Of a stretch of DNA of 64,000 nt, positions 1 through 64,000 are shown piece by piece. The notes beneath the pieces were generated by a model that searched no databases, was not told the origin of the DNA, and was given only the letters and a program-made list of their open reading frames with translations. Numbering within the stretch: position 1 is the first letter of the stretch; each line of letters opens with the position of its first letter. Position numbers and translations under genes: made by a program. This stretch comes from an uncultured Gemmatimonadota bacterium (GTDB lineage: Bacteria; ARS69), in assembly GCA_964571855.1 (NCBI GenBank), contig CAZNDO010000018.1:3886-67885 (forward strand), given 5' to 3'.

Positions 1-1725
1 CCGAAGCTCGTCCCGCTGCAGCCCGGCGCCGTGCGCATCTCCTACCTCGGGCGCGGCACGAGCCGCACCGTGCACCTCCTGGAGTGGACCGATCCCGGCG
101 GCGACGCGTTCGAGGGCGTGCGCTTCGAGTGCATCCTCAAGGTGAACGACGACCTCTCCTGGGAGGACGTGCAGAAGGAGCTGCGGCTTGCCGTGCGCAT
201 CCGCTCCACGTACGCGCGCGCGATCGTGAAGACCCACGGCGGCGGCTACCGGGACTTCGGGCTGTGGACCGAGGAGTACGTGCCCGGGCTCACGCTGGAC
301 CGTCTCGTGGATTCCCTCGCGCGCGAGCGCATGCGCGCGATGCACGGCCCCGCGGGGCGGCTGCCGGAGGTGTGGCCGTTCCTCGTGTCGTCGTGCGTGT
401 CGCTGATGGTGGACTTCTGGCGAAGGTCCGGACGGCGCGAGCGGCTCGCGCACCCGAACCCCGCGAAGGTGGTGCTGCCCGAGCACGACTGGCAGATCGG
501 CGGGCGCCTCGTGTCGGTGGCGGACCGCGTGCCGTGCACCCGACTCACCGACGTCCTGGATTCCGTGCACCGCTTCATCGTGCGCCCCCTGGAGGAGCGG
601 CACGCGGACACGCCGCTGCCGCCGTCGTGGTCGCCGCTGTTCGCGGCCGCGCTGGAGGTGCTCGGCGAGCGCGAGGGAGTGGAGGCGCTGGAGGCGGAGG
701 CGCCGTGGATGCGGCCCGCCGCGGACCTGCCCGGCCCGACGCCGGAGCTGGGGCCGCCCGGCCGGCAGCTCGGCGCCGCTGCGCTGCGCTTCGTGTCGTC
801 CGTGAAGCGGCGCGGCTTCCTCCCCACGCGCATCCGCACCGCGGCGCGCCGCTGGCGCCGCTGGGCGCAGCTGAACCCGCACGCCACGCTCGAGGCGCAG
901 GCCGACACGCTGGAGCAGTTCGAGGACGCGTACGGGCTGGCGGAGCTGGAGTCGGAGCGGCCGGGATCGCGGCTGCAGCTCTTCCGGCACACCGCGTTCC
1001 GCGGGGCCGGTGCGCCCGTGGTGGCCGCGCTCGACGATCTCGTCACGCGCCTGTTGACGGGTGAGACGACGCGCGACGGCGCGCGCGCCGAGGTGGCGCA
1101 GCTCCGCGAGAAGCTCCCGCTGGACGACCGCGGCGAGTTCTTCCTCGCGCGCCTGCTGTACCCGCACGTGGACCCGCGCGGCCGCGCCGTGCTGCTGCGC
1201 GAGGAGGATCCGCGCGGTGGGCCGGTGGCCGGCGTGGAGGTGGAGCACCGCGACCCGGACGGCGAGATCTTCCGCATCCGCCGCCCCGCGAACCCGAACG
1301 AGACGAACGCGCTCATCCGCATCTTCCGCGCGTCGAACTTCCGGCGCGTGCCCACGTCGCCGGAGCACGATCTCCTCGTGGTGACCGAGGAGAGCGGCCG
1401 CGTCATCGGCGGGCTCATCTACCGCCGGCCCAGCGTCACCTACGCCGTGCTGGAGTGGATCGTGGTGTCGCGCCACCGGCGCGGCCGCCACATCGGCACC
1501 GTGCTGATGGTGGACTTCCTGGAGCGGCTCAAGGTGCAGGGCGTGAAGGCGGTCTCCACGGGCTTCTTCCGGCCCGGCTTCTTCGCGCGCTTCGGCTTCG
1601 GGCTGGATCCACGCTACGCCGGAATCGTGAGGATCCTCTCCGAAACCGCGTCCGGCGAGTTCGCGGCCCCCTCAGTCGCGGCAGCGATGGGACCGATACC
1701 GGACGAGGAGGGCCGAACCGCCTGA
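1..1725 (+). CDS. Protein with a C-terminal GNAT-family N-acetyltransferase domain and an uncharacterised, possibly kinase-like N-terminal region. The 5' end is probably truncated by the window edge (frame is open to nt 1).
   Basis: The C-terminal ~150 aa (VTEESGRVIGGLIYRR...HRRGRHIGTVLMVDFLERLKVQGVKAV) have the GNAT acetyl-CoA binding signature. There is no in-frame stop back to position 1. The stop codon overlaps the next start (ATGA at 1723-1727). Confidence 0.6.
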   Translation, partial: PKLVPLQPGAVRISYLGRGTSRTVHLLEWTDPGGDAFEGVRFECILKVNDDLSWEDVQKELRLAVRIRSTYARAIVKTHGGGYRDFGLWTEEYVPGLTLDRLVDSLARERMRAMHGPAGRLPEVWPFLVSSCVSLMVDFWRRSGRRERLAHPNPAKVVLPEHDWQIGGRLVSVADRVPCTRLTDVLDSVHRFIVRPLEERHADTPLPPSWSPLFAAALEVLGEREGVEALEAEAPWMRPAADLPGPTPELGPPGRQLGAAALRFVSSVKRRGFLPTRIRTAARRWRRWAQLNPHATLEAQADTLEQFEDAYGLAELESERPGSRLQLFRHTAFRGAGAPVVAALDDLVTRLLTGETTRDGARAEVAQLREKLPLDDRGEFFLARLLYPHVDPRGRAVLLREEDPRGGPVAGVEVEHRDPDGEIFRIRRPANPNETNALIRIFRASNFRRVPTSPEHDLLVVTEESGRVIGGLIYRRPSVTYAVLEWIVVSRHRRGRHIGTVLMVDFLERLKVQGVKAVSTGFFRPGFFARFGFGLDPRYAGIVRILSETASGEFAAPSVAAAMGPIPDEEGRTA

Positions 1726-3419
1726 TGGATCCGAGACCCTGGCACGCCCGCTACGACGAGGGCGTGCCCGCCTCCATCCCCGACGACGTGCCCTCCGTCC
1801 CGGAGCTGCTCCGGGAAGGGGCGCGGCGCTTCCCGGACCGCGCGGCCGTCCGCTTCATGAACTGCCGGATGACGTGGCGCGAACTGGACGAGGCGGTGGA
1901 CCGCTTCGCCGGCGGGCTCGCCGCGCTCGGCGTCGCGCCCGGCGACCGCGTGGCGATCCAGCTCCCGAACCTGCCGCAGACGGTGATCGCGTTCCTGGGG
2001 ACGCTGCGCGCGGGCGGCGTGGCCGTGATGACGAACCCGCTGGCGATGCCGCCGGAGATCGAGCGGCAGTGGACGGACGCGGGCTGTCGCGCGGCGGTCG
2101 TGGCGGACTTCCTGTGGCCGAAGCTGGACCCCATGCGCTCCCGGCTGCCCGTGCGCGACTGGATCGTGGCCGGAATCGCGGAGTACCTGCGCTTCCCGCT
2201 GAAGCAGCTCGCGCCGATGAAGCTGAAGCGCGCGGAGCCGCCGCTCACCGCGGACGTGCCGCGCGAGCCGCACGTGCACGCGTTCCGCCGCCTCGTGGCG
2301 GGCGCCGCGCGCACGACGGCCCCGATGCCCGCGCTCGAGGACCTCGCCGCGCTGCAGTACACGGGCGGCACCACCGGCGCCTCGAAGGGCGCCATGCTCA
2401 CGCACGCGAACCTCGCGCGGCAGGCGCGCCAGCTCATGGCGTGGATGCCGGAGCTCGTGCCCGGCGAGGAGGTGTTCCTGGCCGCGCTGCCGTACTTCCA
2501 CGTGTTCGGCCTCACGGTGGCCATGGTGCTCCCGGTAGCGCTCTCCGCCACGATGATCGTGGAGGCGAACCCCCGCGAGACGGCGCGGCTCATCGACGCC
2601 GTGAACCGGCACCGCGTGACGATCTTCCCGGTGGTCCCGGCGCTGGTGAACGCCATGTCCGCGCACGAGCGCGCGACGACGCTGGAGGTGGGCTCGCTCA
2701 AGCTGTGCGTGTCCGGCTCGGCGCCGCTCCCGGAGGAGACGCTGCGCCGCTTCGAGGAGATCACCGGCGGGCGCATCGTGGAGGGCTTCGGGCTGACCGA
2801 GGCGTCGCCCGTGACGCACGTGAACCCCACGCGCGGCCCGCGCAAGGTCAACCACATCGGCATGCCGCTGCCGTCCACGGACTGCCGGCTCGTGTCCGTG
2901 GACGACGGAGTCACGGAGGTGCCCGCGGGCGCGGAGGGCGAGCTGCTGCTGCGCGGCCCGCAGGTGATGCGCGGCTACTGGAACCGCCCGGAGGAGTCCG
3001 CGGAGGCGCTGCGCGACGGCTGGCTGCACACGGGCGACCTGGCGACCATGGACGCGGACGGGTACTTCCGCATCTGCGGCCGCAAGAAGGACATGATCGT
3101 GGTGGGCGGCTTCAAGGTGTACCCGGACGAGGTGGACCGCGTGCTCGCCGAGCACCCCGACGTGGTGGAGGCCGCCACGATCGGCGTGCCCGACGACCAG
3201 CGCGGCGAGATCGTGAAGTCCTTCGTGGTCTTGCGCGAGGGGACGAACGCGGAGGCGGAGGCGCTGCGTACCTTCTGCCGCGAACGCCTCGCCGCCTACA
3301 AGGTCCCGCGCGAGGTGGAGGTGCGCGACGCCCTCCCCAAGAGCACGATCCTCAAGATCCTCCGGCGCCAGCTCGTGGAGGAGGAGCTGCGCAAGCGCGG
3401 TCGGACGGCGACCGCGTAG
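1725..3419 (+). CDS. fadD: Long-chain fatty acid-CoA ligase (AMP-dependent synthetase/ligase)
   Basis: AMP-binding motifs are present (YTGGTTGASKGAMLTH, GYWNRPEE, TGDLATMDADGYFRICGRKKDMI, GGFKVYPDEVD) at a typical ~560 aa length. The start is chosen at the ATG overlapping the upstream stop. Confidence 0.9.
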   Translation: MDPRPWHARYDEGVPASIPDDVPSVPELLREGARRFPDRAAVRFMNCRMTWRELDEAVDRFAGGLAALGVAPGDRVAIQLPNLPQTVIAFLGTLRAGGVAVMTNPLAMPPEIERQWTDAGCRAAVVADFLWPKLDPMRSRLPVRDWIVAGIAEYLRFPLKQLAPMKLKRAEPPLTADVPREPHVHAFRRLVAGAARTTAPMPALEDLAALQYTGGTTGASKGAMLTHANLARQARQLMAWMPELVPGEEVFLAALPYFHVFGLTVAMVLPVALSATMIVEANPRETARLIDAVNRHRVTIFPVVPALVNAMSAHERATTLEVGSLKLCVSGSAPLPEETLRRFEEITGGRIVEGFGLTEASPVTHVNPTRGPRKVNHIGMPLPSTDCRLVSVDDGVTEVPAGAEGELLLRGPQVMRGYWNRPEESAEALRDGWLHTGDLATMDADGYFRICGRKKDMIVVGGFKVYPDEVDRVLAEHPDVVEAATIGVPDDQRGEIVKSFVVLREGTNAEAEALRTFCRERLAAYKVPREVEVRDALPKSTILKILRRQLVEEELRKRGRTATA

Positions 3420-3431
3420 CGGCGCGCCTGA

Positions 3432-4898
3432 TCACGCCACCTCGGTCTCCGGGTGCATCGGCGCCGGGACGGCCGCTTCCTGCACCAAGAGCGAGCGGCG
3501 CCACGCGTCGCTGCGGAAGCGGAAGACCAGCGGCACGGACAGGGCCGCCACCCACACCACGCAGGCCAGCCACCCGCCCTCCACGCCCATGCCCAGCCGC
3601 ACCACGAGCAGCCAGGCGAGCGGCACGAAGACGAGCCACGCGGCGGCCGTGGCCACCCACATCACGTAGCGCGTGTCCCCCGCACCACGCAAGGCGCTGC
3701 CGAGCACGACCTGGATGGCGTCCCCGAGCTGGAACAGGGCGGCCCACCGCATCACGCTCGCGCCGAGGCCGCGGACGCCGGCATCGCCGGTGAAGAGCCC
3801 GAACAGCTCCCCGCCGAAAACGAAGAACACGGCGCCCAGCGCGCCCATGTACACGCCGGCGATCCGCAGGCTGGTCCAGCCGGCGCGCGCGGCGGATGCC
3901 GGATCCTTCGCACCCAGGTACTGCCCCACGAGCGTCTGCGCGGCGGTGCCCACGGCGAATCCCGGCATGAACGACGTGCGGATCAGCGTGATCGCGATCA
4001 CGTTCGTGGCCGCCTGCGCGGAGTCCAGCCGCGCGATGCCGAGCGTGAACAGCGTCCACGCGGTGATGTCGAACATCCAGTGCAGCCCCGCGGGGGCGCC
4101 CACGCGGAAGAGGTCGCGCGCGTCCGCCAACGAGCTGCGCCGGAAGTGCAGCGGCGCGGGGAGGCCGCGGATCCGGCGCATCTCGGACGCCAGGCCCAGC
4201 AGGATCCACTGCGCCGCGGTGGCGATCACCGTGGCCCACGCCAGCCCGGCGACGCCGAGCGGCGGGATGCCGAGCGGGGCGAAGCCGAGGACGAACGCCG
4301 CATCCAGGATCACGTTCAGGGCGTTCGCCACCAGGGCCACGACCATGGGCGTGATCGTGTCGCCGATGCCGCGGAAGTAGCACTCCTGCACGCGGCTCAG
4401 GAAGACCGGGCCCGTGCCGAGGATGCGGATCGTCCAGTAGGTCGTGGCCGCGGGCACCATGTCGGCGGCGATCCCGAGCGTCTCGAACATCGGGCCGCCC
4501 ACGAGCGCGAGGGGTGCGAGCAGGAGCGAGCACGCGACCGCCGCGTGCAGCCCCGCCGTCCCGTAGCGGGCCGCACGGTCCGGCTGGTTCGCGCCGGTGT
4601 GCTGCGCCACGAACGTTTGCACGATCTCCAGCGTGCCCATGAAGAAGGCGTAGAACGCCCACAGGAGCGTCCCGCAGAACCCCACGGCGCCCTGCTCGGT
4701 GGTCCCCAGTCGCCCCGCGAAGTACGTGTCCGCCGCCAGCATCAGCGACAGGGACACGGTGCTGACCACGACCGGCCAGGCCAGCACGAGCACCTCGCGC
4801 GTCCGTCCGCGGAGGACGGGCGGCGGGAGCGTGGTCTCGGGAAGCAGCGGGGCGCTCACGGGGAACCTCCGTGCACCGGTTTTCCTTGCGGTGCGCAA
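3432..4898 (-). CDS. MATE-family multidrug efflux transporter
   Basis: About 12 predicted TM helices with a MATE/NorM-like duplicated architecture, a ~480 aa hydrophobic protein. It is divergent from the cytochrome operon. Confidence 0.8.
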   Translation of the reverse strand: MRTARKTGARRFPVSAPLLPETTLPPPVLRGRTREVLVLAWPVVVSTVSLSLMLAADTYFAGRLGTTEQGAVGFCGTLLWAFYAFFMGTLEIVQTFVAQHTGANQPDRAARYGTAGLHAAVACSLLLAPLALVGGPMFETLGIAADMVPAATTYWTIRILGTGPVFLSRVQECYFRGIGDTITPMVVALVANALNVILDAAFVLGFAPLGIPPLGVAGLAWATVIATAAQWILLGLASEMRRIRGLPAPLHFRRSSLADARDLFRVGAPAGLHWMFDITAWTLFTLGIARLDSAQAATNVIAITLIRTSFMPGFAVGTAAQTLVGQYLGAKDPASAARAGWTSLRIAGVYMGALGAVFFVFGGELFGLFTGDAGVRGLGASVMRWAALFQLGDAIQVVLGSALRGAGDTRYVMWVATAAAWLVFVPLAWLLVVRLGMGVEGGWLACVVWVAALSVPLVFRFRSDAWRRSLLVQEAAVPAPMHPETEVA

Positions 4899-5122
4899 AA
4901 CGGCACAGCATACATTACCCCGTGGGCGGTGAGCACCTCGGTCGGCCCCCTCGACCCCGTCCGCGCCCCCGGAGCCCCGGCACCACGCCGGGAGTCCACC
5001 CTCCTCCCGCCGGCACGGGACGGGCAGGGCGGAGCCGCCGGGAGCGCCCGGAGGTCGATCGGCGCCGGATCATCCGCGAGGGGACGAAAACCCCCTCCAG
5101 AAGCCAGCCCGAATCACCGATT

Positions 5123-5146
5123 GGAGACTGAAAAGTCTCCTTTCAT
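5123..5146 (+). promoter_or_regulatory. AT-rich perfect hairpin (GGAGACT-gaaa-AGTCTCC followed by TTTCAT) in the 5' leader about 60 nt upstream of the cytochrome lipoprotein gene. It is a candidate attenuator or operator.
   Basis: The 7-bp perfect inverted repeat was read directly. It lies in an AT-rich island that is conspicuous in a 72% GC background, and there is no upstream plus-strand gene for it to terminate. Confidence 0.4.
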
Positions 5147-5203
5147 CCGCGCCCGGGTGGGGGCGCGGGAGACCGGGAACCGGGAGGTTCCGGAGGTGCG
5201 CCG

Positions 5204-6667
5204 ATGAGAGTCCACGCCGGATGGATGCTCGTGCCCGCCGTCGCCTTGCTCGCGGCGGGTTGCTCGGATGACGAGAAGATCGTCTACCGCGATCGCGACC
5301 TGTTCAACCCGCCGCCTGACGCCGCGTCCGGCTTCCTGGGCTACTACGACTCCGCCACGAAGACCACGACCTGCGGGAACTGCCACGCGGGCGAGCAGGC
5401 GGACTGGGAGGCCACGAAGCACGCCGACGCGTACGACACGCTCGTGCAGTCCGGCCACGCGCAGGACTTCTGCTTCGAGTGCCACACGGTGAGCGACGCC
5501 GGCAACGACGTGGACACGCCGGCCGGCTGGAACGTGGTGCAGGACGGCGCGTACCACGACGTGCAGTGCGAGAGCTGTCACGGGCCGGGCAACGAGCACG
5601 TGCAGGATCCGGGCGCGTCCCAGCCCATCGCCAGCCTGGCGGTGGCGGACGACCTCTCCACCGGCTGCGCGGAGTGCCACTCCGGCACGCACCATCCCTT
5701 CGCCGAGGAGTGGCTGCAGTCCGGGCACTCCATGGTGATCGAGAGCGCGGCGGGGAATGCCTCGTGCCAGGGCTGCCACCGCGGCCAGGGCGTGCTGGCA
5801 GCGTGGGGCGTGGACGCCACGTACCTCGAGGAGGACAGCTCCGAGCACCTCCCGGTGACCTGCGGCGTCTGCCACGATCCGCACGACAAGACCTACGAGC
5901 ACCAGCTCCGCTTCCCCGTGAACACGCGGGATCCGGAGCTGCATCTGTGCGCCCGCTGCCACGACCGTCGCAGCGTGCCGAGCGCCACGTCCTCGCACGG
6001 GCTCGAGCCGCACTCCCCGGAGACGGCGCTGCTCTTGGGCGAAGCGGGCTGGTTCCCGCCGGGCGCGGACATCAACCCGGGCCAGATCGTGGCGTCGCAC
6101 GGCTCGGACGGGAACCCGAAGCTCTGCGCCACTTGCCATGTGGCGCGCTTCACGGTGGCCGACGCCGTCACGGGTGCGTTCACGTTCCAGGCCACCGGGC
6201 ACCTGTTCACGGCCATCCCGTGCGTGGACGGCTCGGGCATCCCGACCACGGGAGACTGCGACTACAACACCACGGACCGTTCGTTCGCGGCCTGCGCCAC
6301 CGCCGGCTGCCACACGAGCGAAACGTCGGCGGCGGCGGCGCTCACGGGGGCCACGTTCGGCATCCAGGCGTGGTCGGACGATCTGCTCGCGCTGCTCACG
6401 ACCGTGGATCCGAACCTGGACGCGGCGGGCGGAGAGATCGATCCCACGCTCACCACGTTCACCGTGGCCGAGGGAGCGTTCTTCAATTACAACCTCGCGA
6501 ACCACGGCGGCGGCATCCACGCGGCCACCGTGCACAACCCGTTCCTCATCGAGGCGCTGCTCGTCGCGAGCATCGCCGAGGTCGAGGACACGTACGGGCT
6601 GTCCGCCGGGCGCGGCGTGGACTACCGCGCGGAGCTGGACCGCATCCTGGGCCGCTCGGGACGGTAG
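5204..6667 (+). CDS. Multihaem c-type cytochrome lipoprotein (at least 8 CxxCH plus one Cx4CH)
   Basis: A signal peptide with lipobox (LLAAGC) is present. Haem motifs are CGNCH, CFECH, CESCH, CAECH, CQGCH, CGVCH, CARCH, CATCH and CATAGCH. An RBS-like GGAGG lies upstream. Confidence 0.85.
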   Translation: MRVHAGWMLVPAVALLAAGCSDDEKIVYRDRDLFNPPPDAASGFLGYYDSATKTTTCGNCHAGEQADWEATKHADAYDTLVQSGHAQDFCFECHTVSDAGNDVDTPAGWNVVQDGAYHDVQCESCHGPGNEHVQDPGASQPIASLAVADDLSTGCAECHSGTHHPFAEEWLQSGHSMVIESAAGNASCQGCHRGQGVLAAWGVDATYLEEDSSEHLPVTCGVCHDPHDKTYEHQLRFPVNTRDPELHLCARCHDRRSVPSATSSHGLEPHSPETALLLGEAGWFPPGADINPGQIVASHGSDGNPKLCATCHVARFTVADAVTGAFTFQATGHLFTAIPCVDGSGIPTTGDCDYNTTDRSFAACATAGCHTSETSAAAALTGATFGIQAWSDDLLALLTTVDPNLDAAGGEIDPTLTTFTVAEGAFFNYNLANHGGGIHAATVHNPFLIEALLVASIAEVEDTYGLSAGRGVDYRAELDRILGRSGR

Positions 6668-6670
6668 GCC

Positions 6671-8194
6671 GTGTTCCTCCCCGTCGCGACGATCCGGCTC
6701 GTCGCGGCCGCACTGCTGTTGACCGCCGTCGGGGCGGGACCCGCGCACGCGGGTCCCGCCTGGCGGCTCCGCGTGGACGCCGCCGCGCGCACCTTCGCGT
6801 TCCGCGGCGTGGAGCTGGACAGCATCCGCACCACCCAGGCCGTCCGCGGCCCCTTCGGCGGGCTGCAGACGCCGGACGGCTACGCCGTCACGTGCCCGCC
6901 CGGATCCGCGTGGTGCTACTTCTTCCGCGCGGGGGACGAGGAGCGCACGAGCCCCGTCACCGGGACCATGGACCTGCGTGCGTGGGATCTCGGGCCGCGC
7001 GGCCTGTCCGTGCGCGTGCGCGCGCGCGGCGCGGGAGCATTCGACCGCCCGTCCGCGTGGGCGGACACGCGCCCCGCGGTGCGCTTCCAGGAGGCGTACG
7101 CGGACTGGACGCGCCGCGGCGTCGGTGTGCGCGCGGGACGGCTGCGGCAGATCACGCGGCTCGGATCGTCCGGCTGGGACGGCGGCCGCGCCGAGGCGCG
7201 CGCGCTGGACGGCCTCGTGCGCGCGAGCGCATGGGGTGGCTGGGGCTTGGCCGGGCCCACGGACCTTCCGGCCACGAACGGGTCGCTGGATCCCTTGGAG
7301 GAGTTCACGCCGCGGCAGCGGCCGGTGCTGTTCGGCGCGGAGCTGGGCGCCGGACGGCGCGCGATGGACGCCCGCATGCTGTACGAGCGGCTCGTGGACA
7401 CGCGCGCGGACGACTTCGTGTCCGAGCGCATCGGCGCCGAGCTCGCCGTGCGTCCCGGCGGCGGCGTCACGCTCGCCACCGGCTCGGACTGGGATCTCGC
7501 CGCGGGCGCGTGGGGCAACGCCGAGGCGTCGCTGCGCTGGCAGCCGCCGCGCGGCATGGAGAACGTGACCACGGGCGTGCGCCGCTACCGTCCGCGGTTC
7601 GACCTCTGGTACGTCTGGACCGCATTCAGCCCCGTGGGCTACACGGCGTACTTCATGGAAGGCGCCGCGCGTCCCGACCCGCGCCTTCGCGTGTCGGTGC
7701 GCGGCGAGACGTGGGACTTCGAGGGAACGGACGCGGACTCGCCGCTGTTCCGCGGCGAGAGCGACGGCTGGCGCTGGAGCGCCGAGGCCGCATGGGATGC
7801 GGACCGGCACTGGCGCCTGCGCGCGCGCGCCCACGAGGAGTTCGGCCCCGGCGCCGCCGCCACGAGCTTCGACGGGGAAGCCGGCTGGGAGCACGGCGCG
7901 TGGGACGTGGCGGTTTCCGCCGGCTGGCTGGAGCGGCCGCTGGAGCTGCGGTACAACGATGTCACGCTCACGTCGTACGGCGTGCGCGGGAGCTGGGCGG
8001 CGCGGCCCGAAGTGTCGGTGCACGCCGAGGTGCGCGCGTTCGACGAGGAGCGGGACCGCCCGGACGCCGCGGCCGTGGACGGCACGCACGTGCGCGCGTC
8101 CGTCGGCATGTCGTTCCTGCTGGGCTCGTCCTCGCCGCGCGGCACGCTGCCCGACGCGGTGCGCGCGATCCCGCCGCGGAGGGTCACGCCGTGA
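6671..8194 (+). CDS. Secreted putative outer-membrane beta-barrel protein, a possible porin partner of the flanking cytochromes
   Basis: It has an N-terminal signal peptide (AALLLTAVGAGPAHAG) and alternating hydrophobic/polar stretches rich in W, Y, R and D. The start lies 4 nt after the upstream stop and its own stop overlaps the next start (GTGA). Confidence 0.55.
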   Translation: MFLPVATIRLVAAALLLTAVGAGPAHAGPAWRLRVDAAARTFAFRGVELDSIRTTQAVRGPFGGLQTPDGYAVTCPPGSAWCYFFRAGDEERTSPVTGTMDLRAWDLGPRGLSVRVRARGAGAFDRPSAWADTRPAVRFQEAYADWTRRGVGVRAGRLRQITRLGSSGWDGGRAEARALDGLVRASAWGGWGLAGPTDLPATNGSLDPLEEFTPRQRPVLFGAELGAGRRAMDARMLYERLVDTRADDFVSERIGAELAVRPGGGVTLATGSDWDLAAGAWGNAEASLRWQPPRGMENVTTGVRRYRPRFDLWYVWTAFSPVGYTAYFMEGAARPDPRLRVSVRGETWDFEGTDADSPLFRGESDGWRWSAEAAWDADRHWRLRARAHEEFGPGAAATSFDGEAGWEHGAWDVAVSAGWLERPLELRYNDVTLTSYGVRGSWAARPEVSVHAEVRAFDEERDRPDAAAVDGTHVRASVGMSFLLGSSSPRGTLPDAVRAIPPRRVTP

Positions 8195-9249
8195 GGCGAA
8201 GCGTCGTCGTGCTCGCGCTGCTCGCGTTCGCCGCCGCCGGGAACGCGCGGGCCCAGGAGATCGCGGCGCCGGCCGCGCCCATCGCGGGCAGCCACCTGAC
8301 GTTCGACCACGCGCTGCACGAGGACATCGCGTGCGAGGACTGCCACGGCGACGCGCCGGCCGCCGGAGTCCCGGTGCAGCGACCCGATCCCGCGGTGTGC
8401 ATGGACTGCCATGGCGACGGGAACGACCATCTCGAGCAGGCCGCGTCCGAGTGCGCCACGTGCCATCGCCCGTTGGCCCAGGCCACGCGGCTCACCGCCG
8501 CGGAGGTCGCCGCGTTGCCGGCGCCGCGGTCCCACGCCGATCCGTCGTTCCTGGAGGGCGGCCACGGGCGCGCGGCATGCCCGGCCGACGGCTCCGGGAC
8601 GCCGGCCAGCTGCGGCGTGTGCCACACGCAGCAGAGTTGCGAGGTCTGCCACGTGGCCACGCCCGAGGTGGCCTCGGGACTGCTCCGGGCCGGCGCGGCG
8701 CACCTCGCCGGGCCGCCGTTCGCGCGCAAGCGGCCGGCCTCGCACGAGGACGGGTGGGCGCGCGCGCACGGGCACGAGGCCTCGGCGGATCCGCGCTCCT
8801 GCGCCGGCTGCCACGCGCAGGAGGACTGCCTGCACTGCCACCTCCCGGACGCGGCCGCCGCGCCGGGGAACGCGGTGCACCCGCCCGATTTCCTCGCGCG
8901 GCATCCGGCCGCCGCCTGGTCGCGGGAGACCTCCTGTGCGGACTGCCACGATCCGCGCGGCTTCTGCGCGTCCTGCCACGAGGAGGCGGGGCTCACCGCC
9001 CAGCGTCCCAGCCTGGGCTCCGGCTTCCACGACGGCGCGAACTTCCTGCTGGGCCACGGCGATGCGGCCCGCCGCGGCCTGGACACGTGCGTGACCTGCC
9101 ACGACGAGAACGACTGCCTCAAGTGCCACTCCGACCGCACCGGCCGCGGCTTCAGCCCGCACGGCCCGGACTTCGACGCGGAGCGGCTCTCCCGCACGGC
9201 TGCACAGATGTGCACGGTGTGCCACGGCGGGGTCATCCCGAAGCGCTGA
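8191..9249 (+). CDS. Dodecahaem c-type cytochrome (12 CxxCH in ~350 aa), periplasmic
   Basis: The GTG start overlaps the upstream stop. The signal peptide is MRRSVVVLALLAFAAAGNARAQE. There are twelve CxxCH motifs (CEDCH, CMDCH, CATCH, CGVCH, CEVCH, CAGCH, CLHCH, CADCH, CASCH, CVTCH, CLKCH, CTVCH). Confidence 0.8.
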   Translation: MRRSVVVLALLAFAAAGNARAQEIAAPAAPIAGSHLTFDHALHEDIACEDCHGDAPAAGVPVQRPDPAVCMDCHGDGNDHLEQAASECATCHRPLAQATRLTAAEVAALPAPRSHADPSFLEGGHGRAACPADGSGTPASCGVCHTQQSCEVCHVATPEVASGLLRAGAAHLAGPPFARKRPASHEDGWARAHGHEASADPRSCAGCHAQEDCLHCHLPDAAAAPGNAVHPPDFLARHPAAAWSRETSCADCHDPRGFCASCHEEAGLTAQRPSLGSGFHDGANFLLGHGDAARRGLDTCVTCHDENDCLKCHSDRTGRGFSPHGPDFDAERLSRTAAQMCTVCHGGVIPKR

Positions 9250-9267
9250 TCGCATCCGCCGGACGCA

Positions 9268-9298
9268 AGGAGCGCCCCGGCCCGCGAGGGACCGGGGC
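9268..9298. terminator. GC-rich hairpin (GCGCCCCGG-N11-CCGGGGCGC) between convergent genes; a possible bidirectional terminator
   Basis: A perfect 9-bp inverted repeat was read from the sequence. There is no clear U-tract. Confidence 0.3.
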
Positions 9299-9325
9299 GC
9301 TCGTGGGTCCGGGCCGCGGCGCGTC

Positions 9326-11878
9326 TCAGATCACGCGCACGGCGAGCCGCGCGGAGTCCGCGGCGCCGCCGAACGGCGCGCCCTCCACGAACAGGTGGTA
9401 GACGCCCGGCTTCCTCAGGAACGCCGCCTGCTCCGGCGTGAGCCGGACGGTGAACGTGCGCGACTGTCCCGCGGCCAGCCGGTCCTCGGCGCGGCCGCGC
9501 AGCTTGTCGAGCACCCCGGCCTTCCCCAGCACGATCTCGTTCCAGCGCGAGTCGAGCACGCGGAGCCGCAGCTGCCCGTCGCCGAGCTTCGGCGCCGTCG
9601 CGATGCGCACGTCCGCGCCCGTGCCGTTCGTCACGGTCACGGTCAGGGTGAGCGTCCCGCCCGCGCGCAGCTCGGTGCGGTCCGCCGACACGGTCACGGT
9701 GACGCCGGACGCATCCTTGTCCTCCGGGGAGCGGTACCGGCGGTCCACCGCGGACCTCTCGGCCTCTTCCGGGGAGGCCGCCTCGTCGCGCAGGACGCCC
9801 AGGCTGCGCCCGGCGTGGCCGCGCGGATCGGGGCGACCGAGCGGAGCGACGGACGCGGGCGGCGCCGCCATGGACTTCATCATCTCGGCGCCCGCCCTCT
9901 CCTGCCGGCCCTCGAACGAGCCCGCCTCGCCGAACACGCCCTCGAAGCTCACGCCCTCGGGCATCTCCACGGGGACGCGCACGCGCTTCGGCCGCCCGTC
10001 GGACACGACCAGCTTCTCCTCCACCGCCACGAAGCTCGTGTACGGCGTGACCAGGTGGTGCGCCAGCCCGATGGACTCGATCTCGGCGCGAACCGCCGCG
10101 TTCGTCTGCGAGCGGTCGGAGCGCTGGAGGTCGGCGATGCGCGCCCGAGCCCACAGCGTGCCCACGGCCGGGTTGCCGGACGGGCCGCGCGGCAGGTCCA
10201 GCTCCACGCGCGTCTTCCACGGTCGGCCGGCGATGCGGCCGCGCACCTCGAGCCACCCGTCACCGCGCCCGTCGTAGCGCGCGTGCACCGCAAGGGGCTG
10301 CCCGCCGAACACGTCGGGCACCTGCTCGGGGTAGCGGTCCGTCACGTCCACGCCGTGCCACACGAGCTCCACGTCCGTGAGGTACGGGTTGCGGATGCGC
10401 TCGTAGAAGCGGTCCACGGACTGCGCCATCGAGCTGCCGCCGAGGAAGTACTGCGCCTCGCCGCGTCCCTCCAGCGCCAGGCCGTCCAGCAGCTCGCGGT
10501 TCACGGAGCTGCCCACGCCGAACGAGAAGAGCCGCGCGTTGCCGATGGCGGCGCGCACGGCGTCCAGGATCTCGGCCTCGTTCCCGATGTAGCCGTCGGT
10601 GAGGAACATCACGATGCGCAGCCGCTTCGGATCGTGCGGGAAGTCCAGCGCGGCCTTGATCCCCTCGATCATCATCGTGCCGCCCTCGCCCTGGAGCTGC
10701 TCCAGGTACGCGAGGCCGCGCTTGACGTTCGCCGGCGTGGCCTCGATCGGCGCGCGGGCGAGGCCGGACGCGCGCTCGGAGAAGCGGATGATCTGGAACG
10801 TGTCGCCCGGGTTCACGTTCGTCAGCGCGCGCCGCACCAGCCCCTTCGCCGCGGCGATCGGCTCGCCGGACATGGAGCCGGAGCAGTCCAGCACGAAGAT
10901 CATCTCCTTCGCGGTCAGGTCCGCCGCGCGGAGGTCCAGCTTCGGGTGCACCAGCACGGAGACGTAGCCGTCGGTGCCGTCGTGGTACGCCAGCACGCCC
11001 GTGTCGGCGCCGGCGCCCTTCGCCTTCGCCTTCAGCACGAAGTCCTTGTTCGGGCGCGTGTCCAGCGGGTGCAGCGTGATCACCGCGCGGCGCGGTCCCT
11101 TGCGGCGCACGTCCACGCGATGCGTGGGGCTGGACCAGTCCTCCACCGGGATGCCGGCGTCCCAGTCCACCGTGATCTCGAGGTCGTGGCGGGACTGCAC
11201 GTGCGGCGGCAGGAACGGGGGGTTCTCGAGGCGCGAAGGGTCGGGGTCGTCCGGGCGCGGAGGCGGCGCCAGGAAGTCGCCGCCCGCCGGCACGATGTCG
11301 CCGCGCGTGCCCGGCGGGTTGAACCGCGGACCCACGACGGTGGGGAGCACCATCTCCCAGGAGCCGGCGTCGTACGGGAGCTGCTCCACGTAGGTCAGCG
11401 TCACGTCGATCTCGTTCCCGGGGAGGATGTTGGCCACGGACTGCGTGAACACGTTCGTGCGCTCCTGCTCCAGCAGCGCGGCCACGTGGCCGGCGTTGCG
11501 CGCGTCCTCGTACAGGCGCCGCGCCTCCGCGCGCCGCTCGATGATGCCGGCGATCGTGCGGTCGCCCACGCGCATCTCGAACTCGTTCACCGCGGAGTCC
11601 ACCGGCAGCGGGAACACGTAGACGGCCTCGATGGTCTCGTCGCTCGGGTTGGCGAACGTCTGGGTCACGCGCACGCGCGCCACCGGGCCGGAGACGTCGG
11701 CGTGCACCTTCGTGTGCTTCAGCGGGAAGTCGACGACGCGGCCGTCGATCTCGGCGCGCAGGCACCCCGTGCCGGGAAGGGGAGGCGGCTCGGGCGGCGT
11801 GGCGGGGGCGGCGGCCGGCGCGGCCGCGAGGCCGATCCCGACCAGCAGCGCCCGCGGGAAATCGCGCAGGGCAGGCAT
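9326..11878 (-). CDS. Secreted VIT-domain plus von Willebrand factor type A (vWA) domain protein
   Basis: The signal peptide is MPALRDFPRALLVGIGLAAAPAAAP. A vWA MIDAS motif is present (VLDCSGSM ... TDG). An N-terminal VIT-like region and a long C-terminal region follow. The start is chosen at the internal ATG that begins the signal peptide. Confidence 0.75.
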   Translation of the reverse strand: MPALRDFPRALLVGIGLAAAPAAAPATPPEPPPLPGTGCLRAEIDGRVVDFPLKHTKVHADVSGPVARVRVTQTFANPSDETIEAVYVFPLPVDSAVNEFEMRVGDRTIAGIIERRAEARRLYEDARNAGHVAALLEQERTNVFTQSVANILPGNEIDVTLTYVEQLPYDAGSWEMVLPTVVGPRFNPPGTRGDIVPAGGDFLAPPPRPDDPDPSRLENPPFLPPHVQSRHDLEITVDWDAGIPVEDWSSPTHRVDVRRKGPRRAVITLHPLDTRPNKDFVLKAKAKGAGADTGVLAYHDGTDGYVSVLVHPKLDLRAADLTAKEMIFVLDCSGSMSGEPIAAAKGLVRRALTNVNPGDTFQIIRFSERASGLARAPIEATPANVKRGLAYLEQLQGEGGTMMIEGIKAALDFPHDPKRLRIVMFLTDGYIGNEAEILDAVRAAIGNARLFSFGVGSSVNRELLDGLALEGRGEAQYFLGGSSMAQSVDRFYERIRNPYLTDVELVWHGVDVTDRYPEQVPDVFGGQPLAVHARYDGRGDGWLEVRGRIAGRPWKTRVELDLPRGPSGNPAVGTLWARARIADLQRSDRSQTNAAVRAEIESIGLAHHLVTPYTSFVAVEEKLVVSDGRPKRVRVPVEMPEGVSFEGVFGEAGSFEGRQERAGAEMMKSMAAPPASVAPLGRPDPRGHAGRSLGVLRDEAASPEEAERSAVDRRYRSPEDKDASGVTVTVSADRTELRAGGTLTLTVTVTNGTGADVRIATAPKLGDGQLRLRVLDSRWNEIVLGKAGVLDKLRGRAEDRLAAGQSRTFTVRLTPEQAAFLRKPGVYHLFVEGAPFGGAADSARLAVRVI

Positions 11879-12061
11879 GGCGGCTCCTTCGAGGGGTCCG
11901 GGCCCCGCGGGGAGCCTCCTCCCCGCGCGCGCCCGTGACCGGTTCGAAGGGGATACCTCGAAGGCCCCGCGCCTATTCCGGGCTCTGGGGGGAATGACGG
12001 CAAACGCCATCCGGGCCTAGACTTGCGGCGTGGAATGCCGCGAGCCCTTCCGGGGTAGGGA

Positions 12062-12628
12062 GTGAGGATGCGCGAACTCGCCAGGGATCCCGCGGAAGAG
12101 CCCACGGACGGCGAGCTCGTGCGGCTCGCGAAGCGCGGGGACCGGCACGCGTTCGGCCGCCTCGTGCGCCGGCACCAGCCGCGCGTGTTCGCGCTGGGCC
12201 TGCGCTGGCTGCGCAACGCGGACGACGCGGACGACCTGGTGCAGGAGACGTTCGTGCGCGCATGGCAGGGGCTGGCCCGGTTCGACGAGTCGCGGCCGTT
12301 CGCCCCGTGGGTGGTCACGATCGCGGTGAACCGCGCGAAGACGCGGCTGGCGCGGGCGCGGCCGCTGGACGAGGTGGACGAGTCCGTGCCGTGGACCGGA
12401 CCGTCGCCGGAGGAGGGCGCGGAGCGAGCGCTGCTCGCCCGCGCGGTGCACGCGGCGGTGGACGCGCTGCCGGAGGAGCAGCGGATCGTGCTGCACCTGC
12501 GGGCCGTGGAGGACCTGTCGTACCGCGAGATCGCGGAGGCGCTGGGGATCCCGGCGGGAACGGTGATGTCGAGACTGTCGCGGGCGCGGGAAGCGCTGCG
12601 GAAGTCGCTCGGAGGGGCTGCGCCATGA
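12062..12628 (+). CDS. ECF-family RNA polymerase sigma-70 factor
   Basis: Sigma-70 region 2 (DLVQETFVRAWQGLARF) and region 4 HTH (LSYREIAEALGIPAGTVMSRLSRAREAL) are present, at ~185 aa. Confidence 0.9.
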   Translation: MRMRELARDPAEEPTDGELVRLAKRGDRHAFGRLVRRHQPRVFALGLRWLRNADDADDLVQETFVRAWQGLARFDESRPFAPWVVTIAVNRAKTRLARARPLDEVDESVPWTGPSPEEGAERALLARAVHAAVDALPEEQRIVLHLRAVEDLSYREIAEALGIPAGTVMSRLSRAREALRKSLGGAAP

Positions 12629-13806
12629 AGACCGACTGCCGGGACATCGAGGCGCTGCTTTCGCCCTACGCGGACGGCGAGCTGGACGCCGCGGACGCCG
12701 CGCGGGTGGAGAGCCACCTGGCGGAGTGCGCTGCGTGCCGGGAGACGCTGGCCGCGTGGCGCGAGGCCGAGGCCGCGTTCGCTTCCATGCGGGTGGAACG
12801 TTCCGATGTGGAGTGGGAGCGCCTGGCGCGCCGCGTGGACGATGCGATCGACGCGTCCGGGACGGCGGAGGCCGGCGGCCGCGTGGCGGCGGCGCCGCAG
12901 GCCGCGGGCGCACGGACGCCGGAGCGGCGCCGCGTGCACCCCTGGCTCTGGGGAAGCAGCGGCGTGCTCATGGCCGCGGCGTTGGTGCTGCTCTTCTGGC
13001 CCTGGATCACCTCGGAGGACGGCGACATGCAGACCCGGACGATGCTCCCGCCCGCGAGCCGGCCGCCCGCGGTGGCCGGGAACGAGGGCGCGGAACGCGA
13101 CGACGCGCGTGCCGGTGCGCCGGCGGAGCAGGGCGGCGCCGGCGCGGACATCCCCGTGGCGCAAGGCGACGCGAAGGCGCCGGGCACGCGTGGCGTGGAC
13201 ATCCGCCGCGTGGCGATCGAGCAGGAGGCGAAGGCGAAGGACGAGCTGAGCGCGTCGCTGTCGAAGGAGGCGCGGGACGAATCGGGGGCGCCGGGGACGC
13301 CGCCGGCAGAGGCAACGAGGGCCCTGGGGTACCTGACGTCGCCCGCCCCGGCCCCGAAGAGCGCGGAAGAGATGGCGCCGGCGCCGGTCGAGGCGAGGAA
13401 GTCGCTGGCCGTCCCGCCACCGGCCTCCCGCGCGCGGGACGGGGACAAGGCCGAGTCGGCGTTCCGGCAGGAGCCGGACGTCCTGCTCGAGGACGCCGTC
13501 CGGAGCGCGCCGGACTCCGCGTTCGTTCCCGTGCAGCGCGCGGCGCAGCAGGCGCTGGACTCCGGCGAGCCCGCCGCGCTGGAGCGCGCCGCGTCGACCC
13601 TCGCGGCGTTCACGCTCGCCTGGCCGGAGGATCCGCGTCGTGCGGACGCGCTCGCGCAGCGCGTGCGCGTCCTCGCGGCGCTCGCCGTCCACGATCCGGG
13701 GCGGTGGTGCGCGGGGCTGGCCGAGGCGCGCACGCAGTGGCGCGAGGCCGCGGGCGACGCCGCACCGTTCCCGGAGCCCGAACCGGCCGAAGCGGTGTGT
13801 CCGTGA
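12625..13806 (+). CDS. Anti-sigma factor (zinc-finger ChrR/RsiW-like N-terminus, single TM, low-complexity periplasmic domain)
   Basis: The start ATG overlaps the sigma-factor stop (ATGA). The anti-sigma zinc motif is present (HLAECAACRETL). There is one TM segment (LWGSSGVLMAAALVLLFWPWI). Confidence 0.75.
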   Translation: MKTDCRDIEALLSPYADGELDAADAARVESHLAECAACRETLAAWREAEAAFASMRVERSDVEWERLARRVDDAIDASGTAEAGGRVAAAPQAAGARTPERRRVHPWLWGSSGVLMAAALVLLFWPWITSEDGDMQTRTMLPPASRPPAVAGNEGAERDDARAGAPAEQGGAGADIPVAQGDAKAPGTRGVDIRRVAIEQEAKAKDELSASLSKEARDESGAPGTPPAEATRALGYLTSPAPAPKSAEEMAPAPVEARKSLAVPPPASRARDGDKAESAFRQEPDVLLEDAVRSAPDSAFVPVQRAAQQALDSGEPAALERAASTLAAFTLAWPEDPRRADALAQRVRVLAALAVHDPGRWCAGLAEARTQWREAAGDAAPFPEPEPAEAVCP

Positions 13807-14798
13807 GGCCGCCCGCGATCCTCGCCGCGCTTGTCGTGCTCGCCGCCGGCGATACGCGCGCGCAGATCCGCACCCAGGACTTCGACGGACCGGACGGCTC
13901 CCCCTGGCCGGCGCCGTGGTTCGCGGGGACGCCGCACGTGACGTTGCAGGACCTTTCCGGCAACCGCGGCCGCATCAACGGCGACCCGCAGCACGTGGCC
14001 CGCATGATCCTCCCCGGCTTCGCCGAGACCGACGTGGAGGTGGAGATCACGGTGGAGTTCGAGGACGTGGCCTTCCAGGGCTTCGGCCTGTACGTGCGCC
14101 AGAACGGCGGCTATCTGCAGGACACCATCCCCTTCGGCCAGGGCTACGCCACGTTCCTCAAGGGCAACTGGGCGTGGCCGGAGGATCTGGGACTCTGGAC
14201 CGAGACGAACGGCGTGGAGACCCAGTACCTCTTCGGGCTCAACCCGATCGCCGGCGGACTGCAGAACGGCGTGCCGTACCGCGTGCGCTTCCGTGTGGAG
14301 CAGGACACTCCGGCGCAGACGCTCGTGCAGGCGAAGGTGTGGGAGGTGGGTGATCCGGAGCCCGTCGCGTGGACGATCGAGGCGCTGAACGGGGAGGCTG
14401 TGCTGCAGAACACGGCCGGGAGCTTCGCCATCGACCTCTACAACCACTCCGGCACCGGGCACCTGTTCGTGGACGATCTGGTGATCCACCGGCTACCGCT
14501 CGGGACGTCGGCGCCGGTGGCCGCCGCGGCGGCGCCGTCCCTCTCCGTGCACCCGAACCCGATGACCACCTCCTGCCGCGTCTCCTTCGCGGGCGGCGGC
14601 GGCGCCCCGGTCACGATGCGGGTGTTCGACGTGGCCGGCCGCCTCCGCGCGACCCGCCGCGCCGCGCCGGGCGAGAGCGCACTCACGTGGACCGGCACCG
14701 ATGACTCGGGCGCCCCGCTCCCGGGCGGCGTGTACTTCCTGCGGGCCGGCTCGGGAAACGGCGCCTCGCGATCGGAACGGGTCGTCCTGCGCCGGTGA
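13803..14798 (+). CDS. Secreted protein with a C-terminal ~80-aa sorting-type beta-sandwich domain (FlgD-Ig-like / T9SS-CTD-like)
   Basis: The GTG start overlaps the anti-sigma stop (GTGA). A signal peptide is present (AILAALVVLAAGDTRAQ). The C-terminus reads SLSVHPNPMTTSCRVSF...GVYFLRAGSG..RSERVVLRR, the same tail type as four other proteins in this window. Confidence 0.6.
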   Translation: MRPPAILAALVVLAAGDTRAQIRTQDFDGPDGSPWPAPWFAGTPHVTLQDLSGNRGRINGDPQHVARMILPGFAETDVEVEITVEFEDVAFQGFGLYVRQNGGYLQDTIPFGQGYATFLKGNWAWPEDLGLWTETNGVETQYLFGLNPIAGGLQNGVPYRVRFRVEQDTPAQTLVQAKVWEVGDPEPVAWTIEALNGEAVLQNTAGSFAIDLYNHSGTGHLFVDDLVIHRLPLGTSAPVAAAAAPSLSVHPNPMTTSCRVSFAGGGGAPVTMRVFDVAGRLRATRRAAPGESALTWTGTDDSGAPLPGGVYFLRAGSGNGASRSERVVLRR

Positions 14799-14908
14799 CG
14801 GGAGGGCGGCGCCCTGCGGGGGCCCGCCGCGGCCATTGGCACTTTCGCCGCGGATCCCGGCGTTGAGGGGTGTGGCACGAGCACCCACCCTGAACCGCGA
14901 GGCTTCCC

Positions 14909-15538
14909 ATGGATTTCCACGGCATCCGCAGGACCCTGCCGCTCCCCGCCGCCCTGATCGCCCTGATCGCGCTGGCGCCTTCCGCGCGGGCCGAGGGCAC
15001 CGCGGTGGACTTCACGTTCTCCGGCGGCGTCTTCAACCCCACCGAGAACAACCTCGACGAGGTGATCCCCGGCGTCGGCTCCGTCACCGCGAAGCACGGG
15101 GCCGGCAACGCGCTCGGCGCACGGCTGGACATCTGGCTGAACGACCACTTCGCCCTCGAGGGGACCGGCACGTTCATGACCGGCTCGTCCCTCGAGGGGC
15201 AGGCATTCGGCGTCCCGGGCAGCGTGGACGCGTCCTTCTTCTACGGCAGCGCGCGCGGCGTGCTGGGCATCGGCGGGCGAGCGCGCCTGCTCCTGAGCGG
15301 CGGCGTCGGCCTCGCGAGCAGCAGCTACGACACGCGCGGGATCGAGGACGGCAGCATCACCGTGGGCGTGGTGGGGATCGGCGCGCTGATCCCGCTGGGG
15401 AACGCCGTCTCCCTGCGCCTCGACGTGGACAATTACATGTACAACATGTACTGGGAGTTCGACGGGCTGCAGAGCGAGGAACGGCTGCAGCGGGACGTCG
15501 TGGCGATGGCGGGGCTGACGTTCCACACGGGACGGTAG
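14909..15538 (+). CDS. Small outer-membrane beta-barrel protein (OmpW/OmpA-like 8-strand barrel family)
   Basis: It has a signal peptide (ALIALIALAPSARAEG) and alternating beta-strand pattern. It is ~210 aa with a C-terminal aromatic-rich strand (AGLTFHTGR). Confidence 0.7.
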   Translation: MDFHGIRRTLPLPAALIALIALAPSARAEGTAVDFTFSGGVFNPTENNLDEVIPGVGSVTAKHGAGNALGARLDIWLNDHFALEGTGTFMTGSSLEGQAFGVPGSVDASFFYGSARGVLGIGGRARLLLSGGVGLASSSYDTRGIEDGSITVGVVGIGALIPLGNAVSLRLDVDNYMYNMYWEFDGLQSEERLQRDVVAMAGLTFHTGR

Positions 15539-15593
15539 CAGCGTCGCGTCCCGGAGGCCGTGCGAGCTTCCGGGACGCACGGCCTCGAGGGGG

Positions 15594-16145
15594 TTACGTT
15601 CGCGGCTTCGCGCCCCCGAGGTAGCTCTGCGGCGCGGCGTTGAACATCGCCGACGCCCCCTTCGCCACGCTCAGGGTCGTCCACTGCGCTCCCGCGAAGT
15701 GCCGCGCGAGCAGCACGATCTGGCCCGCGTGGTACGCGTAGTGACTGATCTGCCGGTTCACGGCCTGCACCACCGTGTGCGGCTCGCCGCGGATGGTCAC
15801 CGTGCGGTCCAGATCCGCGTCCGTCAGGGCCTCCAGCGTGGCGAAGAGGATGCCCCAGCCTTCCTCCCAGCGCCGCAGCAAGGACGCGCGGTCGTCCGCC
15901 GCGTCCAGCTCGAACTCCGTGTCGCGGCGCCGGTCGGGCTTCTCGCCGTCCGTGGTCAGGAAGTCCCGCCAGCGGGAGCGCAGGTTGCCGGCCATGTGCT
16001 TCACGACGATCGCGATCGGGTTCGTCTCCGGTCCCGGCGCGGCGAGGAACTGCTCGTCCGACACCTGCGCCATCGCGCGGTCCGCCAGCGCCTTCGTGCG
16101 GCGGAACTCGCGGAGCACGTCCTCGCGCCAGCCCTTCGCGTCCAT
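15594..16145 (-). CDS. DinB/DUF1572-family (DinB_2) putative metal-dependent protein
   Basis: The translation MDAKGWREDVLREF...VVKHMAGNLRSRW...HYAYHAGQIVLLARH has the His-rich pattern of the DinB_2 four-helix-bundle family. It lies 6 nt downstream of glyA. Confidence 0.6.
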   Translation of the reverse strand: MDAKGWREDVLREFRRTKALADRAMAQVSDEQFLAAPGPETNPIAIVVKHMAGNLRSRWRDFLTTDGEKPDRRRDTEFELDAADDRASLLRRWEEGWGILFATLEALTDADLDRTVTIRGEPHTVVQAVNRQISHYAYHAGQIVLLARHFAGAQWTTLSVAKGASAMFNAAPQSYLGGAKPRT

Positions 16146-16150
16146 GCCCG

Positions 16151-17431
16151 TCAGCCCCGCACGTCCGCGGCGGTCTCCACGAGATCCGGGTACAGCGGGT
16201 GCTCCGCGGCCAGCGCCTCCACGTCCTTGCGGATGGCCGCCTTCGCGGCGTCGTCCTCGTGCTCGTTCGCCAGCGTCCGCGCGATGAGCTTCGCGATGCG
16301 GACCATCGCGTCCTTCCCCATCCCGCGCGTGGTGACGGCCGGCGTCCCGATGCGCACGCCGCTGGTCAAAGTCGGCGGCTTCGGGTCGAACGGGATGGCG
16401 TTCTTGTTCACCGTGATGCCCACCTCGCCCAGCAGCCGCTCCGCCTTCTTCCCGGAGATGCCCTTCGGCGTCATGTCCACGAGCATGAGGTGGTTGTCCG
16501 TGCCGCCGGACACGAGCCGCAGCCCCTCCGCCTGCAGCGCCTCGGCCAGCGCCGCCGCGTTCTCCACCACGCGCCGCGCGTAGTCCTTGAACTCCGGCCG
16601 CAGCGCCTCGCCGAAACACACGGCCTTCGCCGCGATCATGTGCATCAACGGCCCGCCCTGCATGCCGGGAAAGTTCGTCTTGTCGATGGCAGCGGCGTGC
16701 GCCTCCTTGCACAGGATGAACCCGGAGCGCGGGCCGCGCAGCGTCTTGTGCGCGGTACTGGTCACGATGTCCGCGTGCGGCACCGGCGACGGATGCACCC
16801 CGCCGGCCACCAGCCCCGCGAAGTGCGCCATGTCCACGAGGAAGAGCGCGCCCACCTCGTCCGCGATGGACCGGAACGCCGCGAAGTCCCACGTGCGCGG
16901 GTACGCCGACGCGCCCGCCACGATCATCTTCGGCCGGTGCTCCTTCGCCAGCGCGCGCACCTTGTCCAGGTCGATGCGCTCGGTCTCCGGCTCCACCTCG
17001 TACGCCGACACCTCGAAGAAGCGGCCGGAGAAGTTCACCGGGTGGCCGTGCGTGAGGTGGCCGCCGTGCGCCAGCGACAGCCCGAGGATGCGATCCTTCG
17101 GCTCCAGCACCGCGAAGTACGCGGTCATGTTCGCGGTGGATCCGGAGTGCGGCTGCACGTTCGCGTGGTCCGCGCCGAACAGCTTCTTGGCGCGCACGCG
17201 GGCCGTGTCCTCCGCCTTGTCCACCTCCTCGCAGCCGCCATAGTACCGCTTGCCGGGATACCCCTCGGCGTACTTGTTCGTGAGCGGCGAACCCATGGCC
17301 TCCAGGACCGCGCGGCTCACGAAGTTCTCCGAGGCGATCAGCTCCAGCCCCTCGTTCTGCCGGCGGATCTCGCCCTGCACGATGCGGAACAGATCGGGGT
17401 CGGACTTGGCCAGCGATTCGAAGCGGGACAT
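16151..17431 (-). CDS. glyA: Serine hydroxymethyltransferase
   Basis: Strong full-length conservation is seen ([29 protein letters not shown]-site [14 protein letters not shown]), at 426 aa. Confidence 0.97.
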
Positions 17432-17444
17432 CGGGTCCTCCCTC

Positions 17445-17930
17445 CTACCGTTCGGCCTTGCGCCGCGCGAGTTCCGTGAGCCGCGGCAGGCCGTCTTCCA
17501 GGAGCGTTTCCAGGCGATCGAACGTGGTGCGGTACGCGGCGGGCGGGCCGCCGAAGGGGTCGGCCACCGCCGCGTCCGGGCCGTTCGCGCCGGACAGCTC
17601 GCCCAGCAGCATGGTCTTCGTGTCCGCCAGCGGCTGGATGCTCAGCACCTTCGAGCGGTGCGCCGGCTCCATCACCAGCACCAGGTCCGCCGCCTCCAGG
17701 AGCTCCGGCGTGAGGCGGCCGCTCCGGAAGCGCTCCAGCTCCAGCCCGTTCTCCCGGGCGACGAGCCGCGCGCCGTCCGAGGCCCGGCCGCCCGCGTCGG
17801 CGTTCGTTCCCGCGGAGGATACCGCGAACTCGCCCGGCGCCGCGCGGTCCAGCAGGCGCCGCGCGAGGATCTCCGCCAGGGGGCTCCGGCAGGAGTTGCC
17901 CGTGCACACGAAGAGGATCCTGAACGCCAT
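17445..17930 (-). CDS. Low-molecular-weight protein tyrosine/arsenate phosphatase family protein
   Basis: The CX5R P-loop (VCTGNSCRS) lies at the N-terminus of a ~160 aa protein. Confidence 0.85.
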
Positions 17931-17965
17931 GGCGCTCCTCGGCGCATCCGCGCCCGGTGTTTCGC

Positions 17966-18598
17966 TCAGCGCGTGACCAGCTCGTCCGGATCCAGCGCCA
18001 CCAGGCCGGGACGCAGGATCACGCCGTCGGGGCCCGTGCAGTCCACCACCGTGGACGGGCGGTCCGAGACGGGCGGCCCGCCGTCCAGGGCCAGGTCCAC
18101 GCCGTCGCCGAACACCTCGAGCACCGCTTCCACGCGCGTGAGCGGGGCGTCGCCCGGGAGGTTCGCGCTGGGCGCGGCGAGCGCGGCGCGCATCTCGCGC
18201 AGGATGGCGGCGAGCCAGGGGTCGTCCGGGATGCGCACGGCCACGGTGCGGCCGCCCGCCGTGACCTCCTCGGGCAGCCCCTCCGCGGCCGGCAGCACGA
18301 GCGTCAACGCGCCCGGCCAGTGCCGCGCGCCGAGCGCGCGCGCGAGCGGGCCCAGGTGCGACGTGACCGCGCGCACGCCGATCCAGTCCGGCGCGACCAG
18401 CGCGAAGGGCTTGCCGGGCGGGCGCACCTTCAGCTTCACGAGCTTGTGCAGCGCGTCCGGGCGGTTCACGCTGGCGAGGAGTCCGTAGACGGTGTCGGTG
18501 CGCATGGCCACGACGCCGCCGCCCTTGAGGACGGTGGCGGTCTGGCGCACGAGATCGGGATCCGGGGCGGCGGGATCGACGCGGAGGATGTCGGTCAA
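17966..18598 (-). CDS. tsaC: L-threonylcarbamoyladenylate synthase (YrdC/Sua5 family)
   Basis: The YrdC-domain pattern is present (KGGGVVAMRTDTVYGL...SANLPGD), at ~210 aa. Confidence 0.8.
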   Translation of the reverse strand: MTDILRVDPAAPDPDLVRQTATVLKGGGVVAMRTDTVYGLLASVNRPDALHKLVKLKVRPPGKPFALVAPDWIGVRAVTSHLGPLARALGARHWPGALTLVLPAAEGLPEEVTAGGRTVAVRIPDDPWLAAILREMRAALAAPSANLPGDAPLTRVEAVLEVFGDGVDLALDGGPPVSDRPSTVVDCTGPDGVILRPGLVALDPDELVTR

Positions 18599-18611
18599 GT
18601 TCGGGACGCTC

Positions 18612-19073
18612 CTACTTTCCGGCCAGCTCGTTCTTGTAGTTGTCCAGCTTCGCGCGCAGCGCGTCGTCGGACAGCGCGAGGATCTCCACGGCGAGGATGG
18701 CCGCGTTCTTCGCGCCGGCGGGGCCGATGGCCATGGTGGCCACGGGCACGCCCGGGGGCATCTGCACGATCGCGTGCAGGCTGTCCACGCCGCGCATCGG
18801 CGAGCCGTCCAGCGGCACGCCGATCACGGGCAGCGTGGTGTGCGCCGCCACGACGCCGGGCAGCGCGGCGGCCATGCCCGCGGCGCAGATGAGCACGCGG
18901 ACGCCGCGGTCCCGCGCGCCGGCGGCGAGATCGCGCGTCTTCTCCGGCTGCCGGTGCGCGGACGACACGACGAACTCGTGCGAGACGTCGAAGCGATCGA
19001 GGTTGTCCATGCACCCCTTCATCGCCTCGCGGTCGCTCTCCGAGCCCACGAGGATCAGGACCTTCGGGTTCAT
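18612..19073 (-). CDS. purE: N5-carboxyaminoimidazole ribonucleotide mutase
   Basis: The translation MNPKVLILVGSESDREAMKGC...VIGVPLDGS..LHAIVQMPPGVPVATMAIG is a classic PurE. The start overlaps the purD stop. Confidence 0.9.
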   Translation of the reverse strand: MNPKVLILVGSESDREAMKGCMDNLDRFDVSHEFVVSSAHRQPEKTRDLAAGARDRGVRVLICAAGMAAALPGVVAAHTTLPVIGVPLDGSPMRGVDSLHAIVQMPPGVPVATMAIGPAGAKNAAILAVEILALSDDALRAKLDNYKNELAGK

Positions 19074-20362
19074 CGGGCCTCCTGCAGGTTGCCGGCGAGG
19101 GCGCGGGCGCCGATGTCCCGCCGGTGGTGCATGCCGTCGAATCGGATGGTGGCCAGCGCACGATACGCGGCCGTGCGCGCGGCGGCGAGCGTGTCGCCGA
19201 GCCCGGTGACCGCGAGCACGCGGCCGCCGGCGGTCACGACGTCCTTGCCCGCGAGCGCGGTGCCCGCGTGGAAGACGAGGGCGTCGCCGCGGTCGTCGTC
19301 CACATCCAGCCCTTCGATGCGCCGTCCCTTCTCCGCGGTCTGCGGGTAGCCGCGCGAGGCGGCCACGACCGTGAGGGCGGCGCGGGTGGAGGGCGCGATG
19401 GTCGGCGTGGACGCGAGCTCGCCGCGGGCGGTGGCCGCGAGGTAGCCCAGCGCGTTCTCGCCGAGCAGCGGCAGGACGACCTGGGTCTCGGGGTCGCCGA
19501 AGCGCACGTTGTACTCGAGGACTTTCGGGCCGTCCTTCGTGAGCATGAGCCCGGCGTAGAGGACGCCGCGGTAGGGGACGCCGTCCGCGGCGAGAAGACG
19601 TGCGACCGGGCGGAGGCACGTGTCCACCGCGGACGCGAGGGCGGCGCCGGTGAGGTTCGGATACGGCGCGTACGCGCCCATGCCGCCGGTGTTCGGGCCC
19701 TGGTCGCCGTCGAAGGCGCGCTTGTGGTCCTGGCTGGGGACGAGGGGGCGGATCTCCTCCCCGTCGACGAGCGCCATCAGGGAGACCTCCTCCCCCTCGA
19801 GCCACTCCTCGAGGACCACGACCTGCCCGGCCGCGCCGAAGGCGCGGCCTTCCACGGAGGCCCGGACGGCGGCGATGGCTTCGTCCTTCGAGGCCGCCAT
19901 GACCACGCCCTTGCCGGCGGCAAGCCCGTCGGCCTTCACGGCGACCCGGTCCCCGAGCCAGGCGAGGGCCTTGGCGGCCTCGGTGACGCTGCGGACCGTG
20001 GCAGACCGGGCCGTGGGGACGCCGGCGCGCTCCATGACGGCCTTCGCGTGGGCCTTGCTGCCCTCGAGGCGGGCGCCGGCGGCGCCGGGGCCGAACACGG
20101 CGAAGCCCTCGGCGCGGAGCGCGTCGGCGACGCCGGCCACGAGGGGGGCTTCCGGGCCGATCAGGACGAGGTCGACGGAGCGGTCCCGGGCGAGGGCGGC
20201 CACCGCGGCGGGGTCGACGGGGTCGAGGGGGACGTTCTCCGCGATCCGGGCGGTCCCGGCGTTCCCGGGGGCCACGAGGCAGTCCCGGGCCGCCTGGCCC
20301 TGGGACGCGGCCCAGGCCAGCGCGTGCTCCCGCCCGCCGCTGCCGAGGATGAGGACGTTCAT
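19070..20362 (-). CDS. purD: Phosphoribosylamine-glycine ligase
   Basis: MNVLILGSGGREHALAW is followed by the ATP-grasp region, at ~430 aa. The start is chosen at the ATG beginning this motif; the longer 572-aa ORF upstream is Arg/Pro-rich junk. Confidence 0.9.
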   Translation of the reverse strand: MNVLILGSGGREHALAWAASQGQAARDCLVAPGNAGTARIAENVPLDPVDPAAVAALARDRSVDLVLIGPEAPLVAGVADALRAEGFAVFGPGAAGARLEGSKAHAKAVMERAGVPTARSATVRSVTEAAKALAWLGDRVAVKADGLAAGKGVVMAASKDEAIAAVRASVEGRAFGAAGQVVVLEEWLEGEEVSLMALVDGEEIRPLVPSQDHKRAFDGDQGPNTGGMGAYAPYPNLTGAALASAVDTCLRPVARLLAADGVPYRGVLYAGLMLTKDGPKVLEYNVRFGDPETQVVLPLLGENALGYLAATARGELASTPTIAPSTRAALTVVAASRGYPQTAEKGRRIEGLDVDDDRGDALVFHAGTALAGKDVVTAGGRVLAVTGLGDTLAAARTAAYRALATIRFDGMHHRRDIGARALAGNLQEAR

Positions 20363-20666
20363 GGGACGGCTCCGAGGGATGCGGTACCGGGCGCCGGAGT
20401 GGCCCGGAACACCCAAAGGTGCCGCATACGGGCCCGGGCGTCGAGGCCGGAGCGCCATCCCCGGAGGCGCCTCCGGGGGGCGGTGGCCGGCTGTCCACGT
20501 GCGGCGCGACGGCGAGCGCACCTTCCTCGAGCTCCATGATGATCCGGCCGCGAGGCAGAGCGGACGCGGCGACGGCGCATCGGCTCGCGCACCATTGACG
20601 AACGGACGACCTGCGACTAAAGCAACAACACCCCTGGGTCGGTACTTCCTCCCGAGGAGGTCGACC

Positions 20667-23600
20667 ATGCGCATCGCGTGCCGCTGTCTGCCGCTTCGCA
20701 GCTTGCTGCCACTTGCCGTCGTCCTCTGTTCGGCTGCCGCCGCCTTCGCAAGCGACCCTGCGCCCCCGCCGGATTCCCTCCGCACCACGGATGCGTTCCG
20801 GGAAGCAATCCTCTCCGTGCCGCCCGGCGACTCCCGAACGAACCTCTACTACGCGTTGATGGAGCGGATCGAGTCCGGCGCGCTTCCCGTGGAGGCCGGG
20901 CCCGCACTGGACGATCTCGTCGGCTTCCTGGTCGCCGCCCTGGACGATCCCGTGGAGGCGGCGGTCGTCCGGTACCGGATCGCGACCTTCCTCACCACCC
21001 ACCCCCATCCGGCCGCGCGGGATGCCCTGCGGAGGGCGGCCCTGGACACGTCCGACCGGCTCCACGACCGGGCGCGGGCCGCCCTCGTGGCCCTCCGCGA
21101 CGATGCGGCGCTGGACCTGCTCCTCGACGAAGCCCGACGCACGCGGACGCACGACGCCCGCGAGACGTTCCGCATGATCGGCGAGTTCGGCGCCGCGCGC
21201 GCGATCAAGCCTCTCCGGCGCATGATCGCCGGCGGGAAGCTGGAGCAGGAGATGGCGGACGCCATGGCGGACTTCGAGCGCGAGCACGGGCGCCCTCCGG
21301 AGTCCGAGCGCCTCCGGCAGCGGGCCGCGACCACCGCGCGGAGCTACCGCGAGCACGCGCGACGCGCGCTGCGGGACGTCGAATTCCACGTGAAGACCGG
21401 AATGGTGATGCCGTTCGGCCTGGACGACGGGGCTCGGGCATCCCTCGCGCGCGAGGGATTCGTGATCCTCCCGGAGCTGAAGAACGAGCTCTACGAGCAC
21501 CTGGGCTCCGAGTACCCCTATGTCACCGTCGATGTCGTGTTCCACGCCTTCCTGCTGCTCGCTCGCGCGTCCTTCGATGACTTGGAGCGCCTCGTCCTGG
21601 CGCCGAAGCTGACGGAGTTCGCGCGCGGCATGACGGAGGCCTGTCTCGCGGGGAAGGACCGCGTCCCCTCCCCCGACGACCGGGGGCTCGTGGACCTGAA
21701 CGCGGCGACGTTCGCCGTCGTGCTCGCCGCCCTGGAGGGCGGCCAGATCCCCGAGGGTGCCCTGGATGGAAGCGCCGTCGTCGCCGCGGCCCGGGAGGAA
21801 CTCGACGCCATACGCACGCACTCGGCGGTCCTGCCTTCGGCCCTCTTCGAGAGAGAGGAGGACTTCACGAAGTACACGCCCCGCGGACGCCACGGCGAGA
21901 GCGCGGATCTCATGCGGTACTTCCAGGCGATGCTGTACCTGGGTCGAATGGGGTTCCGCGCGGAGAGCGCATCGGAGACCCGGCGCGCGCTCCTCCTCCT
22001 GGACGTCCTGGAGCGGAACCCGAAGCTCCGGCAGCAGTGGTCGGAGATCGACACCCTCCTCGGCATGTTCTTCGGGCCGCTGGATGACGCCGGCGTCCGG
22101 GAGTACGAGGCGCTGCTTCGCGAGGTGGCCGAGGATTCGTCCGAAGGAGTCGCGATCGGTGTCCTGCGCGATCCGTCGCGGTTCGAGGCGTTCCGCGACG
22201 CCGCGCTGGCGCTTCCGGTTCCCCGGGTGATGTCGGATGTGCCTTCTGAGACGGATCGCGCGGGGAGCCGCGGCTTCCGCGTCCTCGGGCAACGCTACTC
22301 GCGCGGGGCGGACGTCTTCCAGCAGTGGATGGAGGGGGCGCAGGCCCTCCCTTCGGGTCTGCACATCGCCTCGGCGCTGCTCGGCTCGCGCGAGGCCGAG
22401 CGCATCCTCGTGGCGGAGGGACGGCGCGCGACCGCGGATGTGGTGACCCTGCCGCCGCCGGCCGAGGATCCCCTCGGCTCCCTTCCCGACGGGTACCTCC
22501 ACTGCTTCGAGCCGCTCTTCGAGGAGGCCTCCGGTCGCCCGGAGTTCATGAGCGGCCCCGTGTGGGAGCGCCGGCTGGTCAACTCCTCGCTCGGCGGGTG
22601 GGCGGAGGTCGTCCACGCGACGATGCTGTACGTGAAGGATGCCAACGAGTACGCAGGCATGTCCGCGATGCTGGACCGCTTCCACGGCTGCGTGGACCCG
22701 TATCCGGAGTTCTACATCCGCCTCGCCGGCCTCACGGACCGGTTCGTATCCGCGCTGGAGCGTTGCGGGTTGTTCGATCGGCTGGATGAGGAGGTAGCCC
22801 CGCTCCGAGAGCGCGCGGCCGCGTTGGATCGGGGGCTCGACCAGTACGAGGAACGAACCCGGCTCAAGGAGGCGGGCATTCGCGCCACGCGGGAGATGTA
22901 CGCCGAGCTCCGCGACATCCTCCCGGACCTGGCGGCAATCGCACAGAAGGAACTCCGGGGCGAGGGGCAGTCCTTGGAAGACGGCGTGTTCCTCAAGGGG
23001 CTGCATCGAAAGTTCAAGCGGCTGGCGTTCAACTGGTCCAGCTCGGATCACCACCGCGAGTCCATGGCGCTGATCACCGATCCCGCCACCGACTACTACT
23101 CGGAGCGATGCCTCCAGGTCGGCATCGGCCGGCCCCTCGTGATGTACGTGGCCGTCCCGTTCGGGGACCGAACATACGTGTGCCGCGGCCCCGTCTACTC
23201 CTACTACGAGTTCTCGCGACCGATCACGGAACGCCTCGATGACGAGACCTGGCGTCGCCTGTGCCGCGAACTTGAGCCCGACCTCCTCCCGTGGTTCGGG
23301 CGTTTCCCGGAGATCGGACTGACTCGCGCGGCGACCAGCGCGGAGCTCGAGGCGCTGCTGGACGTCGAAGGGCCGGACGGTCGGAATATCAGCGGCGGAT
23401 CTTCTCCGTGGCGCGGGCAGGTTTTCGACGATCCGACGGTAGCCTTCGAGGGTGTGAGGATCCGGGACGGGGATCTGAAGTTGCTGATCCGCATGGCGGA
23501 TCGAGACTCGATCGACATGAGGGTACGGCGCTTCGCGCTCCGGAAACTACGCGACTTCGGGACGCGGCACGAGGTCCTGGACGCATACCGGCGCCAGCTC

Positions 23601-23888
23601 GAGCTGGCCGGCCCGCTGTCGCTGAGTCCGTTCCCGTGCAACCTCTTCCACGTGTGTGCCTACAACGCCGTCGACGGGCTCGGATACTGCGGGCTCGCCG
23701 CGCTCCCGGAACTGGACCGTGCGGAGGCGATGCTCGAGAAGACCCTGCACCCCCGGGAGGCAAAGCCGGGGAGCGGACCGGAAGTGCTGGCCAGTCAGTA
23801 CCGGAACGCGCTTTCGGAAGCACGAGCCCGGATCGCCCGCTTCCCGGGCGGATTCGACCGCTCGCGCGACGGCGAGCGTCGCTTCTGA
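20667..23888 (+). CDS. Large (1073 aa) secreted hypothetical protein; Leu/Arg/Glu-rich, probably largely alpha-helical
   Basis: The signal peptide is MRIACRCLPLRSLLPLAVVLCSAAAAFA. A GAGGAGG RBS lies 7 nt upstream. Codon usage is consistent but slightly lower-GC3 than neighbours. No recognisable catalytic motif was found. Confidence 0.6.
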   Translation: MRIACRCLPLRSLLPLAVVLCSAAAAFASDPAPPPDSLRTTDAFREAILSVPPGDSRTNLYYALMERIESGALPVEAGPALDDLVGFLVAALDDPVEAAVVRYRIATFLTTHPHPAARDALRRAALDTSDRLHDRARAALVALRDDAALDLLLDEARRTRTHDARETFRMIGEFGAARAIKPLRRMIAGGKLEQEMADAMADFEREHGRPPESERLRQRAATTARSYREHARRALRDVEFHVKTGMVMPFGLDDGARASLAREGFVILPELKNELYEHLGSEYPYVTVDVVFHAFLLLARASFDDLERLVLAPKLTEFARGMTEACLAGKDRVPSPDDRGLVDLNAATFAVVLAALEGGQIPEGALDGSAVVAAAREELDAIRTHSAVLPSALFEREEDFTKYTPRGRHGESADLMRYFQAMLYLGRMGFRAESASETRRALLLLDVLERNPKLRQQWSEIDTLLGMFFGPLDDAGVREYEALLREVAEDSSEGVAIGVLRDPSRFEAFRDAALALPVPRVMSDVPSETDRAGSRGFRVLGQRYSRGADVFQQWMEGAQALPSGLHIASALLGSREAERILVAEGRRATADVVTLPPPAEDPLGSLPDGYLHCFEPLFEEASGRPEFMSGPVWERRLVNSSLGGWAEVVHATMLYVKDANEYAGMSAMLDRFHGCVDPYPEFYIRLAGLTDRFVSALERCGLFDRLDEEVAPLRERAAALDRGLDQYEERTRLKEAGIRATREMYAELRDILPDLAAIAQKELRGEGQSLEDGVFLKGLHRKFKRLAFNWSSSDHHRESMALITDPATDYYSERCLQVGIGRPLVMYVAVPFGDRTYVCRGPVYSYYEFSRPITERLDDETWRRLCRELEPDLLPWFGRFPEIGLTRAATSAELEALLDVEGPDGRNISGGSSPWRGQVFDDPTVAFEGVRIRDGDLKLLIRMADRDSIDMRVRRFALRKLRDFGTRHEVLDAYRRQLELAGPLSLSPFPCNLFHVCAYNAVDGLGYCGLAALPELDRAEAMLEKTLHPREAKPGSGPEVLASQYRNALSEARARIARFPGGFDRSRDGERRF

Positions 23889-24031
23889 CGAACCGAACGA
23901 CCCGCGAGGCACCCGAGCGCAACCCGTGGAACGTCGATCCCCAGGGAACCCGGGAAGCGTATTCTCCGTAGAGCAACGATCCGCCTGCGAGCGACGGGCC
24001 CGGGCGCCGGCGCATCGGGAAGGGAGATCCT

Positions 24032-24727
24032 GTGCAGACCATCCAACAGCAGGCGCGAGCCGCGGGATTCCTCTACCTCGCGCTCGCGGTCACCGCCCCC
24101 ATCGGACTGCTGTATGTGCCGGGCAAGCTGATCGTCCCGCGCGACGCGGCGGCGACCGCCGAGAACCTCCGGGCATCCGAGGGGCTGCTGCGTCTCGGCA
24201 TCGCGAGCGAGCTGTTCCACCAGGTCATGGTCGTGTTCCTCGTGCTGGCGCTCTATCGCCTGTTCAAGCCCGTCAGCGAGACGCTCGCGAAGCAGCTCGT
24301 GGTCCTCGGCGCCCTGGTCTCGGTCCCGATCATGTTCGTCAACGTGCTGAACGAGCTTGCCGCCATCGTCCTCGCGAAGGGCGGCGGCTTCCTGACGCCG
24401 TTCGAGCAGCCCCAGCGCGACGCCCTGGCGTACCTGTTCCTCCACCTGCACGGCCAGGGGATCAAGGTGACCTCGATCTTCTGGGGGCTGTGGCTGTTCC
24501 CGTTCGGGCTGCTGGTCATCCGCTCGGGGTTCATTCCCCCCGTCCTCGGGGCGCTTCTCCTCGTCGCGGGCGCGGCCTACCTCGTCGACTCCTTCGTCCG
24601 CCTGATCGTGCCCTCGGTGGCGCCGGCGGTCACGAAGGTCACCGACCTGCTCGTGATCGCGGAGGTCCCGATCATCCTCTGGCTCGTGATCCGGGGGGCG
24701 AGCCCGCGCCCGGACGCGACCACGTAG
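24032..24727 (+). CDS. DUF4386-family integral membrane protein
   Basis: The N-terminal ARAAGFLYLALAV...GDAAATAENLRASEGLLRLGI is characteristic of DUF4386. It has ~5 TM segments at ~230 aa. Confidence 0.65.
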   Translation: MQTIQQQARAAGFLYLALAVTAPIGLLYVPGKLIVPRDAAATAENLRASEGLLRLGIASELFHQVMVVFLVLALYRLFKPVSETLAKQLVVLGALVSVPIMFVNVLNELAAIVLAKGGGFLTPFEQPQRDALAYLFLHLHGQGIKVTSIFWGLWLFPFGLLVIRSGFIPPVLGALLLVAGAAYLVDSFVRLIVPSVAPAVTKVTDLLVIAEVPIILWLVIRGASPRPDATT

Positions 24728-24754
24728 TGTGTCGGCCCCGATGACGCAGGACCT

Positions 24755-27451
24755 CTACGGTCCCTTCGTCTCCCGGAGCGGATCCCCCAGGATCGGCCTC
24801 CCGCCCAACGCCGTCGCGGCCCCGTAACCGAGAATCGCGAGCAGGAGCACGAGCGGAACGAGCGCGCGATCGGCGTACCAGGATGCGAGGTCGAACGAGG
24901 GCACGACGCCGCCCATGACGAGCGCGAAGAACGACGCGACCACCGCGGCGAGCAGGCCGAAGCGCATGAGAACGAGGGTTCCCGCGGACGTCAGGACGGC
25001 CCCGAGGACGGCCAGGGGCCAGCCCTCGGAGGGAGCGGCGCCGAACGCGCCGCTGGCGACGTGGATCAGGATCGTGAGCGCCACGGCGGCCCAGGTCCGG
25101 CGCAGGAGCAGGCGCAGCACGAGCAGGACGACCAGTGTCCTCAGGACGTCCAGCACGCAGATCGAGCCGGCGTAGGAGAGATTGCAGCCCGTGTTCGCGA
25201 GGCTGGTGAGCGACGCGAGCATCCCCGGCGCCAGGAGCGTGGGAACCCGCGTGAGCCCGAAGTGGGCACCGCCGAGCGTGACCAGCACCCCGAGGGCGAC
25301 GAGGACCGATCCGGCGGCGCCGCCGATCAGGAGGTCGCGTCCGACCAGCGGGTCCCGTGCCCTCCCCGAGACCAGCCGCGCCCACCCGACGAGCATCCTC
25401 GGCCACAACCTCCGCACATAGGGCTCGAGCGCCATGTAGCCGAGCCACATGGACACGCCGTGGATCAGGGAGTGTCCGAACGCGCGGCCGGCCAGCCAAT
25501 CCCACGCGGCGCCGATAAGACCGACCTCCGGGAGCTTCGTGGTGAAGACGGCTTCGAGGATGTTCATGAGGAAGACGAAGACACCGATCCGGGTGGCGCT
25601 TCGCCAGTCCCCGCGTCCGAGGCCCAGGTTCCGCATGGCGAAGACGACGCTGGCCACGAACGGCACGGCGACGAAGAGCAGGAGGTCGATCCACGCGGTG
25701 GGCCCGGGCCGCTCCGGGGCCCGCGGGTCCACCGGGGCGGTCGTGGCTCCCCAGTCGTGGACGATCGTGAAGTGGGCCAGGCGCCCGCGCGACGCCCCGG
25801 CCTGCACGGTGACGGTCTCGTCGCCCAGCCACGGCACGGGGCCGGTCCAGGCGGCGGCCGAGTCGCACATCGCCGGCACGGGGCGGACCAGCGCGGCGGG
25901 CACGAAGGTCGCGGGGTCCAGCGCCGCGGCCGCGAACAGGGCGGACCAATCGGGCCCGCCCTCCGGGGCGCGAACCGTGTCGGGCGGGACGGCGCGAAGC
26001 CCCAGCAGGCGGCCCTCCGGATCCAGGAGGACCGCAGCCTCGCCGGCGGCGAAGTGCGGCGGATCGCCCACGCTGACGATCTCGTCGTGGACGCCCACCG
26101 CCTCGATCAGTCCCGGGCTCCACCGGCGCCAGAAGAACACCGTGCTGCTGGTCGCCGCGGGTTCCGCGCGGCTCTCGCGCAGGTGCTTGAGTTGTTCCGG
26201 GTACTGGGCGAACCCCTCGGCCGAGTGCGGCGGCAGCTCCGCGAAGCTCCCGGTCCGCGCGAGGATGTCCGCCGCGCGCACCGAGAGGACCGGCGTGGGC
26301 TCCTGCAACGGACGGAACTCGGGACCGATCGCGCTCGCCCAGACCCCGATCGCGGCGACCGCGGCCGCCACCCAGGCGAAGGCGACCGCCGGGGACATCC
26401 GGCCGCGCTCGCCCGCATTCGCGACCAGCTCGGGCGACGGCGTCTCCCCCGCGGCAAGCGCCGCGGCCAGCGGATCCCCGCCGGGTAGCGCGCCGAGCAC
26501 CGCGTACGCGGAAGGCGGGCGAAGCTCGGGGTCCCGTTCGAGACAGTGGAGGATCACGCGCTCCACCGCCGGATCGATGTCGCGCGCCGCGTCCGAGGGC
26601 GTGGTGACCGAGCCGGACTCGTGCATGCGCCGCAGCTCGTTTACGTTCCCCGTCGGGAAGGCGCGCTTCCCCGTGAACAGCTCGTACAGGACGAGACCCA
26701 GCGAATACAGGTCGCTGCGCACCGAGACTCGCCCGCCCGCGAGCTGCTCGGGCGCCATGTACGACGGGGTGCCGGCGATCTCTCCCGAGCGGGCCAGCTC
26801 GTCGGCGAGGCCGGCGAGGCCGAAGTCCGTGATGCGGGCCCGGCCGCGGCCGTCGATCATCACGTTCGCGGGCTTGAGGTCGCGGTGCAGCATCCCGGCT
26901 TCGTGCGCGGCGGCAAGTCCCAGGCAGATCTGCCGGGCGATCTCGATCGCCTTGTCCGAGGTGGGTCGGCCCATGCGGCGGAGGACGGCCGCGAGATCCT
27001 CGCCGTCGATGTACTCCATCGACAGGAACACGTGCCCGTCGATCTCGCCGATGTCGTAGACGCGGCACACGTTCGGATGGGCGATCTGCCGGGCGACCCG
27101 CACCTCGGATCGGAAGCGCGCCAGCTCCGCGGTGCTCCGGGACACGGCCTCCGGCAGGAACTTCAGCGCGACCGACTGCCCGAGCTCGAGATCGTCGGCC
27201 CGGTAGACCTCGCCCATCCCGCCGCGCCCGAGGAGGGCGACGGTGCGGTAGCGGGTGCCCAGGCGGGTCCCGGGCTCGAACCGCCCGTGGACACCGGAGG
27301 AGGACGGGGGCGCGACCGGACGGGCCGCCGCGCCGCGGGTCGGAGCCTGGGAGGTGACGGGCTCCGCGGCGGCGGCCACGGCCGCGCCGCAGCCGGGACA
27401 GAACCGGGCCGCCTCGGGGATCGCGTGCGCGCAGTGCGTGCAGAACGGCAT
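24755..27451 (-). CDS. Serine/threonine protein kinase with an N-terminal zinc-ribbon and a C-terminal polytopic membrane domain
   Basis: The zinc-ribbon is CTHC...CPGC. Kinase motifs are present (LGRGGMGEVYRA, HRDLKPANV, DFG, APE), followed by at least 8 hydrophobic helices. Confidence 0.85.
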   Translation of the reverse strand: MPFCTHCAHAIPEAARFCPGCGAAVAAAAEPVTSQAPTRGAAARPVAPPSSSGVHGRFEPGTRLGTRYRTVALLGRGGMGEVYRADDLELGQSVALKFLPEAVSRSTAELARFRSEVRVARQIAHPNVCRVYDIGEIDGHVFLSMEYIDGEDLAAVLRRMGRPTSDKAIEIARQICLGLAAAHEAGMLHRDLKPANVMIDGRGRARITDFGLAGLADELARSGEIAGTPSYMAPEQLAGGRVSVRSDLYSLGLVLYELFTGKRAFPTGNVNELRRMHESGSVTTPSDAARDIDPAVERVILHCLERDPELRPPSAYAVLGALPGGDPLAAALAAGETPSPELVANAGERGRMSPAVAFAWVAAAVAAIGVWASAIGPEFRPLQEPTPVLSVRAADILARTGSFAELPPHSAEGFAQYPEQLKHLRESRAEPAATSSTVFFWRRWSPGLIEAVGVHDEIVSVGDPPHFAAGEAAVLLDPEGRLLGLRAVPPDTVRAPEGGPDWSALFAAAALDPATFVPAALVRPVPAMCDSAAAWTGPVPWLGDETVTVQAGASRGRLAHFTIVHDWGATTAPVDPRAPERPGPTAWIDLLLFVAVPFVASVVFAMRNLGLGRGDWRSATRIGVFVFLMNILEAVFTTKLPEVGLIGAAWDWLAGRAFGHSLIHGVSMWLGYMALEPYVRRLWPRMLVGWARLVSGRARDPLVGRDLLIGGAAGSVLVALGVLVTLGGAHFGLTRVPTLLAPGMLASLTSLANTGCNLSYAGSICVLDVLRTLVVLLVLRLLLRRTWAAVALTILIHVASGAFGAAPSEGWPLAVLGAVLTSAGTLVLMRFGLLAAVVASFFALVMGGVVPSFDLASWYADRALVPLVLLLAILGYGAATALGGRPILGDPLRETKGP

Positions 27452-27612
27452 GGGGGCGGAGACTAGTGGCCCGCGGGTTGCCGCACCAGATCTTCCGCGC
27501 GGGTCGCGCGCGGTGACGGGCCCCCCGGCCTCAGCCTTCCGAGGCCAGGTCCCGCAGCGCCTCGAGTTCCGCCACTCGGTTCGTGCTGAGGGCGACGAGC
27601 AGCGTGCGGAAG

Positions 27613-27795
27613 TCAGTCATGGGGGTGTCGCGCGTCGCGGCCGGCGCGGCGCATCTCCTCGGCCAGGCGCTGCAGCTCCATGGCCGCCAGGATGCGCTCC
27701 TCGGGCGTCTTGCGCAGGTTCCGCCGGAGGAGCGTGAGGTCGAGGTCCCGCTTGTACGCCTCGACGACCGGATCGCGTTCCTCGGGAGCTCCCAT
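27613..27795 (-). CDS. Small hypothetical protein (60 aa, charged/helical); its start lies 2 nt after the stop of the upstream PPDK_N-NTase gene
   Basis: The ORF MGAPEERDPVVEAYKRDLDLTLLRRNLRKTPEERILAAMELQRLAEEMRRAGRDARHPHD is tightly coupled (TAG-GC-ATG). No homology was recognised. Confidence 0.3.
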   Translation of the reverse strand: MGAPEERDPVVEAYKRDLDLTLLRRNLRKTPEERILAAMELQRLAEEMRRAGRDARHPHD

Positions 27796-27797
27796 GC

Positions 27798-30700
27798 CTA
27801 CGGCCCCGCTTCCGCATCCGGCAGCAGCGGCCTTGCCGCATCCGCCGCCGCCCCGATGCCCTCGGCCGCCCCGCGCCGCAGCCGCACGTCCTCGTCGGTG
27901 ACCCACGCGATGTCCAGCAGCCCGCCGCGCCGCTGCCCGGTGCGGAGGTAGTTCGCCTCGTCCAGGCTCCGGCTCCACCCGTCCAGCCACTGCTCCAGCT
28001 CGCGGCGCAGCGCCTCGTCGCCCTCGAAGTGGACGATCAGGTCGATGTCGCTGTCCGCCTCCGCCGTTCCGCTCTTCGTGTTCCCGGCCAGGTACACCTG
28101 CCGCACGGGCCAGCGGTCCCGGTCGATCTCCGCCGCCAGGCGCTGCGCCATGTACTCGCGCCAGGACGAGGCGTGGTGCGAATCCGCCGCGCCGTGCCCG
28201 TTCCCGCCGCGCACGCCGGGCGCCGCCACGAAGACGGCCACCGCCTTGTCCAGCTCCCCGTTCATGAGCACGCTGAGCGTCTTCCCGCCGAGCGTGGCCG
28301 GCACGTCGATCACCTTCACCACGTGCTCCAGGTCCGCGAACTCCGGCAGCAGCTCCGTGAGCACGCTGCGCGAGCCCGTGAGGAACCGCTCGTCCAGGAC
28401 GTTGCCCGGCTCGTCCGGGTACAGCGGCAGGTACCGGATCCCCGCTTCCACCAGATCCTGGAAGAAGTGCGTGCCGAACGACAGGTCCGGCATGTACCCC
28501 TCGCGCCGCCGCGCGATCTCGGCCAGCAGCGCCGTGTTGTTGATGTCCGAGTACGTGACGGACACGCCCAGCCGCACGTCGCCGCGGCTGCCCCACCGCC
28601 CGGGGCCGAGCAGGATGAACTGCCGCTTCGGCAGCATGGCGTTCAGCCGCCCCACGGCCCGCCCCACGCGCAGGAACGCCTCGTGGTCCGGCAGCCCCGC
28701 GTACTCCTCCGGGTCCACGTACACCACGTGCGTCACGTTCGTGGCCGAGCCGTTGGACACGTGCCGGTTCGCGGTGAACAGCGTCTCCTCCCGGCGCAGC
28801 GTGCGCGGGATGGGCGCCGGCTGCGGCGAGAGCGAGTAGCTCTGCGGCCGGCATTGCAACAGGTACAGGTGCTCCCCGTCGGACGCGAACTCGATGTCCA
28901 CCGGACCGCCGAGCTTCTTCTCCAGCAATTGCAACAGGCCGCGGATCTGCGCCACGAACGGCGTCTCGGCCACGAGCCCGTCGAACGTGACGATCCACGT
29001 GCCCGTCTCGAAGTTCGATCCCAGCCCCAGGGGCCGCACGAGCCGCCCGTCCTCGAACCGGGACACGAGCCGGCGGATCTCCGGGTACTCCCGCCCGCAC
29101 GTGCGCAGCATCGCCTCGAAGTCCGCGGTCTCGAAGGTCCCGGTCTCCAGGTCGATCGCGTCCACCTTGCTCGGCGCGTACCGGACGATCTCCTCCGGCG
29201 TGATGTTCGCGCGGATGCCGGGCTGCCCCGGCGCCAGCAGCACGGGATAGTCGTCCCCCAGCCGGTCCACGGCCCGCGTGCCCAGCCCCGGGACCAGCCG
29301 GATCAGCCCGTCGGAGCGGCGGATGCGCGGCGACCACCGGAAGTCGTTGTTGCTGAAGGCCACGCCGGCGAACGCGGGCAGGAAGTACCGCCCCACCTGC
29401 TTGCCCACGACCTCCTGGATCATGATGCCCATCTCCTCGTGCACGTCGAGGAGGTCGCGCTCCGCGCGGTACTGGATGGGATCGGGGCTGAAGATGGACG
29501 CGTACACCTCGGCGATGGCGTCCTGCAGCGCCTCCAGCCGCACGCGCTTGGACCCCCGGTTCGCCAGGAACAGGCTCTTGTACTTCCCGGAGAACGCGGC
29601 CTCGGTGCCGTCCTCCAGCAGGCTGGAGCTGCGCACGATCAGCGGCCGCTGCCCCAGGTCGTCCAGCGCGAGCGACAGCCCGCGGATCACGTCCGGCGGG
29701 AAGTGCGAGTTCTTGAAGAGCTGGATGACGTGCGGGTAGTCCTGCCGGATCTGGTCGATGTCCTGGTACTTCCGGTCGTACAGGTCCTCGAGGTTGTTGT
29801 AGCGGATGAAGTCCAGCTGCGCGTCCGACGCCACGTACCAGGTCCGCGGCACGCGCACGTCCGCGAAGAGGTCGTCCGTGGCGTGCCGCGCGAGCTGCAT
29901 GGCCACGAACAGCCCGGAGCTCTTGCCTCCGAGCTTCCCGCGGCTGCGCGGCGTGGCGATGATGCGCGGCGCGATGTCGCAGAAGTCCCCCACGCGCACG
30001 GCGTCGCGCGCGGCGGCGATGAACTCGGTGCGCTCGGAGAAGAACCGCCGCAGGAGCGCCACGCGCAGCTGCGTCTGCGAGGAGGGCGACAGCGTGCTCT
30101 CGTCCACCCCGGTCCGCCGGAACCGGTCCAGCGCCTCGGTGATGTCCGCGAGCGAGCTGTCCAGCCGCTCCAGCGCGCCGGCCAGGTCCGCGCTCTTGTC
30201 CTCCTGGATCCACTGCTGGATCCGCTTGAGGATCTCGGCCTCCGAGAGGTGCTCCTCCGCCACGTCGAACGTGCGCTTGACCAGGGAGTCCACCTCCACG
30301 TGCCGCTGCCGGGCGGACGGCCGGTTCTCGGTGGACGACCCGGATGCGCCCGTGGGATCCGGCGCGAACTCCCGCAGCAGCTCCGGCGCGCCGGGCACGC
30401 CGTGCCAGCAGAGGTAGTTGATCATCTTGCGGGTCATGCGGAGCAGCAGCGCCTGGTCCGTGCGCCGCAGGAAGTCCAGGATGACGCGCCAGTCCCGGCC
30501 CGGGCTGCCCGTCACGTCCGCGAGGTGCGCGTCCTCCTTGATGCGCTCCGCGCGCGCGCGGTGCGAGAGGCGCAGCCCGGTGAGCTTCGCGAGCGCGCCG
30601 AGCAGCCGGCGCTCGCCCTCCACGAACGGCCCGTCCGCGTCTCCCGGACGCTCCTCCGTGTAGTACACGGAGATCTCGCCCACGGGATAGCCGTCCACGT

Positions 30701-30959
30701 CCAGCGGCGCGCTGAGCCCCCACGGCCCGGCGCGGAAGCCGGGCGACTCGTAGCTCTTCCCCTCGAGCGCGATGCGGCAGTGGCAGACGTCCGAGTGGCG
30801 CCAGCCGCCGGGAATGGCGGCGGCCAGCGCCAGCAGCATCTCCTCGATGGGACGACGGCGCCGGGACAGGATCTCCTCGGCGCGGTACAGGCAGGCGAGC
30901 TCCTGCTCGCGCTTGCCCAGCTCGTCCCGGAGACGATCCGCATCGGAACGGACGCCCAA
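27798..30959 (-). CDS. PEP-utilising enzyme N-terminal (PPDK_N / PEP synthase ATP-grasp-like) domain protein with a possible GAF-like N-terminus and a C-terminal polymerase-beta-type nucleotidyltransferase domain
   Basis: The PPDK_N-like core is present (GGKSSGLFVAMQL...LIVRSSSLLEDGTEAAFSGKYKS...GIMIQEV). The C-terminal NTase motif is GNTKSGTAEADSDIDLIVHF. The start is tentatively the in-frame TTG after a GGAGGA; the internal ATG (MLLALAAA) is an alternative. Confidence 0.6.
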   Translation of the reverse strand: MGVRSDADRLRDELGKREQELACLYRAEEILSRRRRPIEEMLLALAAAIPGGWRHSDVCHCRIALEGKSYESPGFRAGPWGLSAPLDVDGYPVGEISVYYTEERPGDADGPFVEGERRLLGALAKLTGLRLSHRARAERIKEDAHLADVTGSPGRDWRVILDFLRRTDQALLLRMTRKMINYLCWHGVPGAPELLREFAPDPTGASGSSTENRPSARQRHVEVDSLVKRTFDVAEEHLSEAEILKRIQQWIQEDKSADLAGALERLDSSLADITEALDRFRRTGVDESTLSPSSQTQLRVALLRRFFSERTEFIAAARDAVRVGDFCDIAPRIIATPRSRGKLGGKSSGLFVAMQLARHATDDLFADVRVPRTWYVASDAQLDFIRYNNLEDLYDRKYQDIDQIRQDYPHVIQLFKNSHFPPDVIRGLSLALDDLGQRPLIVRSSSLLEDGTEAAFSGKYKSLFLANRGSKRVRLEALQDAIAEVYASIFSPDPIQYRAERDLLDVHEEMGIMIQEVVGKQVGRYFLPAFAGVAFSNNDFRWSPRIRRSDGLIRLVPGLGTRAVDRLGDDYPVLLAPGQPGIRANITPEEIVRYAPSKVDAIDLETGTFETADFEAMLRTCGREYPEIRRLVSRFEDGRLVRPLGLGSNFETGTWIVTFDGLVAETPFVAQIRGLLQLLEKKLGGPVDIEFASDGEHLYLLQCRPQSYSLSPQPAPIPRTLRREETLFTANRHVSNGSATNVTHVVYVDPEEYAGLPDHEAFLRVGRAVGRLNAMLPKRQFILLGPGRWGSRGDVRLGVSVTYSDINNTALLAEIARRREGYMPDLSFGTHFFQDLVEAGIRYLPLYPDEPGNVLDERFLTGSRSVLTELLPEFADLEHVVKVIDVPATLGGKTLSVLMNGELDKAVAVFVAAPGVRGGNGHGAADSHHASSWREYMAQRLAAEIDRDRWPVRQVYLAGNTKSGTAEADSDIDLIVHFEGDEALRRELEQWLDGWSRSLDEANYLRTGQRRGGLLDIAWVTDEDVRLRRGAAEGIGAAADAARPLLPDAEAGP

Positions 30960-30988
30960 CGGATCCTCCCCCGGCCTCCCGCGGCCGA

Positions 30989-32296
30989 TCAGACCCAGCC
31001 GCGCTCCCGGCACGCCTCGGCCACGCGCGTGATGCCGATGACGTACGCCGCGTCGCGCATGAACAGCTTCTCGCGCTGCGCCAGATCGTACGCGGAGTGG
31101 AACGCCGCCGTCATCTTCGTGTCCAGCTTCGTCAGCACCTCGTCCCGGCCCCAGAAGTAGTTCATGTTGCTCTGGACCTGCTCGAAGTAGCTGCAGGTGA
31201 CCCCGCCGGCATTCGCCAGGAAGTCCGGGATGACCATGATGCCGCGGCCCTTGATGACCTCGTCCGCCTCCAGCGTGGTCGGCCCGTTCGCGCCCTCCGC
31301 GATCAGCTTCACGGTGGGCTTGATGGCGTTCACGTTGTCGGCGTGGATCTGGTTCTCGTACGCGGCCGGGATGAGGATGTCCACCTCCTGCTCCAGCCAC
31401 GCATCCGCCGGCAGCAGCTCGTAGCCCGCGTCCCGGGCCTTCTGCTTGTCGATGCCGCCGAACCGGTCCGTGATGGACACGAGCTGGTCCATGTCGATGC
31501 CGTCGCGCTTGCGGAACGTGTAGGCGCGCTTGTCGCCCTGGTCCCAGCACGCCACGGCCACGACCTTGCCGCCCAGCTCCTGGTACAGCCGGATGGCGTA
31601 CTGCGCCACGTTGCCGAAGCCCTGCACGCTGGCCACGGTGCCCGCCGCCTTCTTGCCCATCGCGGCCAGGGCCTCGCGCACGGTGTAGATCACGCCGTAG
31701 CCCGTGGCCTCCACGCGCCCGAGCGACCCGCCCAGCGCCACCGGCTTGCCGGTGATGAAGCCGGGCGCGTGGGTGCCGGTGATGGCCTCGTATTCGTCCA
31801 GCATCCAGATCATGTGCCGGGCGGACGTCATCACGTCCGGCGCCGGGACGTCGGACTCGGGGCCCACGTTCCGCACGATCTGGCGCACCCACTTCCGGCA
31901 GATCTGCTCCTGCTCCCGGTCGCTCAGCTCGTGCGGGTCGCAGATCACGCCGCCCTTGGCGCCGCCGAGGGGGATGTCCGCGAGCGCGCACTTCCAGGTC
32001 ATCCACATCGAGAGGGCCCGGACCGTGTCCAGGGTCTCCTGGGGGTGGAAGCGGATGCCGCCCTTGCACGGCCCGCGCGCGTCGTTGTGCTGGACGCGGA
32101 ACCCCTTGAAGACGCGGCGGCTGCCGTCGTCCATCTTGATCGGCATGAGGAACGAGTACTCGCGCAGCGGCTCCCGCAGGAGCGCGCGCGTGGCGTCGTC
32201 CAGCCCGATCAGGTTGGCGACGCGGTCGAACTGACCCTGGGCCACGTGGAAGGCGTTGAACGGCTTCACCGGCCCGGCGGTGGTGGTGGCGGTCAT
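30989..32296 (-). CDS. gdhA: Glutamate dehydrogenase (NAD(P)+-dependent, GdhA-type)
   Basis: The Glu/Leu/Phe/Val dehydrogenase signature is present (KGGIRFHPQETLDTVRALSMWMTWKCALADIPLGGAKGG) with a Rossmann fold (GFGNVAQYA), at 435 aa. Confidence 0.95.
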   Translation of the reverse strand: MTATTTAGPVKPFNAFHVAQGQFDRVANLIGLDDATRALLREPLREYSFLMPIKMDDGSRRVFKGFRVQHNDARGPCKGGIRFHPQETLDTVRALSMWMTWKCALADIPLGGAKGGVICDPHELSDREQEQICRKWVRQIVRNVGPESDVPAPDVMTSARHMIWMLDEYEAITGTHAPGFITGKPVALGGSLGRVEATGYGVIYTVREALAAMGKKAAGTVASVQGFGNVAQYAIRLYQELGGKVVAVACWDQGDKRAYTFRKRDGIDMDQLVSITDRFGGIDKQKARDAGYELLPADAWLEQEVDILIPAAYENQIHADNVNAIKPTVKLIAEGANGPTTLEADEVIKGRGIMVIPDFLANAGGVTCSYFEQVQSNMNYFWGRDEVLTKLDTKMTAAFHSAYDLAQREKLFMRDAAYVIGITRVAEACRERGWV

Positions 32297-32443
32297 CGGA
32301 AGACCTCTCCTTCGAGTGGACGCTGCCTGGCGCGTCCGAGGCCCACCAATCTACCGCGGGTCCGGGGCGGGGAGGAAGGGATCCCGGACGGAAGGGGAAC
32401 GGCCCGGAAACGGGCCTGGAGAGGCCCCTGGGGCCCGCCGGAC

Positions 32444-33985
32444 CTAGAACCGCCACCCCGCCGACGCGTGGATCTGCGTGGTCTTCTCCGCCGCCCCCCG
32501 GCTCCGCTCCACGGACGCCAGCACCAGCCAGGACCGCCCGACCGCGACGTCGGTGTCCAGGGACACCCAGGTCAGGCGCGTGTCGGCCCCCGTGGCCGCT
32601 GCGTGCTCCCGCCGCTCGCCGAGCGACGCTCCCACGTGCGCCCGGTTCGTCACGTTCATCCCCACGGTCCCCGACAGCAGCCAGCCGTCCGTGCGATCGG
32701 AGGTGTACCGCGTTGTCCGCGTGCTGCCCGTCAGGCTGCGGAAGCGCGCGGTGCCGGCGCGACCGCGCAGCGTGTACGCGTTCGTGCCGCCGGAGGAACC
32801 GCCGCCTGCGCGGCGGAAGTCCGCCGCCACGGACGCGCGTCGCGCCGGGCGGTACTCCAGGCCGCTCCAGTAGCCGTTGCGGTAGGCGTCGTCGAAGTCC
32901 GTCTCCGGGGTCACGAGGTTGCGGTACAGCCGCACGTTGCGCCGCGTGTCCGCCCCGCCGTCCACGGACCACTTGTCCGCGAAGCGCCAGCGGGCGTTCA
33001 CGAGCGCGCTCGTCGCCGTGACCGCGTCCTCCCCCGCCTTCCGCTTCCACCCGCGGGCCAGGTCCACTTCCTGCACGGCGAACGCCTCCAGCTTCCCGCC
33101 CGACATCCGGCCCTGCAGCGCGAAGTACTCGCGGTCGATCGTGGACCCCGCGTACGAGCCCACGGCCGCCAGCGTGAGCCGCCACAGGCCGGCCCGTCCG
33201 CCGCTGCCGCCGCGCTCGATCCACACGCCGTGCTCGCGGATGTCCGTGGACGTCCCGAAGGAGCGCGGGTCCGGCTGGTACCCGAAGAACCCGCCGGTCC
33301 CCCAGCGCTCGCCGCGCCACTCGGCCATGACGCCGTCGAACACGCCGACCGAACTGAGCGACGTGGACACCTGCCGCCCGAGGGCCGCGTGCGCGCCGCC
33401 GGTGGGGCGGCCGTACTCCGCGAGCAGCCGGTACACGCGCGTGCGCCCGGTGTCCTCGTCCGGCCGGTAGGTGCGGCGCGCGCGCGCGTCCACGGACACG
33501 CGCCACTCCCCCGCCACGCGTCCGTCCGCGCGCACGTCCACGCCCGGCTCGGAGTACCCGCGATCCAGGGACGACCCGTCCACGAGCCCCAGGTACCGCA
33601 CGTCGATGCGGCCGCGGAGCGGTCGGTCCCGCCGCGACGTCCGCGGCTTCGCCTCGGGCTTCGGCGCCTCGTCCACCACGGGCTCGCCCGCGCGCACGGG
33701 GCGGAAGGTGACGGCATCGCCCACGCGGATCTCCGCGTCCGGCTCCACGCGCCGGCAGGACGCGCGTTTGGACGACAGCGCGGTCACCTCGAGCCACGTC
33801 ACGAGCAGTCCCTCGCGGCGCACCTCGACCACCTCGCCCTTCGCCAGACCGGCCTCCGTGCCGGCGTCCACGTACACCGTGGTGGTCGTGACATAGCTGA
33901 CGGCGGCGCGAACGGTCTCCGCCGCGCGGGACGGGACCGCCGTGGCGAGCAGCACGGCGAGGGCGAGAGCGACGGCGCGCGGCAT
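32444..33985 (-). CDS. Outer-membrane beta-barrel protein (513 aa) translationally coupled to the upstream multihaem cytochromes; a putative porin component of a cytochrome conduit
   Basis: The signal peptide is MPRAVALALAVLLATAVPSRAAE. There are abundant amphipathic beta-strands rich in R, Y, W and G. The C-terminus is ...SAGWRF with a terminal Phe, the OMP beta-signal. The start ATG overlaps the upstream stop (ATGA). Confidence 0.7.
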   Translation of the reverse strand: MPRAVALALAVLLATAVPSRAAETVRAAVSYVTTTTVYVDAGTEAGLAKGEVVEVRREGLLVTWLEVTALSSKRASCRRVEPDAEIRVGDAVTFRPVRAGEPVVDEAPKPEAKPRTSRRDRPLRGRIDVRYLGLVDGSSLDRGYSEPGVDVRADGRVAGEWRVSVDARARRTYRPDEDTGRTRVYRLLAEYGRPTGGAHAALGRQVSTSLSSVGVFDGVMAEWRGERWGTGGFFGYQPDPRSFGTSTDIREHGVWIERGGSGGRAGLWRLTLAAVGSYAGSTIDREYFALQGRMSGGKLEAFAVQEVDLARGWKRKAGEDAVTATSALVNARWRFADKWSVDGGADTRRNVRLYRNLVTPETDFDDAYRNGYWSGLEYRPARRASVAADFRRAGGGSSGGTNAYTLRGRAGTARFRSLTGSTRTTRYTSDRTDGWLLSGTVGMNVTNRAHVGASLGERREHAAATGADTRLTWVSLDTDVAVGRSWLVLASVERSRGAAEKTTQIHASAGWRF

Positions 33986-35271
33986 CAGTGCCTCCCGTCC
34001 GGATGGCAGCGGTAGCAGGCCGCGCTGTTGTACGCGTACCCGGGTTCGCCGCGGTGCTTGTTGTCCACCTCGCTGCGATTCGAGTGCTCGTGGCACAGGA
34101 TGCACTCGAACACGGCGTAGTTCGCGGGCGCCACGTGGCAGTCCGCGCAAGCGGACCACTTCCCGCGATGCGTGCCGCTGTTGATCGGGAAGTAGCGGCC
34201 GTCGTGGTCGAACGTGGCGCCGTACCAGCCGGACGTGCCGTGGCAGTCGGCGCAGGACGTGGGGAACCCCGTGCCGGCGTGCGGCGGGTTCGTCGTGGCG
34301 TCGTACTCGCCGCGATGGCAGCCCACGCACTCGGGGGAGAGCGGTCCGATGGGTCCCGTGCCGTGGCAGGCCGCGCACTCGGCGCCGGCGTGCCGCCCCG
34401 TGAGCGCGAACCCGGTGACCGCATGGTCGAACGACGCGCCGTCCCAGCTCGCCGTCCCGTGGCAGCGTGCGCAGTCCGTGGGAAAGCCCACGGAGGCATG
34501 CGCCGGCGCCGTCGTGGCGTCGTAGTCCGCGCGGTGGCAGCTCACGCACTCCGCGGACACGCGCGCCGGCGGACCCTCGCCGTGGCACGACGCGCACTGC
34601 ACGCCGATGTGCGCACCGGTGAGCGGGAACGCGGTGGCGGAGTGGTCGAACGTGCCGCCCGCGAAGGACGACGTGGAGTGGCACCGCGCACAGTCCGTGG
34701 AGTACCCGCCCGCCACGTGGTCCGGGTTCTTCGCCGCCTGGTAATCCGCCAGGTGGCAGCCCTCGCACGTCTCCGCCGTCCCCGCGAAGCGCATGGCGCT
34801 CCCCGCCTGCGGCCGGTGGCAGGCCGCGCAGTCCGTGGTCAGGTGCGCGCCGGTCAGCGGGAACCGGCCGAGGCGATGCTGCCGCACGGCCTCCGCGCGA
34901 TCGATGAAGTCCCGCGTGGTGTGGCAGCGCGCGCAATCGATCCCCATCTCGCCCCGGTGCACGTCCTGGTGGCAGTCCGCGCAGCGGCTCCCGGACGTCT
35001 CCGCGAACTCCAGCGACGTGTGGCACAGGAGGCACGGCACGTCCTTGTGCGAGCCGTCCAGCGGAAAGCCGAACCGCGAGTGGTCGAACTCCGCGGTCGG
35101 CTTCGCCGGCGTCCACGACTCAGCCCGGTGGCACAGCGCGCAGTCCTGCTTGAAGGAACCGTGCGGGTTCGGCGTGGCCACCTGCGGCGTGACGGCCGCG
35201 GACGGCTCCGCGCCGCGGGCCGCCACGGGCAGGATCGCCATGACGAGAAGCACGGGCAGATGACGGAGCAT
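33985..35271 (-). CDS. Multihaem c-type cytochrome (16 CxxCH in 428 aa), secreted
   Basis: The signal peptide is MLRHLPVLLVMAILPVAARGA. Sixteen CxxCH motifs were counted. It is a paralog of the upstream 25-haem gene, and about 200 aa of the N-terminus are nearly identical. The start overlaps the upstream stop. Confidence 0.85.
   Translation of the reverse strand: MLRHLPVLLVMAILPVAARGAEPSAAVTPQVATPNPHGSFKQDCALCHRAESWTPAKPTAEFDHSRFGFPLDGSHKDVPCLLCHTSLEFAETSGSRCADCHQDVHRGEMGIDCARCHTTRDFIDRAEAVRQHRLGRFPLTGAHLTTDCAACHRPQAGSAMRFAGTAETCEGCHLADYQAAKNPDHVAGGYSTDCARCHSTSSFAGGTFDHSATAFPLTGAHIGVQCASCHGEGPPARVSAECVSCHRADYDATTAPAHASVGFPTDCARCHGTASWDGASFDHAVTGFALTGRHAGAECAACHGTGPIGPLSPECVGCHRGEYDATTNPPHAGTGFPTSCADCHGTSGWYGATFDHDGRYFPINSGTHRGKWSACADCHVAPANYAVFECILCHEHSNRSEVDNKHRGEPGYAYNSAACYRCHPDGRH
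34600..35190 (-). repeat. About 590-bp segment roughly 90% identical to 36535-37125. It is the shared N-terminal tetra/octahaem module of the 16-haem and 25-haem paralogous cytochrome genes.
   Basis: The two DNA stretches align by eye nearly base for base (for example cttcgccggcgtccacgactc[a/g]gcccggtggca[c/a]agcgcgcagtcctgcttgaaggaaccgtgcgggttcggcgtggccacctgcgg). Confidence 0.8.
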
Positions 35272-37274
35272 CACGACCTCCCGTCCGGGTGGCAGCGGTA
35301 GCACGCCGCGCTGTTGTAGGAGTACCCGGACTCCCCCTGGTGGTCCCGATCCACCTTCGCACGGTCGGAGTGCTGGTGACACAGGATGCACTCGAAGACC
35401 GAGTAGTTCGTGGGCGACACGTGGCAGTCCGCGCACGTGGACCACTCGCCGCGGTGCCGGCCGCTGTAGATCGGGAAGTACAGACCGTCGTGATCGAACG
35501 TGGCGCCGTCCCAGCCGGTCGTGCCGTGGCAGGCCGCGCAGTCCGTGGGGAACCCGGCGCCCGCGTGCGGCGGGCTCGTGGTGGCGTCGTACTCCGGGCG
35601 GTGACAATCCACGCACTCCGGCGACAGTGATCCGATCGGGCCCGTGCCGTGGCACGCGGCGCACTCGGCGGCGGCGTGCCGGCCGGTCAACGGGAAACCG
35701 GTGGAGGCGTGATCGAACGACGCGCCGTCCCAGCTCGCCGTCCCGTGGCAGGTGACGCAGTCCGTGGGGAATCCCACCGACGCGTGGCTCGGGGACGTCG
35801 TGCCGTCGTAGTCGGCGCGGTGGCACCCCACGCACTCCAGCGGCGGCGGGCCGGAGCCGCCGTGGCATTGCGCGCACGTCGCGATCAGGTGCGCGCCCGT
35901 CAGCGGGAATCCGGTGGTGGAGTGGTTGAACGTGGCGCCCGGCCACCCGGAGGTCCCGTGGCACGAGGCGCAATCCGTGGAGAAGCCCACCGCCGCATGG
36001 TTCGGATCCGTGCTCGCGTCGTACTCGCCGCGATGGCAGTCCACGCACTCCGGCGAGATCGACCCGATCGGCCCCGTGCCGTGGCAGGCCGCGCACTCCG
36101 GCCCCAGGTGGCGGCCGGTGAGAGGGAAGCCGGTGGACGCGTGATCGAACGACGCCCCGTCCCAGCTCGCCGTCCCGTGGCACGTCACGCAGTCGGTGGG
36201 AAAACCCACGGACGCGTGGCTCGGGGCGGTGGTGCCGTCGTAGTCCGCGCGGTGGCAGCCCACGCACTCGGACGGCGGCGCGCTGCCCGTCGCGCCGCCA
36301 TGGCAGTCCGCGCACGACGTCACGACGTGCGCGCCGGTCAGCGGGAAGCCCGTCCCGGCGTGGTCGAACGTGGCCGTTCCCCATGCGACGGTGGAGTGGC
36401 AGGACGCGCAGTCCGTGGGGAAGCCGACCGCGGCATGCGGCGGGTCGAGCGTGGCGTCGTAGTCCGCGCGGTGGCAGCTCGCGCACTCGGCGGACACCGG
36501 TCCCGGCGGGCCCTCGCCGTGGCACGCCGCGCACTGCACGCTCGTGTGCGCCCCGGTCAGCGGGAACGCAGTGGCGGAGTGATCGAATGTTCCGCCCGCG
36601 AACGACGACGTGGAGTGGCAGGCCGCACAGTCCGTGGAGAAGCCGCCGGCCACGTGGTCCGGGGACTTCGCCGCCTGGTAGTCCGCCATGTGGCAGCCTT
36701 CGCAGGTCTCCGACGTCCCCGCGAACCGCATGGCGCTCCCGGCCTGCGGCCGGTGGCACGCGGCGCAGTCCGTGGTCAGGTGCGCGCCGGTGAGGGGGAA
36801 GCGTCCCAGGCGGTGCTTGCGCACGGCCTCCGCGCGGTCGATGAAGTCCCGCGTGTCGTGGCAGCGAGCGCAGTCCATGCCCATCTCGCCGCGGTGCACG
36901 TCCTGGTGGCAGTCCGCGCACCGGCTCCCCGACGTCTCGGCGAACTCCAGCGACGTATGGCACAGGAGGCACGGAACGTCCTTGTGCGAACCGTCCAGCG
37001 GGAAGCCGGTCTTCGAGTGATCGAAGTCCGTGGGGCTCTTCGCCGGCGTCCACGACTCGGCCCGGTGGCAAAGCGCGCAGTCCTGCTTGAAGGAACCGTG
37101 CGGGTTCGGCGTGGCCACCTGCGGCTTCGCGGGTGCGGACCCGGACGCCGCGGCGCCCTCCCCGGCAGCGGACGAAGCCGCCGGCATCGCGGCGAGCGCG
37201 AGCGCCCCGGCTTGGACGGACAGGCGGAAGAGCAGGCGGACCGCGGGCGGGCGGCGGATCATGGCGAACCTCAT
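35271..37274 (-). CDS. Multihaem c-type cytochrome (25 CxxCH in 667 aa), secreted, built from repeated ~50-aa dihaem modules
   Basis: The signal peptide is MRFAMIRRPPAVRLLFRLSVQAGALALAA. Twenty-five CxxCH motifs were counted by hand. An internal near-identical ~144-aa tandem duplication is present. The start ATG overlaps the upstream stop (ATGA). Confidence 0.85.
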   Translation of the reverse strand: MRFAMIRRPPAVRLLFRLSVQAGALALAAMPAASSAAGEGAAASGSAPAKPQVATPNPHGSFKQDCALCHRAESWTPAKSPTDFDHSKTGFPLDGSHKDVPCLLCHTSLEFAETSGSRCADCHQDVHRGEMGMDCARCHDTRDFIDRAEAVRKHRLGRFPLTGAHLTTDCAACHRPQAGSAMRFAGTSETCEGCHMADYQAAKSPDHVAGGFSTDCAACHSTSSFAGGTFDHSATAFPLTGAHTSVQCAACHGEGPPGPVSAECASCHRADYDATLDPPHAAVGFPTDCASCHSTVAWGTATFDHAGTGFPLTGAHVVTSCADCHGGATGSAPPSECVGCHRADYDGTTAPSHASVGFPTDCVTCHGTASWDGASFDHASTGFPLTGRHLGPECAACHGTGPIGSISPECVDCHRGEYDASTDPNHAAVGFSTDCASCHGTSGWPGATFNHSTTGFPLTGAHLIATCAQCHGGSGPPPLECVGCHRADYDGTTSPSHASVGFPTDCVTCHGTASWDGASFDHASTGFPLTGRHAAAECAACHGTGPIGSLSPECVDCHRPEYDATTSPPHAGAGFPTDCAACHGTTGWDGATFDHDGLYFPIYSGRHRGEWSTCADCHVSPTNYSVFECILCHQHSDRAKVDRDHQGESGYSYNSAACYRCHPDGRS
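35477..36269 (-). repeat. Intragenic tandem duplication (2 x ~432 bp) inside the 25-haem cytochrome gene; each copy encodes a ~144-aa, 6-CxxCH module
   Basis: Protein residues 336-479 and 480-~600 are near-identical (ECVGCHRADYDGTT[A/S]PSHASVGFPTDCVTCHGTASWDGASFDHASTGFPLTGRH...). The corresponding DNA is visibly near-identical. Confidence 0.8.
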
Positions 37275-39031
37275 CCGGGGGATCCGGTGGACTGCGGGGT
37301 CCCGGCCACGTGGCAGGCCTCGCACGCGGTGGGCGCTCCCACCCACACCGCGCCGCGCTTCCCGTCCGGCAGGGTCCCCTCGGCGTGGCAGGCCGCACAC
37401 GCCACCTTCGCGTGGGCGCCGGCCAGCGGGAACTTCGTCTTCTCGTGATCGAAGCGGACGGCCGGCCGGAACGTGTCCGCGCCGTGGCAGACGCTGCACT
37501 CGTCCCCGCCCTTGCGCTTCGCGAACTGGCCGCCGTGCGGGTCCTCGTGGCAGTCCCGGCAGGCACGCGCCTTCTCCTGGAACGACAGATCCGGCCACGC
37601 CTTCGCGGTCCCGAGCAGCGTGGACTCCGGGTGCTTCGTCTCCAGGCCCTGGTGGCACAGGAAGCACGGCACGGCCGCGTGCGCGCCCTCCAGCGGGAAC
37701 TCGTACGCCGCGTGCGCCGCCGGGTCCACGCGGGAGGGCGCGAACGCCGCCGGATCGTGGCAGGCAAGGCACTTGTCGTCGGTGGCCCCGAGCGCCTCGC
37801 GATGCGGGTCCGCGTGGCAGTCCACGCACTGCATGGTCTGGAACCGCAGCAGCACGCCGGCGGTCCCGATGCGCTTCGCGTCCGGCAGGGGCGGCAGGTG
37901 CGCGCGCTGCGGTCCGTGGCACGCCTCGCACGCCGCCTTCTCGTGCGCGCCCTGCAGCGGGAAGCGCAGCGCCGCGTGGTCCGCCACCGTGAACTTCGCG
38001 GGGCGGAACGTGGTCACGTCGTGGCAGCTCTCGCAGCGCCCGCCGTCGGCGCGACGCGCGAGCTGCCCGCCGTGCGCGTCCGCGTGGCAGTCCGCGCACT
38101 TCGCGAACGCGGGCCGGAACCGGAAGGGCACCGCCGGGTCCTTCGAGGCGTGGCACTCCCGGCACGCGACCGCGCGGTGCTTCCCTTCCAGCGCGTACTT
38201 CGCCTTCGCGTGCCGCGTCACGTCGAACGTGGACGGCACGAAGCCCTCCACGCGGTGGCACGATTCGCAGTCCACGGCCGCGCCGGCGAGCGTGGCCTCG
38301 CCGCGGTGCGGATCCGCGTGGCAGTCCACGCACTTCGCGAATGCCGGCAGCACGTCGTAGCCGTCCTTGTGGCACTTCGCGCACTCCAGCGCGCGGTGCT
38401 TCCCGCGCAGCGGGTAGCGCGTCTTCTCGTGGTCGAACGCGCCCTGCACCACCTGCTTCCAGTCCGCGGTGGTGTGGCACTCCGTGCAGTTCGCGCCGAA
38501 GCGGTCCTTGTGCGGATCGGCGTGGCAGGAGAGGCACTGCGTCTCCAGGCCCAGCCGGGAGTCGTCCGCCACCCGGCCCTTGCGCTTCGCGAGGGCCGCG
38601 GACTTGCGCAACTCCGGGCGGTGGCACTTCGCGCACTCCAGGGACGCGTGCTTCCCGTCCAGCGCCCACCCGGTCTTCGCATGGTCGAAGGCGTCGTCGC
38701 CCGCCCACTCCACGAGCGGGAAGTCCACGCCGCCGTGCTCCACGTGGCACTCGGCGCAGGCGCCGGCCGCATCGCGCGCGTGGAAGCCGCGCCCGGCCTC
38801 GCGCAGCGCGGCGATCTCGCCGTGGCAGGAGAGGCACTGCGCGTCCACGCCCTTCTCCTTGATGCCGTGGCAGGCCAGGCAGTTCTTCACGCCCTCCAGG
38901 TCCGCGTGCGCGCGCGACAGCGGCCCCGGGGAGATCTGGCCCCGGGTCGGAGCGGCGGGCAGGAGGAAGGACACGGCCAACGTCATGACGATCGTCCGGA
39001 GCGGGCCGCCGCGCCGTCTACGCGGGAGCAC
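37271..39031 (-). CDS. Multihaem c-type cytochrome (20 CxxCH in ~586 aa), secreted
   Basis: Twenty CxxCH motifs are present (CLACH, CLSCH, CAECH, ...). A hydrophobic N-terminal signal (MTLAVSFLLPAAP) is present. Start is either the GTG at 39031 or the ATG at 38986. The stop overlaps the downstream start. Confidence 0.8.
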   Translation of the reverse strand: MLPRRRRGGPLRTIVMTLAVSFLLPAAPTRGQISPGPLSRAHADLEGVKNCLACHGIKEKGVDAQCLSCHGEIAALREAGRGFHARDAAGACAECHVEHGGVDFPLVEWAGDDAFDHAKTGWALDGKHASLECAKCHRPELRKSAALAKRKGRVADDSRLGLETQCLSCHADPHKDRFGANCTECHTTADWKQVVQGAFDHEKTRYPLRGKHRALECAKCHKDGYDVLPAFAKCVDCHADPHRGEATLAGAAVDCESCHRVEGFVPSTFDVTRHAKAKYALEGKHRAVACRECHASKDPAVPFRFRPAFAKCADCHADAHGGQLARRADGGRCESCHDVTTFRPAKFTVADHAALRFPLQGAHEKAACEACHGPQRAHLPPLPDAKRIGTAGVLLRFQTMQCVDCHADPHREALGATDDKCLACHDPAAFAPSRVDPAAHAAYEFPLEGAHAAVPCFLCHQGLETKHPESTLLGTAKAWPDLSFQEKARACRDCHEDPHGGQFAKRKGGDECSVCHGADTFRPAVRFDHEKTKFPLAGAHAKVACAACHAEGTLPDGKRGAVWVGAPTACEACHVAGTPQSTGSPG

Positions 39032-40451
39032 CGGCTTTCGCCTCCTCGAGCGGAATGGCCTTCGTGACCATGCGGATGCCCGCCTTCTCCAGGAACGCGG
39101 CCGGCGGCTCGCCGCCGATGCGCACGATCACGTCGTCGTTGGGGAGGGTGAGGACCTTGCCGCCGGCCTCGATCTCCACGGCGTCCGCGCGGATGGCCTT
39201 CACCGCGCTTTCGCGCAGGATCCGCACCTTCCCGTTGCGCTCGGCCTCCGCCAGCTTCTGCCGGTTGCGCTCCTTCGCGCGGTCGAAGTCCGCCTTGCGG
39301 TGGCTGAGCACGACCTCGGTGCCCTCCTGGTTCGCGAGGCCCAGCGCGGACTCCAGCGCGCTGTCCCCGCCGCCGACCACGAGCACCTTCCGGCCCTTGA
39401 ATTCCTCCATCTCCACGATGTCGTAGAAGACCTTCTCGGTCTCCTCCCCCGGCACGCCGAGGCGGCGCGGCGTGCCGCGCCGGCCGAGCGCCAGGATCAC
39501 GCGGCGCGCGCGCACCTCGAACCCCTGGCCGCGCACGGCGATGGACGCCCCTTCGCGCGCCACCTCCTCCACGCGCCGGTTCGACAGCACCGTGAGGCCG
39601 CTCTGCTCCACCATCGCCTCCCACACGGCGAGGAGCGTCTCCTTCGAGGCGTCCGCCACCCAAAGGTCCCCGTACAGCGGCACCTTGATCGGCTCCGCGA
39701 GCAGCAGCTTGTGGCGCGGGTACTTGCGGATCGTGTCGGCCAGGCTGCCCTGATCCAGGATCACGAAGTCCAGTCCCGCCTTGCGGGCGGTGAGCGCGGC
39801 GCTCAGCCCGGCCGGGCCGGAGCCCACGATCGCGAGGTCGTGCACGCTGCCGCACGCGCCGGTCCCGCACGCCTGCAGCTCGCGCGCCGCGTTCTCCGCG
39901 GCCACGCGGCCCTCGTTGATGGCGTTCTTGATGAGCCCGCGCCCGCCGAGCTCGCCCACGATGTACACGCCCGGCACGTTCGACTGGAAGTCCGCCTTCA
40001 GATCCGGCACGGTCACGCGGTGCACGGCCGCGCCCGTGGCGATCACGATGCCGCCCACCGGGCACGCCTCCGCGCACTTCCCGTGTCCCTTGCAGCGATC
40101 CTTCTCCACGATGGCCAGCTTGCCCTCGAGGCGGATGGCGCCGGGCTCGGGGCACACGGGGACGCAACAGCCGCAGCCCACGCACACGTCCGCGCGGACA
40201 ATGGCGTGCGGGGCCGCATCGTCGGCCGGCGCGGCGGCCGGGTCCGGGGCGGCCTCCACCTCGGCGGCGGCGATCTCGAACACCTGCATCGGGACGTCGC
40301 AACCGGGGCAGCGCGAGGCGCCCGCGGGGACCTCGCCGCCGCACCGGGGGCACGCGGTGCGCGGCCCGCCGCCCTTGCGGCGGATCTGCCACGCCATGAG
40401 CGCCGCGGTGAGGACGGCGAAGGCGACCGTCGCGAGGACGCCGGAGTTCAT
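39018..40451 (-). CDS. Membrane-anchored iron-sulfur flavoprotein: N-terminal TM helix, zinc-ribbon, 2x[4Fe-4S] ferredoxin domain and a thioredoxin-reductase-like FAD/NAD(P)-binding oxidoreductase domain
   Basis: The TM segment is VLATVAFAVLTAALMAWQI and the zinc-ribbon is CPRCGG..CPGC. Ferredoxin motifs CVGCGCCVPVCP and CKGHGKCAEACP are present. There are two Rossmann GxGxxG motifs (AIVGSGPAGL, VLVVGGGDSAL). The start ATG overlaps the upstream stop. Confidence 0.8.
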   Translation of the reverse strand: MNSGVLATVAFAVLTAALMAWQIRRKGGGPRTACPRCGGEVPAGASRCPGCDVPMQVFEIAAAEVEAAPDPAAAPADDAAPHAIVRADVCVGCGCCVPVCPEPGAIRLEGKLAIVEKDRCKGHGKCAEACPVGGIVIATGAAVHRVTVPDLKADFQSNVPGVYIVGELGGRGLIKNAINEGRVAAENAARELQACGTGACGSVHDLAIVGSGPAGLSAALTARKAGLDFVILDQGSLADTIRKYPRHKLLLAEPIKVPLYGDLWVADASKETLLAVWEAMVEQSGLTVLSNRRVEEVAREGASIAVRGQGFEVRARRVILALGRRGTPRRLGVPGEETEKVFYDIVEMEEFKGRKVLVVGGGDSALESALGLANQEGTEVVLSHRKADFDRAKERNRQKLAEAERNGKVRILRESAVKAIRADAVEIEAGGKVLTLPNDDVIVRIGGEPPAAFLEKAGIRMVTKAIPLEEAKAGAPA

Positions 40452-41404
40452 CAGCGCAGCCACGTGTCGCTGAACAGGATCGCCACCGCCACGTGCACCG
40501 CCACCGCGAGGAACGCCATGATCGCGAAGGGCATGTGGAACGCGTGCCACAACCGGAACACGCGGTTCGTGGCATCCAGGATGCGGATTTGCTGGCCGAG
40601 CGCCATCTCGCGGCGCGCGAGACGGGTGACCTTCCGCACCTCGCGCGCGTCGAACCTCCGCTTCGACGTGCGCATGCCCGCCTCGAGGCGATGCACGGCA
40701 CGGCGACGATCGAGGTCGTCGCGCAGCATGCGCCCGAGGGCACGCACCACGCCGCCCCGGGGCGCCACGTCCACCGGCTTCAGCAGCTCGAGGATCTCGC
40801 GCGGGTCCAGGCCGGTGGACTCCACCAGCGTGCCGAGGATCTCGCGGCGCTCCGCGGAGACCTGCTCGCGCGTGAGCTCCAGCCCGGCCCGCCCGCGCGG
40901 GATGCGCACGTACAGGTACCGGCCCACCACGCCCGAGCACGCCACCACGAGCATCGAGAAGTACCCGAGCCCGATGAGCCCCTCGAACCGGAACCCCGCG
41001 TGCACCGCGCCCGCCAGCGGCATCAGCACGCCGGCCACGATGTGCGCGTCCAGCCAGCGCGGGATGGGGCCGAGGAACGTGGCGGACGAGAGGCGCTTCC
41101 GCACCGGGTAGAGCCACAGGAAGGCGAACAGCGCGAAGGCCAGGAGGCCGGCGGACTGCCCCACGTACCCCGTGGGACCCAGCCACTCGTGCCAGGGATT
41201 GCGGAGCCGCTCCCCGAACGGCAGGGCGTAGTACGAAGCCCCCGCCGCCGCCACGAGCAGCAACGGGAACACGCCGACGAGCACCGCGCGCGGCACGAAG
41301 GGCGGCGCGACGGAGCGGACGGCCGGGGACGCCGGCTCGGTTGCCTTGGCCGGCTTCCCCGGCGCCGCACTTGCCCGCGGCGCCGCCAGTTCGGTGGTGG
41401 CCAT
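40451..41404 (-). CDS. Integral membrane protein with two conserved His pairs spaced 13-14 residues apart in TM helices; a putative di-haem b-type cytochrome / ferric-reductase-like electron-transfer subunit
   Basis: There are about 6 TM helices. The His pairs are AHIVAGVLMPLAGAVHAGF and HAFHMPFAIMAFLAVAVHV. It is the first gene of the operon. The start is taken at the internal ATG (MATTEL...); the upstream ATG at 41467 is the alternative. Confidence 0.5.
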   Translation of the reverse strand: MATTELAAPRASAAPGKPAKATEPASPAVRSVAPPFVPRAVLVGVFPLLLVAAAGASYYALPFGERLRNPWHEWLGPTGYVGQSAGLLAFALFAFLWLYPVRKRLSSATFLGPIPRWLDAHIVAGVLMPLAGAVHAGFRFEGLIGLGYFSMLVVACSGVVGRYLYVRIPRGRAGLELTREQVSAERREILGTLVESTGLDPREILELLKPVDVAPRGGVVRALGRMLRDDLDRRRAVHRLEAGMRTSKRRFDAREVRKVTRLARREMALGQQIRILDATNRVFRLWHAFHMPFAIMAFLAVAVHVAVAILFSDTWLR

Positions 41405-41550
41405 GCCCGTCGTCCCGTCCTCCCGTCGATGCAGGAACGTCCTCCCGCGTGTGCATTCTGCGACCACGCGGTGCGCAAAGAGGGCCCGGTCCCCCCCTTC
41501 GCGCCGGGCGGGATGTGGTGCCGCGACTCCGGAATTCCCCGAAAAGGGGG

Positions 41551-42126
41551 TTAGTTATCCAGCACGCGGCGGAGATCGACGAGGCGCCGAGCGAAGTACG
41601 GATCTTCGAGTTCGGTCACGATCACGCCGCGGCTCAGGGATGCATGCAAGAACCGGTCCCGTCCGAGCATCACCCCCACGTGGCTCACGCGGGAGCCGAT
41701 GCGGAAGAAGACGAGGTCGCCGGCGCGGGCTTCGTCCCGTTCGATGGAGCGGCCCTCGCGGCTCTGCGCCCACGTCGTGCGCGGCAACTCCACGCCCAGC
41801 TCGTCCATCACGGACTGCACGAGGGCGGAGCAGTCCACGCCGCGTCCGTCCGTCCCGCCGTGGCGGTACGGAGTGCCGAGCCAGTTCGACGCGGCGTCCT
41901 CCAGCATCCGCGCCCGCCACGCGTCCGGATCGGGCGAGTCCTGGAGCTCGGTGAGCGGCCCGGGACCGCGCGCCGGCGCCGGCCCGGCCATGGGCCCCAC
42001 CGGGGAAACGGGATCGGGATACACCGGCGCGCGGAACGCGGGGCGCGGGCCGCAGCCGGCCAGGAGCGCCGCCGCAAGCGTCGCGGCGAGGAGGCGGCCG
42101 CCCGAGCGGGCGCGGACGCGCCTCAC
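41551..42126 (-). CDS. NlpC/P60-family (C40) peptidoglycan endopeptidase lipoprotein
   Basis: The lipobox is LLAGC. The catalytic Cys region (GVDCSALVQSV) and His region (GDLVFF...HVGVMLG) are present, at ~190 aa. Confidence 0.85.
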   Translation of the reverse strand: MRRVRARSGGRLLAATLAAALLAGCGPRPAFRAPVYPDPVSPVGPMAGPAPARGPGPLTELQDSPDPDAWRARMLEDAASNWLGTPYRHGGTDGRGVDCSALVQSVMDELGVELPRTTWAQSREGRSIERDEARAGDLVFFRIGSRVSHVGVMLGRDRFLHASLSRGVIVTELEDPYFARRLVDLRRVLDN

Positions 42127-43568
42127 GGCGGCGGCCCCGCCAGGCGCGCCGCGAACAGCTCGCGCACGCGCTTCGGGTTCGCCTTCCCGCCGCTGGACTT
42201 CATGGCCTGCCCCACGAGGAAGCCGAGCACCTTCTCCTCCCCGGCGCGCACCTGCGCAGCCTGGTCCGGGTGCCGCGCCACCACGTCGTCCACGATCGCG
42301 GCGAGCGCGGCATCATCCGACACCTGCGTGAGCCCCTCCGCCTCCACGATCTCGCGCGGCGCGCGGCCGGTCTCGCGCATCCTCTCGAAGACCGTCTTCG
42401 CGGCGCTCCCGGACACGGTGCCGTCCCGCACGAGCGCCAGCAGCTCCCCGAGCGACGCGCCGGTCACCCCCACGTCCGCCACGCGCGTCCCCTCGTCCTT
42501 CAACAGCCGCAGCACCTCGCCCATCGTCCAGTTCGCGGCGAGCTTCCCGTCGCCGCACGCGCGCGCGGCCTCCTCGAAGGTGTCGGCCACGTCGCGGCGC
42601 TCCGTGAGGACGGCCGCGTCGTACGCCGGCAACCCCCACTCCGCGGCGAACCGCGCCCGCCGCGCGAGCGGCAGCTCCGGCAGCGCCGCGCGCGCCGCGT
42701 CCACGTCCGCCGGGGCCAACTCCAGCGGCGGCAGATCCGGCTCCGGGAAGTAGCGGTAGTCCGGCGCGTCCTCCTTGGAGCGCATCATGCGCACGTCGCC
42801 GGCCCCGTCGTCCCACAGCATCGTGGCGGCCTCGATCCGCCCGCCGCCCTCCCGCACGGACGCCTGCCGCGCCGCCTCCCGCGCGATCGCGCGCTCCACC
42901 ATGCGGATGCTGTTCAGGTTCTTCACCTCGGTCTTCGTGCCGAGCGCGGCGTCGCCCGCGCGGCGCACGGAGACGTTCGCGTCGCAGCGGAGGTTCCCGC
43001 GGCTCATCTCCCCGTCGGACACGCCGAGCCAGCGCACCGTGCGCCGCAGGGACTCCAGCACGGCGCCCGCCTCCTCGGGGCGCCGGAGCGCCGGCTCCGT
43101 CACGATCTCGAGCAGCGGCGTGCCGCAGCGGTTCAGGTCCAGCCGCGTGTCCCCGCCCGCGCCGGTCTCGTCGTGCAGCGACTTCCCAGCGTCCTCCTCC
43201 AGGTGCACGCGCACGAGCGGCACCGCGCGCTCCTCGCCGTCCCGCGCGAAGGGGATGGCGCCGCCCACGCCGAGCGGCGCCTCGTACTGCGAGATCTGGT
43301 AGCCCTTCGGCAGGTCCGGGTAGAAGTAGTTCTTCCGCGCGAAGACCGAGCGCGAAGGCACGCGGCACCCGAGCGCGAGCACCGTGCGCAGCGACAGCTC
43401 CACCGCGCGCGCGTTCAGCACCGGCAGCGCACCCGGCAGCCCCAGGCACACCGCGCACACGTTCGTGTTCGGCGGGTCGCCGAAGCGCCGCGGGCACGCG
43501 CAGAAGCACTTCGACTCGGTGTCGAGCTGCACGTGGATCTCAAGCCCGATCACGGTCTCCCAGGTCAT
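42123..43568 (-). CDS. gatB: Asp-tRNA(Asn)/Glu-tRNA(Gln) amidotransferase subunit B
   Basis: The translation MTWETVIGLEIHVQL...NLNSIRMVERAI is a strong match. The start ATG overlaps the gatA stop. Confidence 0.95.
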   Translation of the reverse strand: MTWETVIGLEIHVQLDTESKCFCACPRRFGDPPNTNVCAVCLGLPGALPVLNARAVELSLRTVLALGCRVPSRSVFARKNYFYPDLPKGYQISQYEAPLGVGGAIPFARDGEERAVPLVRVHLEEDAGKSLHDETGAGGDTRLDLNRCGTPLLEIVTEPALRRPEEAGAVLESLRRTVRWLGVSDGEMSRGNLRCDANVSVRRAGDAALGTKTEVKNLNSIRMVERAIAREAARQASVREGGGRIEAATMLWDDGAGDVRMMRSKEDAPDYRYFPEPDLPPLELAPADVDAARAALPELPLARRARFAAEWGLPAYDAAVLTERRDVADTFEEAARACGDGKLAANWTMGEVLRLLKDEGTRVADVGVTGASLGELLALVRDGTVSGSAAKTVFERMRETGRAPREIVEAEGLTQVSDDAALAAIVDDVVARHPDQAAQVRAGEEKVLGFLVGQAMKSSGGKANPKRVRELFAARLAGPPP

Positions 43569-44977
43569 CGCGCCGCCTCGAACGCGGCCGCGGCGCGCAG
43601 CAGCAGGTCCTCGCGCCACGCGGGCGCCTGGATCTGCAGACCCACCGGGAAGCCCTCGCGGTCCGTCCCGCACGGGACGGAGATCGCGGGGATGCCGGCC
43701 AGGCTGGCCGGGATCGTCATGGCGTCGGTGAGGTACATCGCGAGGGGATCATCCGTTCGCGCGCCGCGGGCGAAGGGTCCGGTGGGCGCCACCGGCGACA
43801 GCAGGAGGTCGGCGTGCGCGAAGGCGTCGCGGTAGTCGCGCGCCAGGTGGGCCCGCGCCTTCGAAGCGCGCCCGTAGAAGCGATCGTGGTACCCGGACGA
43901 GAGGCAGAACGTGCCCATGAGGATGCGCCGTTTCACCTCGGCGCCGAAGCCCTCGTCGCGCGTGCGCGTGTACAGGTCATCCAGATCGCGCGGGGCGGCG
44001 GCGCGGTGGCCGTAGCGCACGCCGTCGTAGCGCGCCAGGTTCGACGACGCTTCGGCGCTCGCCAGCACGTAGTACGCCGCGATCCCGTAGCGCGCGTGCG
44101 GGAGGCGCGCCTCCACGCGCGCGGCGCCCAGCCGCTCGAACACGGCGGCGGCCTCCTCCACGCGCGCGCGGACGTCCTCCGCCACGCCCTCGCCGAGCAG
44201 CTCCGGCACGACGCCCACGCGCAAGCCCCGCACATCCGTGGCGGCGAGGTCCCCGATCGGCTCCACCGGCGTCGCGCGACACGTGGCGTCCGCGGGGTCG
44301 CCGCCCGCGATCGTCTCGTACAGCCGCGCCACTCCCGCCACGTCCGCCGCCACCGGCCCGATCTGGTCCAGCGAGGATGCGAACGCCACGAGCCCGGACC
44401 GCGACACCCGTCCCCACGTGGGCTTCAGCCCCACCACGCCGCACCACGCCGCAGGGAGGCGCACCGAGCCGCCGGTGTCGCTGCCGAGCGCGAGCACGGC
44501 CATCCCGTCGGCCACCGCCACGCACGATCCCCCGGACGATCCGCCGGGGACGCGCGCCGGATCGCGCGGGTGCGCCGCCGCGCCGAACGCGGAGTGCTCG
44601 TTGGAGCTGCCCATGGCGAACTCGTCGAGGTTCGTCTTGCCGAGGATCACCGCGCCGGCGGCGCGAAGCCGGCCCACGACCGTGGCGTCCACCGGGGAGC
44701 GGTAGCCCGCGAGGATGCGCGAAGCGCAGGTCGTCGGGAGGTCGCGGGTGACGAGGTTGTCCTTCAGCGCGATCGGCACGCCGTCCAGCGGCCCGAGCGC
44801 GCGCCCCGCCGCGCGGCGCGCATCCGAAGCCGCCGCCTGCGCCCTCGCCCCGGCCTCGTCCACGTGCAGGAAGGCGCGCAGCTCCCCGTTGCGGGCGGCG
44901 ATCCGCGCCAGACATCGCTCGGTGAGGGCCGTGGACGTGAGCGCGCCGCCGGCGAGATCCGCGAGCACCCCGCTCAC
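43565..44977 (-). CDS. gatA: Glutamyl-tRNA(Gln) amidotransferase subunit A
   Basis: The amidase signature is present (GGSSGGS...GSDTGGSVRLPAAWCG), at 470 aa. Confidence 0.95.
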   Translation of the reverse strand: MSGVLADLAGGALTSTALTERCLARIAARNGELRAFLHVDEAGARAQAAASDARRAAGRALGPLDGVPIALKDNLVTRDLPTTCASRILAGYRSPVDATVVGRLRAAGAVILGKTNLDEFAMGSSNEHSAFGAAAHPRDPARVPGGSSGGSCVAVADGMAVLALGSDTGGSVRLPAAWCGVVGLKPTWGRVSRSGLVAFASSLDQIGPVAADVAGVARLYETIAGGDPADATCRATPVEPIGDLAATDVRGLRVGVVPELLGEGVAEDVRARVEEAAAVFERLGAARVEARLPHARYGIAAYYVLASAEASSNLARYDGVRYGHRAAAPRDLDDLYTRTRDEGFGAEVKRRILMGTFCLSSGYHDRFYGRASKARAHLARDYRDAFAHADLLLSPVAPTGPFARGARTDDPLAMYLTDAMTIPASLAGIPAISVPCGTDREGFPVGLQIQAPAWREDLLLRAAAAFEAAR

Positions 44978-45273
44978 GCCGCGGGCTCCGCGTCGATCAC
45001 GGGCGGGACGACGAACGTGCCGCCGGCCGGATCCGCGCCCGGCGCCTGCGCGAGCACGTCGTCCCGCGGCAGCCCGGGCCGCGCCGCGTCCGCGCGCAGC
45101 ATGCCCGGCGACGCGTCGCGCTCGCCGGGATCCGGCTCTTCGTCGATGTCCTTGAGCAGCTCCACGTAATCCAGGATCCGCACGAGCTGGGCGGACAGCT
45201 CCCGCTCCTCGTCGGGCGTGAGCGCCAGCTTCGCCAGCCGTGCGACCCGCGCGATCTCGTCCCGCGAAACCAC
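44974..45273 (-). CDS. gatC: Glutamyl-tRNA(Gln) amidotransferase subunit C (start is uncertain; the ORF extends to 45300)
   Basis: The N-terminus (SRDEIARVARLAKLAL...EELSAQLVRILDYVELL) matches GatC. It overlaps the gatA start. Confidence 0.75.
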   Translation of the reverse strand: MVSRDEIARVARLAKLALTPDEERELSAQLVRILDYVELLKDIDEEPDPGERDASPGMLRADAARPGLPRDDVLAQAPGADPAGGTFVVPPVIDAEPAA

Positions 45274-45382
45274 CGCCCCTCCCCTGCGCAACCGGCGCAC
45301 GCGTGGATGCCGCGCGGAGGATACCCCGATTCGCGGCGGGGACGGGATGATCCGATGCGGGTGGTCCGGCGGGTGGCGCGAC

Positions 45383-45700
45383 CTACCGGGCGGGCTGCAC
45401 GACCACGCGGATGGTCACCTTCGGCGGGACCCAGGACCGGGACGCCAGGCTGCCCGCGACCTTCCAGAGATGCGCGCGCAGCGACGGATCCGGGGCGGTC
45501 TCGCCGCCGCAGAGGATGCGGTAGATGGACTCGCGGTCCAGCTCCTGGGCCGGGGAGGTGGTGCTCCCCAGGAGAAGCAGCGGCCCGGCGCCGGGGCCCG
45601 GAGTGCCGAGCAGGCGCATGGGGGACGCCGCGGCGGGCGCGAAGGAGACGAGAAGCAGCGCGAGGGCGGACGCGGCGGCGGCGAGGGAGCGTGCGGACAT
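45383..45700 (-). CDS. Small secreted hypothetical protein (~105 aa)
   Basis: The signal peptide is MSARSLAAAASALALLLVSFAPAAAS. Only the C-terminal third of a long Arg-rich ORF is plausible. Confidence 0.4.
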   Translation of the reverse strand: MSARSLAAAASALALLLVSFAPAAASPMRLLGTPGPGAGPLLLLGSTTSPAQELDRESIYRILCGGETAPDPSLRAHLWKVAGSLASRSWVPPKVTIRVVVQPAR

Positions 45701-45755
45701 TCCGGCAGGGCCTCCGAAGGGGATCGGCGATTCGGCGGGGGTACGACGAAGCCGA

Positions 45756-46333
45756 CTACTCTCCCAACGATCGTCCGGAACGTCCAGCCGCTTGATCAGG
45801 ATTTGCGAGGATCGCGCGTTTCGTGGCGGACGCGGCGGGAAGATCCGCGGGGGCCGCCGCCCAGGCCGCGGCGAACGCCTCGCGCAGCGGACCCTCGGCG
45901 GCCACCGCCAGCCGCGCCGCGAGCTCCGGCTCGTGCTCGAAGGGGAACGCCAGCGCCGCCAGCTCCGGATTCCACGCCTCCCCGTGCGGCAGCTCCAGGA
46001 CCGCGCCATCCGAGATCCGCCGCTCGCCGCCGGTCTCGCGGATCACCGCCGGCGTCCGCCCCGGTGCGAACGCCGCCATCGCGAGCCGCGCGCCGGGCCG
46101 CCACGGGATCTTCACCGGCTCGCGCGCGGAATCCGGCACTTCCCCGGCCCGCCCGGCCACGCGCCACGCGTAGGCGAACGCGCCGGAGTCGTCCACCGCT
46201 TCCACGTAGAACACGGCGCCCGGGAGGGGCGCCGTGCGCTCGTCCACGAGGGTCACGCGCACGTCGCGCGTGGAGGCCAGATCGGCGCAACCCGGCGACG
46301 CCGCCAGCGCCAGCGCCGACCCGGCCGCGGCGA

Positions 46334-46358
<25 letters not shown>
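45756..46358 (-). CDS. Hypothetical secreted protein (~200 aa)
   Basis: A GTG start overlaps the end of fbaB. Its signal-like N-terminus is [18 protein letters not shown]. Its composition is protein-like, unlike the surrounding shadow ORFs. Confidence 0.35.
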
Positions 46359-47410
<1,052 letters not shown>

Positions 47411-47611
47411 TTCGGACTCCTTTCGGGGTTGCGGAGCGCATCTTAGCACTGCCGGGCCGGGCCAGCGGACGCGCGCGTCCGGTCCGCGGGGCCCCGCCAT
47501 CGCTGCGCCGGCGGCACAGGCTCACCCTGATCAGGGGGAGACTGTGTGTCTTCTTTGGACAGACCCCCCTCGGGGGGCTCGCCCGCCTTCCGGCCGGCCT
47601 GCTACGATGCC

Positions 47612-49441
47612 CCGATGATGCACCGAGGACTTTTCCCAGCCAACCCTCGCCTCGCCCGCAACGCGGCGTGGCTCGCGCTGTGTGGCGCGGTGCTGCTGCC
47701 GCTCGCGTGCGCGCCGGGTCCGGCGCTCCGGGGTTCCGGGGCCCCGCCGCTTCGCGTGCTGGTGGCGGCGGCGTCCACGCCGCTCCTCCCGGGGCTGGCC
47801 GGAGACGTGGAGCGGGACCTCGCGCGCGGGATCGCGGCGGGGCTCGGGCGCGAGGCGTTGTTCGTTCCCTGCACAGCGGGGGATCCGCTGGAGCCCCTGC
47901 AGGCGGGCGGCGTGGACCTGGTCGCCACCGGGTTCGAGGCGGCCGGCGATGCCCCGGACGGGGTGGTCTACTCCCTGCCCTACCGGCACGAGGACGCTCC
48001 CGTGGTCCTCGCCCTCAAGGCAGACGACCCCGTGCTCCGGCGCCGCGTGAACGAGATGATCGTGTCCCGGGCCTTCGCCGCGGGCGACCGGGTGCACCGC
48101 GACGATCTGGAGGGCATCCGGAAGCGGGGCTCGCTGCGACTGCTGGCGCTGCCGCACGTGGGCTCCTTCTTCCTGCAGGACGGTGCGCCGCGGGGCTTCG
48201 AGTACGAGCTGCTGCACCGCTTCGCGGAGGAGCAGGGGCTGGCGCTCGAGATCGTGAGCCCGAGGACGCCCGAGGAGCTGACGGAGTGGCTGCTGGCCGG
48301 GCGCGGGGACGTCCTGGCCGCGAACCCCGAGGCGCCGCTGGCCGCGAACGCCCGCATCGCCTCCACGCGCGCGGTCGCGCGGGTGGAGATGGTGGTGGCC
48401 GCCCGGGACGACGATCCGCGCCCGGTGCGCGAGATGGGCGATCTGGCCGGGCGCACGCTGGTGGCGCGCCGTGGCGGGGCCGAGGCCGCGCTGGCCACGC
48501 AGCTGGCCGACGCGGTGGAAGGGCTGACCCTGGAGTGGGCCGACGGGGCGATCGGGTCCACCGCGCTGATCGCCGGCGTGGGCGAGGGACGCTACGACCT
48601 GGCGCTCGTCCCTTCGCACCTGGTCACCGTGGAGCGGCACGCGGGTCGCCGCGTGGACGCGGCGCTGCGGCTCGAGAACGCGGATCTCGTGTGGAGCGTC
48701 CGGGCGTCGAGTCCGAAGCTGCGCACCGCGCTGGACGCGTACCTGGCCCGCGCGTACCGCGGCGCCGAGTACAACGTGCTCTGGCGGAAGTACTTCCGCA
48801 ACGGGCAGGCCGTGGCGCGCGCCGTGCAGCGGCCGGGCCGGCTCTCCCCGTGGGACGGCGAGGTCCGGCACTGGGCGGCCGTGCACGATCTGGACTGGCG
48901 GCTCGTGGTGGCGCTCATGCACCAGGAGTCCCGCTTCCAGCCCGAGGTGGTGAGCCCGTCCGGCGCGGCCGGCCTCATGCAGATCGTGCCCGAGACCGCC
49001 ACCGAGCTGGACCTCGTGGATCTGCACGATCCCGAGGAGTCCATCCGCGCCGGCACGCGCTACCTGCGCTGGCTGCTGGAGCTGTACGACGAGGACCTTT
49101 CGCTCGTGACGCGGCTGCGCTTCGCGCTGGCCAGCTACAACGCGGGCCCCGGCCACGTGGCGGATGCGCGGAAGCTGGCAGCCACGATCGGGCTGGATCC
49201 GGACCGCTGGTACGACCACGTGGAGCGCGCCATGCTGCTGCTGGAGCAGCCCGAGTACTACGCGAACGCGCGGTGCGGCTACTGCCGCGGGTCGGAGACG
49301 GTGCGCTACGTGCGGGAGATCGACCGCCGGTACCGGCTGTACGTGCAGTTCGTGCCTCAGGACGCGCCGGAGTCCTCCCCGGACTCGGGCGCCCTGGCGG
49401 CGCTTCCGGCCGCGCCGGCCGCCCCGTTGCCGCCGGCCTGA
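47612..49441 (+). CDS. mltF: Membrane-bound lytic murein transglycosylase F-like lipoprotein (two SBP_bac_3 domains plus an SLT domain)
   Basis: The lipobox is LPLAC. The SLT catalytic motif is present (LMHQESRFQPEVVSPSGAAGLMQIVPETA). Periplasmic-binding-protein-like repeats are present. The start is chosen at MMHRGLF. Confidence 0.8.
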   Translation, partial: PMMHRGLFPANPRLARNAAWLALCGAVLLPLACAPGPALRGSGAPPLRVLVAAASTPLLPGLAGDVERDLARGIAAGLGREALFVPCTAGDPLEPLQAGGVDLVATGFEAAGDAPDGVVYSLPYRHEDAPVVLALKADDPVLRRRVNEMIVSRAFAAGDRVHRDDLEGIRKRGSLRLLALPHVGSFFLQDGAPRGFEYELLHRFAEEQGLALEIVSPRTPEELTEWLLAGRGDVLAANPEAPLAANARIASTRAVARVEMVVAARDDDPRPVREMGDLAGRTLVARRGGAEAALATQLADAVEGLTLEWADGAIGSTALIAGVGEGRYDLALVPSHLVTVERHAGRRVDAALRLENADLVWSVRASSPKLRTALDAYLARAYRGAEYNVLWRKYFRNGQAVARAVQRPGRLSPWDGEVRHWAAVHDLDWRLVVALMHQESRFQPEVVSPSGAAGLMQIVPETATELDLVDLHDPEESIRAGTRYLRWLLELYDEDLSLVTRLRFALASYNAGPGHVADARKLAATIGLDPDRWYDHVERAMLLLEQPEYYANARCGYCRGSETVRYVREIDRRYRLYVQFVPQDAPESSPDSGALAALPAAPAAPLPPA

Positions 49442-51321
49442 TCCCGCGGCACCACCTCCAGCACCTCGATGGCCGCCGCCACGTTCCCGAACGGCGGCAT
49501 CACGTACACGCCCTGCACCATCGGCATGGCCTCAAGCAGCGCCTCGCGCGCGATCTCGATCCCGGCGGCGCGCGCGTCCTCGGCGGACTCGGCGCGGGCC
49601 AGCCGCTCGAGGATGCGCTCCGGGACCTCCATGCCGGGGACCTCGTTCGTGAGGAACTCGGCGTTGCGATAGCTGCGCAGCGGGAGGATGCCCACGAGCA
49701 GCGGGATCCGGCAGTGCTCCGTGCGCCGGATGAACCGCTCCAGGACGCGCACGTCGTACACGGGCTGCGTCATCACGTACTCGGCGCCGGCCTCCACCTT
49801 GTACTCGAAGCGGCGGATCTCCTCGTCCAGGTTCACGGCGGCGGGGTTCGCGCCCACGCCCAGGTGCAGGGCCGTGCGCTGGTCGATGGGGTTGCCCACG
49901 AGATCCTGCGCCCGGTTCAGCCGGCTCGCGATCTGCAGGAGACCGATGGAGTCCACGTCGAACACCGCGGTGGCCGACGGGTAGTCCCCCAGCTTCGGCG
50001 GGTCCCCGGTGACGATGAGCACGTTGCCCACGCCGAGCGCGCCCATCCCCAGGAGATCGGACTGCATGCCGAGCAGGTTCCGGTCCCGGCAGCAGTAGTG
50101 CAGGATGGTCTCCATCCCCACCTTCGCGGAGGCGAGGACGGCCAGCGCGAGCGAGCTCATGCGCGCGGACGCTCGCGGCCCGTCCGGGATGTTCACCGCA
50201 TCCACGCCGGCGGCCCTCAGCTTCTCGATACGCGCGAGCGCCTTGGCCGGGTCCGGGCTCTTCGGCGGCGAGATCTCCACCGAGCACACGAACCGCCCGG
50301 CCGCGATCTTCGCGCCGAGGCCGGATTTCCGCTCGCGCGGCAGCGGCTCGGCCGCCGGCGCGGGTTCGGCCGTGGCGACCTTCGGGGGCGGCTTCGGGGC
50401 GCGGTAGTCCTCCGGCCGCTGCGCGCGCAGCGCCGCCTTCACCGCGCGGATGTGATCCGGCGTGGTGCCGCAGCAGCCGCCGATGATCCGCACGCCGGCG
50501 CGCAGGAAGCGGCGCGCGTACTTGGCGAAGTACTCCGGCGAGGACAGGTACATGTACCGGCCCTCGACGAGCCGGGGCATCCCGGCGTTCGGCATCACGG
50601 CGAGCGGCCGGTCCGTGGCCTCCCGCATGCGCTCGATGGCGGCCAGCATGGGCTGCGGGCCCACCGAGCAGTTCAAGCCCACCGCGTCGGCGCCCCACTC
50701 GGAGAGGCGGACGGCGATCTTGTCCGGGGCGTCGCCGAACGCGGAGTGCTCCTCGTCGGACACGCTCATCATGGCCACGACCGGCCGGTCGCTCACCTCG
50801 CGGACGGCGCGGATGGCCTCGCGCATCTCCTCCAGGCGGCGGATGGTCTCGAGGACGAAGAAGTCCACGCCGCCCTCCGCCAGCGCCTCGGCCTGCGCGC
50901 GGAAGACCGCGCGGGCCTCGTCGTAGGCGATGCGGCCGAGGGGCTCGATGGGAACGCCCAGGGGGCCCATGGACCCCGCCACGAGCACGTCCTCCCCCGC
51001 CTCGGCGCGGGCCAGGGCCACGCCGGCACGGTTGATCTCCGCCACCCGGGCACCCAGCCCGTGGGGCTCCAGCTTGAAGACGTTCGCCCCGAAGGTGTTG
51101 GTCTCGACGAAGTCCGCGCCGGCCTCGACGTACTCCCGGTGGACCTCCCGCACGAGCTCCGGCTCGGCGAGATTCAGCTCGTCGAAGCAACGGTTGATGA
51201 AGATCCCCTTGGAGTAGAGGCGCGTGCCCATGGCCCCGTCGCCCACGACGGCGCCGCGCGCGATCCTCTCCAGAAGGCCTTCCGCCACGGCGTCTCCCCG
51301 GCTGCGGTGGCGGACCACCAT
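49357..51321 (-). CDS. metF: Bifunctional homocysteine S-methyltransferase-domain / 5,10-methylenetetrahydrofolate reductase protein
   Basis: The N-terminal Hcy-binding domain (GAMGTRLY...GGCCGTTPDHI) and the C-terminal MTHFR domain were recognised. It is 654 aa. Confidence 0.85.
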   Translation of the reverse strand: MVVRHRSRGDAVAEGLLERIARGAVVGDGAMGTRLYSKGIFINRCFDELNLAEPELVREVHREYVEAGADFVETNTFGANVFKLEPHGLGARVAEINRAGVALARAEAGEDVLVAGSMGPLGVPIEPLGRIAYDEARAVFRAQAEALAEGGVDFFVLETIRRLEEMREAIRAVREVSDRPVVAMMSVSDEEHSAFGDAPDKIAVRLSEWGADAVGLNCSVGPQPMLAAIERMREATDRPLAVMPNAGMPRLVEGRYMYLSSPEYFAKYARRFLRAGVRIIGGCCGTTPDHIRAVKAALRAQRPEDYRAPKPPPKVATAEPAPAAEPLPRERKSGLGAKIAAGRFVCSVEISPPKSPDPAKALARIEKLRAAGVDAVNIPDGPRASARMSSLALAVLASAKVGMETILHYCCRDRNLLGMQSDLLGMGALGVGNVLIVTGDPPKLGDYPSATAVFDVDSIGLLQIASRLNRAQDLVGNPIDQRTALHLGVGANPAAVNLDEEIRRFEYKVEAGAEYVMTQPVYDVRVLERFIRRTEHCRIPLLVGILPLRSYRNAEFLTNEVPGMEVPERILERLARAESAEDARAAGIEIAREALLEAMPMVQGVYVMPPFGNVAAAIEVLEVVPRDQAGGNGAAGAAGSAARAPESGEDSGAS

Positions 51322-51518
51322 AGAGCAAAACGCCGCGGCCCGGGGGGGTGATCCGGAACCGCGGCGCGCTGTCTCCCGACTGCTCTTCTCTTCGGAGGTG
51401 GAGCGTGGCTGCGCTTCCGCGCTCCGAATGTGTGTACCCCGGGACCGCGGCCGGGTTCCCGGGGATCGCCGGGGTTCCGGGGTCGGGCGGGGTCAGGTCC
51501 CCTCCGGCCGGCCGGTCG

Positions 51519-53090
51519 TCAGCGGCGGACCAGCACCCGGGCGACCGCCGTGGCCCCGGAGGCGGTCTCCGCCCGGAGGAAGTACACGCCGGGGGCGACC
51601 GGTCGGCCGGCAGCGTCGCGGCCGTCCCAGGCCACTTCCCCCGGCCCGCGGTCGTACCGCCCCCGGGCGAGGGTGGCCACGCGGCGGCCGGCGGCGTCGT
51701 GCACGGTGAAGTGGACGGCGGCGGCCTCCGGCAGCGCGAACGACAGCCGCGTGCCGGCGGCGGTCGGATTCGGGGCCGCCGTCAGGGTCATCCGCGACGG
51801 GTGCGCGGCCGGATCGTCCTCCCGCGCGGCCGGGGCCGGCGCCCGCTCGCGGACCTCGAACTCGTACAGGTGCGCCTCGTACGCCGCGAAGGAATCGGTG
51901 ATGCGCCCGCCCCGGATGGCGAGCGCGCGATCCTCGTGCACGACGACGGCGCGACCGTGGGGCCGCCGCGGGAGTTCGAACGTCACGTCCCCCGCGAAGC
52001 CGTTGCGCGACACGGCCACGAGCAGCGCGCTCCGGCCCGGGCCCTGCAGCACGCGGAAGTCCACCTCCGGCTCGCTGCACGACGCGCCCGGCAGGTCGGT
52101 CCCCACGAGGTACGGCGTGAGCGCCGCCACCTCCGACACGACCTGTCGGGTGATCGGCCAGTTCTCCTCTCCTCCGCCCAGCGCGTGGTACCAGGTCCAC
52201 CCGGCCCAGAAGATCCCCGTGGCCCCGTGCACCACGCTGGCCCACGCCTCCCAGCGCGCCTCCTTGAGCGGGATGCCCTTGTGCGCCTGGACGATCATCC
52301 ACAGCGGCTGCCCCGGGAGGTTCAGCTCCGAAAGGAAGAGGTCCGCCGCGGTGACCAGCCGATCCATCGGGCAGTCGGGATAGCCGAGCACGTTGAACGC
52401 GGTGCACGTTCCCGGCCCGGCCGGGTACGGGTAGCTCGCGAACATCACGACGTCCGTGGCGGTGGCGTAGGAGCCCACGTCCTGCTTCCAGTGCTCCAGG
52501 CTGCTGTCCGCCTGCGCGGGGGCATGGTTCATCGCGACCAGCGCGGACGGCGCGGCGGCGCGGAGTTGCGGATAGGTGTCGCGGACGTGCGCCTCGTCGA
52601 TGTCGCCGATCATGTCGCGGCTGATCGTCCACGACGGCTCATCCCGATTCGCGAACGCCACGACGCGCCCGGGATGCGCGGCGGCGCAGTCCAGCAGCGC
52701 GTCCAGCTCCGCCGTCTCGTACATCCGCTGATCCACCTCCAGCTCCGGCGTGCCGGGATCGTCCCAGTTCCACGTGTCCCCCGAGCCCACCAGCAGGTGC
52801 CACCCGCCCGCCTCGGCGGCCGCCAGCACGGCGGCGCAGGACGGCGTGGTGTCCGCGTACGCGATCTCGATGTCCCAGACGAAGTTCGCGCCGGACTCCG
52901 CGATGCGCGCCTCCCAGTCCGGATACCGCGGGCTGCCGAGATCCACGAGGCCCACCGGGAAGACCGGGGCGCCGTCGATCTCGAGCAGACCATCCGGGCG
53001 GATGGACGCCCCCTGCGCCGGGAATGCCGATGCCACCGCCACGGCCACCACGATGGCGGCGCGCGGAACGCGGGGAGACGACCGGGACAT
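51519..53090 (-). CDS. Secreted hypothetical protein (possibly a TIM-barrel glycoside-hydrolase-like fold) with a C-terminal sorting-type domain
   Basis: The signal peptide is MSRSSPRVPRAAIVVAVAVASAFPAQGAS. The C-terminal tail is LTAAPNPTAAGTRLSFALP...GVYFLRAETASG...RVLVRR. The start is chosen at the ATG beginning the signal peptide. Confidence 0.6.
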   Translation of the reverse strand: MSRSSPRVPRAAIVVAVAVASAFPAQGASIRPDGLLEIDGAPVFPVGLVDLGSPRYPDWEARIAESGANFVWDIEIAYADTTPSCAAVLAAAEAGGWHLLVGSGDTWNWDDPGTPELEVDQRMYETAELDALLDCAAAHPGRVVAFANRDEPSWTISRDMIGDIDEAHVRDTYPQLRAAAPSALVAMNHAPAQADSSLEHWKQDVGSYATATDVVMFASYPYPAGPGTCTAFNVLGYPDCPMDRLVTAADLFLSELNLPGQPLWMIVQAHKGIPLKEARWEAWASVVHGATGIFWAGWTWYHALGGGEENWPITRQVVSEVAALTPYLVGTDLPGASCSEPEVDFRVLQGPGRSALLVAVSRNGFAGDVTFELPRRPHGRAVVVHEDRALAIRGGRITDSFAAYEAHLYEFEVRERAPAPAAREDDPAAHPSRMTLTAAPNPTAAGTRLSFALPEAAAVHFTVHDAAGRRVATLARGRYDRGPGEVAWDGRDAAGRPVAPGVYFLRAETASGATAVARVLVRR

Positions 53091-53404
53091 GGCGGCGACT
53101 CCGGCGGGGGATGGGGTCGCGGGATGCGGCGCGGGGATCGCGCGTCGAGGCCCGGATGGTAGGACGCGCCCGCGGGCGGGATCAACCCCGGGACACCGGA
53201 CGGACGAAGGGGCCCCGAGGCCCCGGAGCGGCATCGACCCACCCGTCGCCGCTTGGCCGAGCCCCGGCAGCCCCCCGCCGTTTACGGACTCGGAGCCGTC
53301 TCTCCCAGTACCGGAGGCCTTCGGGGTCTCCGAACCAGGACCGCACCACCCGTCACCACACCACGAGCGGCCCCGAGTCACACCTGTGGAACGCGCGCTC
53401 CTCC

Positions 53405-53887
53405 CTACCTCCGCCAGAGGGTCCCGGTGCGGCGGCCGGGACGCCCGTCCGCGCCGTTCTCCGGGAACATCAGCTTCTCCACGTCCTCCAGTTCGGTGGC
53501 CAGCCGCCGCAGGCGCCGCGGGGTCACCTCTCCCCGCTCCAGCGCGTCCAGCAGGCGACCCGCGCCGGCCAGCGGCACGCGGCGCAGCGTCTCGCGGCCC
53601 CGGCGCGTGAGGTCCGTGGGGACCTTCCGCCGGTCCTCCGCGCTGCGGACGCGGGAGATGAGACCGAGTTCCGTGAGCCGCTCGAAGCGGCTCTGCATGG
53701 TGGGCACCGAGACGCCCAGCTTGCGCGCCAGCTCCACCATCGTGGCCCCCGGGTCCCCCTCCAGCAACCGGAGCACGAGCAGCAGCGGCGGGGACAGCCT
53801 CTGCCGCCGCAGCGTGCGCCGGTAGTCCTCGCGCCGGTCGCCCAGGCGCTCCACCCCGTTCACGATATGGATAATCTCGTTTCTCAT
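53405..53887 (-). CDS. MarR-family transcriptional regulator
   Basis: The winged-helix region is PLLLVLRLLEGDPGATMVELARKLGVSVPTMQSRFERLTELGLISR, at ~160 aa. Confidence 0.85.
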   Translation of the reverse strand: MRNEIIHIVNGVERLGDRREDYRRTLRRQRLSPPLLLVLRLLEGDPGATMVELARKLGVSVPTMQSRFERLTELGLISRVRSAEDRRKVPTDLTRRGRETLRRVPLAGAGRLLDALERGEVTPRRLRRLATELEDVEKLMFPENGADGRPGRRTGTLWRR

Positions 53888-53926
53888 ACGGTATGGGATT
53901 ATCCGCACTTCATAGTATGGCGCAAC

Positions 53927-53965
53927 AAAAAAAGCGGGCCGGAGGACGAAAATCCTCCGGCCCGC
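53927..53965 (-). terminator. Rho-independent terminator for the minus-strand secreted-protein gene ending at 53991
   Basis: On the minus strand it reads GCGGGCCGGAGGA-ttttcg-TCCTCCGGCCCGC followed by a run of seven T. The 13-bp GC stem and U-tract were read directly. Confidence 0.75.
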
Positions 53966-53990
53966 CGGCGCGCCCGTTCCGCGGGTGGGC

Positions 53991-55424
53991 TCAGGGCGCC
54001 ACGGTGATCCTCGCCGCCGCCGTGCGGCCCGCCGCCTCCAGGCGCGCGAAGTACACGCCCGCGGCCACGGGGCGGCCCGCCTCGTCGCGGCCGTCCCACG
54101 ACAGCTCCGCCGCCCCCGTGGCGGACGTCCGGGAGCCCAGCTCCCGCACGCTTCGCCCCGCCGCGTCCACGATGCGCGCGGACGCCGCCGCGCCGGCCGG
54201 CAGGCGGGCCGCGAGCAGGACCGGCGACCCGCGCCGCACCGGATTCGGCCGCGCCGGCCCGAGCGACACCACGGGCGCCTCCTGCGGCGCCGCCGGCACC
54301 GCGACGGCCGCGGCATTCGCCGCCGCCGGCGCCGCGCCGTCGTCCTCGAGCAGCTCCATCACGTACAGGCCACCCCCGATGTCGGACGCCACGAAGAGCC
54401 CCGGCGAGTCCGGGTAGTACGGGAACACGCCCCAGCAGCCCGCGAACGCCGGGATGTCGCCGCGCGGGAACGTGTCGTACCAGGCCACTTCCCGCATGTC
54501 CGCCGGGTCCGACACGTCCACGATCCGCACGCCCGCCGTGTACCAGGACACGTAGGCCAGCCGCCCCTTCACGTGGACGTTGTGCGGGATGCAGTACCGG
54601 CCGTTCGGCGGCTGCCACAGCCCGGCGAACTGCGGCGCGGCCGGATCCGAGATGTCCCACGCGCGCAGGCTGGCGCCGGAGCGCTCGTCCGTGGTGAGCA
54701 CGTGCACGCCGTCGCCGACCGGCCACGCGTTGTGCGTGAAGGCGCCCGGGTACGGCCCCACCTGGCCGAGGATCGCCGGCGTGGCCGGCGTGGAGACGTC
54801 CAGGAGGAAGAGTCGCGTCGCGTTGATGGCGGACACGTACGCCACGCCGTCCGCGGCGTAGACGTCGTGGGCGTACGCGCCGTCCCATCGCCCCGCCACC
54901 GTGGGCGCGGCCGGCGGCGCGAGATCCAGGATGAGGATGCCGCCCGTGCGGTCCCGCCCGGCGATGTACGCGCGCGCCGCCGCCTCGTCGATGTACAGGT
55001 TGTGCGCCGTGGTGAAGCCGCCCACCGTGGCGGCCGGCTGCGGCGCGGACGGGTCCGCGATGTTCACGACCTGCAGCCCGCCCCCGGCCTCGTTCACGAC
55101 GTACATGTACGAACCGTACGTCTTGATGTCCCGCCAGGCGGAGCCGGGCCCGGGAACGAACGACACCTCCACGGGCCGCCGGCGGTCCGTGATGTCGATC
55201 ACCGCCACGCCGTCGTACGCGCCGAGCAGCGCGTACTCCCGCCCGTCGGGCGCGGTCCAGCCCCAGATGTCGCTGTAGCTCGAGTGCTGGTCGAGGACCC
55301 CGTGGAGGGCGACGTTCTCCGCCGGGAAGCGCTCGGCACGGACCTCGGACGGCCCGGCGGACGCGGGAACGGGAAACACGACGGCGCCCAGTGCGGCGGC
55401 GCCGAGAACAGCCGGCCGGAACAT
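53991..55424 (-). CDS. Secreted beta-propeller protein of the choice-of-anchor-B / LVIVD-repeat type with a C-terminal sorting-type domain (paralog 1)
   Basis: It has a signal peptide and the conserved blocks YSDIWGWT, WRDIKTYG, AHNLYID, AFTHNAW and IPHN.H. The tail is ...AGVYFARLEAAGRTAAARITVAP. Confidence 0.7.
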   Translation of the reverse strand: MFRPAVLGAAALGAVVFPVPASAGPSEVRAERFPAENVALHGVLDQHSSYSDIWGWTAPDGREYALLGAYDGVAVIDITDRRRPVEVSFVPGPGSAWRDIKTYGSYMYVVNEAGGGLQVVNIADPSAPQPAATVGGFTTAHNLYIDEAAARAYIAGRDRTGGILILDLAPPAAPTVAGRWDGAYAHDVYAADGVAYVSAINATRLFLLDVSTPATPAILGQVGPYPGAFTHNAWPVGDGVHVLTTDERSGASLRAWDISDPAAPQFAGLWQPPNGRYCIPHNVHVKGRLAYVSWYTAGVRIVDVSDPADMREVAWYDTFPRGDIPAFAGCWGVFPYYPDSPGLFVASDIGGGLYVMELLEDDGAAPAAANAAAVAVPAAPQEAPVVSLGPARPNPVRRGSPVLLAARLPAGAAASARIVDAAGRSVRELGSRTSATGAAELSWDGRDEAGRPVAAGVYFARLEAAGRTAAARITVAP

Positions 55425-55530
55425 CGATGCCTCCGATCCGCGGAAACGAAGGGGACCCGCCCCACGGCGGGGCGGGTCCCGGGACTTTCCCGTCGGAGGC
55501 GGGCGATCGCAACCGCCCGCGCGCCCGGAC

Positions 55531-57951
55531 CTACCGGATCACGAGGATTTTACGAGTCCGCTCCTCCGCGCCGGCGCGAACCCGGAGGAAGTACACCCCG
55601 GCCGCTCCCGGCCGCCCGTCGCTGCCGCCGCCATCCCAGACCAGCCGGTGGCGGCCGGCCTCCATCGCCCCGTCCGCCAGGGTGGCCACCCGGCGCCCCA
55701 GGACGTCGTGGATCTCGGCCACGACGCGCTCCCGCGCGGGCAGCGCGAGGTCCAGCGCCGCCGACTCGCCGGCGCGCAGGGGGTTCGGGAACGGCGCGGA
55801 CAGCGCGAACCGGTGCACGCCGCCGTCCAGGACCGGCACCCCGGTGGGAACCGTGTCCGGACCGTCGTAGATCATGAAGTCGTCGATCAGCGCCTCGGTG
55901 ATGGATCCGTCCGCCGTGTCGCGCGCGGTGAACTGGAACCGCGTGAGGTTCGACGGCGTGATCAGGGACAGCAGCGGGACGTCCACGTTCAGCCAGCCGT
56001 CCGTGGAGGAGGTCTGCTCGTGCAGGACGACCCACGAGCCGCCGCCGTTCGTGGACACCCGAACGGTGAAGACGTCCGTGGACGGATTGCTGAGGATGCC
56101 GCTCGTGTACCACAGGCGGAACGTGACATGCGGGTCCGCGGCGCCGGCGAGCGCGAAGCTGGGCGAGAGGAGCACGGTCTCCCCGCCGTCCACGTCGTTC
56201 GAGCCCACCGTGACCCCGGCCGACGCGCCGGTGACCCAGCACAGCGTGCCCCCGCCGGGCGTGAAGTCGTCCCCGGGCTGCACGACCTGCGTGCCGGAGA
56301 GCGTCTGCTGCGGGTCCGCCCGCTCCCAGGCCCCGCTGGACACCGTCCCGGAGACCGACCAGCCCGGGTACGGATCCTGGAACGTGTCGGCCACGATGGC
56401 GGGGTTCAGCGGGAAGTCCATCGTCAGCGACCCGCCGACGTTCACGTCCACCGTGCCCTCCATCGGGTTGAAGCCGAAGGCGTCGGCGCGGATGCCGTAC
56501 ATGCCGGCCGGGATCGCGTTGTGGTCGTAGACCCCGGAGGCGTCCGAGGCCTTCACGAGGGGTGTTCCCACGACCGTCACCTGCGCGTTCTGGATCGGCA
56601 GCGACGTGAGCGCCTCCGTGACGGTGCCCGACACCGCGCCCGAGGGCAGCAGCGTGAGCTCCACGTCCAGCGGCGTGACGATGCTGGAGACGATCGTGGC
56701 CGGCACCAGCTCGGTCTCGTACCCGAACGCGCTCACCTCCAGCGTGACCGCGCCGGGCAGGTCGTCGAGCGAGTACGCGCCCGCGGCGTCGCTCTGGACG
56801 GACACGCCGGTCTCCACCACCTCGACCGTGGCCCCCGCGATCTTGACCGCGGGCTCGGACGCGCGCCGCACCTCGCCGGCCACGGTGCCGAGCGCGCCCT
56901 TGAACTCCAGGACGTACAGCCCGTTCGAGATGTCCGAGGCCAGCAGCAGGTCCGGGTTCGTCACGAAGAAGGGGAACGCGCCCCAGCAGCCGTCGTACGT
57001 GCTTCCGTCGTCCGCCGCCCACGTGTCGTACGCGCCCACTTCCACGAGATCGAAAGGATCGGACACGTCCACGATCTTCACGCCGAGCGTGTAGTAGGAG
57101 ATGTACGCGTAGTCGCCCTCGATGTGCGTGTTGTGCGGGATCGTGGTGTTGTTCGGCCGGTACGAGTCCGTCTGCTGCAGGGTGGGCAGCGTGGAGAGGT
57201 CCCACATGCGGCAGGAGGAGGCGCTGGTCTCGTCCGTGGTCATCACGTACAGCCCGTCCGGCGTGGGCCACGCGTTGTGCGTGAACGCCGCCGGATAGCC
57301 CTCCGCGGTGCCGAGCGGCGGCGGGATGCTCGCCGGGTTCGTCACGTCCAGCACGTACAGGCGGTCCACGTTGATCGCGCTGCCGAAGAGCCGGCCGTTC
57401 TGCACCTGCACGTCGTGGAAGTACGCGGTCTCCCAGCTCCCGATCTCCACCGGGGCCGTCGGGTTCGCCAGGCTCAGGATGCGCGTGCCGCCGATCCCGA
57501 TGTTCGAGCCCGCGGTGTACAGCCGTCCCGTGGTCGTATCGATGTACAGGTTGTGGGCGCGGCTGAACCCGCCCGCCGTGTAGGCGCCGGCCGCCACCGG
57601 GCTCTCCGGGTTCGACAGGTCGACGATGGCGATGCCGCCGGACGTCTCGTTCGTGACGTACGCGTAGTGCCCGTAGGTCTTGATGTCGCGCCACGTGGAC
57701 GTGGCCCCCGGCAGGAAGCCCGTCTCGTACGGCGCGCCCGGATCGGACACGTTGATGACGGCGAGGCCGGTGGTGCACCCGAGCAGCGCGTACTCGGCGC
57801 CGTTCGGGGCGGTGTAGCCCCACACGTCGTTGTACGCCGGGTGGTCGTCCACGCGGGCGTGGAAGATCACGTTGAACGTGGGACCCGCCTGGGTGGCGCC
57901 GGCGAGGAGCAGGAGGAGGAGCGCGGACGGGGGGAGGTGGCGAGCGGACAT
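55531..57951 (-). CDS. Secreted choice-of-anchor-B-like beta-propeller protein with central carboxypeptidase-regulatory-like / beta-sandwich domains and a C-terminal sorting-type domain (paralog 2)
   Basis: The signal peptide is MSARHLPPSALLLLLLAGATQAG. It has the same conserved blocks as paralog 1, and the tail is ...AGVYFLRVRAGAEERTRKILVIR. The start is chosen at the ATG beginning the signal peptide within the 1627-aa ORF. Confidence 0.7.
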   Translation of the reverse strand: MSARHLPPSALLLLLLAGATQAGPTFNVIFHARVDDHPAYNDVWGYTAPNGAEYALLGCTTGLAVINVSDPGAPYETGFLPGATSTWRDIKTYGHYAYVTNETSGGIAIVDLSNPESPVAAGAYTAGGFSRAHNLYIDTTTGRLYTAGSNIGIGGTRILSLANPTAPVEIGSWETAYFHDVQVQNGRLFGSAINVDRLYVLDVTNPASIPPPLGTAEGYPAAFTHNAWPTPDGLYVMTTDETSASSCRMWDLSTLPTLQQTDSYRPNNTTIPHNTHIEGDYAYISYYTLGVKIVDVSDPFDLVEVGAYDTWAADDGSTYDGCWGAFPFFVTNPDLLLASDISNGLYVLEFKGALGTVAGEVRRASEPAVKIAGATVEVVETGVSVQSDAAGAYSLDDLPGAVTLEVSAFGYETELVPATIVSSIVTPLDVELTLLPSGAVSGTVTEALTSLPIQNAQVTVVGTPLVKASDASGVYDHNAIPAGMYGIRADAFGFNPMEGTVDVNVGGSLTMDFPLNPAIVADTFQDPYPGWSVSGTVSSGAWERADPQQTLSGTQVVQPGDDFTPGGGTLCWVTGASAGVTVGSNDVDGGETVLLSPSFALAGAADPHVTFRLWYTSGILSNPSTDVFTVRVSTNGGGSWVVLHEQTSSTDGWLNVDVPLLSLITPSNLTRFQFTARDTADGSITEALIDDFMIYDGPDTVPTGVPVLDGGVHRFALSAPFPNPLRAGESAALDLALPARERVVAEIHDVLGRRVATLADGAMEAGRHRLVWDGGGSDGRPGAAGVYFLRVRAGAEERTRKILVIR

Positions 57952-58025
57952 CGGCGGTCTCCGTGCGGGGGGCGTCCGGGGAAGGCGGCCGGCGCCGCCT
58001 CCCCCGTGGGCCGGTTCATCGTGGG

Positions 58026-60458
58026 TCAGTCGATGCGGACCATCTTGCGGGTCCGGAGCTCGTCCTTCGTCTCGAGGCGGTAGAAGTACACGCCGGCCGC
58101 GGCGCGGCGGCGGCCGATGTCCTGCCCGTCCCACTCCACGCGGTGCGCGCCGGCCTCGAGCACGCCGTCCACCAGCGTGGCCACGCGGGCGCCGCGCACG
58201 TCGAACACGGACAGGCGCACCGCCTCCTTCGCCGGGATCGCGAAGTCGATGGTGGTGGCGCCGGGGAACGGGTTCGGCCGGTTCTGCGCGAGGTCCAGGC
58301 GCAGCCGCGGCGCGAACGTCTCCACGCCGGTGGCGCCGGGCGCCGCGTCGTACAGCGTGAAGTCGTCCAGCGCGCCCTCGACCACCTGGCCCGGATCCGG
58401 GTCCTCGGCGGTGAAGCGGAAGCGCACCTGATCCAGCGCGCCGAGGTGCGGCGTGAGATCGATGTCGATCGGCTGCCAGAAGTTCTCGTGCGCCGTGGTG
58501 CTCTCCAGCAGCGTCCAGCTGGACCCGCCGTCGTCGGACACGTGCACCTGCCACGCGTCCAGCGCGTCGTTCACCGCGTACCACCGGTAGTAGAACACGT
58601 GCGGCACGGCCATCCCGGTGAGGTCGTACACGGGGGAGAGGAGACGCGTGGCGCCGCCGTCCACGTCGTCCGTGCCGATGTTGAAGCTCGATGCGTTGCC
58701 GGTCACGGCGCACTGGTCGTCCGGGTCCAGCGTGTGGTCCAGCTCGGGGTTGTACAGGCCGTTCGAGTAGGTGCCGAACGGCTCGCCGAACACCCAGAAC
58801 CCGGACGTGGTGGACGCGTCGCTCTGCACCGACCAGCCGGCCGGCGCGGAGAAGTCCTCGTAGTGCGCGCCCGGCGTCAGCGAGTAGTCGTACGTCTGGT
58901 TCGTGCTGGCCACCACGGACACCGCGAGCCCCGTGCGCGGCTGGTACGCGTAGCGGACGAGGTCCAGCGCATAGGACGGCGAAGGCACGGTGGGAACGTC
59001 GGGGAAGGCGTAGTCCCCGTTCGCGTCCGTGACGGTGGCGAACGGCGTGCCGACGAGCGTGACCTCCACGCCGGCGATCGGGTCGCCGCTGCCGGCCTCG
59101 GTGATCGTCCCCGAGATGCCGCCGGACGGGTACTTGGTCAGCACGAAGTCCGTGACGGTGACGCCGTCCGGACCCACGGAGACCGTGGCGGAATCCGGCG
59201 CGTGCCCGTAGGCGGAGGCGCGGAGCAGGTGCCCGCCCCCGTGGAACACGGAGAACTTGTACGCGGCCGCGGCGGCCACGGTCTGCTCCAGGTTCAGCCC
59301 GTCGTATTCCACCAGGGCGCCCGGCAGCAGCCCGCCGGCCGAGGACGACACCGTGCCCTCCAGGCGGCCGGCGTCGGGCTGGTACTTCAGCAGGAACAGG
59401 CCGTACTTCCCGTCGTTCGCGGCGACGACGCCGGACGGCAGGTGCGGGTACACGCCCCAGTTGCCCGGCCCGACGCCGCCGGCATTCGAATCGGGGTACG
59501 TGTCCCAGTACCCCATCTCCGTGAGGCTGGCCGGGTTGCTCACGTCGATGATGCGCGTCCCGTACGCGTACCACGACGCCCAGCACTGCGTGCCCTGCAC
59601 GTGCACGTTGTGGACGGACGCGGCGGGGTTCGGATTGAACGCCGACACGAGCGCGATGGCGCTGGGCGCGCTGCGATCCAGGCACTTCACGTGCCCGCCG
59701 CCGGTCTCCTCCGCGATCATCACGTGCACGCCGTCGCCCACGGGCCAGGACGCGTGCACGGAACCCGTGGGATCCAGCCAGCCCGCGCCGAAGTTCACGG
59801 GGTTCGTGGAGTCCGTGATGTCGATCATCCGGAAGCGGTCCGCGTTGATGAGGCACGCGTGGACGATGTTCCCCTCGAACGAGATGTCGTGGATGTACTG
59901 GTTGTCCCAGCGGCCCACTTCCACGGGGTTGGCGGGGTTCGAGATGTCCAGGATGTTCATCCCGCCGTTCACCATGCCGCCGCCGTAACCGCCCACCACG
60001 CACAGCAGCGGCCGCGTGGGATGCGCCTTCAGGTTGTGCACGTTGTCCACGGTGGCGGTGTACGTGTTGACGATGGTGGGATCCGTGGGGTCGGAGATGT
60101 CCACGACCTGGATGCCGCCGCCGCCCTCGGTGCCCACGTAGGCGTAGTTGCCCTGCACCGCCATGTCGCGCCAGGTGCTGAACGGCCCCGGGATGTACTT
60201 CACGAGCACGGGGTTCACCGGGTCGTCGATGTCCCACCACGCGGTGCCCGTGGTCAGGCCCTGGATCACGTACTCGTGCCCGTCGCTGCCCACGAAGGCC
60301 CAGACGTCGTTGTAGCCATCGAACAGGTCGCGGTTCGCCAGCATCACGACGTTGTCGAAGTCGAAGACCTGCGCGGGTGCGGCGGGCGCGAGCGCGGCCA
60401 CGAGGCCGGCGCACGCCGCGACACGGAGGAACGCACGGACGGGGAGACTGCGGTGCAT
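58026..60458 (-). CDS. Secreted choice-of-anchor-B-like beta-propeller protein with a C-terminal sorting-type domain (paralog 3)
   Basis: The signal peptide is MHRSLPVRAFLRVAACAGLVAALAPAAPAQ. It has the same conserved blocks, and the tail is ...AGVYFYRLETKDELRTRKMVRID. Confidence 0.7.
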   Translation of the reverse strand: MHRSLPVRAFLRVAACAGLVAALAPAAPAQVFDFDNVVMLANRDLFDGYNDVWAFVGSDGHEYVIQGLTTGTAWWDIDDPVNPVLVKYIPGPFSTWRDMAVQGNYAYVGTEGGGGIQVVDISDPTDPTIVNTYTATVDNVHNLKAHPTRPLLCVVGGYGGGMVNGGMNILDISNPANPVEVGRWDNQYIHDISFEGNIVHACLINADRFRMIDITDSTNPVNFGAGWLDPTGSVHASWPVGDGVHVMIAEETGGGHVKCLDRSAPSAIALVSAFNPNPAASVHNVHVQGTQCWASWYAYGTRIIDVSNPASLTEMGYWDTYPDSNAGGVGPGNWGVYPHLPSGVVAANDGKYGLFLLKYQPDAGRLEGTVSSSAGGLLPGALVEYDGLNLEQTVAAAAAYKFSVFHGGGHLLRASAYGHAPDSATVSVGPDGVTVTDFVLTKYPSGGISGTITEAGSGDPIAGVEVTLVGTPFATVTDANGDYAFPDVPTVPSPSYALDLVRYAYQPRTGLAVSVVASTNQTYDYSLTPGAHYEDFSAPAGWSVQSDASTTSGFWVFGEPFGTYSNGLYNPELDHTLDPDDQCAVTGNASSFNIGTDDVDGGATRLLSPVYDLTGMAVPHVFYYRWYAVNDALDAWQVHVSDDGGSSWTLLESTTAHENFWQPIDIDLTPHLGALDQVRFRFTAEDPDPGQVVEGALDDFTLYDAAPGATGVETFAPRLRLDLAQNRPNPFPGATTIDFAIPAKEAVRLSVFDVRGARVATLVDGVLEAGAHRVEWDGQDIGRRRAAAGVYFYRLETKDELRTRKMVRID

Positions 60459-60641
60459 GGGACCCCCTGGAGGAACGCCGGAAGTGTCAGGACGGACGGG
60501 AGCCCGGCCCCCGGGATGGAACGGGGGGAAATCGGGACCGGCTCGAACGAGCGAGTGTATCGCAAGACGCGGCCCGGGCGCGCGTGCGGAGTGGCGAAGT
60601 CCGTGCGAACAATACACGACGCGCGGATCTACAATTCGAGG

Positions 60642-61946
60642 TCAGCGCGTGCCGTCGAGGAACGTCCGGCGAAGCGCGGCGCTCGCCGCGTGCACCTGCT
60701 CGAGGAGCTTCGCCTCCGCGTCGCCGAGCACCCGGCCGCGGCGCGTGGCCACCACGCGCGCCACGGAGAGCGCCTTGTCCAGGCGGTACTCGGACCAGCG
60801 GCCGTCGCCGCCCCAGCAGAAGCTGGGCACGGCCTTCGGCGAGAAGTCCGCACCGAGGAGGTTGCACGCCACGCCGAGGACCGAGCCGGTGTTGAGGCGC
60901 GTGTGGATGGCGGTCTTCGTGTGGTCGCCGATGAGGCTGCCCACGTGGCGCTCGCCGGAGTCGAAGGACTCTCCGGCGAGCGTGAGCCGCACCGGACCGT
61001 AGTCGTTCTTCAGGTCGCTCGTGTCGGTGGCGGCGCCGAGGTTGACCCAGGCGCCGAGGTAGGAGTGGCCGAGGAAGCCGTCGTGCTGCTTGTTGGACCA
61101 GCCAAGCACGATGCTCCCGTCCACCTCGCCGCCGAGGCGCACGACCGGGCCGATGCTGGAGGCTTCGAGTCGCGTGAGCGGCTTGAGGCGGCACTCCGCG
61201 CCGAGCGCGACCGGCCCGGTCACCACCGAGTTGGCCATGATCCGCGTGCGCGGGCCGACCAGGATGGGGCCTTCCGAGGCGTCGAGCACCACGCCCGGGT
61301 CCAGGCGCACGCCCTCGCCGAGGCGGATGTGGTCCGGCGCCACGAAGTGCACGCCGTCGAAGGAGTCCTCGTCCGGGCGGCGGATCATGCGGTCGTACTC
61401 GGGGAGATCCGCGGCCAGCGCCGCGCGGTTCCGGCCGATGAGGTCCACCAGCGTGCGCGGCCAGGACGCCGCGATCTCTTCGGCCTTGAGGCCGCCCGCG
61501 GCGAGCAACCGGCCGGGATCCGCCGACGGGTGCGGGCCGAAGCCGGACCCCGCGGCATCGCGCAGCGCGTCGGCCAGGCGGGCGGAGGCGTCGCCGGCGG
61601 TGCGCGCGGCCACGAGACGATCCTCCGAGACGAGGGCGCGCCCGGGGGCGAGCGCGCGGATGGCCTCCGTCACCGCGGGCTCGGGTCGGCCGAGCGCCGC
61701 GGCCACGAACAGCACGTCCGCGGCGGGAAGCTGATTCACCGCCTCCCAGTCCCCGCCCTCGCGCTCCGCGTCCGCCACCGCAGCGCGGCACACGAGGGCC
61801 AGGGATCGATCCGGGAAGCGGCGCTCCCAGCGCTCGCGGTGCGTCCAGGCGCCGAGGCGGAGCTGCGCCACCGAGCGCGTGAGCGCGAGCGGCTCGAACC
61901 AGCCGGCCTGGTCGTCCTCGAAGAGCGCCAGCCACTCCCCGCTCAC
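60642..61946 (-). CDS. Hexapeptide-repeat (left-handed beta-helix) protein, a putative sugar-nucleotidyltransferase-like enzyme
   Basis: C-terminal imperfect hexapeptide repeats are present (GPVALGAECRLKP..., GSIVLGW..., GAWVNLGAAT...). The GTG start overlaps the upstream stop (GTGA). Confidence 0.6.
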   Translation of the reverse strand: MSGEWLALFEDDQAGWFEPLALTRSVAQLRLGAWTHRERWERRFPDRSLALVCRAAVADAEREGGDWEAVNQLPAADVLFVAAALGRPEPAVTEAIRALAPGRALVSEDRLVAARTAGDASARLADALRDAAGSGFGPHPSADPGRLLAAGGLKAEEIAASWPRTLVDLIGRNRAALAADLPEYDRMIRRPDEDSFDGVHFVAPDHIRLGEGVRLDPGVVLDASEGPILVGPRTRIMANSVVTGPVALGAECRLKPLTRLEASSIGPVVRLGGEVDGSIVLGWSNKQHDGFLGHSYLGAWVNLGAATDTSDLKNDYGPVRLTLAGESFDSGERHVGSLIGDHTKTAIHTRLNTGSVLGVACNLLGADFSPKAVPSFCWGGDGRWSEYRLDKALSVARVVATRRGRVLGDAEAKLLEQVHAASAALRRTFLDGTR

Positions 61947-62812
61947 GGCGCCGCGTCCTCCCGGAGCCGGAGCACGAGGAAGCCGGCGGAGAACCCGGCG
62001 CGGGCCGCGTAGTCCGCGAGCGGCTCCTCGGTCACCTTCCCCGCCTTGGACGAGGCGTGCCGGAACAGCACGGGGCCGCCGCCTTCCGGACGGACGGCGA
62101 GCCCGGTGTGGACGATCAGGATGCCGTCCTTCCTGCCCGCCCAGAACACGAGGTCGCCGCTCTGCAGGTTGGACGCGGCGGCCGCCACGGACTCGCGCGG
62201 GATGATGTGCGCGGAAACCTTGCGCGGGTCGTCCAGGCCGGGGCGCGGCTCGGCGCCGTGGTCGCGCAGGAATGCGGCACGATCGATCGTCCGTTCCACG
62301 AGGACGGTGGCGCCCGGGGCGACGGACTGCGTCACGTCCTCCAGGAGCCAGGCGTTGTTCGGGATCCAGTCCCGCGAGGTGTAGTGGTTGCGGTCCGCGT
62401 AGCTCACGTTCCCGTCGCGGTATCGGATGCGGTCCAGCGCGGCGAGGAACGGATCGCGCATGGGTACGCTGCGGCCGGAGTCCCGGGTGAGCGCGAGCGC
62501 GAGGGACTGCTCCAGGTAGGTCACGCAATCCGCGCGGTCGAAGCACACGCGGGGGTCCGGGTCCGGGCCGCCGGCGTCGCCTTCGCCGAGCGGGCCGTCG
62601 GCGTAGGGCGTGCCGAGAAAGAGCGCGCTGGCCTGGACGAAGCGGCCGGCCAGCGTGGGCGCGTCCAGTTTCGCCGCGAGCGCGGGCCAGCGGGCGAGGT
62701 CGGTCGGGGCGCTCCGGGCCGGGGCGCCGTGCGAGCCGTCATCCTGCGCGCACGCCGGCAGTGCCGCGGCGAGCACGAGAAACGGGATCCGGAGGGCAAA
62801 GGGAACGTTCAT
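61943..62812 (-). CDS. Hypothetical lipoprotein (289 aa)
   Basis: The signal peptide plus lipobox is MNVPFALRIPFLVLAAALPAC. The start is chosen at the ATG beginning the signal within the longer ORF. Confidence 0.55.
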   Translation of the reverse strand: MNVPFALRIPFLVLAAALPACAQDDGSHGAPARSAPTDLARWPALAAKLDAPTLAGRFVQASALFLGTPYADGPLGEGDAGGPDPDPRVCFDRADCVTYLEQSLALALTRDSGRSVPMRDPFLAALDRIRYRDGNVSYADRNHYTSRDWIPNNAWLLEDVTQSVAPGATVLVERTIDRAAFLRDHGAEPRPGLDDPRKVSAHIIPRESVAAAASNLQSGDLVFWAGRKDGILIVHTGLAVRPEGGGPVLFRHASSKAGKVTEEPLADYAARAGFSAGFLVLRLREDAAP

Positions 62813-62889
62813 CGGCCGCCTCCGCGACAAGGAGCGGAAGATAGGACCGGGGGTGCGGAGTCGCAAGCGAAGGGGACCGGCGGCGCGGC

Positions 62890-63522
62890 TCAGCGCGCGG
62901 CGGCCTTCGGCTCCACGGCGAGCGGCCGGTACTGCCGGGTGGAGCGGACGCGGTACAGCACGTCCTCCAGGCCCCACTTGCCGAGGTCGTCGCACTTCCA
63001 CAGGACCTCGAACAGCACGAGGAACGGCGCCACGTACTCGCCCTTCGCGAAGACGCGGAGGAACTCCTCCCAGTGCGCCGTCTTCGACGCGCACGGCGCG
63101 TCCATGTGGTCCAGCCGGCCGGCCACGTGCACGTTCCAGGCGCAGAGGAACTCCTCGTCCTGGTTCTCGGGGATGCCCCACTCCTGCACGTCGCGCCACT
63201 GCAGCAGCAGGCGGTACAGAACCTCGAGCGTGGCCTGCGGGTCGAACGCCCGGACGGGCAGCGAGCCATGGCGCTTGCGCGGGTCGTCGTGGTAGCGCGG
63301 CTTGAGGAAATGGTCGTAGCGCAGGTGCAGGCGGACGCCGCCGTTGGAGTACACCTCGATGGAGTCGGCGGGGTTGCGCGGCGTGCGGCTTCCGTAGTCC
63401 AGGATGTCGATCATCACGCTGCCCAGCGTGCGCGTCATCGAGAGCTTGGCCGCCACCCGGCGCACGAGCGGGACGGTCCGCTCCGCGAACGGGAAGTCCG
63501 GCTGCGCGAACGTCACCTTCAT
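62890..63522 (-). CDS. Hypothetical protein (~210 aa), cytoplasmic, Trp/His-rich
   Basis: A clean ORF with protein-like composition (MKVTFAQPDFPFAERT...). No motif was recognised. Confidence 0.4.
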   Translation of the reverse strand: MKVTFAQPDFPFAERTVPLVRRVAAKLSMTRTLGSVMIDILDYGSRTPRNPADSIEVYSNGGVRLHLRYDHFLKPRYHDDPRKRHGSLPVRAFDPQATLEVLYRLLLQWRDVQEWGIPENQDEEFLCAWNVHVAGRLDHMDAPCASKTAHWEEFLRVFAKGEYVAPFLVLFEVLWKCDDLGKWGLEDVLYRVRSTRQYRPLAVEPKAAAR

Positions 63523-63712
63523 CCCCATCTCCTCCCGCGCCGGGTGGTGCTGCGGGAGGTATCGGCACGGGGGGAGGGGGACTGAACGGGGGGGACTCCG
63601 GCGGGGCCGGCGCGGGCCGACCGCAGCGTCCCGGGGGGGTCGGGGTGCCGCGACGTGGCGCGACGGCAGCGGCGGTGGCCCGCCGGCAGCGCACTCGCCG
63701 TCTCATACCCTC

Positions 63713-64000
63713 TCACCTCACGACGGCGTCTCCGGACTCCCGCGCGGCCCTGACATCGTCGAGGAAGCGGGCCATGCCCGGCACCGGCACGTGGTCCGGT
63801 ACCATGCTCGGGTCATCGAGCAACGGTCGAAGGGTGGCCGCATCAGCAGCCGAAAGTCCGAAAGTGTAGCCGGTGCCCACGGCGAAGATGCCGTGGTTGC
63901 TGAGGGTCCAAGCGACCGACCTGACCAGCGACTGTTGGCTGGAGCGCCGCGCCGCAGCCGCACGGTCGACCTCGGCCTGCGAGGGCGGCACGCGTGGGTC
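63713..64000 (-). CDS. C-terminal fragment of a hypothetical protein; its 5' end lies beyond the window
   Basis: The ORF is open to the window edge. Too little sequence is available to classify it. Confidence 0.3.
   Translation of the reverse strand, partial: DPRVPPSQAEVDRAAAARRSSQQSLVRSVAWTLSNHGIFAVGTGYTFGLSAADAATLRPLLDDPSMVPDHVPVPGMARFLDDVRAARESGDAVVR

What the first reader, a model, noticed from the sequence alone, without database searches (positions are those of the whole stretch)
40451..41404. First operon gene: membrane protein with H-x13-H and H-x13-H pairs in adjacent TM helices (candidate di-haem b subunit)
The His spacing (AHIVAGVLMPLAGAVHAGF and HAFHMPFAIMAFLAVAVHV) matches the bis-His ligation geometry of ferric-reductase/NOX-like and cytochrome b561-like di-haem proteins. 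Placed directly before a Fe-S flavoprotein and multihaem cytochromes, it could be the transmembrane electron wire of the system. I recognised no named family.
Basis: inference. Interest (0 to 1): 0.6.

Follow-up and report, generated by a model that had tools for sequence, protein, structure and literature searches.

The report
Two-haem membrane wire for electron export
This gene encodes a five-helix inner-membrane protein with four invariant histidines, most likely holding two b-type haems, that probably passes electrons from a cytoplasmic NAD(P)H-type iron-sulfur flavoprotein to giant multi-haem cytochromes and an outer-membrane pore. The protein class was already predicted in 2017, but it has never been tested experimentally.

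Summary
Window 40451-41404 (minus strand) encodes a 317-aa protein with five TM helices. H121-x13-H135 lies on TM3 and H290-x13-H304 on TM5. All four His are kept in all 217 full-length homologues examined.

He et al. 2017 (PMC5566968) described this class as the "IMP" of PCC3/PCC4 porin-cytochrome clusters: ~300 aa, five TM, WX3HX13H on TM3 and TM5, SGXXG on TM4. The window protein has every one of these features.

Pfam matches to DUF4405, Ferric_reduct, Ni_hydr_CYTB and PepSY_TM recur across the family but stay below threshold. hhalign against MsrQ and Foldseek against the PDB were negative, so membership of a named family is not shown.

- The gene is almost always adjacent to a membrane-anchored 2x[4Fe-4S] plus TrxR-like flavoprotein (77 of 80 loci).
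- Giant multihaem cytochromes follow (61 CXXCH motifs in this window).
- A ~22-strand outer-membrane barrel follows them.
- Close relatives occur in 517 species genomes, and the best 80 matches are all uncultured MAGs.
- The same cluster sits on a plasmid of the cultured Emticicia oligotrophica.

I infer a NOX-like, quinone-independent electron export route. Haem binding and direction of flow are untested.

The parts
40451..41404 (-). IMP: 317-aa five-TM inner-membrane protein, candidate di-haem b subunit (N-terminus in, C-terminus out)
   Evidence: ORF, hydropathy, K/R distribution; AF2 pLDDT 83.5, helices 37-54, 80-104, 114-135, 142-166, 253-311; large family of hypothetical proteins.
40991..41056 (-). 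TM3 with W117-x3-H121-x13-H135. H121 lies near the cytoplasmic face and H135 near the periplasmic face.
   Evidence: H121 and H135 invariant; W117 and P129 nearly invariant. W117, H121 and H135 lie within 40 degrees on a helical wheel.
40913..40981 (-). TM4 with the S157-G-V-V-G161 (SGxxG) motif
   Evidence: G158 and G161 invariant, S157 at least 90%. This is the motif He et al. 2017 named for TM4.
40550..40912 (-). Cytoplasmic helical domain (residues 165-285, 29 K/R). It continues as one long helix into TM5 and is a candidate docking surface for the flavoprotein.
   Evidence: conserved D230, R233, Q271, R274, L276, T279. The docking role is an inference.
40475..40549 (-). TM5 with W286-x3-H290-x13-H304 (also H287)
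   Evidence: W286, H290 and H304 invariant. W286, H290, A297, A300, V301 and H304 lie on one helical face. Pfam DUF4405 and Ni_hydr_CYTB sub-threshold matches map here.
39018..40454 (-). Membrane-anchored Fe-S flavoprotein: N-terminal TM helix (residues 5-21), zinc ribbon, two [4Fe-4S] motifs, and a TrxR/YpdA-like FAD + NAD(P)H domain with no redox-active CxxC
   Evidence: Pyr_redox_3 E 1.7e-40, Fer4 families; motif and anchor conservation; ATGA overlap with the IMP stop codon.
40062..40187 (-). Fe-S motifs of the flavoprotein: C90xxC93xxC96xxxC100P and C120xxH123xxC126xxxC130P (His replaces the second Cys)
   Evidence: the first motif is in 79 of 81 homologues; His at the second position of the second motif is in 77 of 81.
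37271..39031 (-). Multihaem cytochrome c, 586 aa, 20 CXXCH, N-terminal signal/anchor
35271..37274 (-). Multihaem cytochrome c, 667 aa, 25 CXXCH
   Evidence: paralogue of the next gene.
33985..35271 (-). Multihaem cytochrome c, 428 aa, 16 CXXCH
32444..33985 (-). Outer-membrane beta-barrel (513 aa, signal peptide, C-terminal ...GWRF): the porin of the conduit
   Evidence: sequence; AF2 pLDDT 84, ~22 long strands; Foldseek PDB: PapC/FimD usher pores and porins, E ~1e-9; a homologue is present in 48 of 49 loci with at least 9 kb downstream.
41536..41550 (.). GC-rich hairpin between the NlpC/P60 stop codon and the IMP start: a possible boundary of the transcription unit
   Evidence: Pattern match only.

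Best explanation
The gene encodes the inner-membrane electron-transfer subunit of a porin-cytochrome type system. The protein spans the membrane five times. H121 (TM3) with H290 (TM5) would ligate a b-haem near the cytoplasmic face, and H135 with H304 a second b-haem near the periplasmic face. This geometry is also used by NOX/FRE ferric-reductase domains and by cytochrome b. On the cytoplasmic side, the partner is most likely the co-translated flavoprotein, which is tethered by its own TM helix. The proposed path is NAD(P)H -> FAD -> two [4Fe-4S] clusters -> cytoplasmic haem b -> periplasmic haem b. On the outside, the electrons pass to three multihaem cytochromes (61 haem motifs) and through a ~22-strand outer-membrane barrel to an extracellular acceptor. 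The route would bypass the quinone pool. It would be driven outward both by redox potential and by the membrane potential, so it is a dissipative, NOX-like electron outlet rather than a proton-pumping respiratory step. Shown here: the anatomy, the invariance of the His and other motifs, the topology prediction, the gene linkage and the barrel fold. Inferred: haem binding, the physical contact with the flavoprotein, NAD(P)H as donor and the direction of flow.
For: 1. Four invariant His in two W-x3-H-x13-H helices, plus SGxxG on TM4, across 97-217 homologues.
2. Topology is N-in/C-out with K/R-rich cytoplasmic loops, which puts one His of each pair at each membrane face.
3. Sub-threshold Pfam similarity recurs to four haem-b membrane families, and the matches fall on TM2-TM3 and TM5: DUF4405 in 65 of 97 members (best E 5.7e-6), Ferric_reduct in 42, Ni_hydr_CYTB in 32, PepSY_TM in 4. 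A DUF4405 protein was shown to bind haem b (PMC11334425).
4. A flavoprotein homologue lies in 77 of 80 distinct loci: immediately downstream in 57, immediately upstream and divergent in 18, elsewhere in the locus in 2. Two of the 3 loci without one are cut contigs. The pairing also holds at 31% identity and on the Emticicia plasmid.
5. The partner changes form while keeping its chemistry. It is a split ferredoxin plus Pyr_redox_2 flavoprotein in L093. It is an FNR-like FAD/NAD protein with 2Fe-2S next to a short IMP-like protein and a heptahaem cytochrome in Acetobacter aceti. In the published ptd operon it is separate FAD/NAD(P) and 2x4Fe-4S proteins.
6. 65 of 73 flavoproteins have an N-terminal TM anchor followed by K/R residues, and none of the flavin domains examined has a redox CxxC.
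7. Start/stop overlaps link the first six genes of the operon.
8. The last gene models as an outer-membrane barrel.
9. Related loci carry a median of 54 CXXCH motifs.
Against: No experiment exists for any member of the class. Foldseek of the AF2 model against the PDB found no significant match. The PDB sequence search found nothing. hhalign against E. coli MsrQ, CybB and HyaC and against a 7-sequence MsrQ alignment was not significant. No Pfam gathering score is reached by the window protein or by the ten other members whose scores were read. I could not measure His-His distances in the model. The published PCC3 clusters of iron oxidisers have an IMP with the same motifs but no flavoprotein, and their authors proposed a quinone-linked, inward-flow role. 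Apparent IMP-flavoprotein fusion proteins in the databases proved to be frameshift artefacts, so there is no fusion evidence for contact.
Confidence: 0.62

Rival explanations
1. Quinone-linked cytochrome b (the model of He et al. 2017). The IMP exchanges electrons with the membrane quinone pool, as the cytochrome b subunits of bc1 or of [NiFe] hydrogenase do. The flavoprotein would be an accessory or unrelated enzyme.
For: This was proposed for IMPs with the same motifs in PCC3/PCC4. PCC3 clusters of Gallionellaceae have no flavoprotein. Sub-threshold Ni_hydr_CYTB similarity occurs in 32 of 97 members.
Against: The IMP is near-obligatorily adjacent to a membrane-tethered NAD(P)H-type Fe-S flavoprotein and is translationally coupled to it. 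In divergent relatives that partner is replaced by non-homologous NAD(P)H-flavin-FeS reductases. No quinone-site motif was identified, though none could be tested.
Confidence: 0.2
2. Inward electron uptake. The conduit oxidises extracellular Fe(II), Mn(II) or a partner cell or cathode. The IMP carries the electrons inward to the flavoprotein, which reduces NAD(P)+ or a ferredoxin.
For: PCC3/PCC4 were discovered in iron oxidisers and modelled as uptake routes. Multihaem conduits such as Mto/Mtr are reversible according to PMC10734462.
Against: From established bioenergetics, reducing NAD(P)+ (about -320 mV) from Fe(II)-type donors is uphill. Moving electrons inward also works against an inside-negative membrane potential, and the cluster contains no energy-coupling module. 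The host lineages are not known iron oxidisers (my own knowledge).
Confidence: 0.1
3. Not a haem protein. The conserved His bind another metal or act in transport or signalling, for example a metal permease or a sensor using the cytoplasmic helical domain.
For: There is no direct evidence of haem. The weak Foldseek hits include chemoreceptor-type helical bundles (E about 0.5-1). Family thresholds are not reached by the members whose scores were read.
Against: The only recurring family signals are to haem-b membrane proteins. The 14-residue His spacing on two helices and the same-face geometry fit bis-His ligation of two haems. All neighbours are redox proteins. No transporter or sensor family matched.
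Confidence: 0.06

Closest known systems
'IMP' of the PCC3/PCC4 porin-cytochrome gene clusters (He et al. 2017, PMC5566968); PtdF of the ptd operon (bioRxiv 10.1101/2023.11.21.568154)
   Same: About 300 aa and five TM helices. WX3HX13H on TM3 and TM5, and SGXXG on TM4. Encoded beside very large multihaem cytochromes and a porin. Predicted to hold two b haems and to carry electrons across the inner membrane. PCC4/Ptd also carry FAD/NAD(P) and 4Fe-4S proteins.
   Different: Here the Fe-S and flavin modules are fused into one TM-anchored protein that is translationally coupled to the IMP. The gene order is IMP-flavoprotein-cytochromes-porin. The hosts are Gemmatimonadota, Eisenbacteria, Krumholzibacteriota, Latescibacteria, Acidobacteriota and a Bacteroidota plasmid rather than Proteobacteria. 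Published PCC3 has no flavoprotein, and the published model is quinone-linked. Sequence homology to a PCC3 IMP could not be tested.
Ferric reductase domain superfamily (NOX, FRE, MsrQ, STEAP; Pfam PF01794)
   Same: Two His on TM3 and two on TM5 with 12-13 residue spacing. Electrons come from a cytoplasmic NAD(P)H flavoenzyme and go to an acceptor outside. IMP plus the flavoprotein's TM anchor add up to six helices followed by a cytoplasmic dehydrogenase, as in NOX. The W-x3-H motif is shared with MsrQ TM5.
   Different: Five TM helices, not six, with a 120-residue cytoplasmic insert before TM5. The dehydrogenase is a separate TrxR-like protein with two Fe-S clusters, not a fused FNR-like domain. 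The Pfam score is 11.6 bits against a cut-off of 28, and hhalign against MsrQ is not significant.
DUF4405 / FezC transmembrane cytochromes (PMC11334425)
   Same: This is the best recurring Pfam signal: 65 of 97 members, best E 5.7e-6. Both have four central His in a TM bundle. Haem b binding was shown experimentally for one DUF4405 protein and for FezC.
   Different: DUF4405 is described with six TM helices and is associated with ApbE flavinylation systems, not with multihaem cytochromes. The window protein scores 15.4 bits against a cut-off of 26.7.
Cytochrome b of bc1/b6f and HyaC/CybB-type cytochromes b
   Same: H-x13-H on two helices ligating a low-potential and a high-potential haem across the membrane (cytochrome b, from established knowledge). 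Sub-threshold Ni_hydr_CYTB similarity on TM5.
   Different: There is no detectable homology by hhalign to E. coli CybB or HyaC. No quinone-site evidence was found. The helix count differs.

Membership tests
PCC3/PCC4-type IMP (He et al. 2017) | About 300 aa with five predicted TM helices | tested here: met
   317 aa; five hydrophobic segments and five long AF2 helices.
PCC3/PCC4-type IMP (He et al. 2017) | WX3HX13H on TM3 and on TM5 | tested here: met
   W117-H121-H135 and W286-H290-H304. All four His and W286 are invariant; W117 is at least 90% conserved.
PCC3/PCC4-type IMP (He et al. 2017) | SGXXG on TM4 | tested here: met
   S157-G158-V-V-G161; both Gly invariant.
PCC3/PCC4-type IMP (He et al. 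2017) | Encoded with multihaem cytochromes and an outer-membrane porin | tested here: met
   Cytochromes with 20, 25 and 16 CXXCH motifs, plus a ~22-strand barrel. A porin homologue is in 48 of 49 related loci.
PCC3/PCC4-type IMP (He et al. 2017) | Sequence homology to a reference PCC3 IMP (for example from Sideroxydans lithotrophicus ES-1) | not tested
   The reference sequences are given only as IMG gene ids in the paper's supplement.
Pfam Ferric_reduct (PF01794, FRD) | Score at or above the gathering cut-off (28 bits) | tested here: not met
   11.3-11.6 bits for the window protein. The best of the ten other members read reached 22.2 bits. 42 of 97 members match at E<=1.
Pfam Ferric_reduct (PF01794, FRD) | Profile-level homology to a bona fide member (MsrQ) | tested here: not met
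   hhalign of A2 against the 7-sequence MsrQ alignment A4 gave probability 0.2%, E 0.36; against the single MsrQ sequence, probability 0.3%. The MsrQ profile was shallow (Neff 2.8), so the test is weak.
Pfam Ferric_reduct (PF01794, FRD) | Six TM helices with bis-His pairs on TM3 and TM5 | tested here: inconclusive
   The His pairs are on TM3 and TM5, but the protein has five helices. A sixth is supplied only in trans by the flavoprotein's anchor.
Pfam DUF4405 (PF14358) | Score at or above the gathering cut-off (26.7 bits) | tested here: not met
   15.3-15.4 bits for the window protein. 65 of 97 members match at E<=1. The best E of 5.7e-6 would be about 27 bits by extrapolation, so one unidentified member may just reach the cut-off.
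Di-haem b transmembrane cytochromes in general | Binds two b-type haems through four TM histidines | not testable with these tools
Di-haem b transmembrane cytochromes in general | Fold similarity to a solved di-haem membrane cytochrome | tested here: not met
   Foldseek against the PDB: best E 0.47, TM-score about 0.2, no cytochrome among the top 50. The long cytoplasmic helices probably dominate the global comparison.

The most novel reading that the evidence does not exclude
A quinone-independent, NOX-like extracellular electron-transfer machine. A split 'bacterial NADPH oxidase' is made of a TM-anchored TrxR-type Fe-S flavoprotein plus a five-TM di-haem b protein. It feeds cytoplasmic NAD(P)H electrons directly into cytochromes with more than 50 haems in total and an outer-membrane barrel. 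Close relatives occur in 517 species genomes, and the best 80 matches are all uncultured soil and sediment lineages (Gemmatimonadota, Eisenbacteria, Krumholzibacteriota, Latescibacteria, Acidobacteriota). The cluster is also mobile on a plasmid in a cultured Bacteroidota.
Probability: 0.4. Interest if true: 0.75.

Novelty: new variant of a known kind. Interest (0 to 1): 0.5.

Why it matters
Known routes for extracellular electron transfer start at the quinone pool (CymA, ImcH, CbcL and similar). If this module takes electrons straight from NAD(P)H, it would be a different way to wire metabolism to minerals, humics or partner cells. It would work as a redox safety valve rather than a respiratory chain. 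It would also give abundant but uncultured soil and sediment phyla an unrecognised role in metal and carbon redox cycling. The class has been predicted since 2017 but no member has been tested. The Emticicia oligotrophica DSM 17448 plasmid copy found here offers a cultured starting point. The module is compact (two inner-membrane genes plus cytochromes and a porin), which could also interest people who engineer electroactive cells.

Tried and rejected
1. Named-family assignment. Pfam and NCBIfam give nothing above threshold.
2. PDB sequence search with two profiles. No relevant hits.
3. Foldseek of the IMP model against the PDB. Only insignificant helical-bundle hits.
5. hhalign of the family profile against E. 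coli MsrQ, CybB and HyaC, and against a purpose-built 7-sequence MsrQ alignment. Not significant, although the W-x3-H...H helices line up.
6. 'Rosetta stone' fusions. Database proteins P0132, P0134 and P0142 looked like IMP-flavoprotein fusions. They are frameshifted read-throughs with out-of-frame filler between the two similarity blocks, so I rejected them.
7. Iron-acquisition context. FeoB is next to the cluster on one contig only (L004/L013), not generally, so I dropped this.
8. The many long ORFs on the opposite strand, such as 38469-41111 (+), are artefacts of 73% GC. The third-position GC profile supports only the minus-strand genes.
9. Direct comparison with a published PCC3 IMP sequence was not possible, because only IMG ids are given.
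Full report
**What is at the coordinates**

The finding's interval is a gene on the minus strand. It runs from the ATG at 41404 to the stop at 40451 and encodes 317 aa. An upstream GTG at 41467 is a possible alternative start. An identical 317-aa protein is already in public collections as an unnamed prediction.

The window has 73% GC, and many long ORFs on other frames are artefacts. The third-position GC profile supports only the minus-strand genes.

The two H-x13-H pairs are H121/H135 and H290/H304. Two or more such pairs arise in 0.54% of shuffles of this sequence.

**Anatomy**

Hydropathy gives five TM segments:
- TM1, about residues 39-60
- TM2, about residues 80-99
- TM3, about residues 117-138
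- TM4, about residues 142-164
- TM5, about residues 286-310

Lys/Arg are concentrated in the N-terminus, in the TM2-TM3 loop (4 K/R, 0 D/E) and in the TM4-TM5 region (29 K/R). This gives an N-in, C-out topology.

An AlphaFold2 model built on 25 homologues is confident (pLDDT 83.5, pTM 0.72). It shows the same helices, with TM5 as the end of a single 59-residue helix that projects into the cytoplasm.

The His pairs are therefore on TM3 and TM5. TM4 and a ~120-residue cytoplasmic helical domain separate them, so they are not on helices adjacent in sequence. H121 and H290 lie toward the cytoplasmic face, and H135 and H304 toward the periplasmic face.

On a helical wheel, W117/H121/H135 fall on one face of TM3, and W286/H290/A297/A300/V301/H304 on one face of TM5. 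I could not measure distances because model coordinates are not exposed.

**Conservation and family size**

The word-indexed search scored 821 homologues at E<=1e-3. All carry 'hypothetical' labels or no name, and none has a Pfam domain. An exhaustive profile search found 3057 clusters (50% identity) at E<=1e-3, of which 322 are at E<=1e-30.

In 97 diverse members (down to ~24% identity) the invariant columns are G86, Y99, K103, H121, H135, G158, G161, W286, H290 and H304. All 217 full-length sequences among the 268 collected keep all four His.

**Relation to named families**

The window protein matches DUF4405 (E 0.03, on TM5) and Ferric_reduct (E 0.3-0.4, on TM2-TM3). Both are far below the curated cut-offs, and NCBIfam gives nothing.

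I then scanned all 97 members individually. The families hit by most members were:
- DUF4405: 65 members, best E 5.7e-6
- Ferric_reduct: 42 members, best E 1.5e-4
- Ni_hydr_CYTB: 32 members, best E 1.1e-4
- PepSY_TM: 4 members

No other family was hit by more than three members. The matched stretches are always the His-bearing helices. All four are families of membrane proteins that bind b haem through TM histidines. Haem b binding was shown experimentally for a DUF4405 protein and for FezC (PMC11334425).

Against this, several tests were negative. A PDB sequence search found nothing relevant. Foldseek of the model against the PDB gave no significant hit. hhalign against E. coli MsrQ, CybB and HyaC, and against a 7-sequence MsrQ alignment that I assembled from plasmid records, was not significant. 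That MsrQ profile was shallow.

My conclusion is that the protein resembles this group of cytochromes in motif and design. Membership of any one named family is not demonstrated.

**The operon**

Start/stop overlaps link six minus-strand genes:
1. The IMP.
2. A 478-aa flavoprotein.
3. A cytochrome with 20 CXXCH.
4. A cytochrome with 25 CXXCH.
5. A cytochrome with 16 CXXCH.
6. A 513-aa secreted protein ending in GWRF.

The last protein has no Pfam match. It models as a ~22-strand beta-barrel (pLDDT 84). Its structural neighbours are outer-membrane pores such as PapC/FimD and porins, with E about 1e-9.

The flavoprotein has these features:
- an N-terminal TM helix followed by RRK
- a zinc ribbon
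- a CxxCxxCxxxCP motif and a CxxHxxCxxxCP motif
- a TrxR/YpdA-like FAD and NAD(P)H domain (Pyr_redox_3, E 1.7e-40)
- GxGxxG and GGGDSA motifs
- no redox-active CxxC

It therefore resembles TrxR-type ferredoxin-NADP+ reductases rather than disulfide reductases. Its homologues carry only generic annotations.

**Conservation of context**

Close relatives of the IMP occur in 517 species-representative genomes. The best 80 are all MAGs of Gemmatimonadota, Eisenbacteria, Krumholzibacteriota, Latescibacteria, Acidobacteriota, Myxococcales and Binatia. The nearest is an uncultured Gemmatimonadota bacterium at 89% identity.

In 80 distinct loci the flavoprotein gene sits as follows:
- directly downstream on the same strand: 57 loci
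- directly upstream and divergent: 18 loci
- elsewhere in the locus: 2 loci
- absent: 3 loci, two of which are truncated contigs

In a divergently arranged example that I read in full (L028), the flavoprotein keeps the TM anchor and both Fe-S motifs. Other counts across the loci:
- A porin homologue is present in 48 of 49 loci with at least 9 kb downstream.
- Loci carry a median of 54 CXXCH motifs.
- The flavoprotein's TM anchor is present in 65 of 73 homologues.
- The His-substituted cluster motif is present in 77 of 81.

The arrangement persists in a member only 31% identical to the window protein.

It also occurs on plasmid pEMTOL02 of the cultured Emticicia oligotrophica DSM 17448. There the order is ccsA, IMP, flavoprotein, a 23-haem cytochrome, a 40-haem cytochrome and a 538-aa hypothetical protein.

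More distant relatives swap the partner while keeping its chemistry:
- A separate small 2x[4Fe-4S] ferredoxin plus a Pyr_redox_2 flavoprotein.
- On an Acetobacter aceti plasmid, an FNR-like FAD_binding_6/NAD_binding_1/2Fe-2S protein next to a 242-aa IMP-like protein and a heptahaem cytochrome.

**Mechanism**

I infer an electron path from NAD(P)H to FAD, through the two Fe-S clusters, to the cytoplasmic haem b and then to the periplasmic haem b. From there it passes to the multihaem cytochromes and out through the barrel.

Outward flow is downhill in potential and is helped by an inside-negative membrane potential. It conserves no energy. Functionally the system resembles NOX, FRE, MsrQ and STEAP rather than quinol-dependent EET modules.

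The IMP's five helices plus the flavoprotein's anchor reproduce the 'six helices plus cytoplasmic dehydrogenase' plan of NOX, but with a non-homologous dehydrogenase. Haem binding, the subunit contact, the donor and the direction of flow are all inferences.

**What is already known**

He et al. 2017 (PMC5566968) described the conserved 'IMP' of the PCC3 and PCC4 clusters. It has five TM helices, WX3HX13H on TM3 and TM5, SGXXG on TM4 and about 300 aa. They likened it to FRD and cytochrome b and proposed that it binds two b haems and talks to the quinone pool. They also listed MHC-IMP-'other redox protein' clusters.

Later work on PCC3 keeps a four-gene picture without a flavoprotein and notes that its function is untested. 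A 2023-24 preprint named a PCC4-like operon ptdABCDEFG. It has a 'ferric reductase-like' membrane protein, an FAD/NAD(P) oxidoreductase and a 2x4Fe-4S protein, and its function is unknown.

The window protein meets every published motif criterion of this class. The differences are:
- the fused, membrane-tethered Fe-S flavoprotein partner
- the gene order
- the host range
- the mechanistic implication: NAD(P)H-linked and outward, rather than quinone-linked and inward

I found no paper describing this variant in four further searches.

**Verdict**

I rate the finding a new variant of a known, predicted and uncharacterised kind, of moderate interest.

Noticed in passing
window 40062-40187 (-), flavoprotein residues 90-131: The second ferredoxin-type motif is CxxHxxCxxxCP, with His in place of the second Cys. 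This is conserved in 77 of 81 homologues. From my own knowledge, His-ligated [4Fe-4S] clusters are typically electron entry or exit points, as in the distal cluster of [NiFe] hydrogenases. This one may be the cluster that faces the membrane haem.
   Followed up: partly
L091 (Emticicia oligotrophica DSM 17448 plasmid pEMTOL02, NC_018749.1 78197-89995): A cultured Bacteroidota isolate carries the whole module on a plasmid, directly after a fused ccsA cytochrome-c biogenesis gene. The order is IMP, flavoprotein, a 23-haem cytochrome, a 40-haem cytochrome and a 538-aa hypothetical protein in the porin position. This suggests horizontal mobility and offers an experimental host.
   Followed up: partly
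L092 (Acetobacter aceti plasmid NZ_AP023328.1 55193-57915): A mini-version of the module sits next to copper-resistance genes. It comprises an FNR-like FAD/NAD/2Fe-2S reductase, a 242-aa IMP-like protein with two HX13H helices and SGYVG, and a heptahaem cytochrome, with no porin.
   Followed up: partly
window 33985-37274 (-): The 25-haem and 16-haem cytochromes are tandem paralogues, 69% identical over 431 aa, with nearly identical N- and C-terminal parts. The longer one looks like an internal expansion of CXXCH-containing repeats.
   Followed up: partly
database proteins P0132, P0134, P0142: Public metagenome predictions that look like IMP-flavoprotein fusions are frameshift read-throughs in stop-poor, high-GC sequence. 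They could mislead domain-architecture surveys.
   Followed up: yes
window 27798-30959 (-): A ~1050-aa protein combines a PPDK_N (PEP-utilising, ATP-grasp) domain with a C-terminal nucleotidyltransferase domain. It lies downstream of a glutamate dehydrogenase gene (30989-32296). Its function is unknown and it does not appear to be part of the conduit.
   Followed up: no
window 24755-27451 (-): An 898-aa Ser/Thr protein kinase with an N-terminal zinc ribbon lies further downstream on the same strand.
   Followed up: no
window 41536-41550: A GC-rich hairpin (CCCCC-TTTTC-GGGGA on the minus strand) sits immediately after the NlpC/P60 stop codon. It may terminate the gatCAB-NlpC/P60 unit ahead of the IMP operon.
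   Followed up: partly
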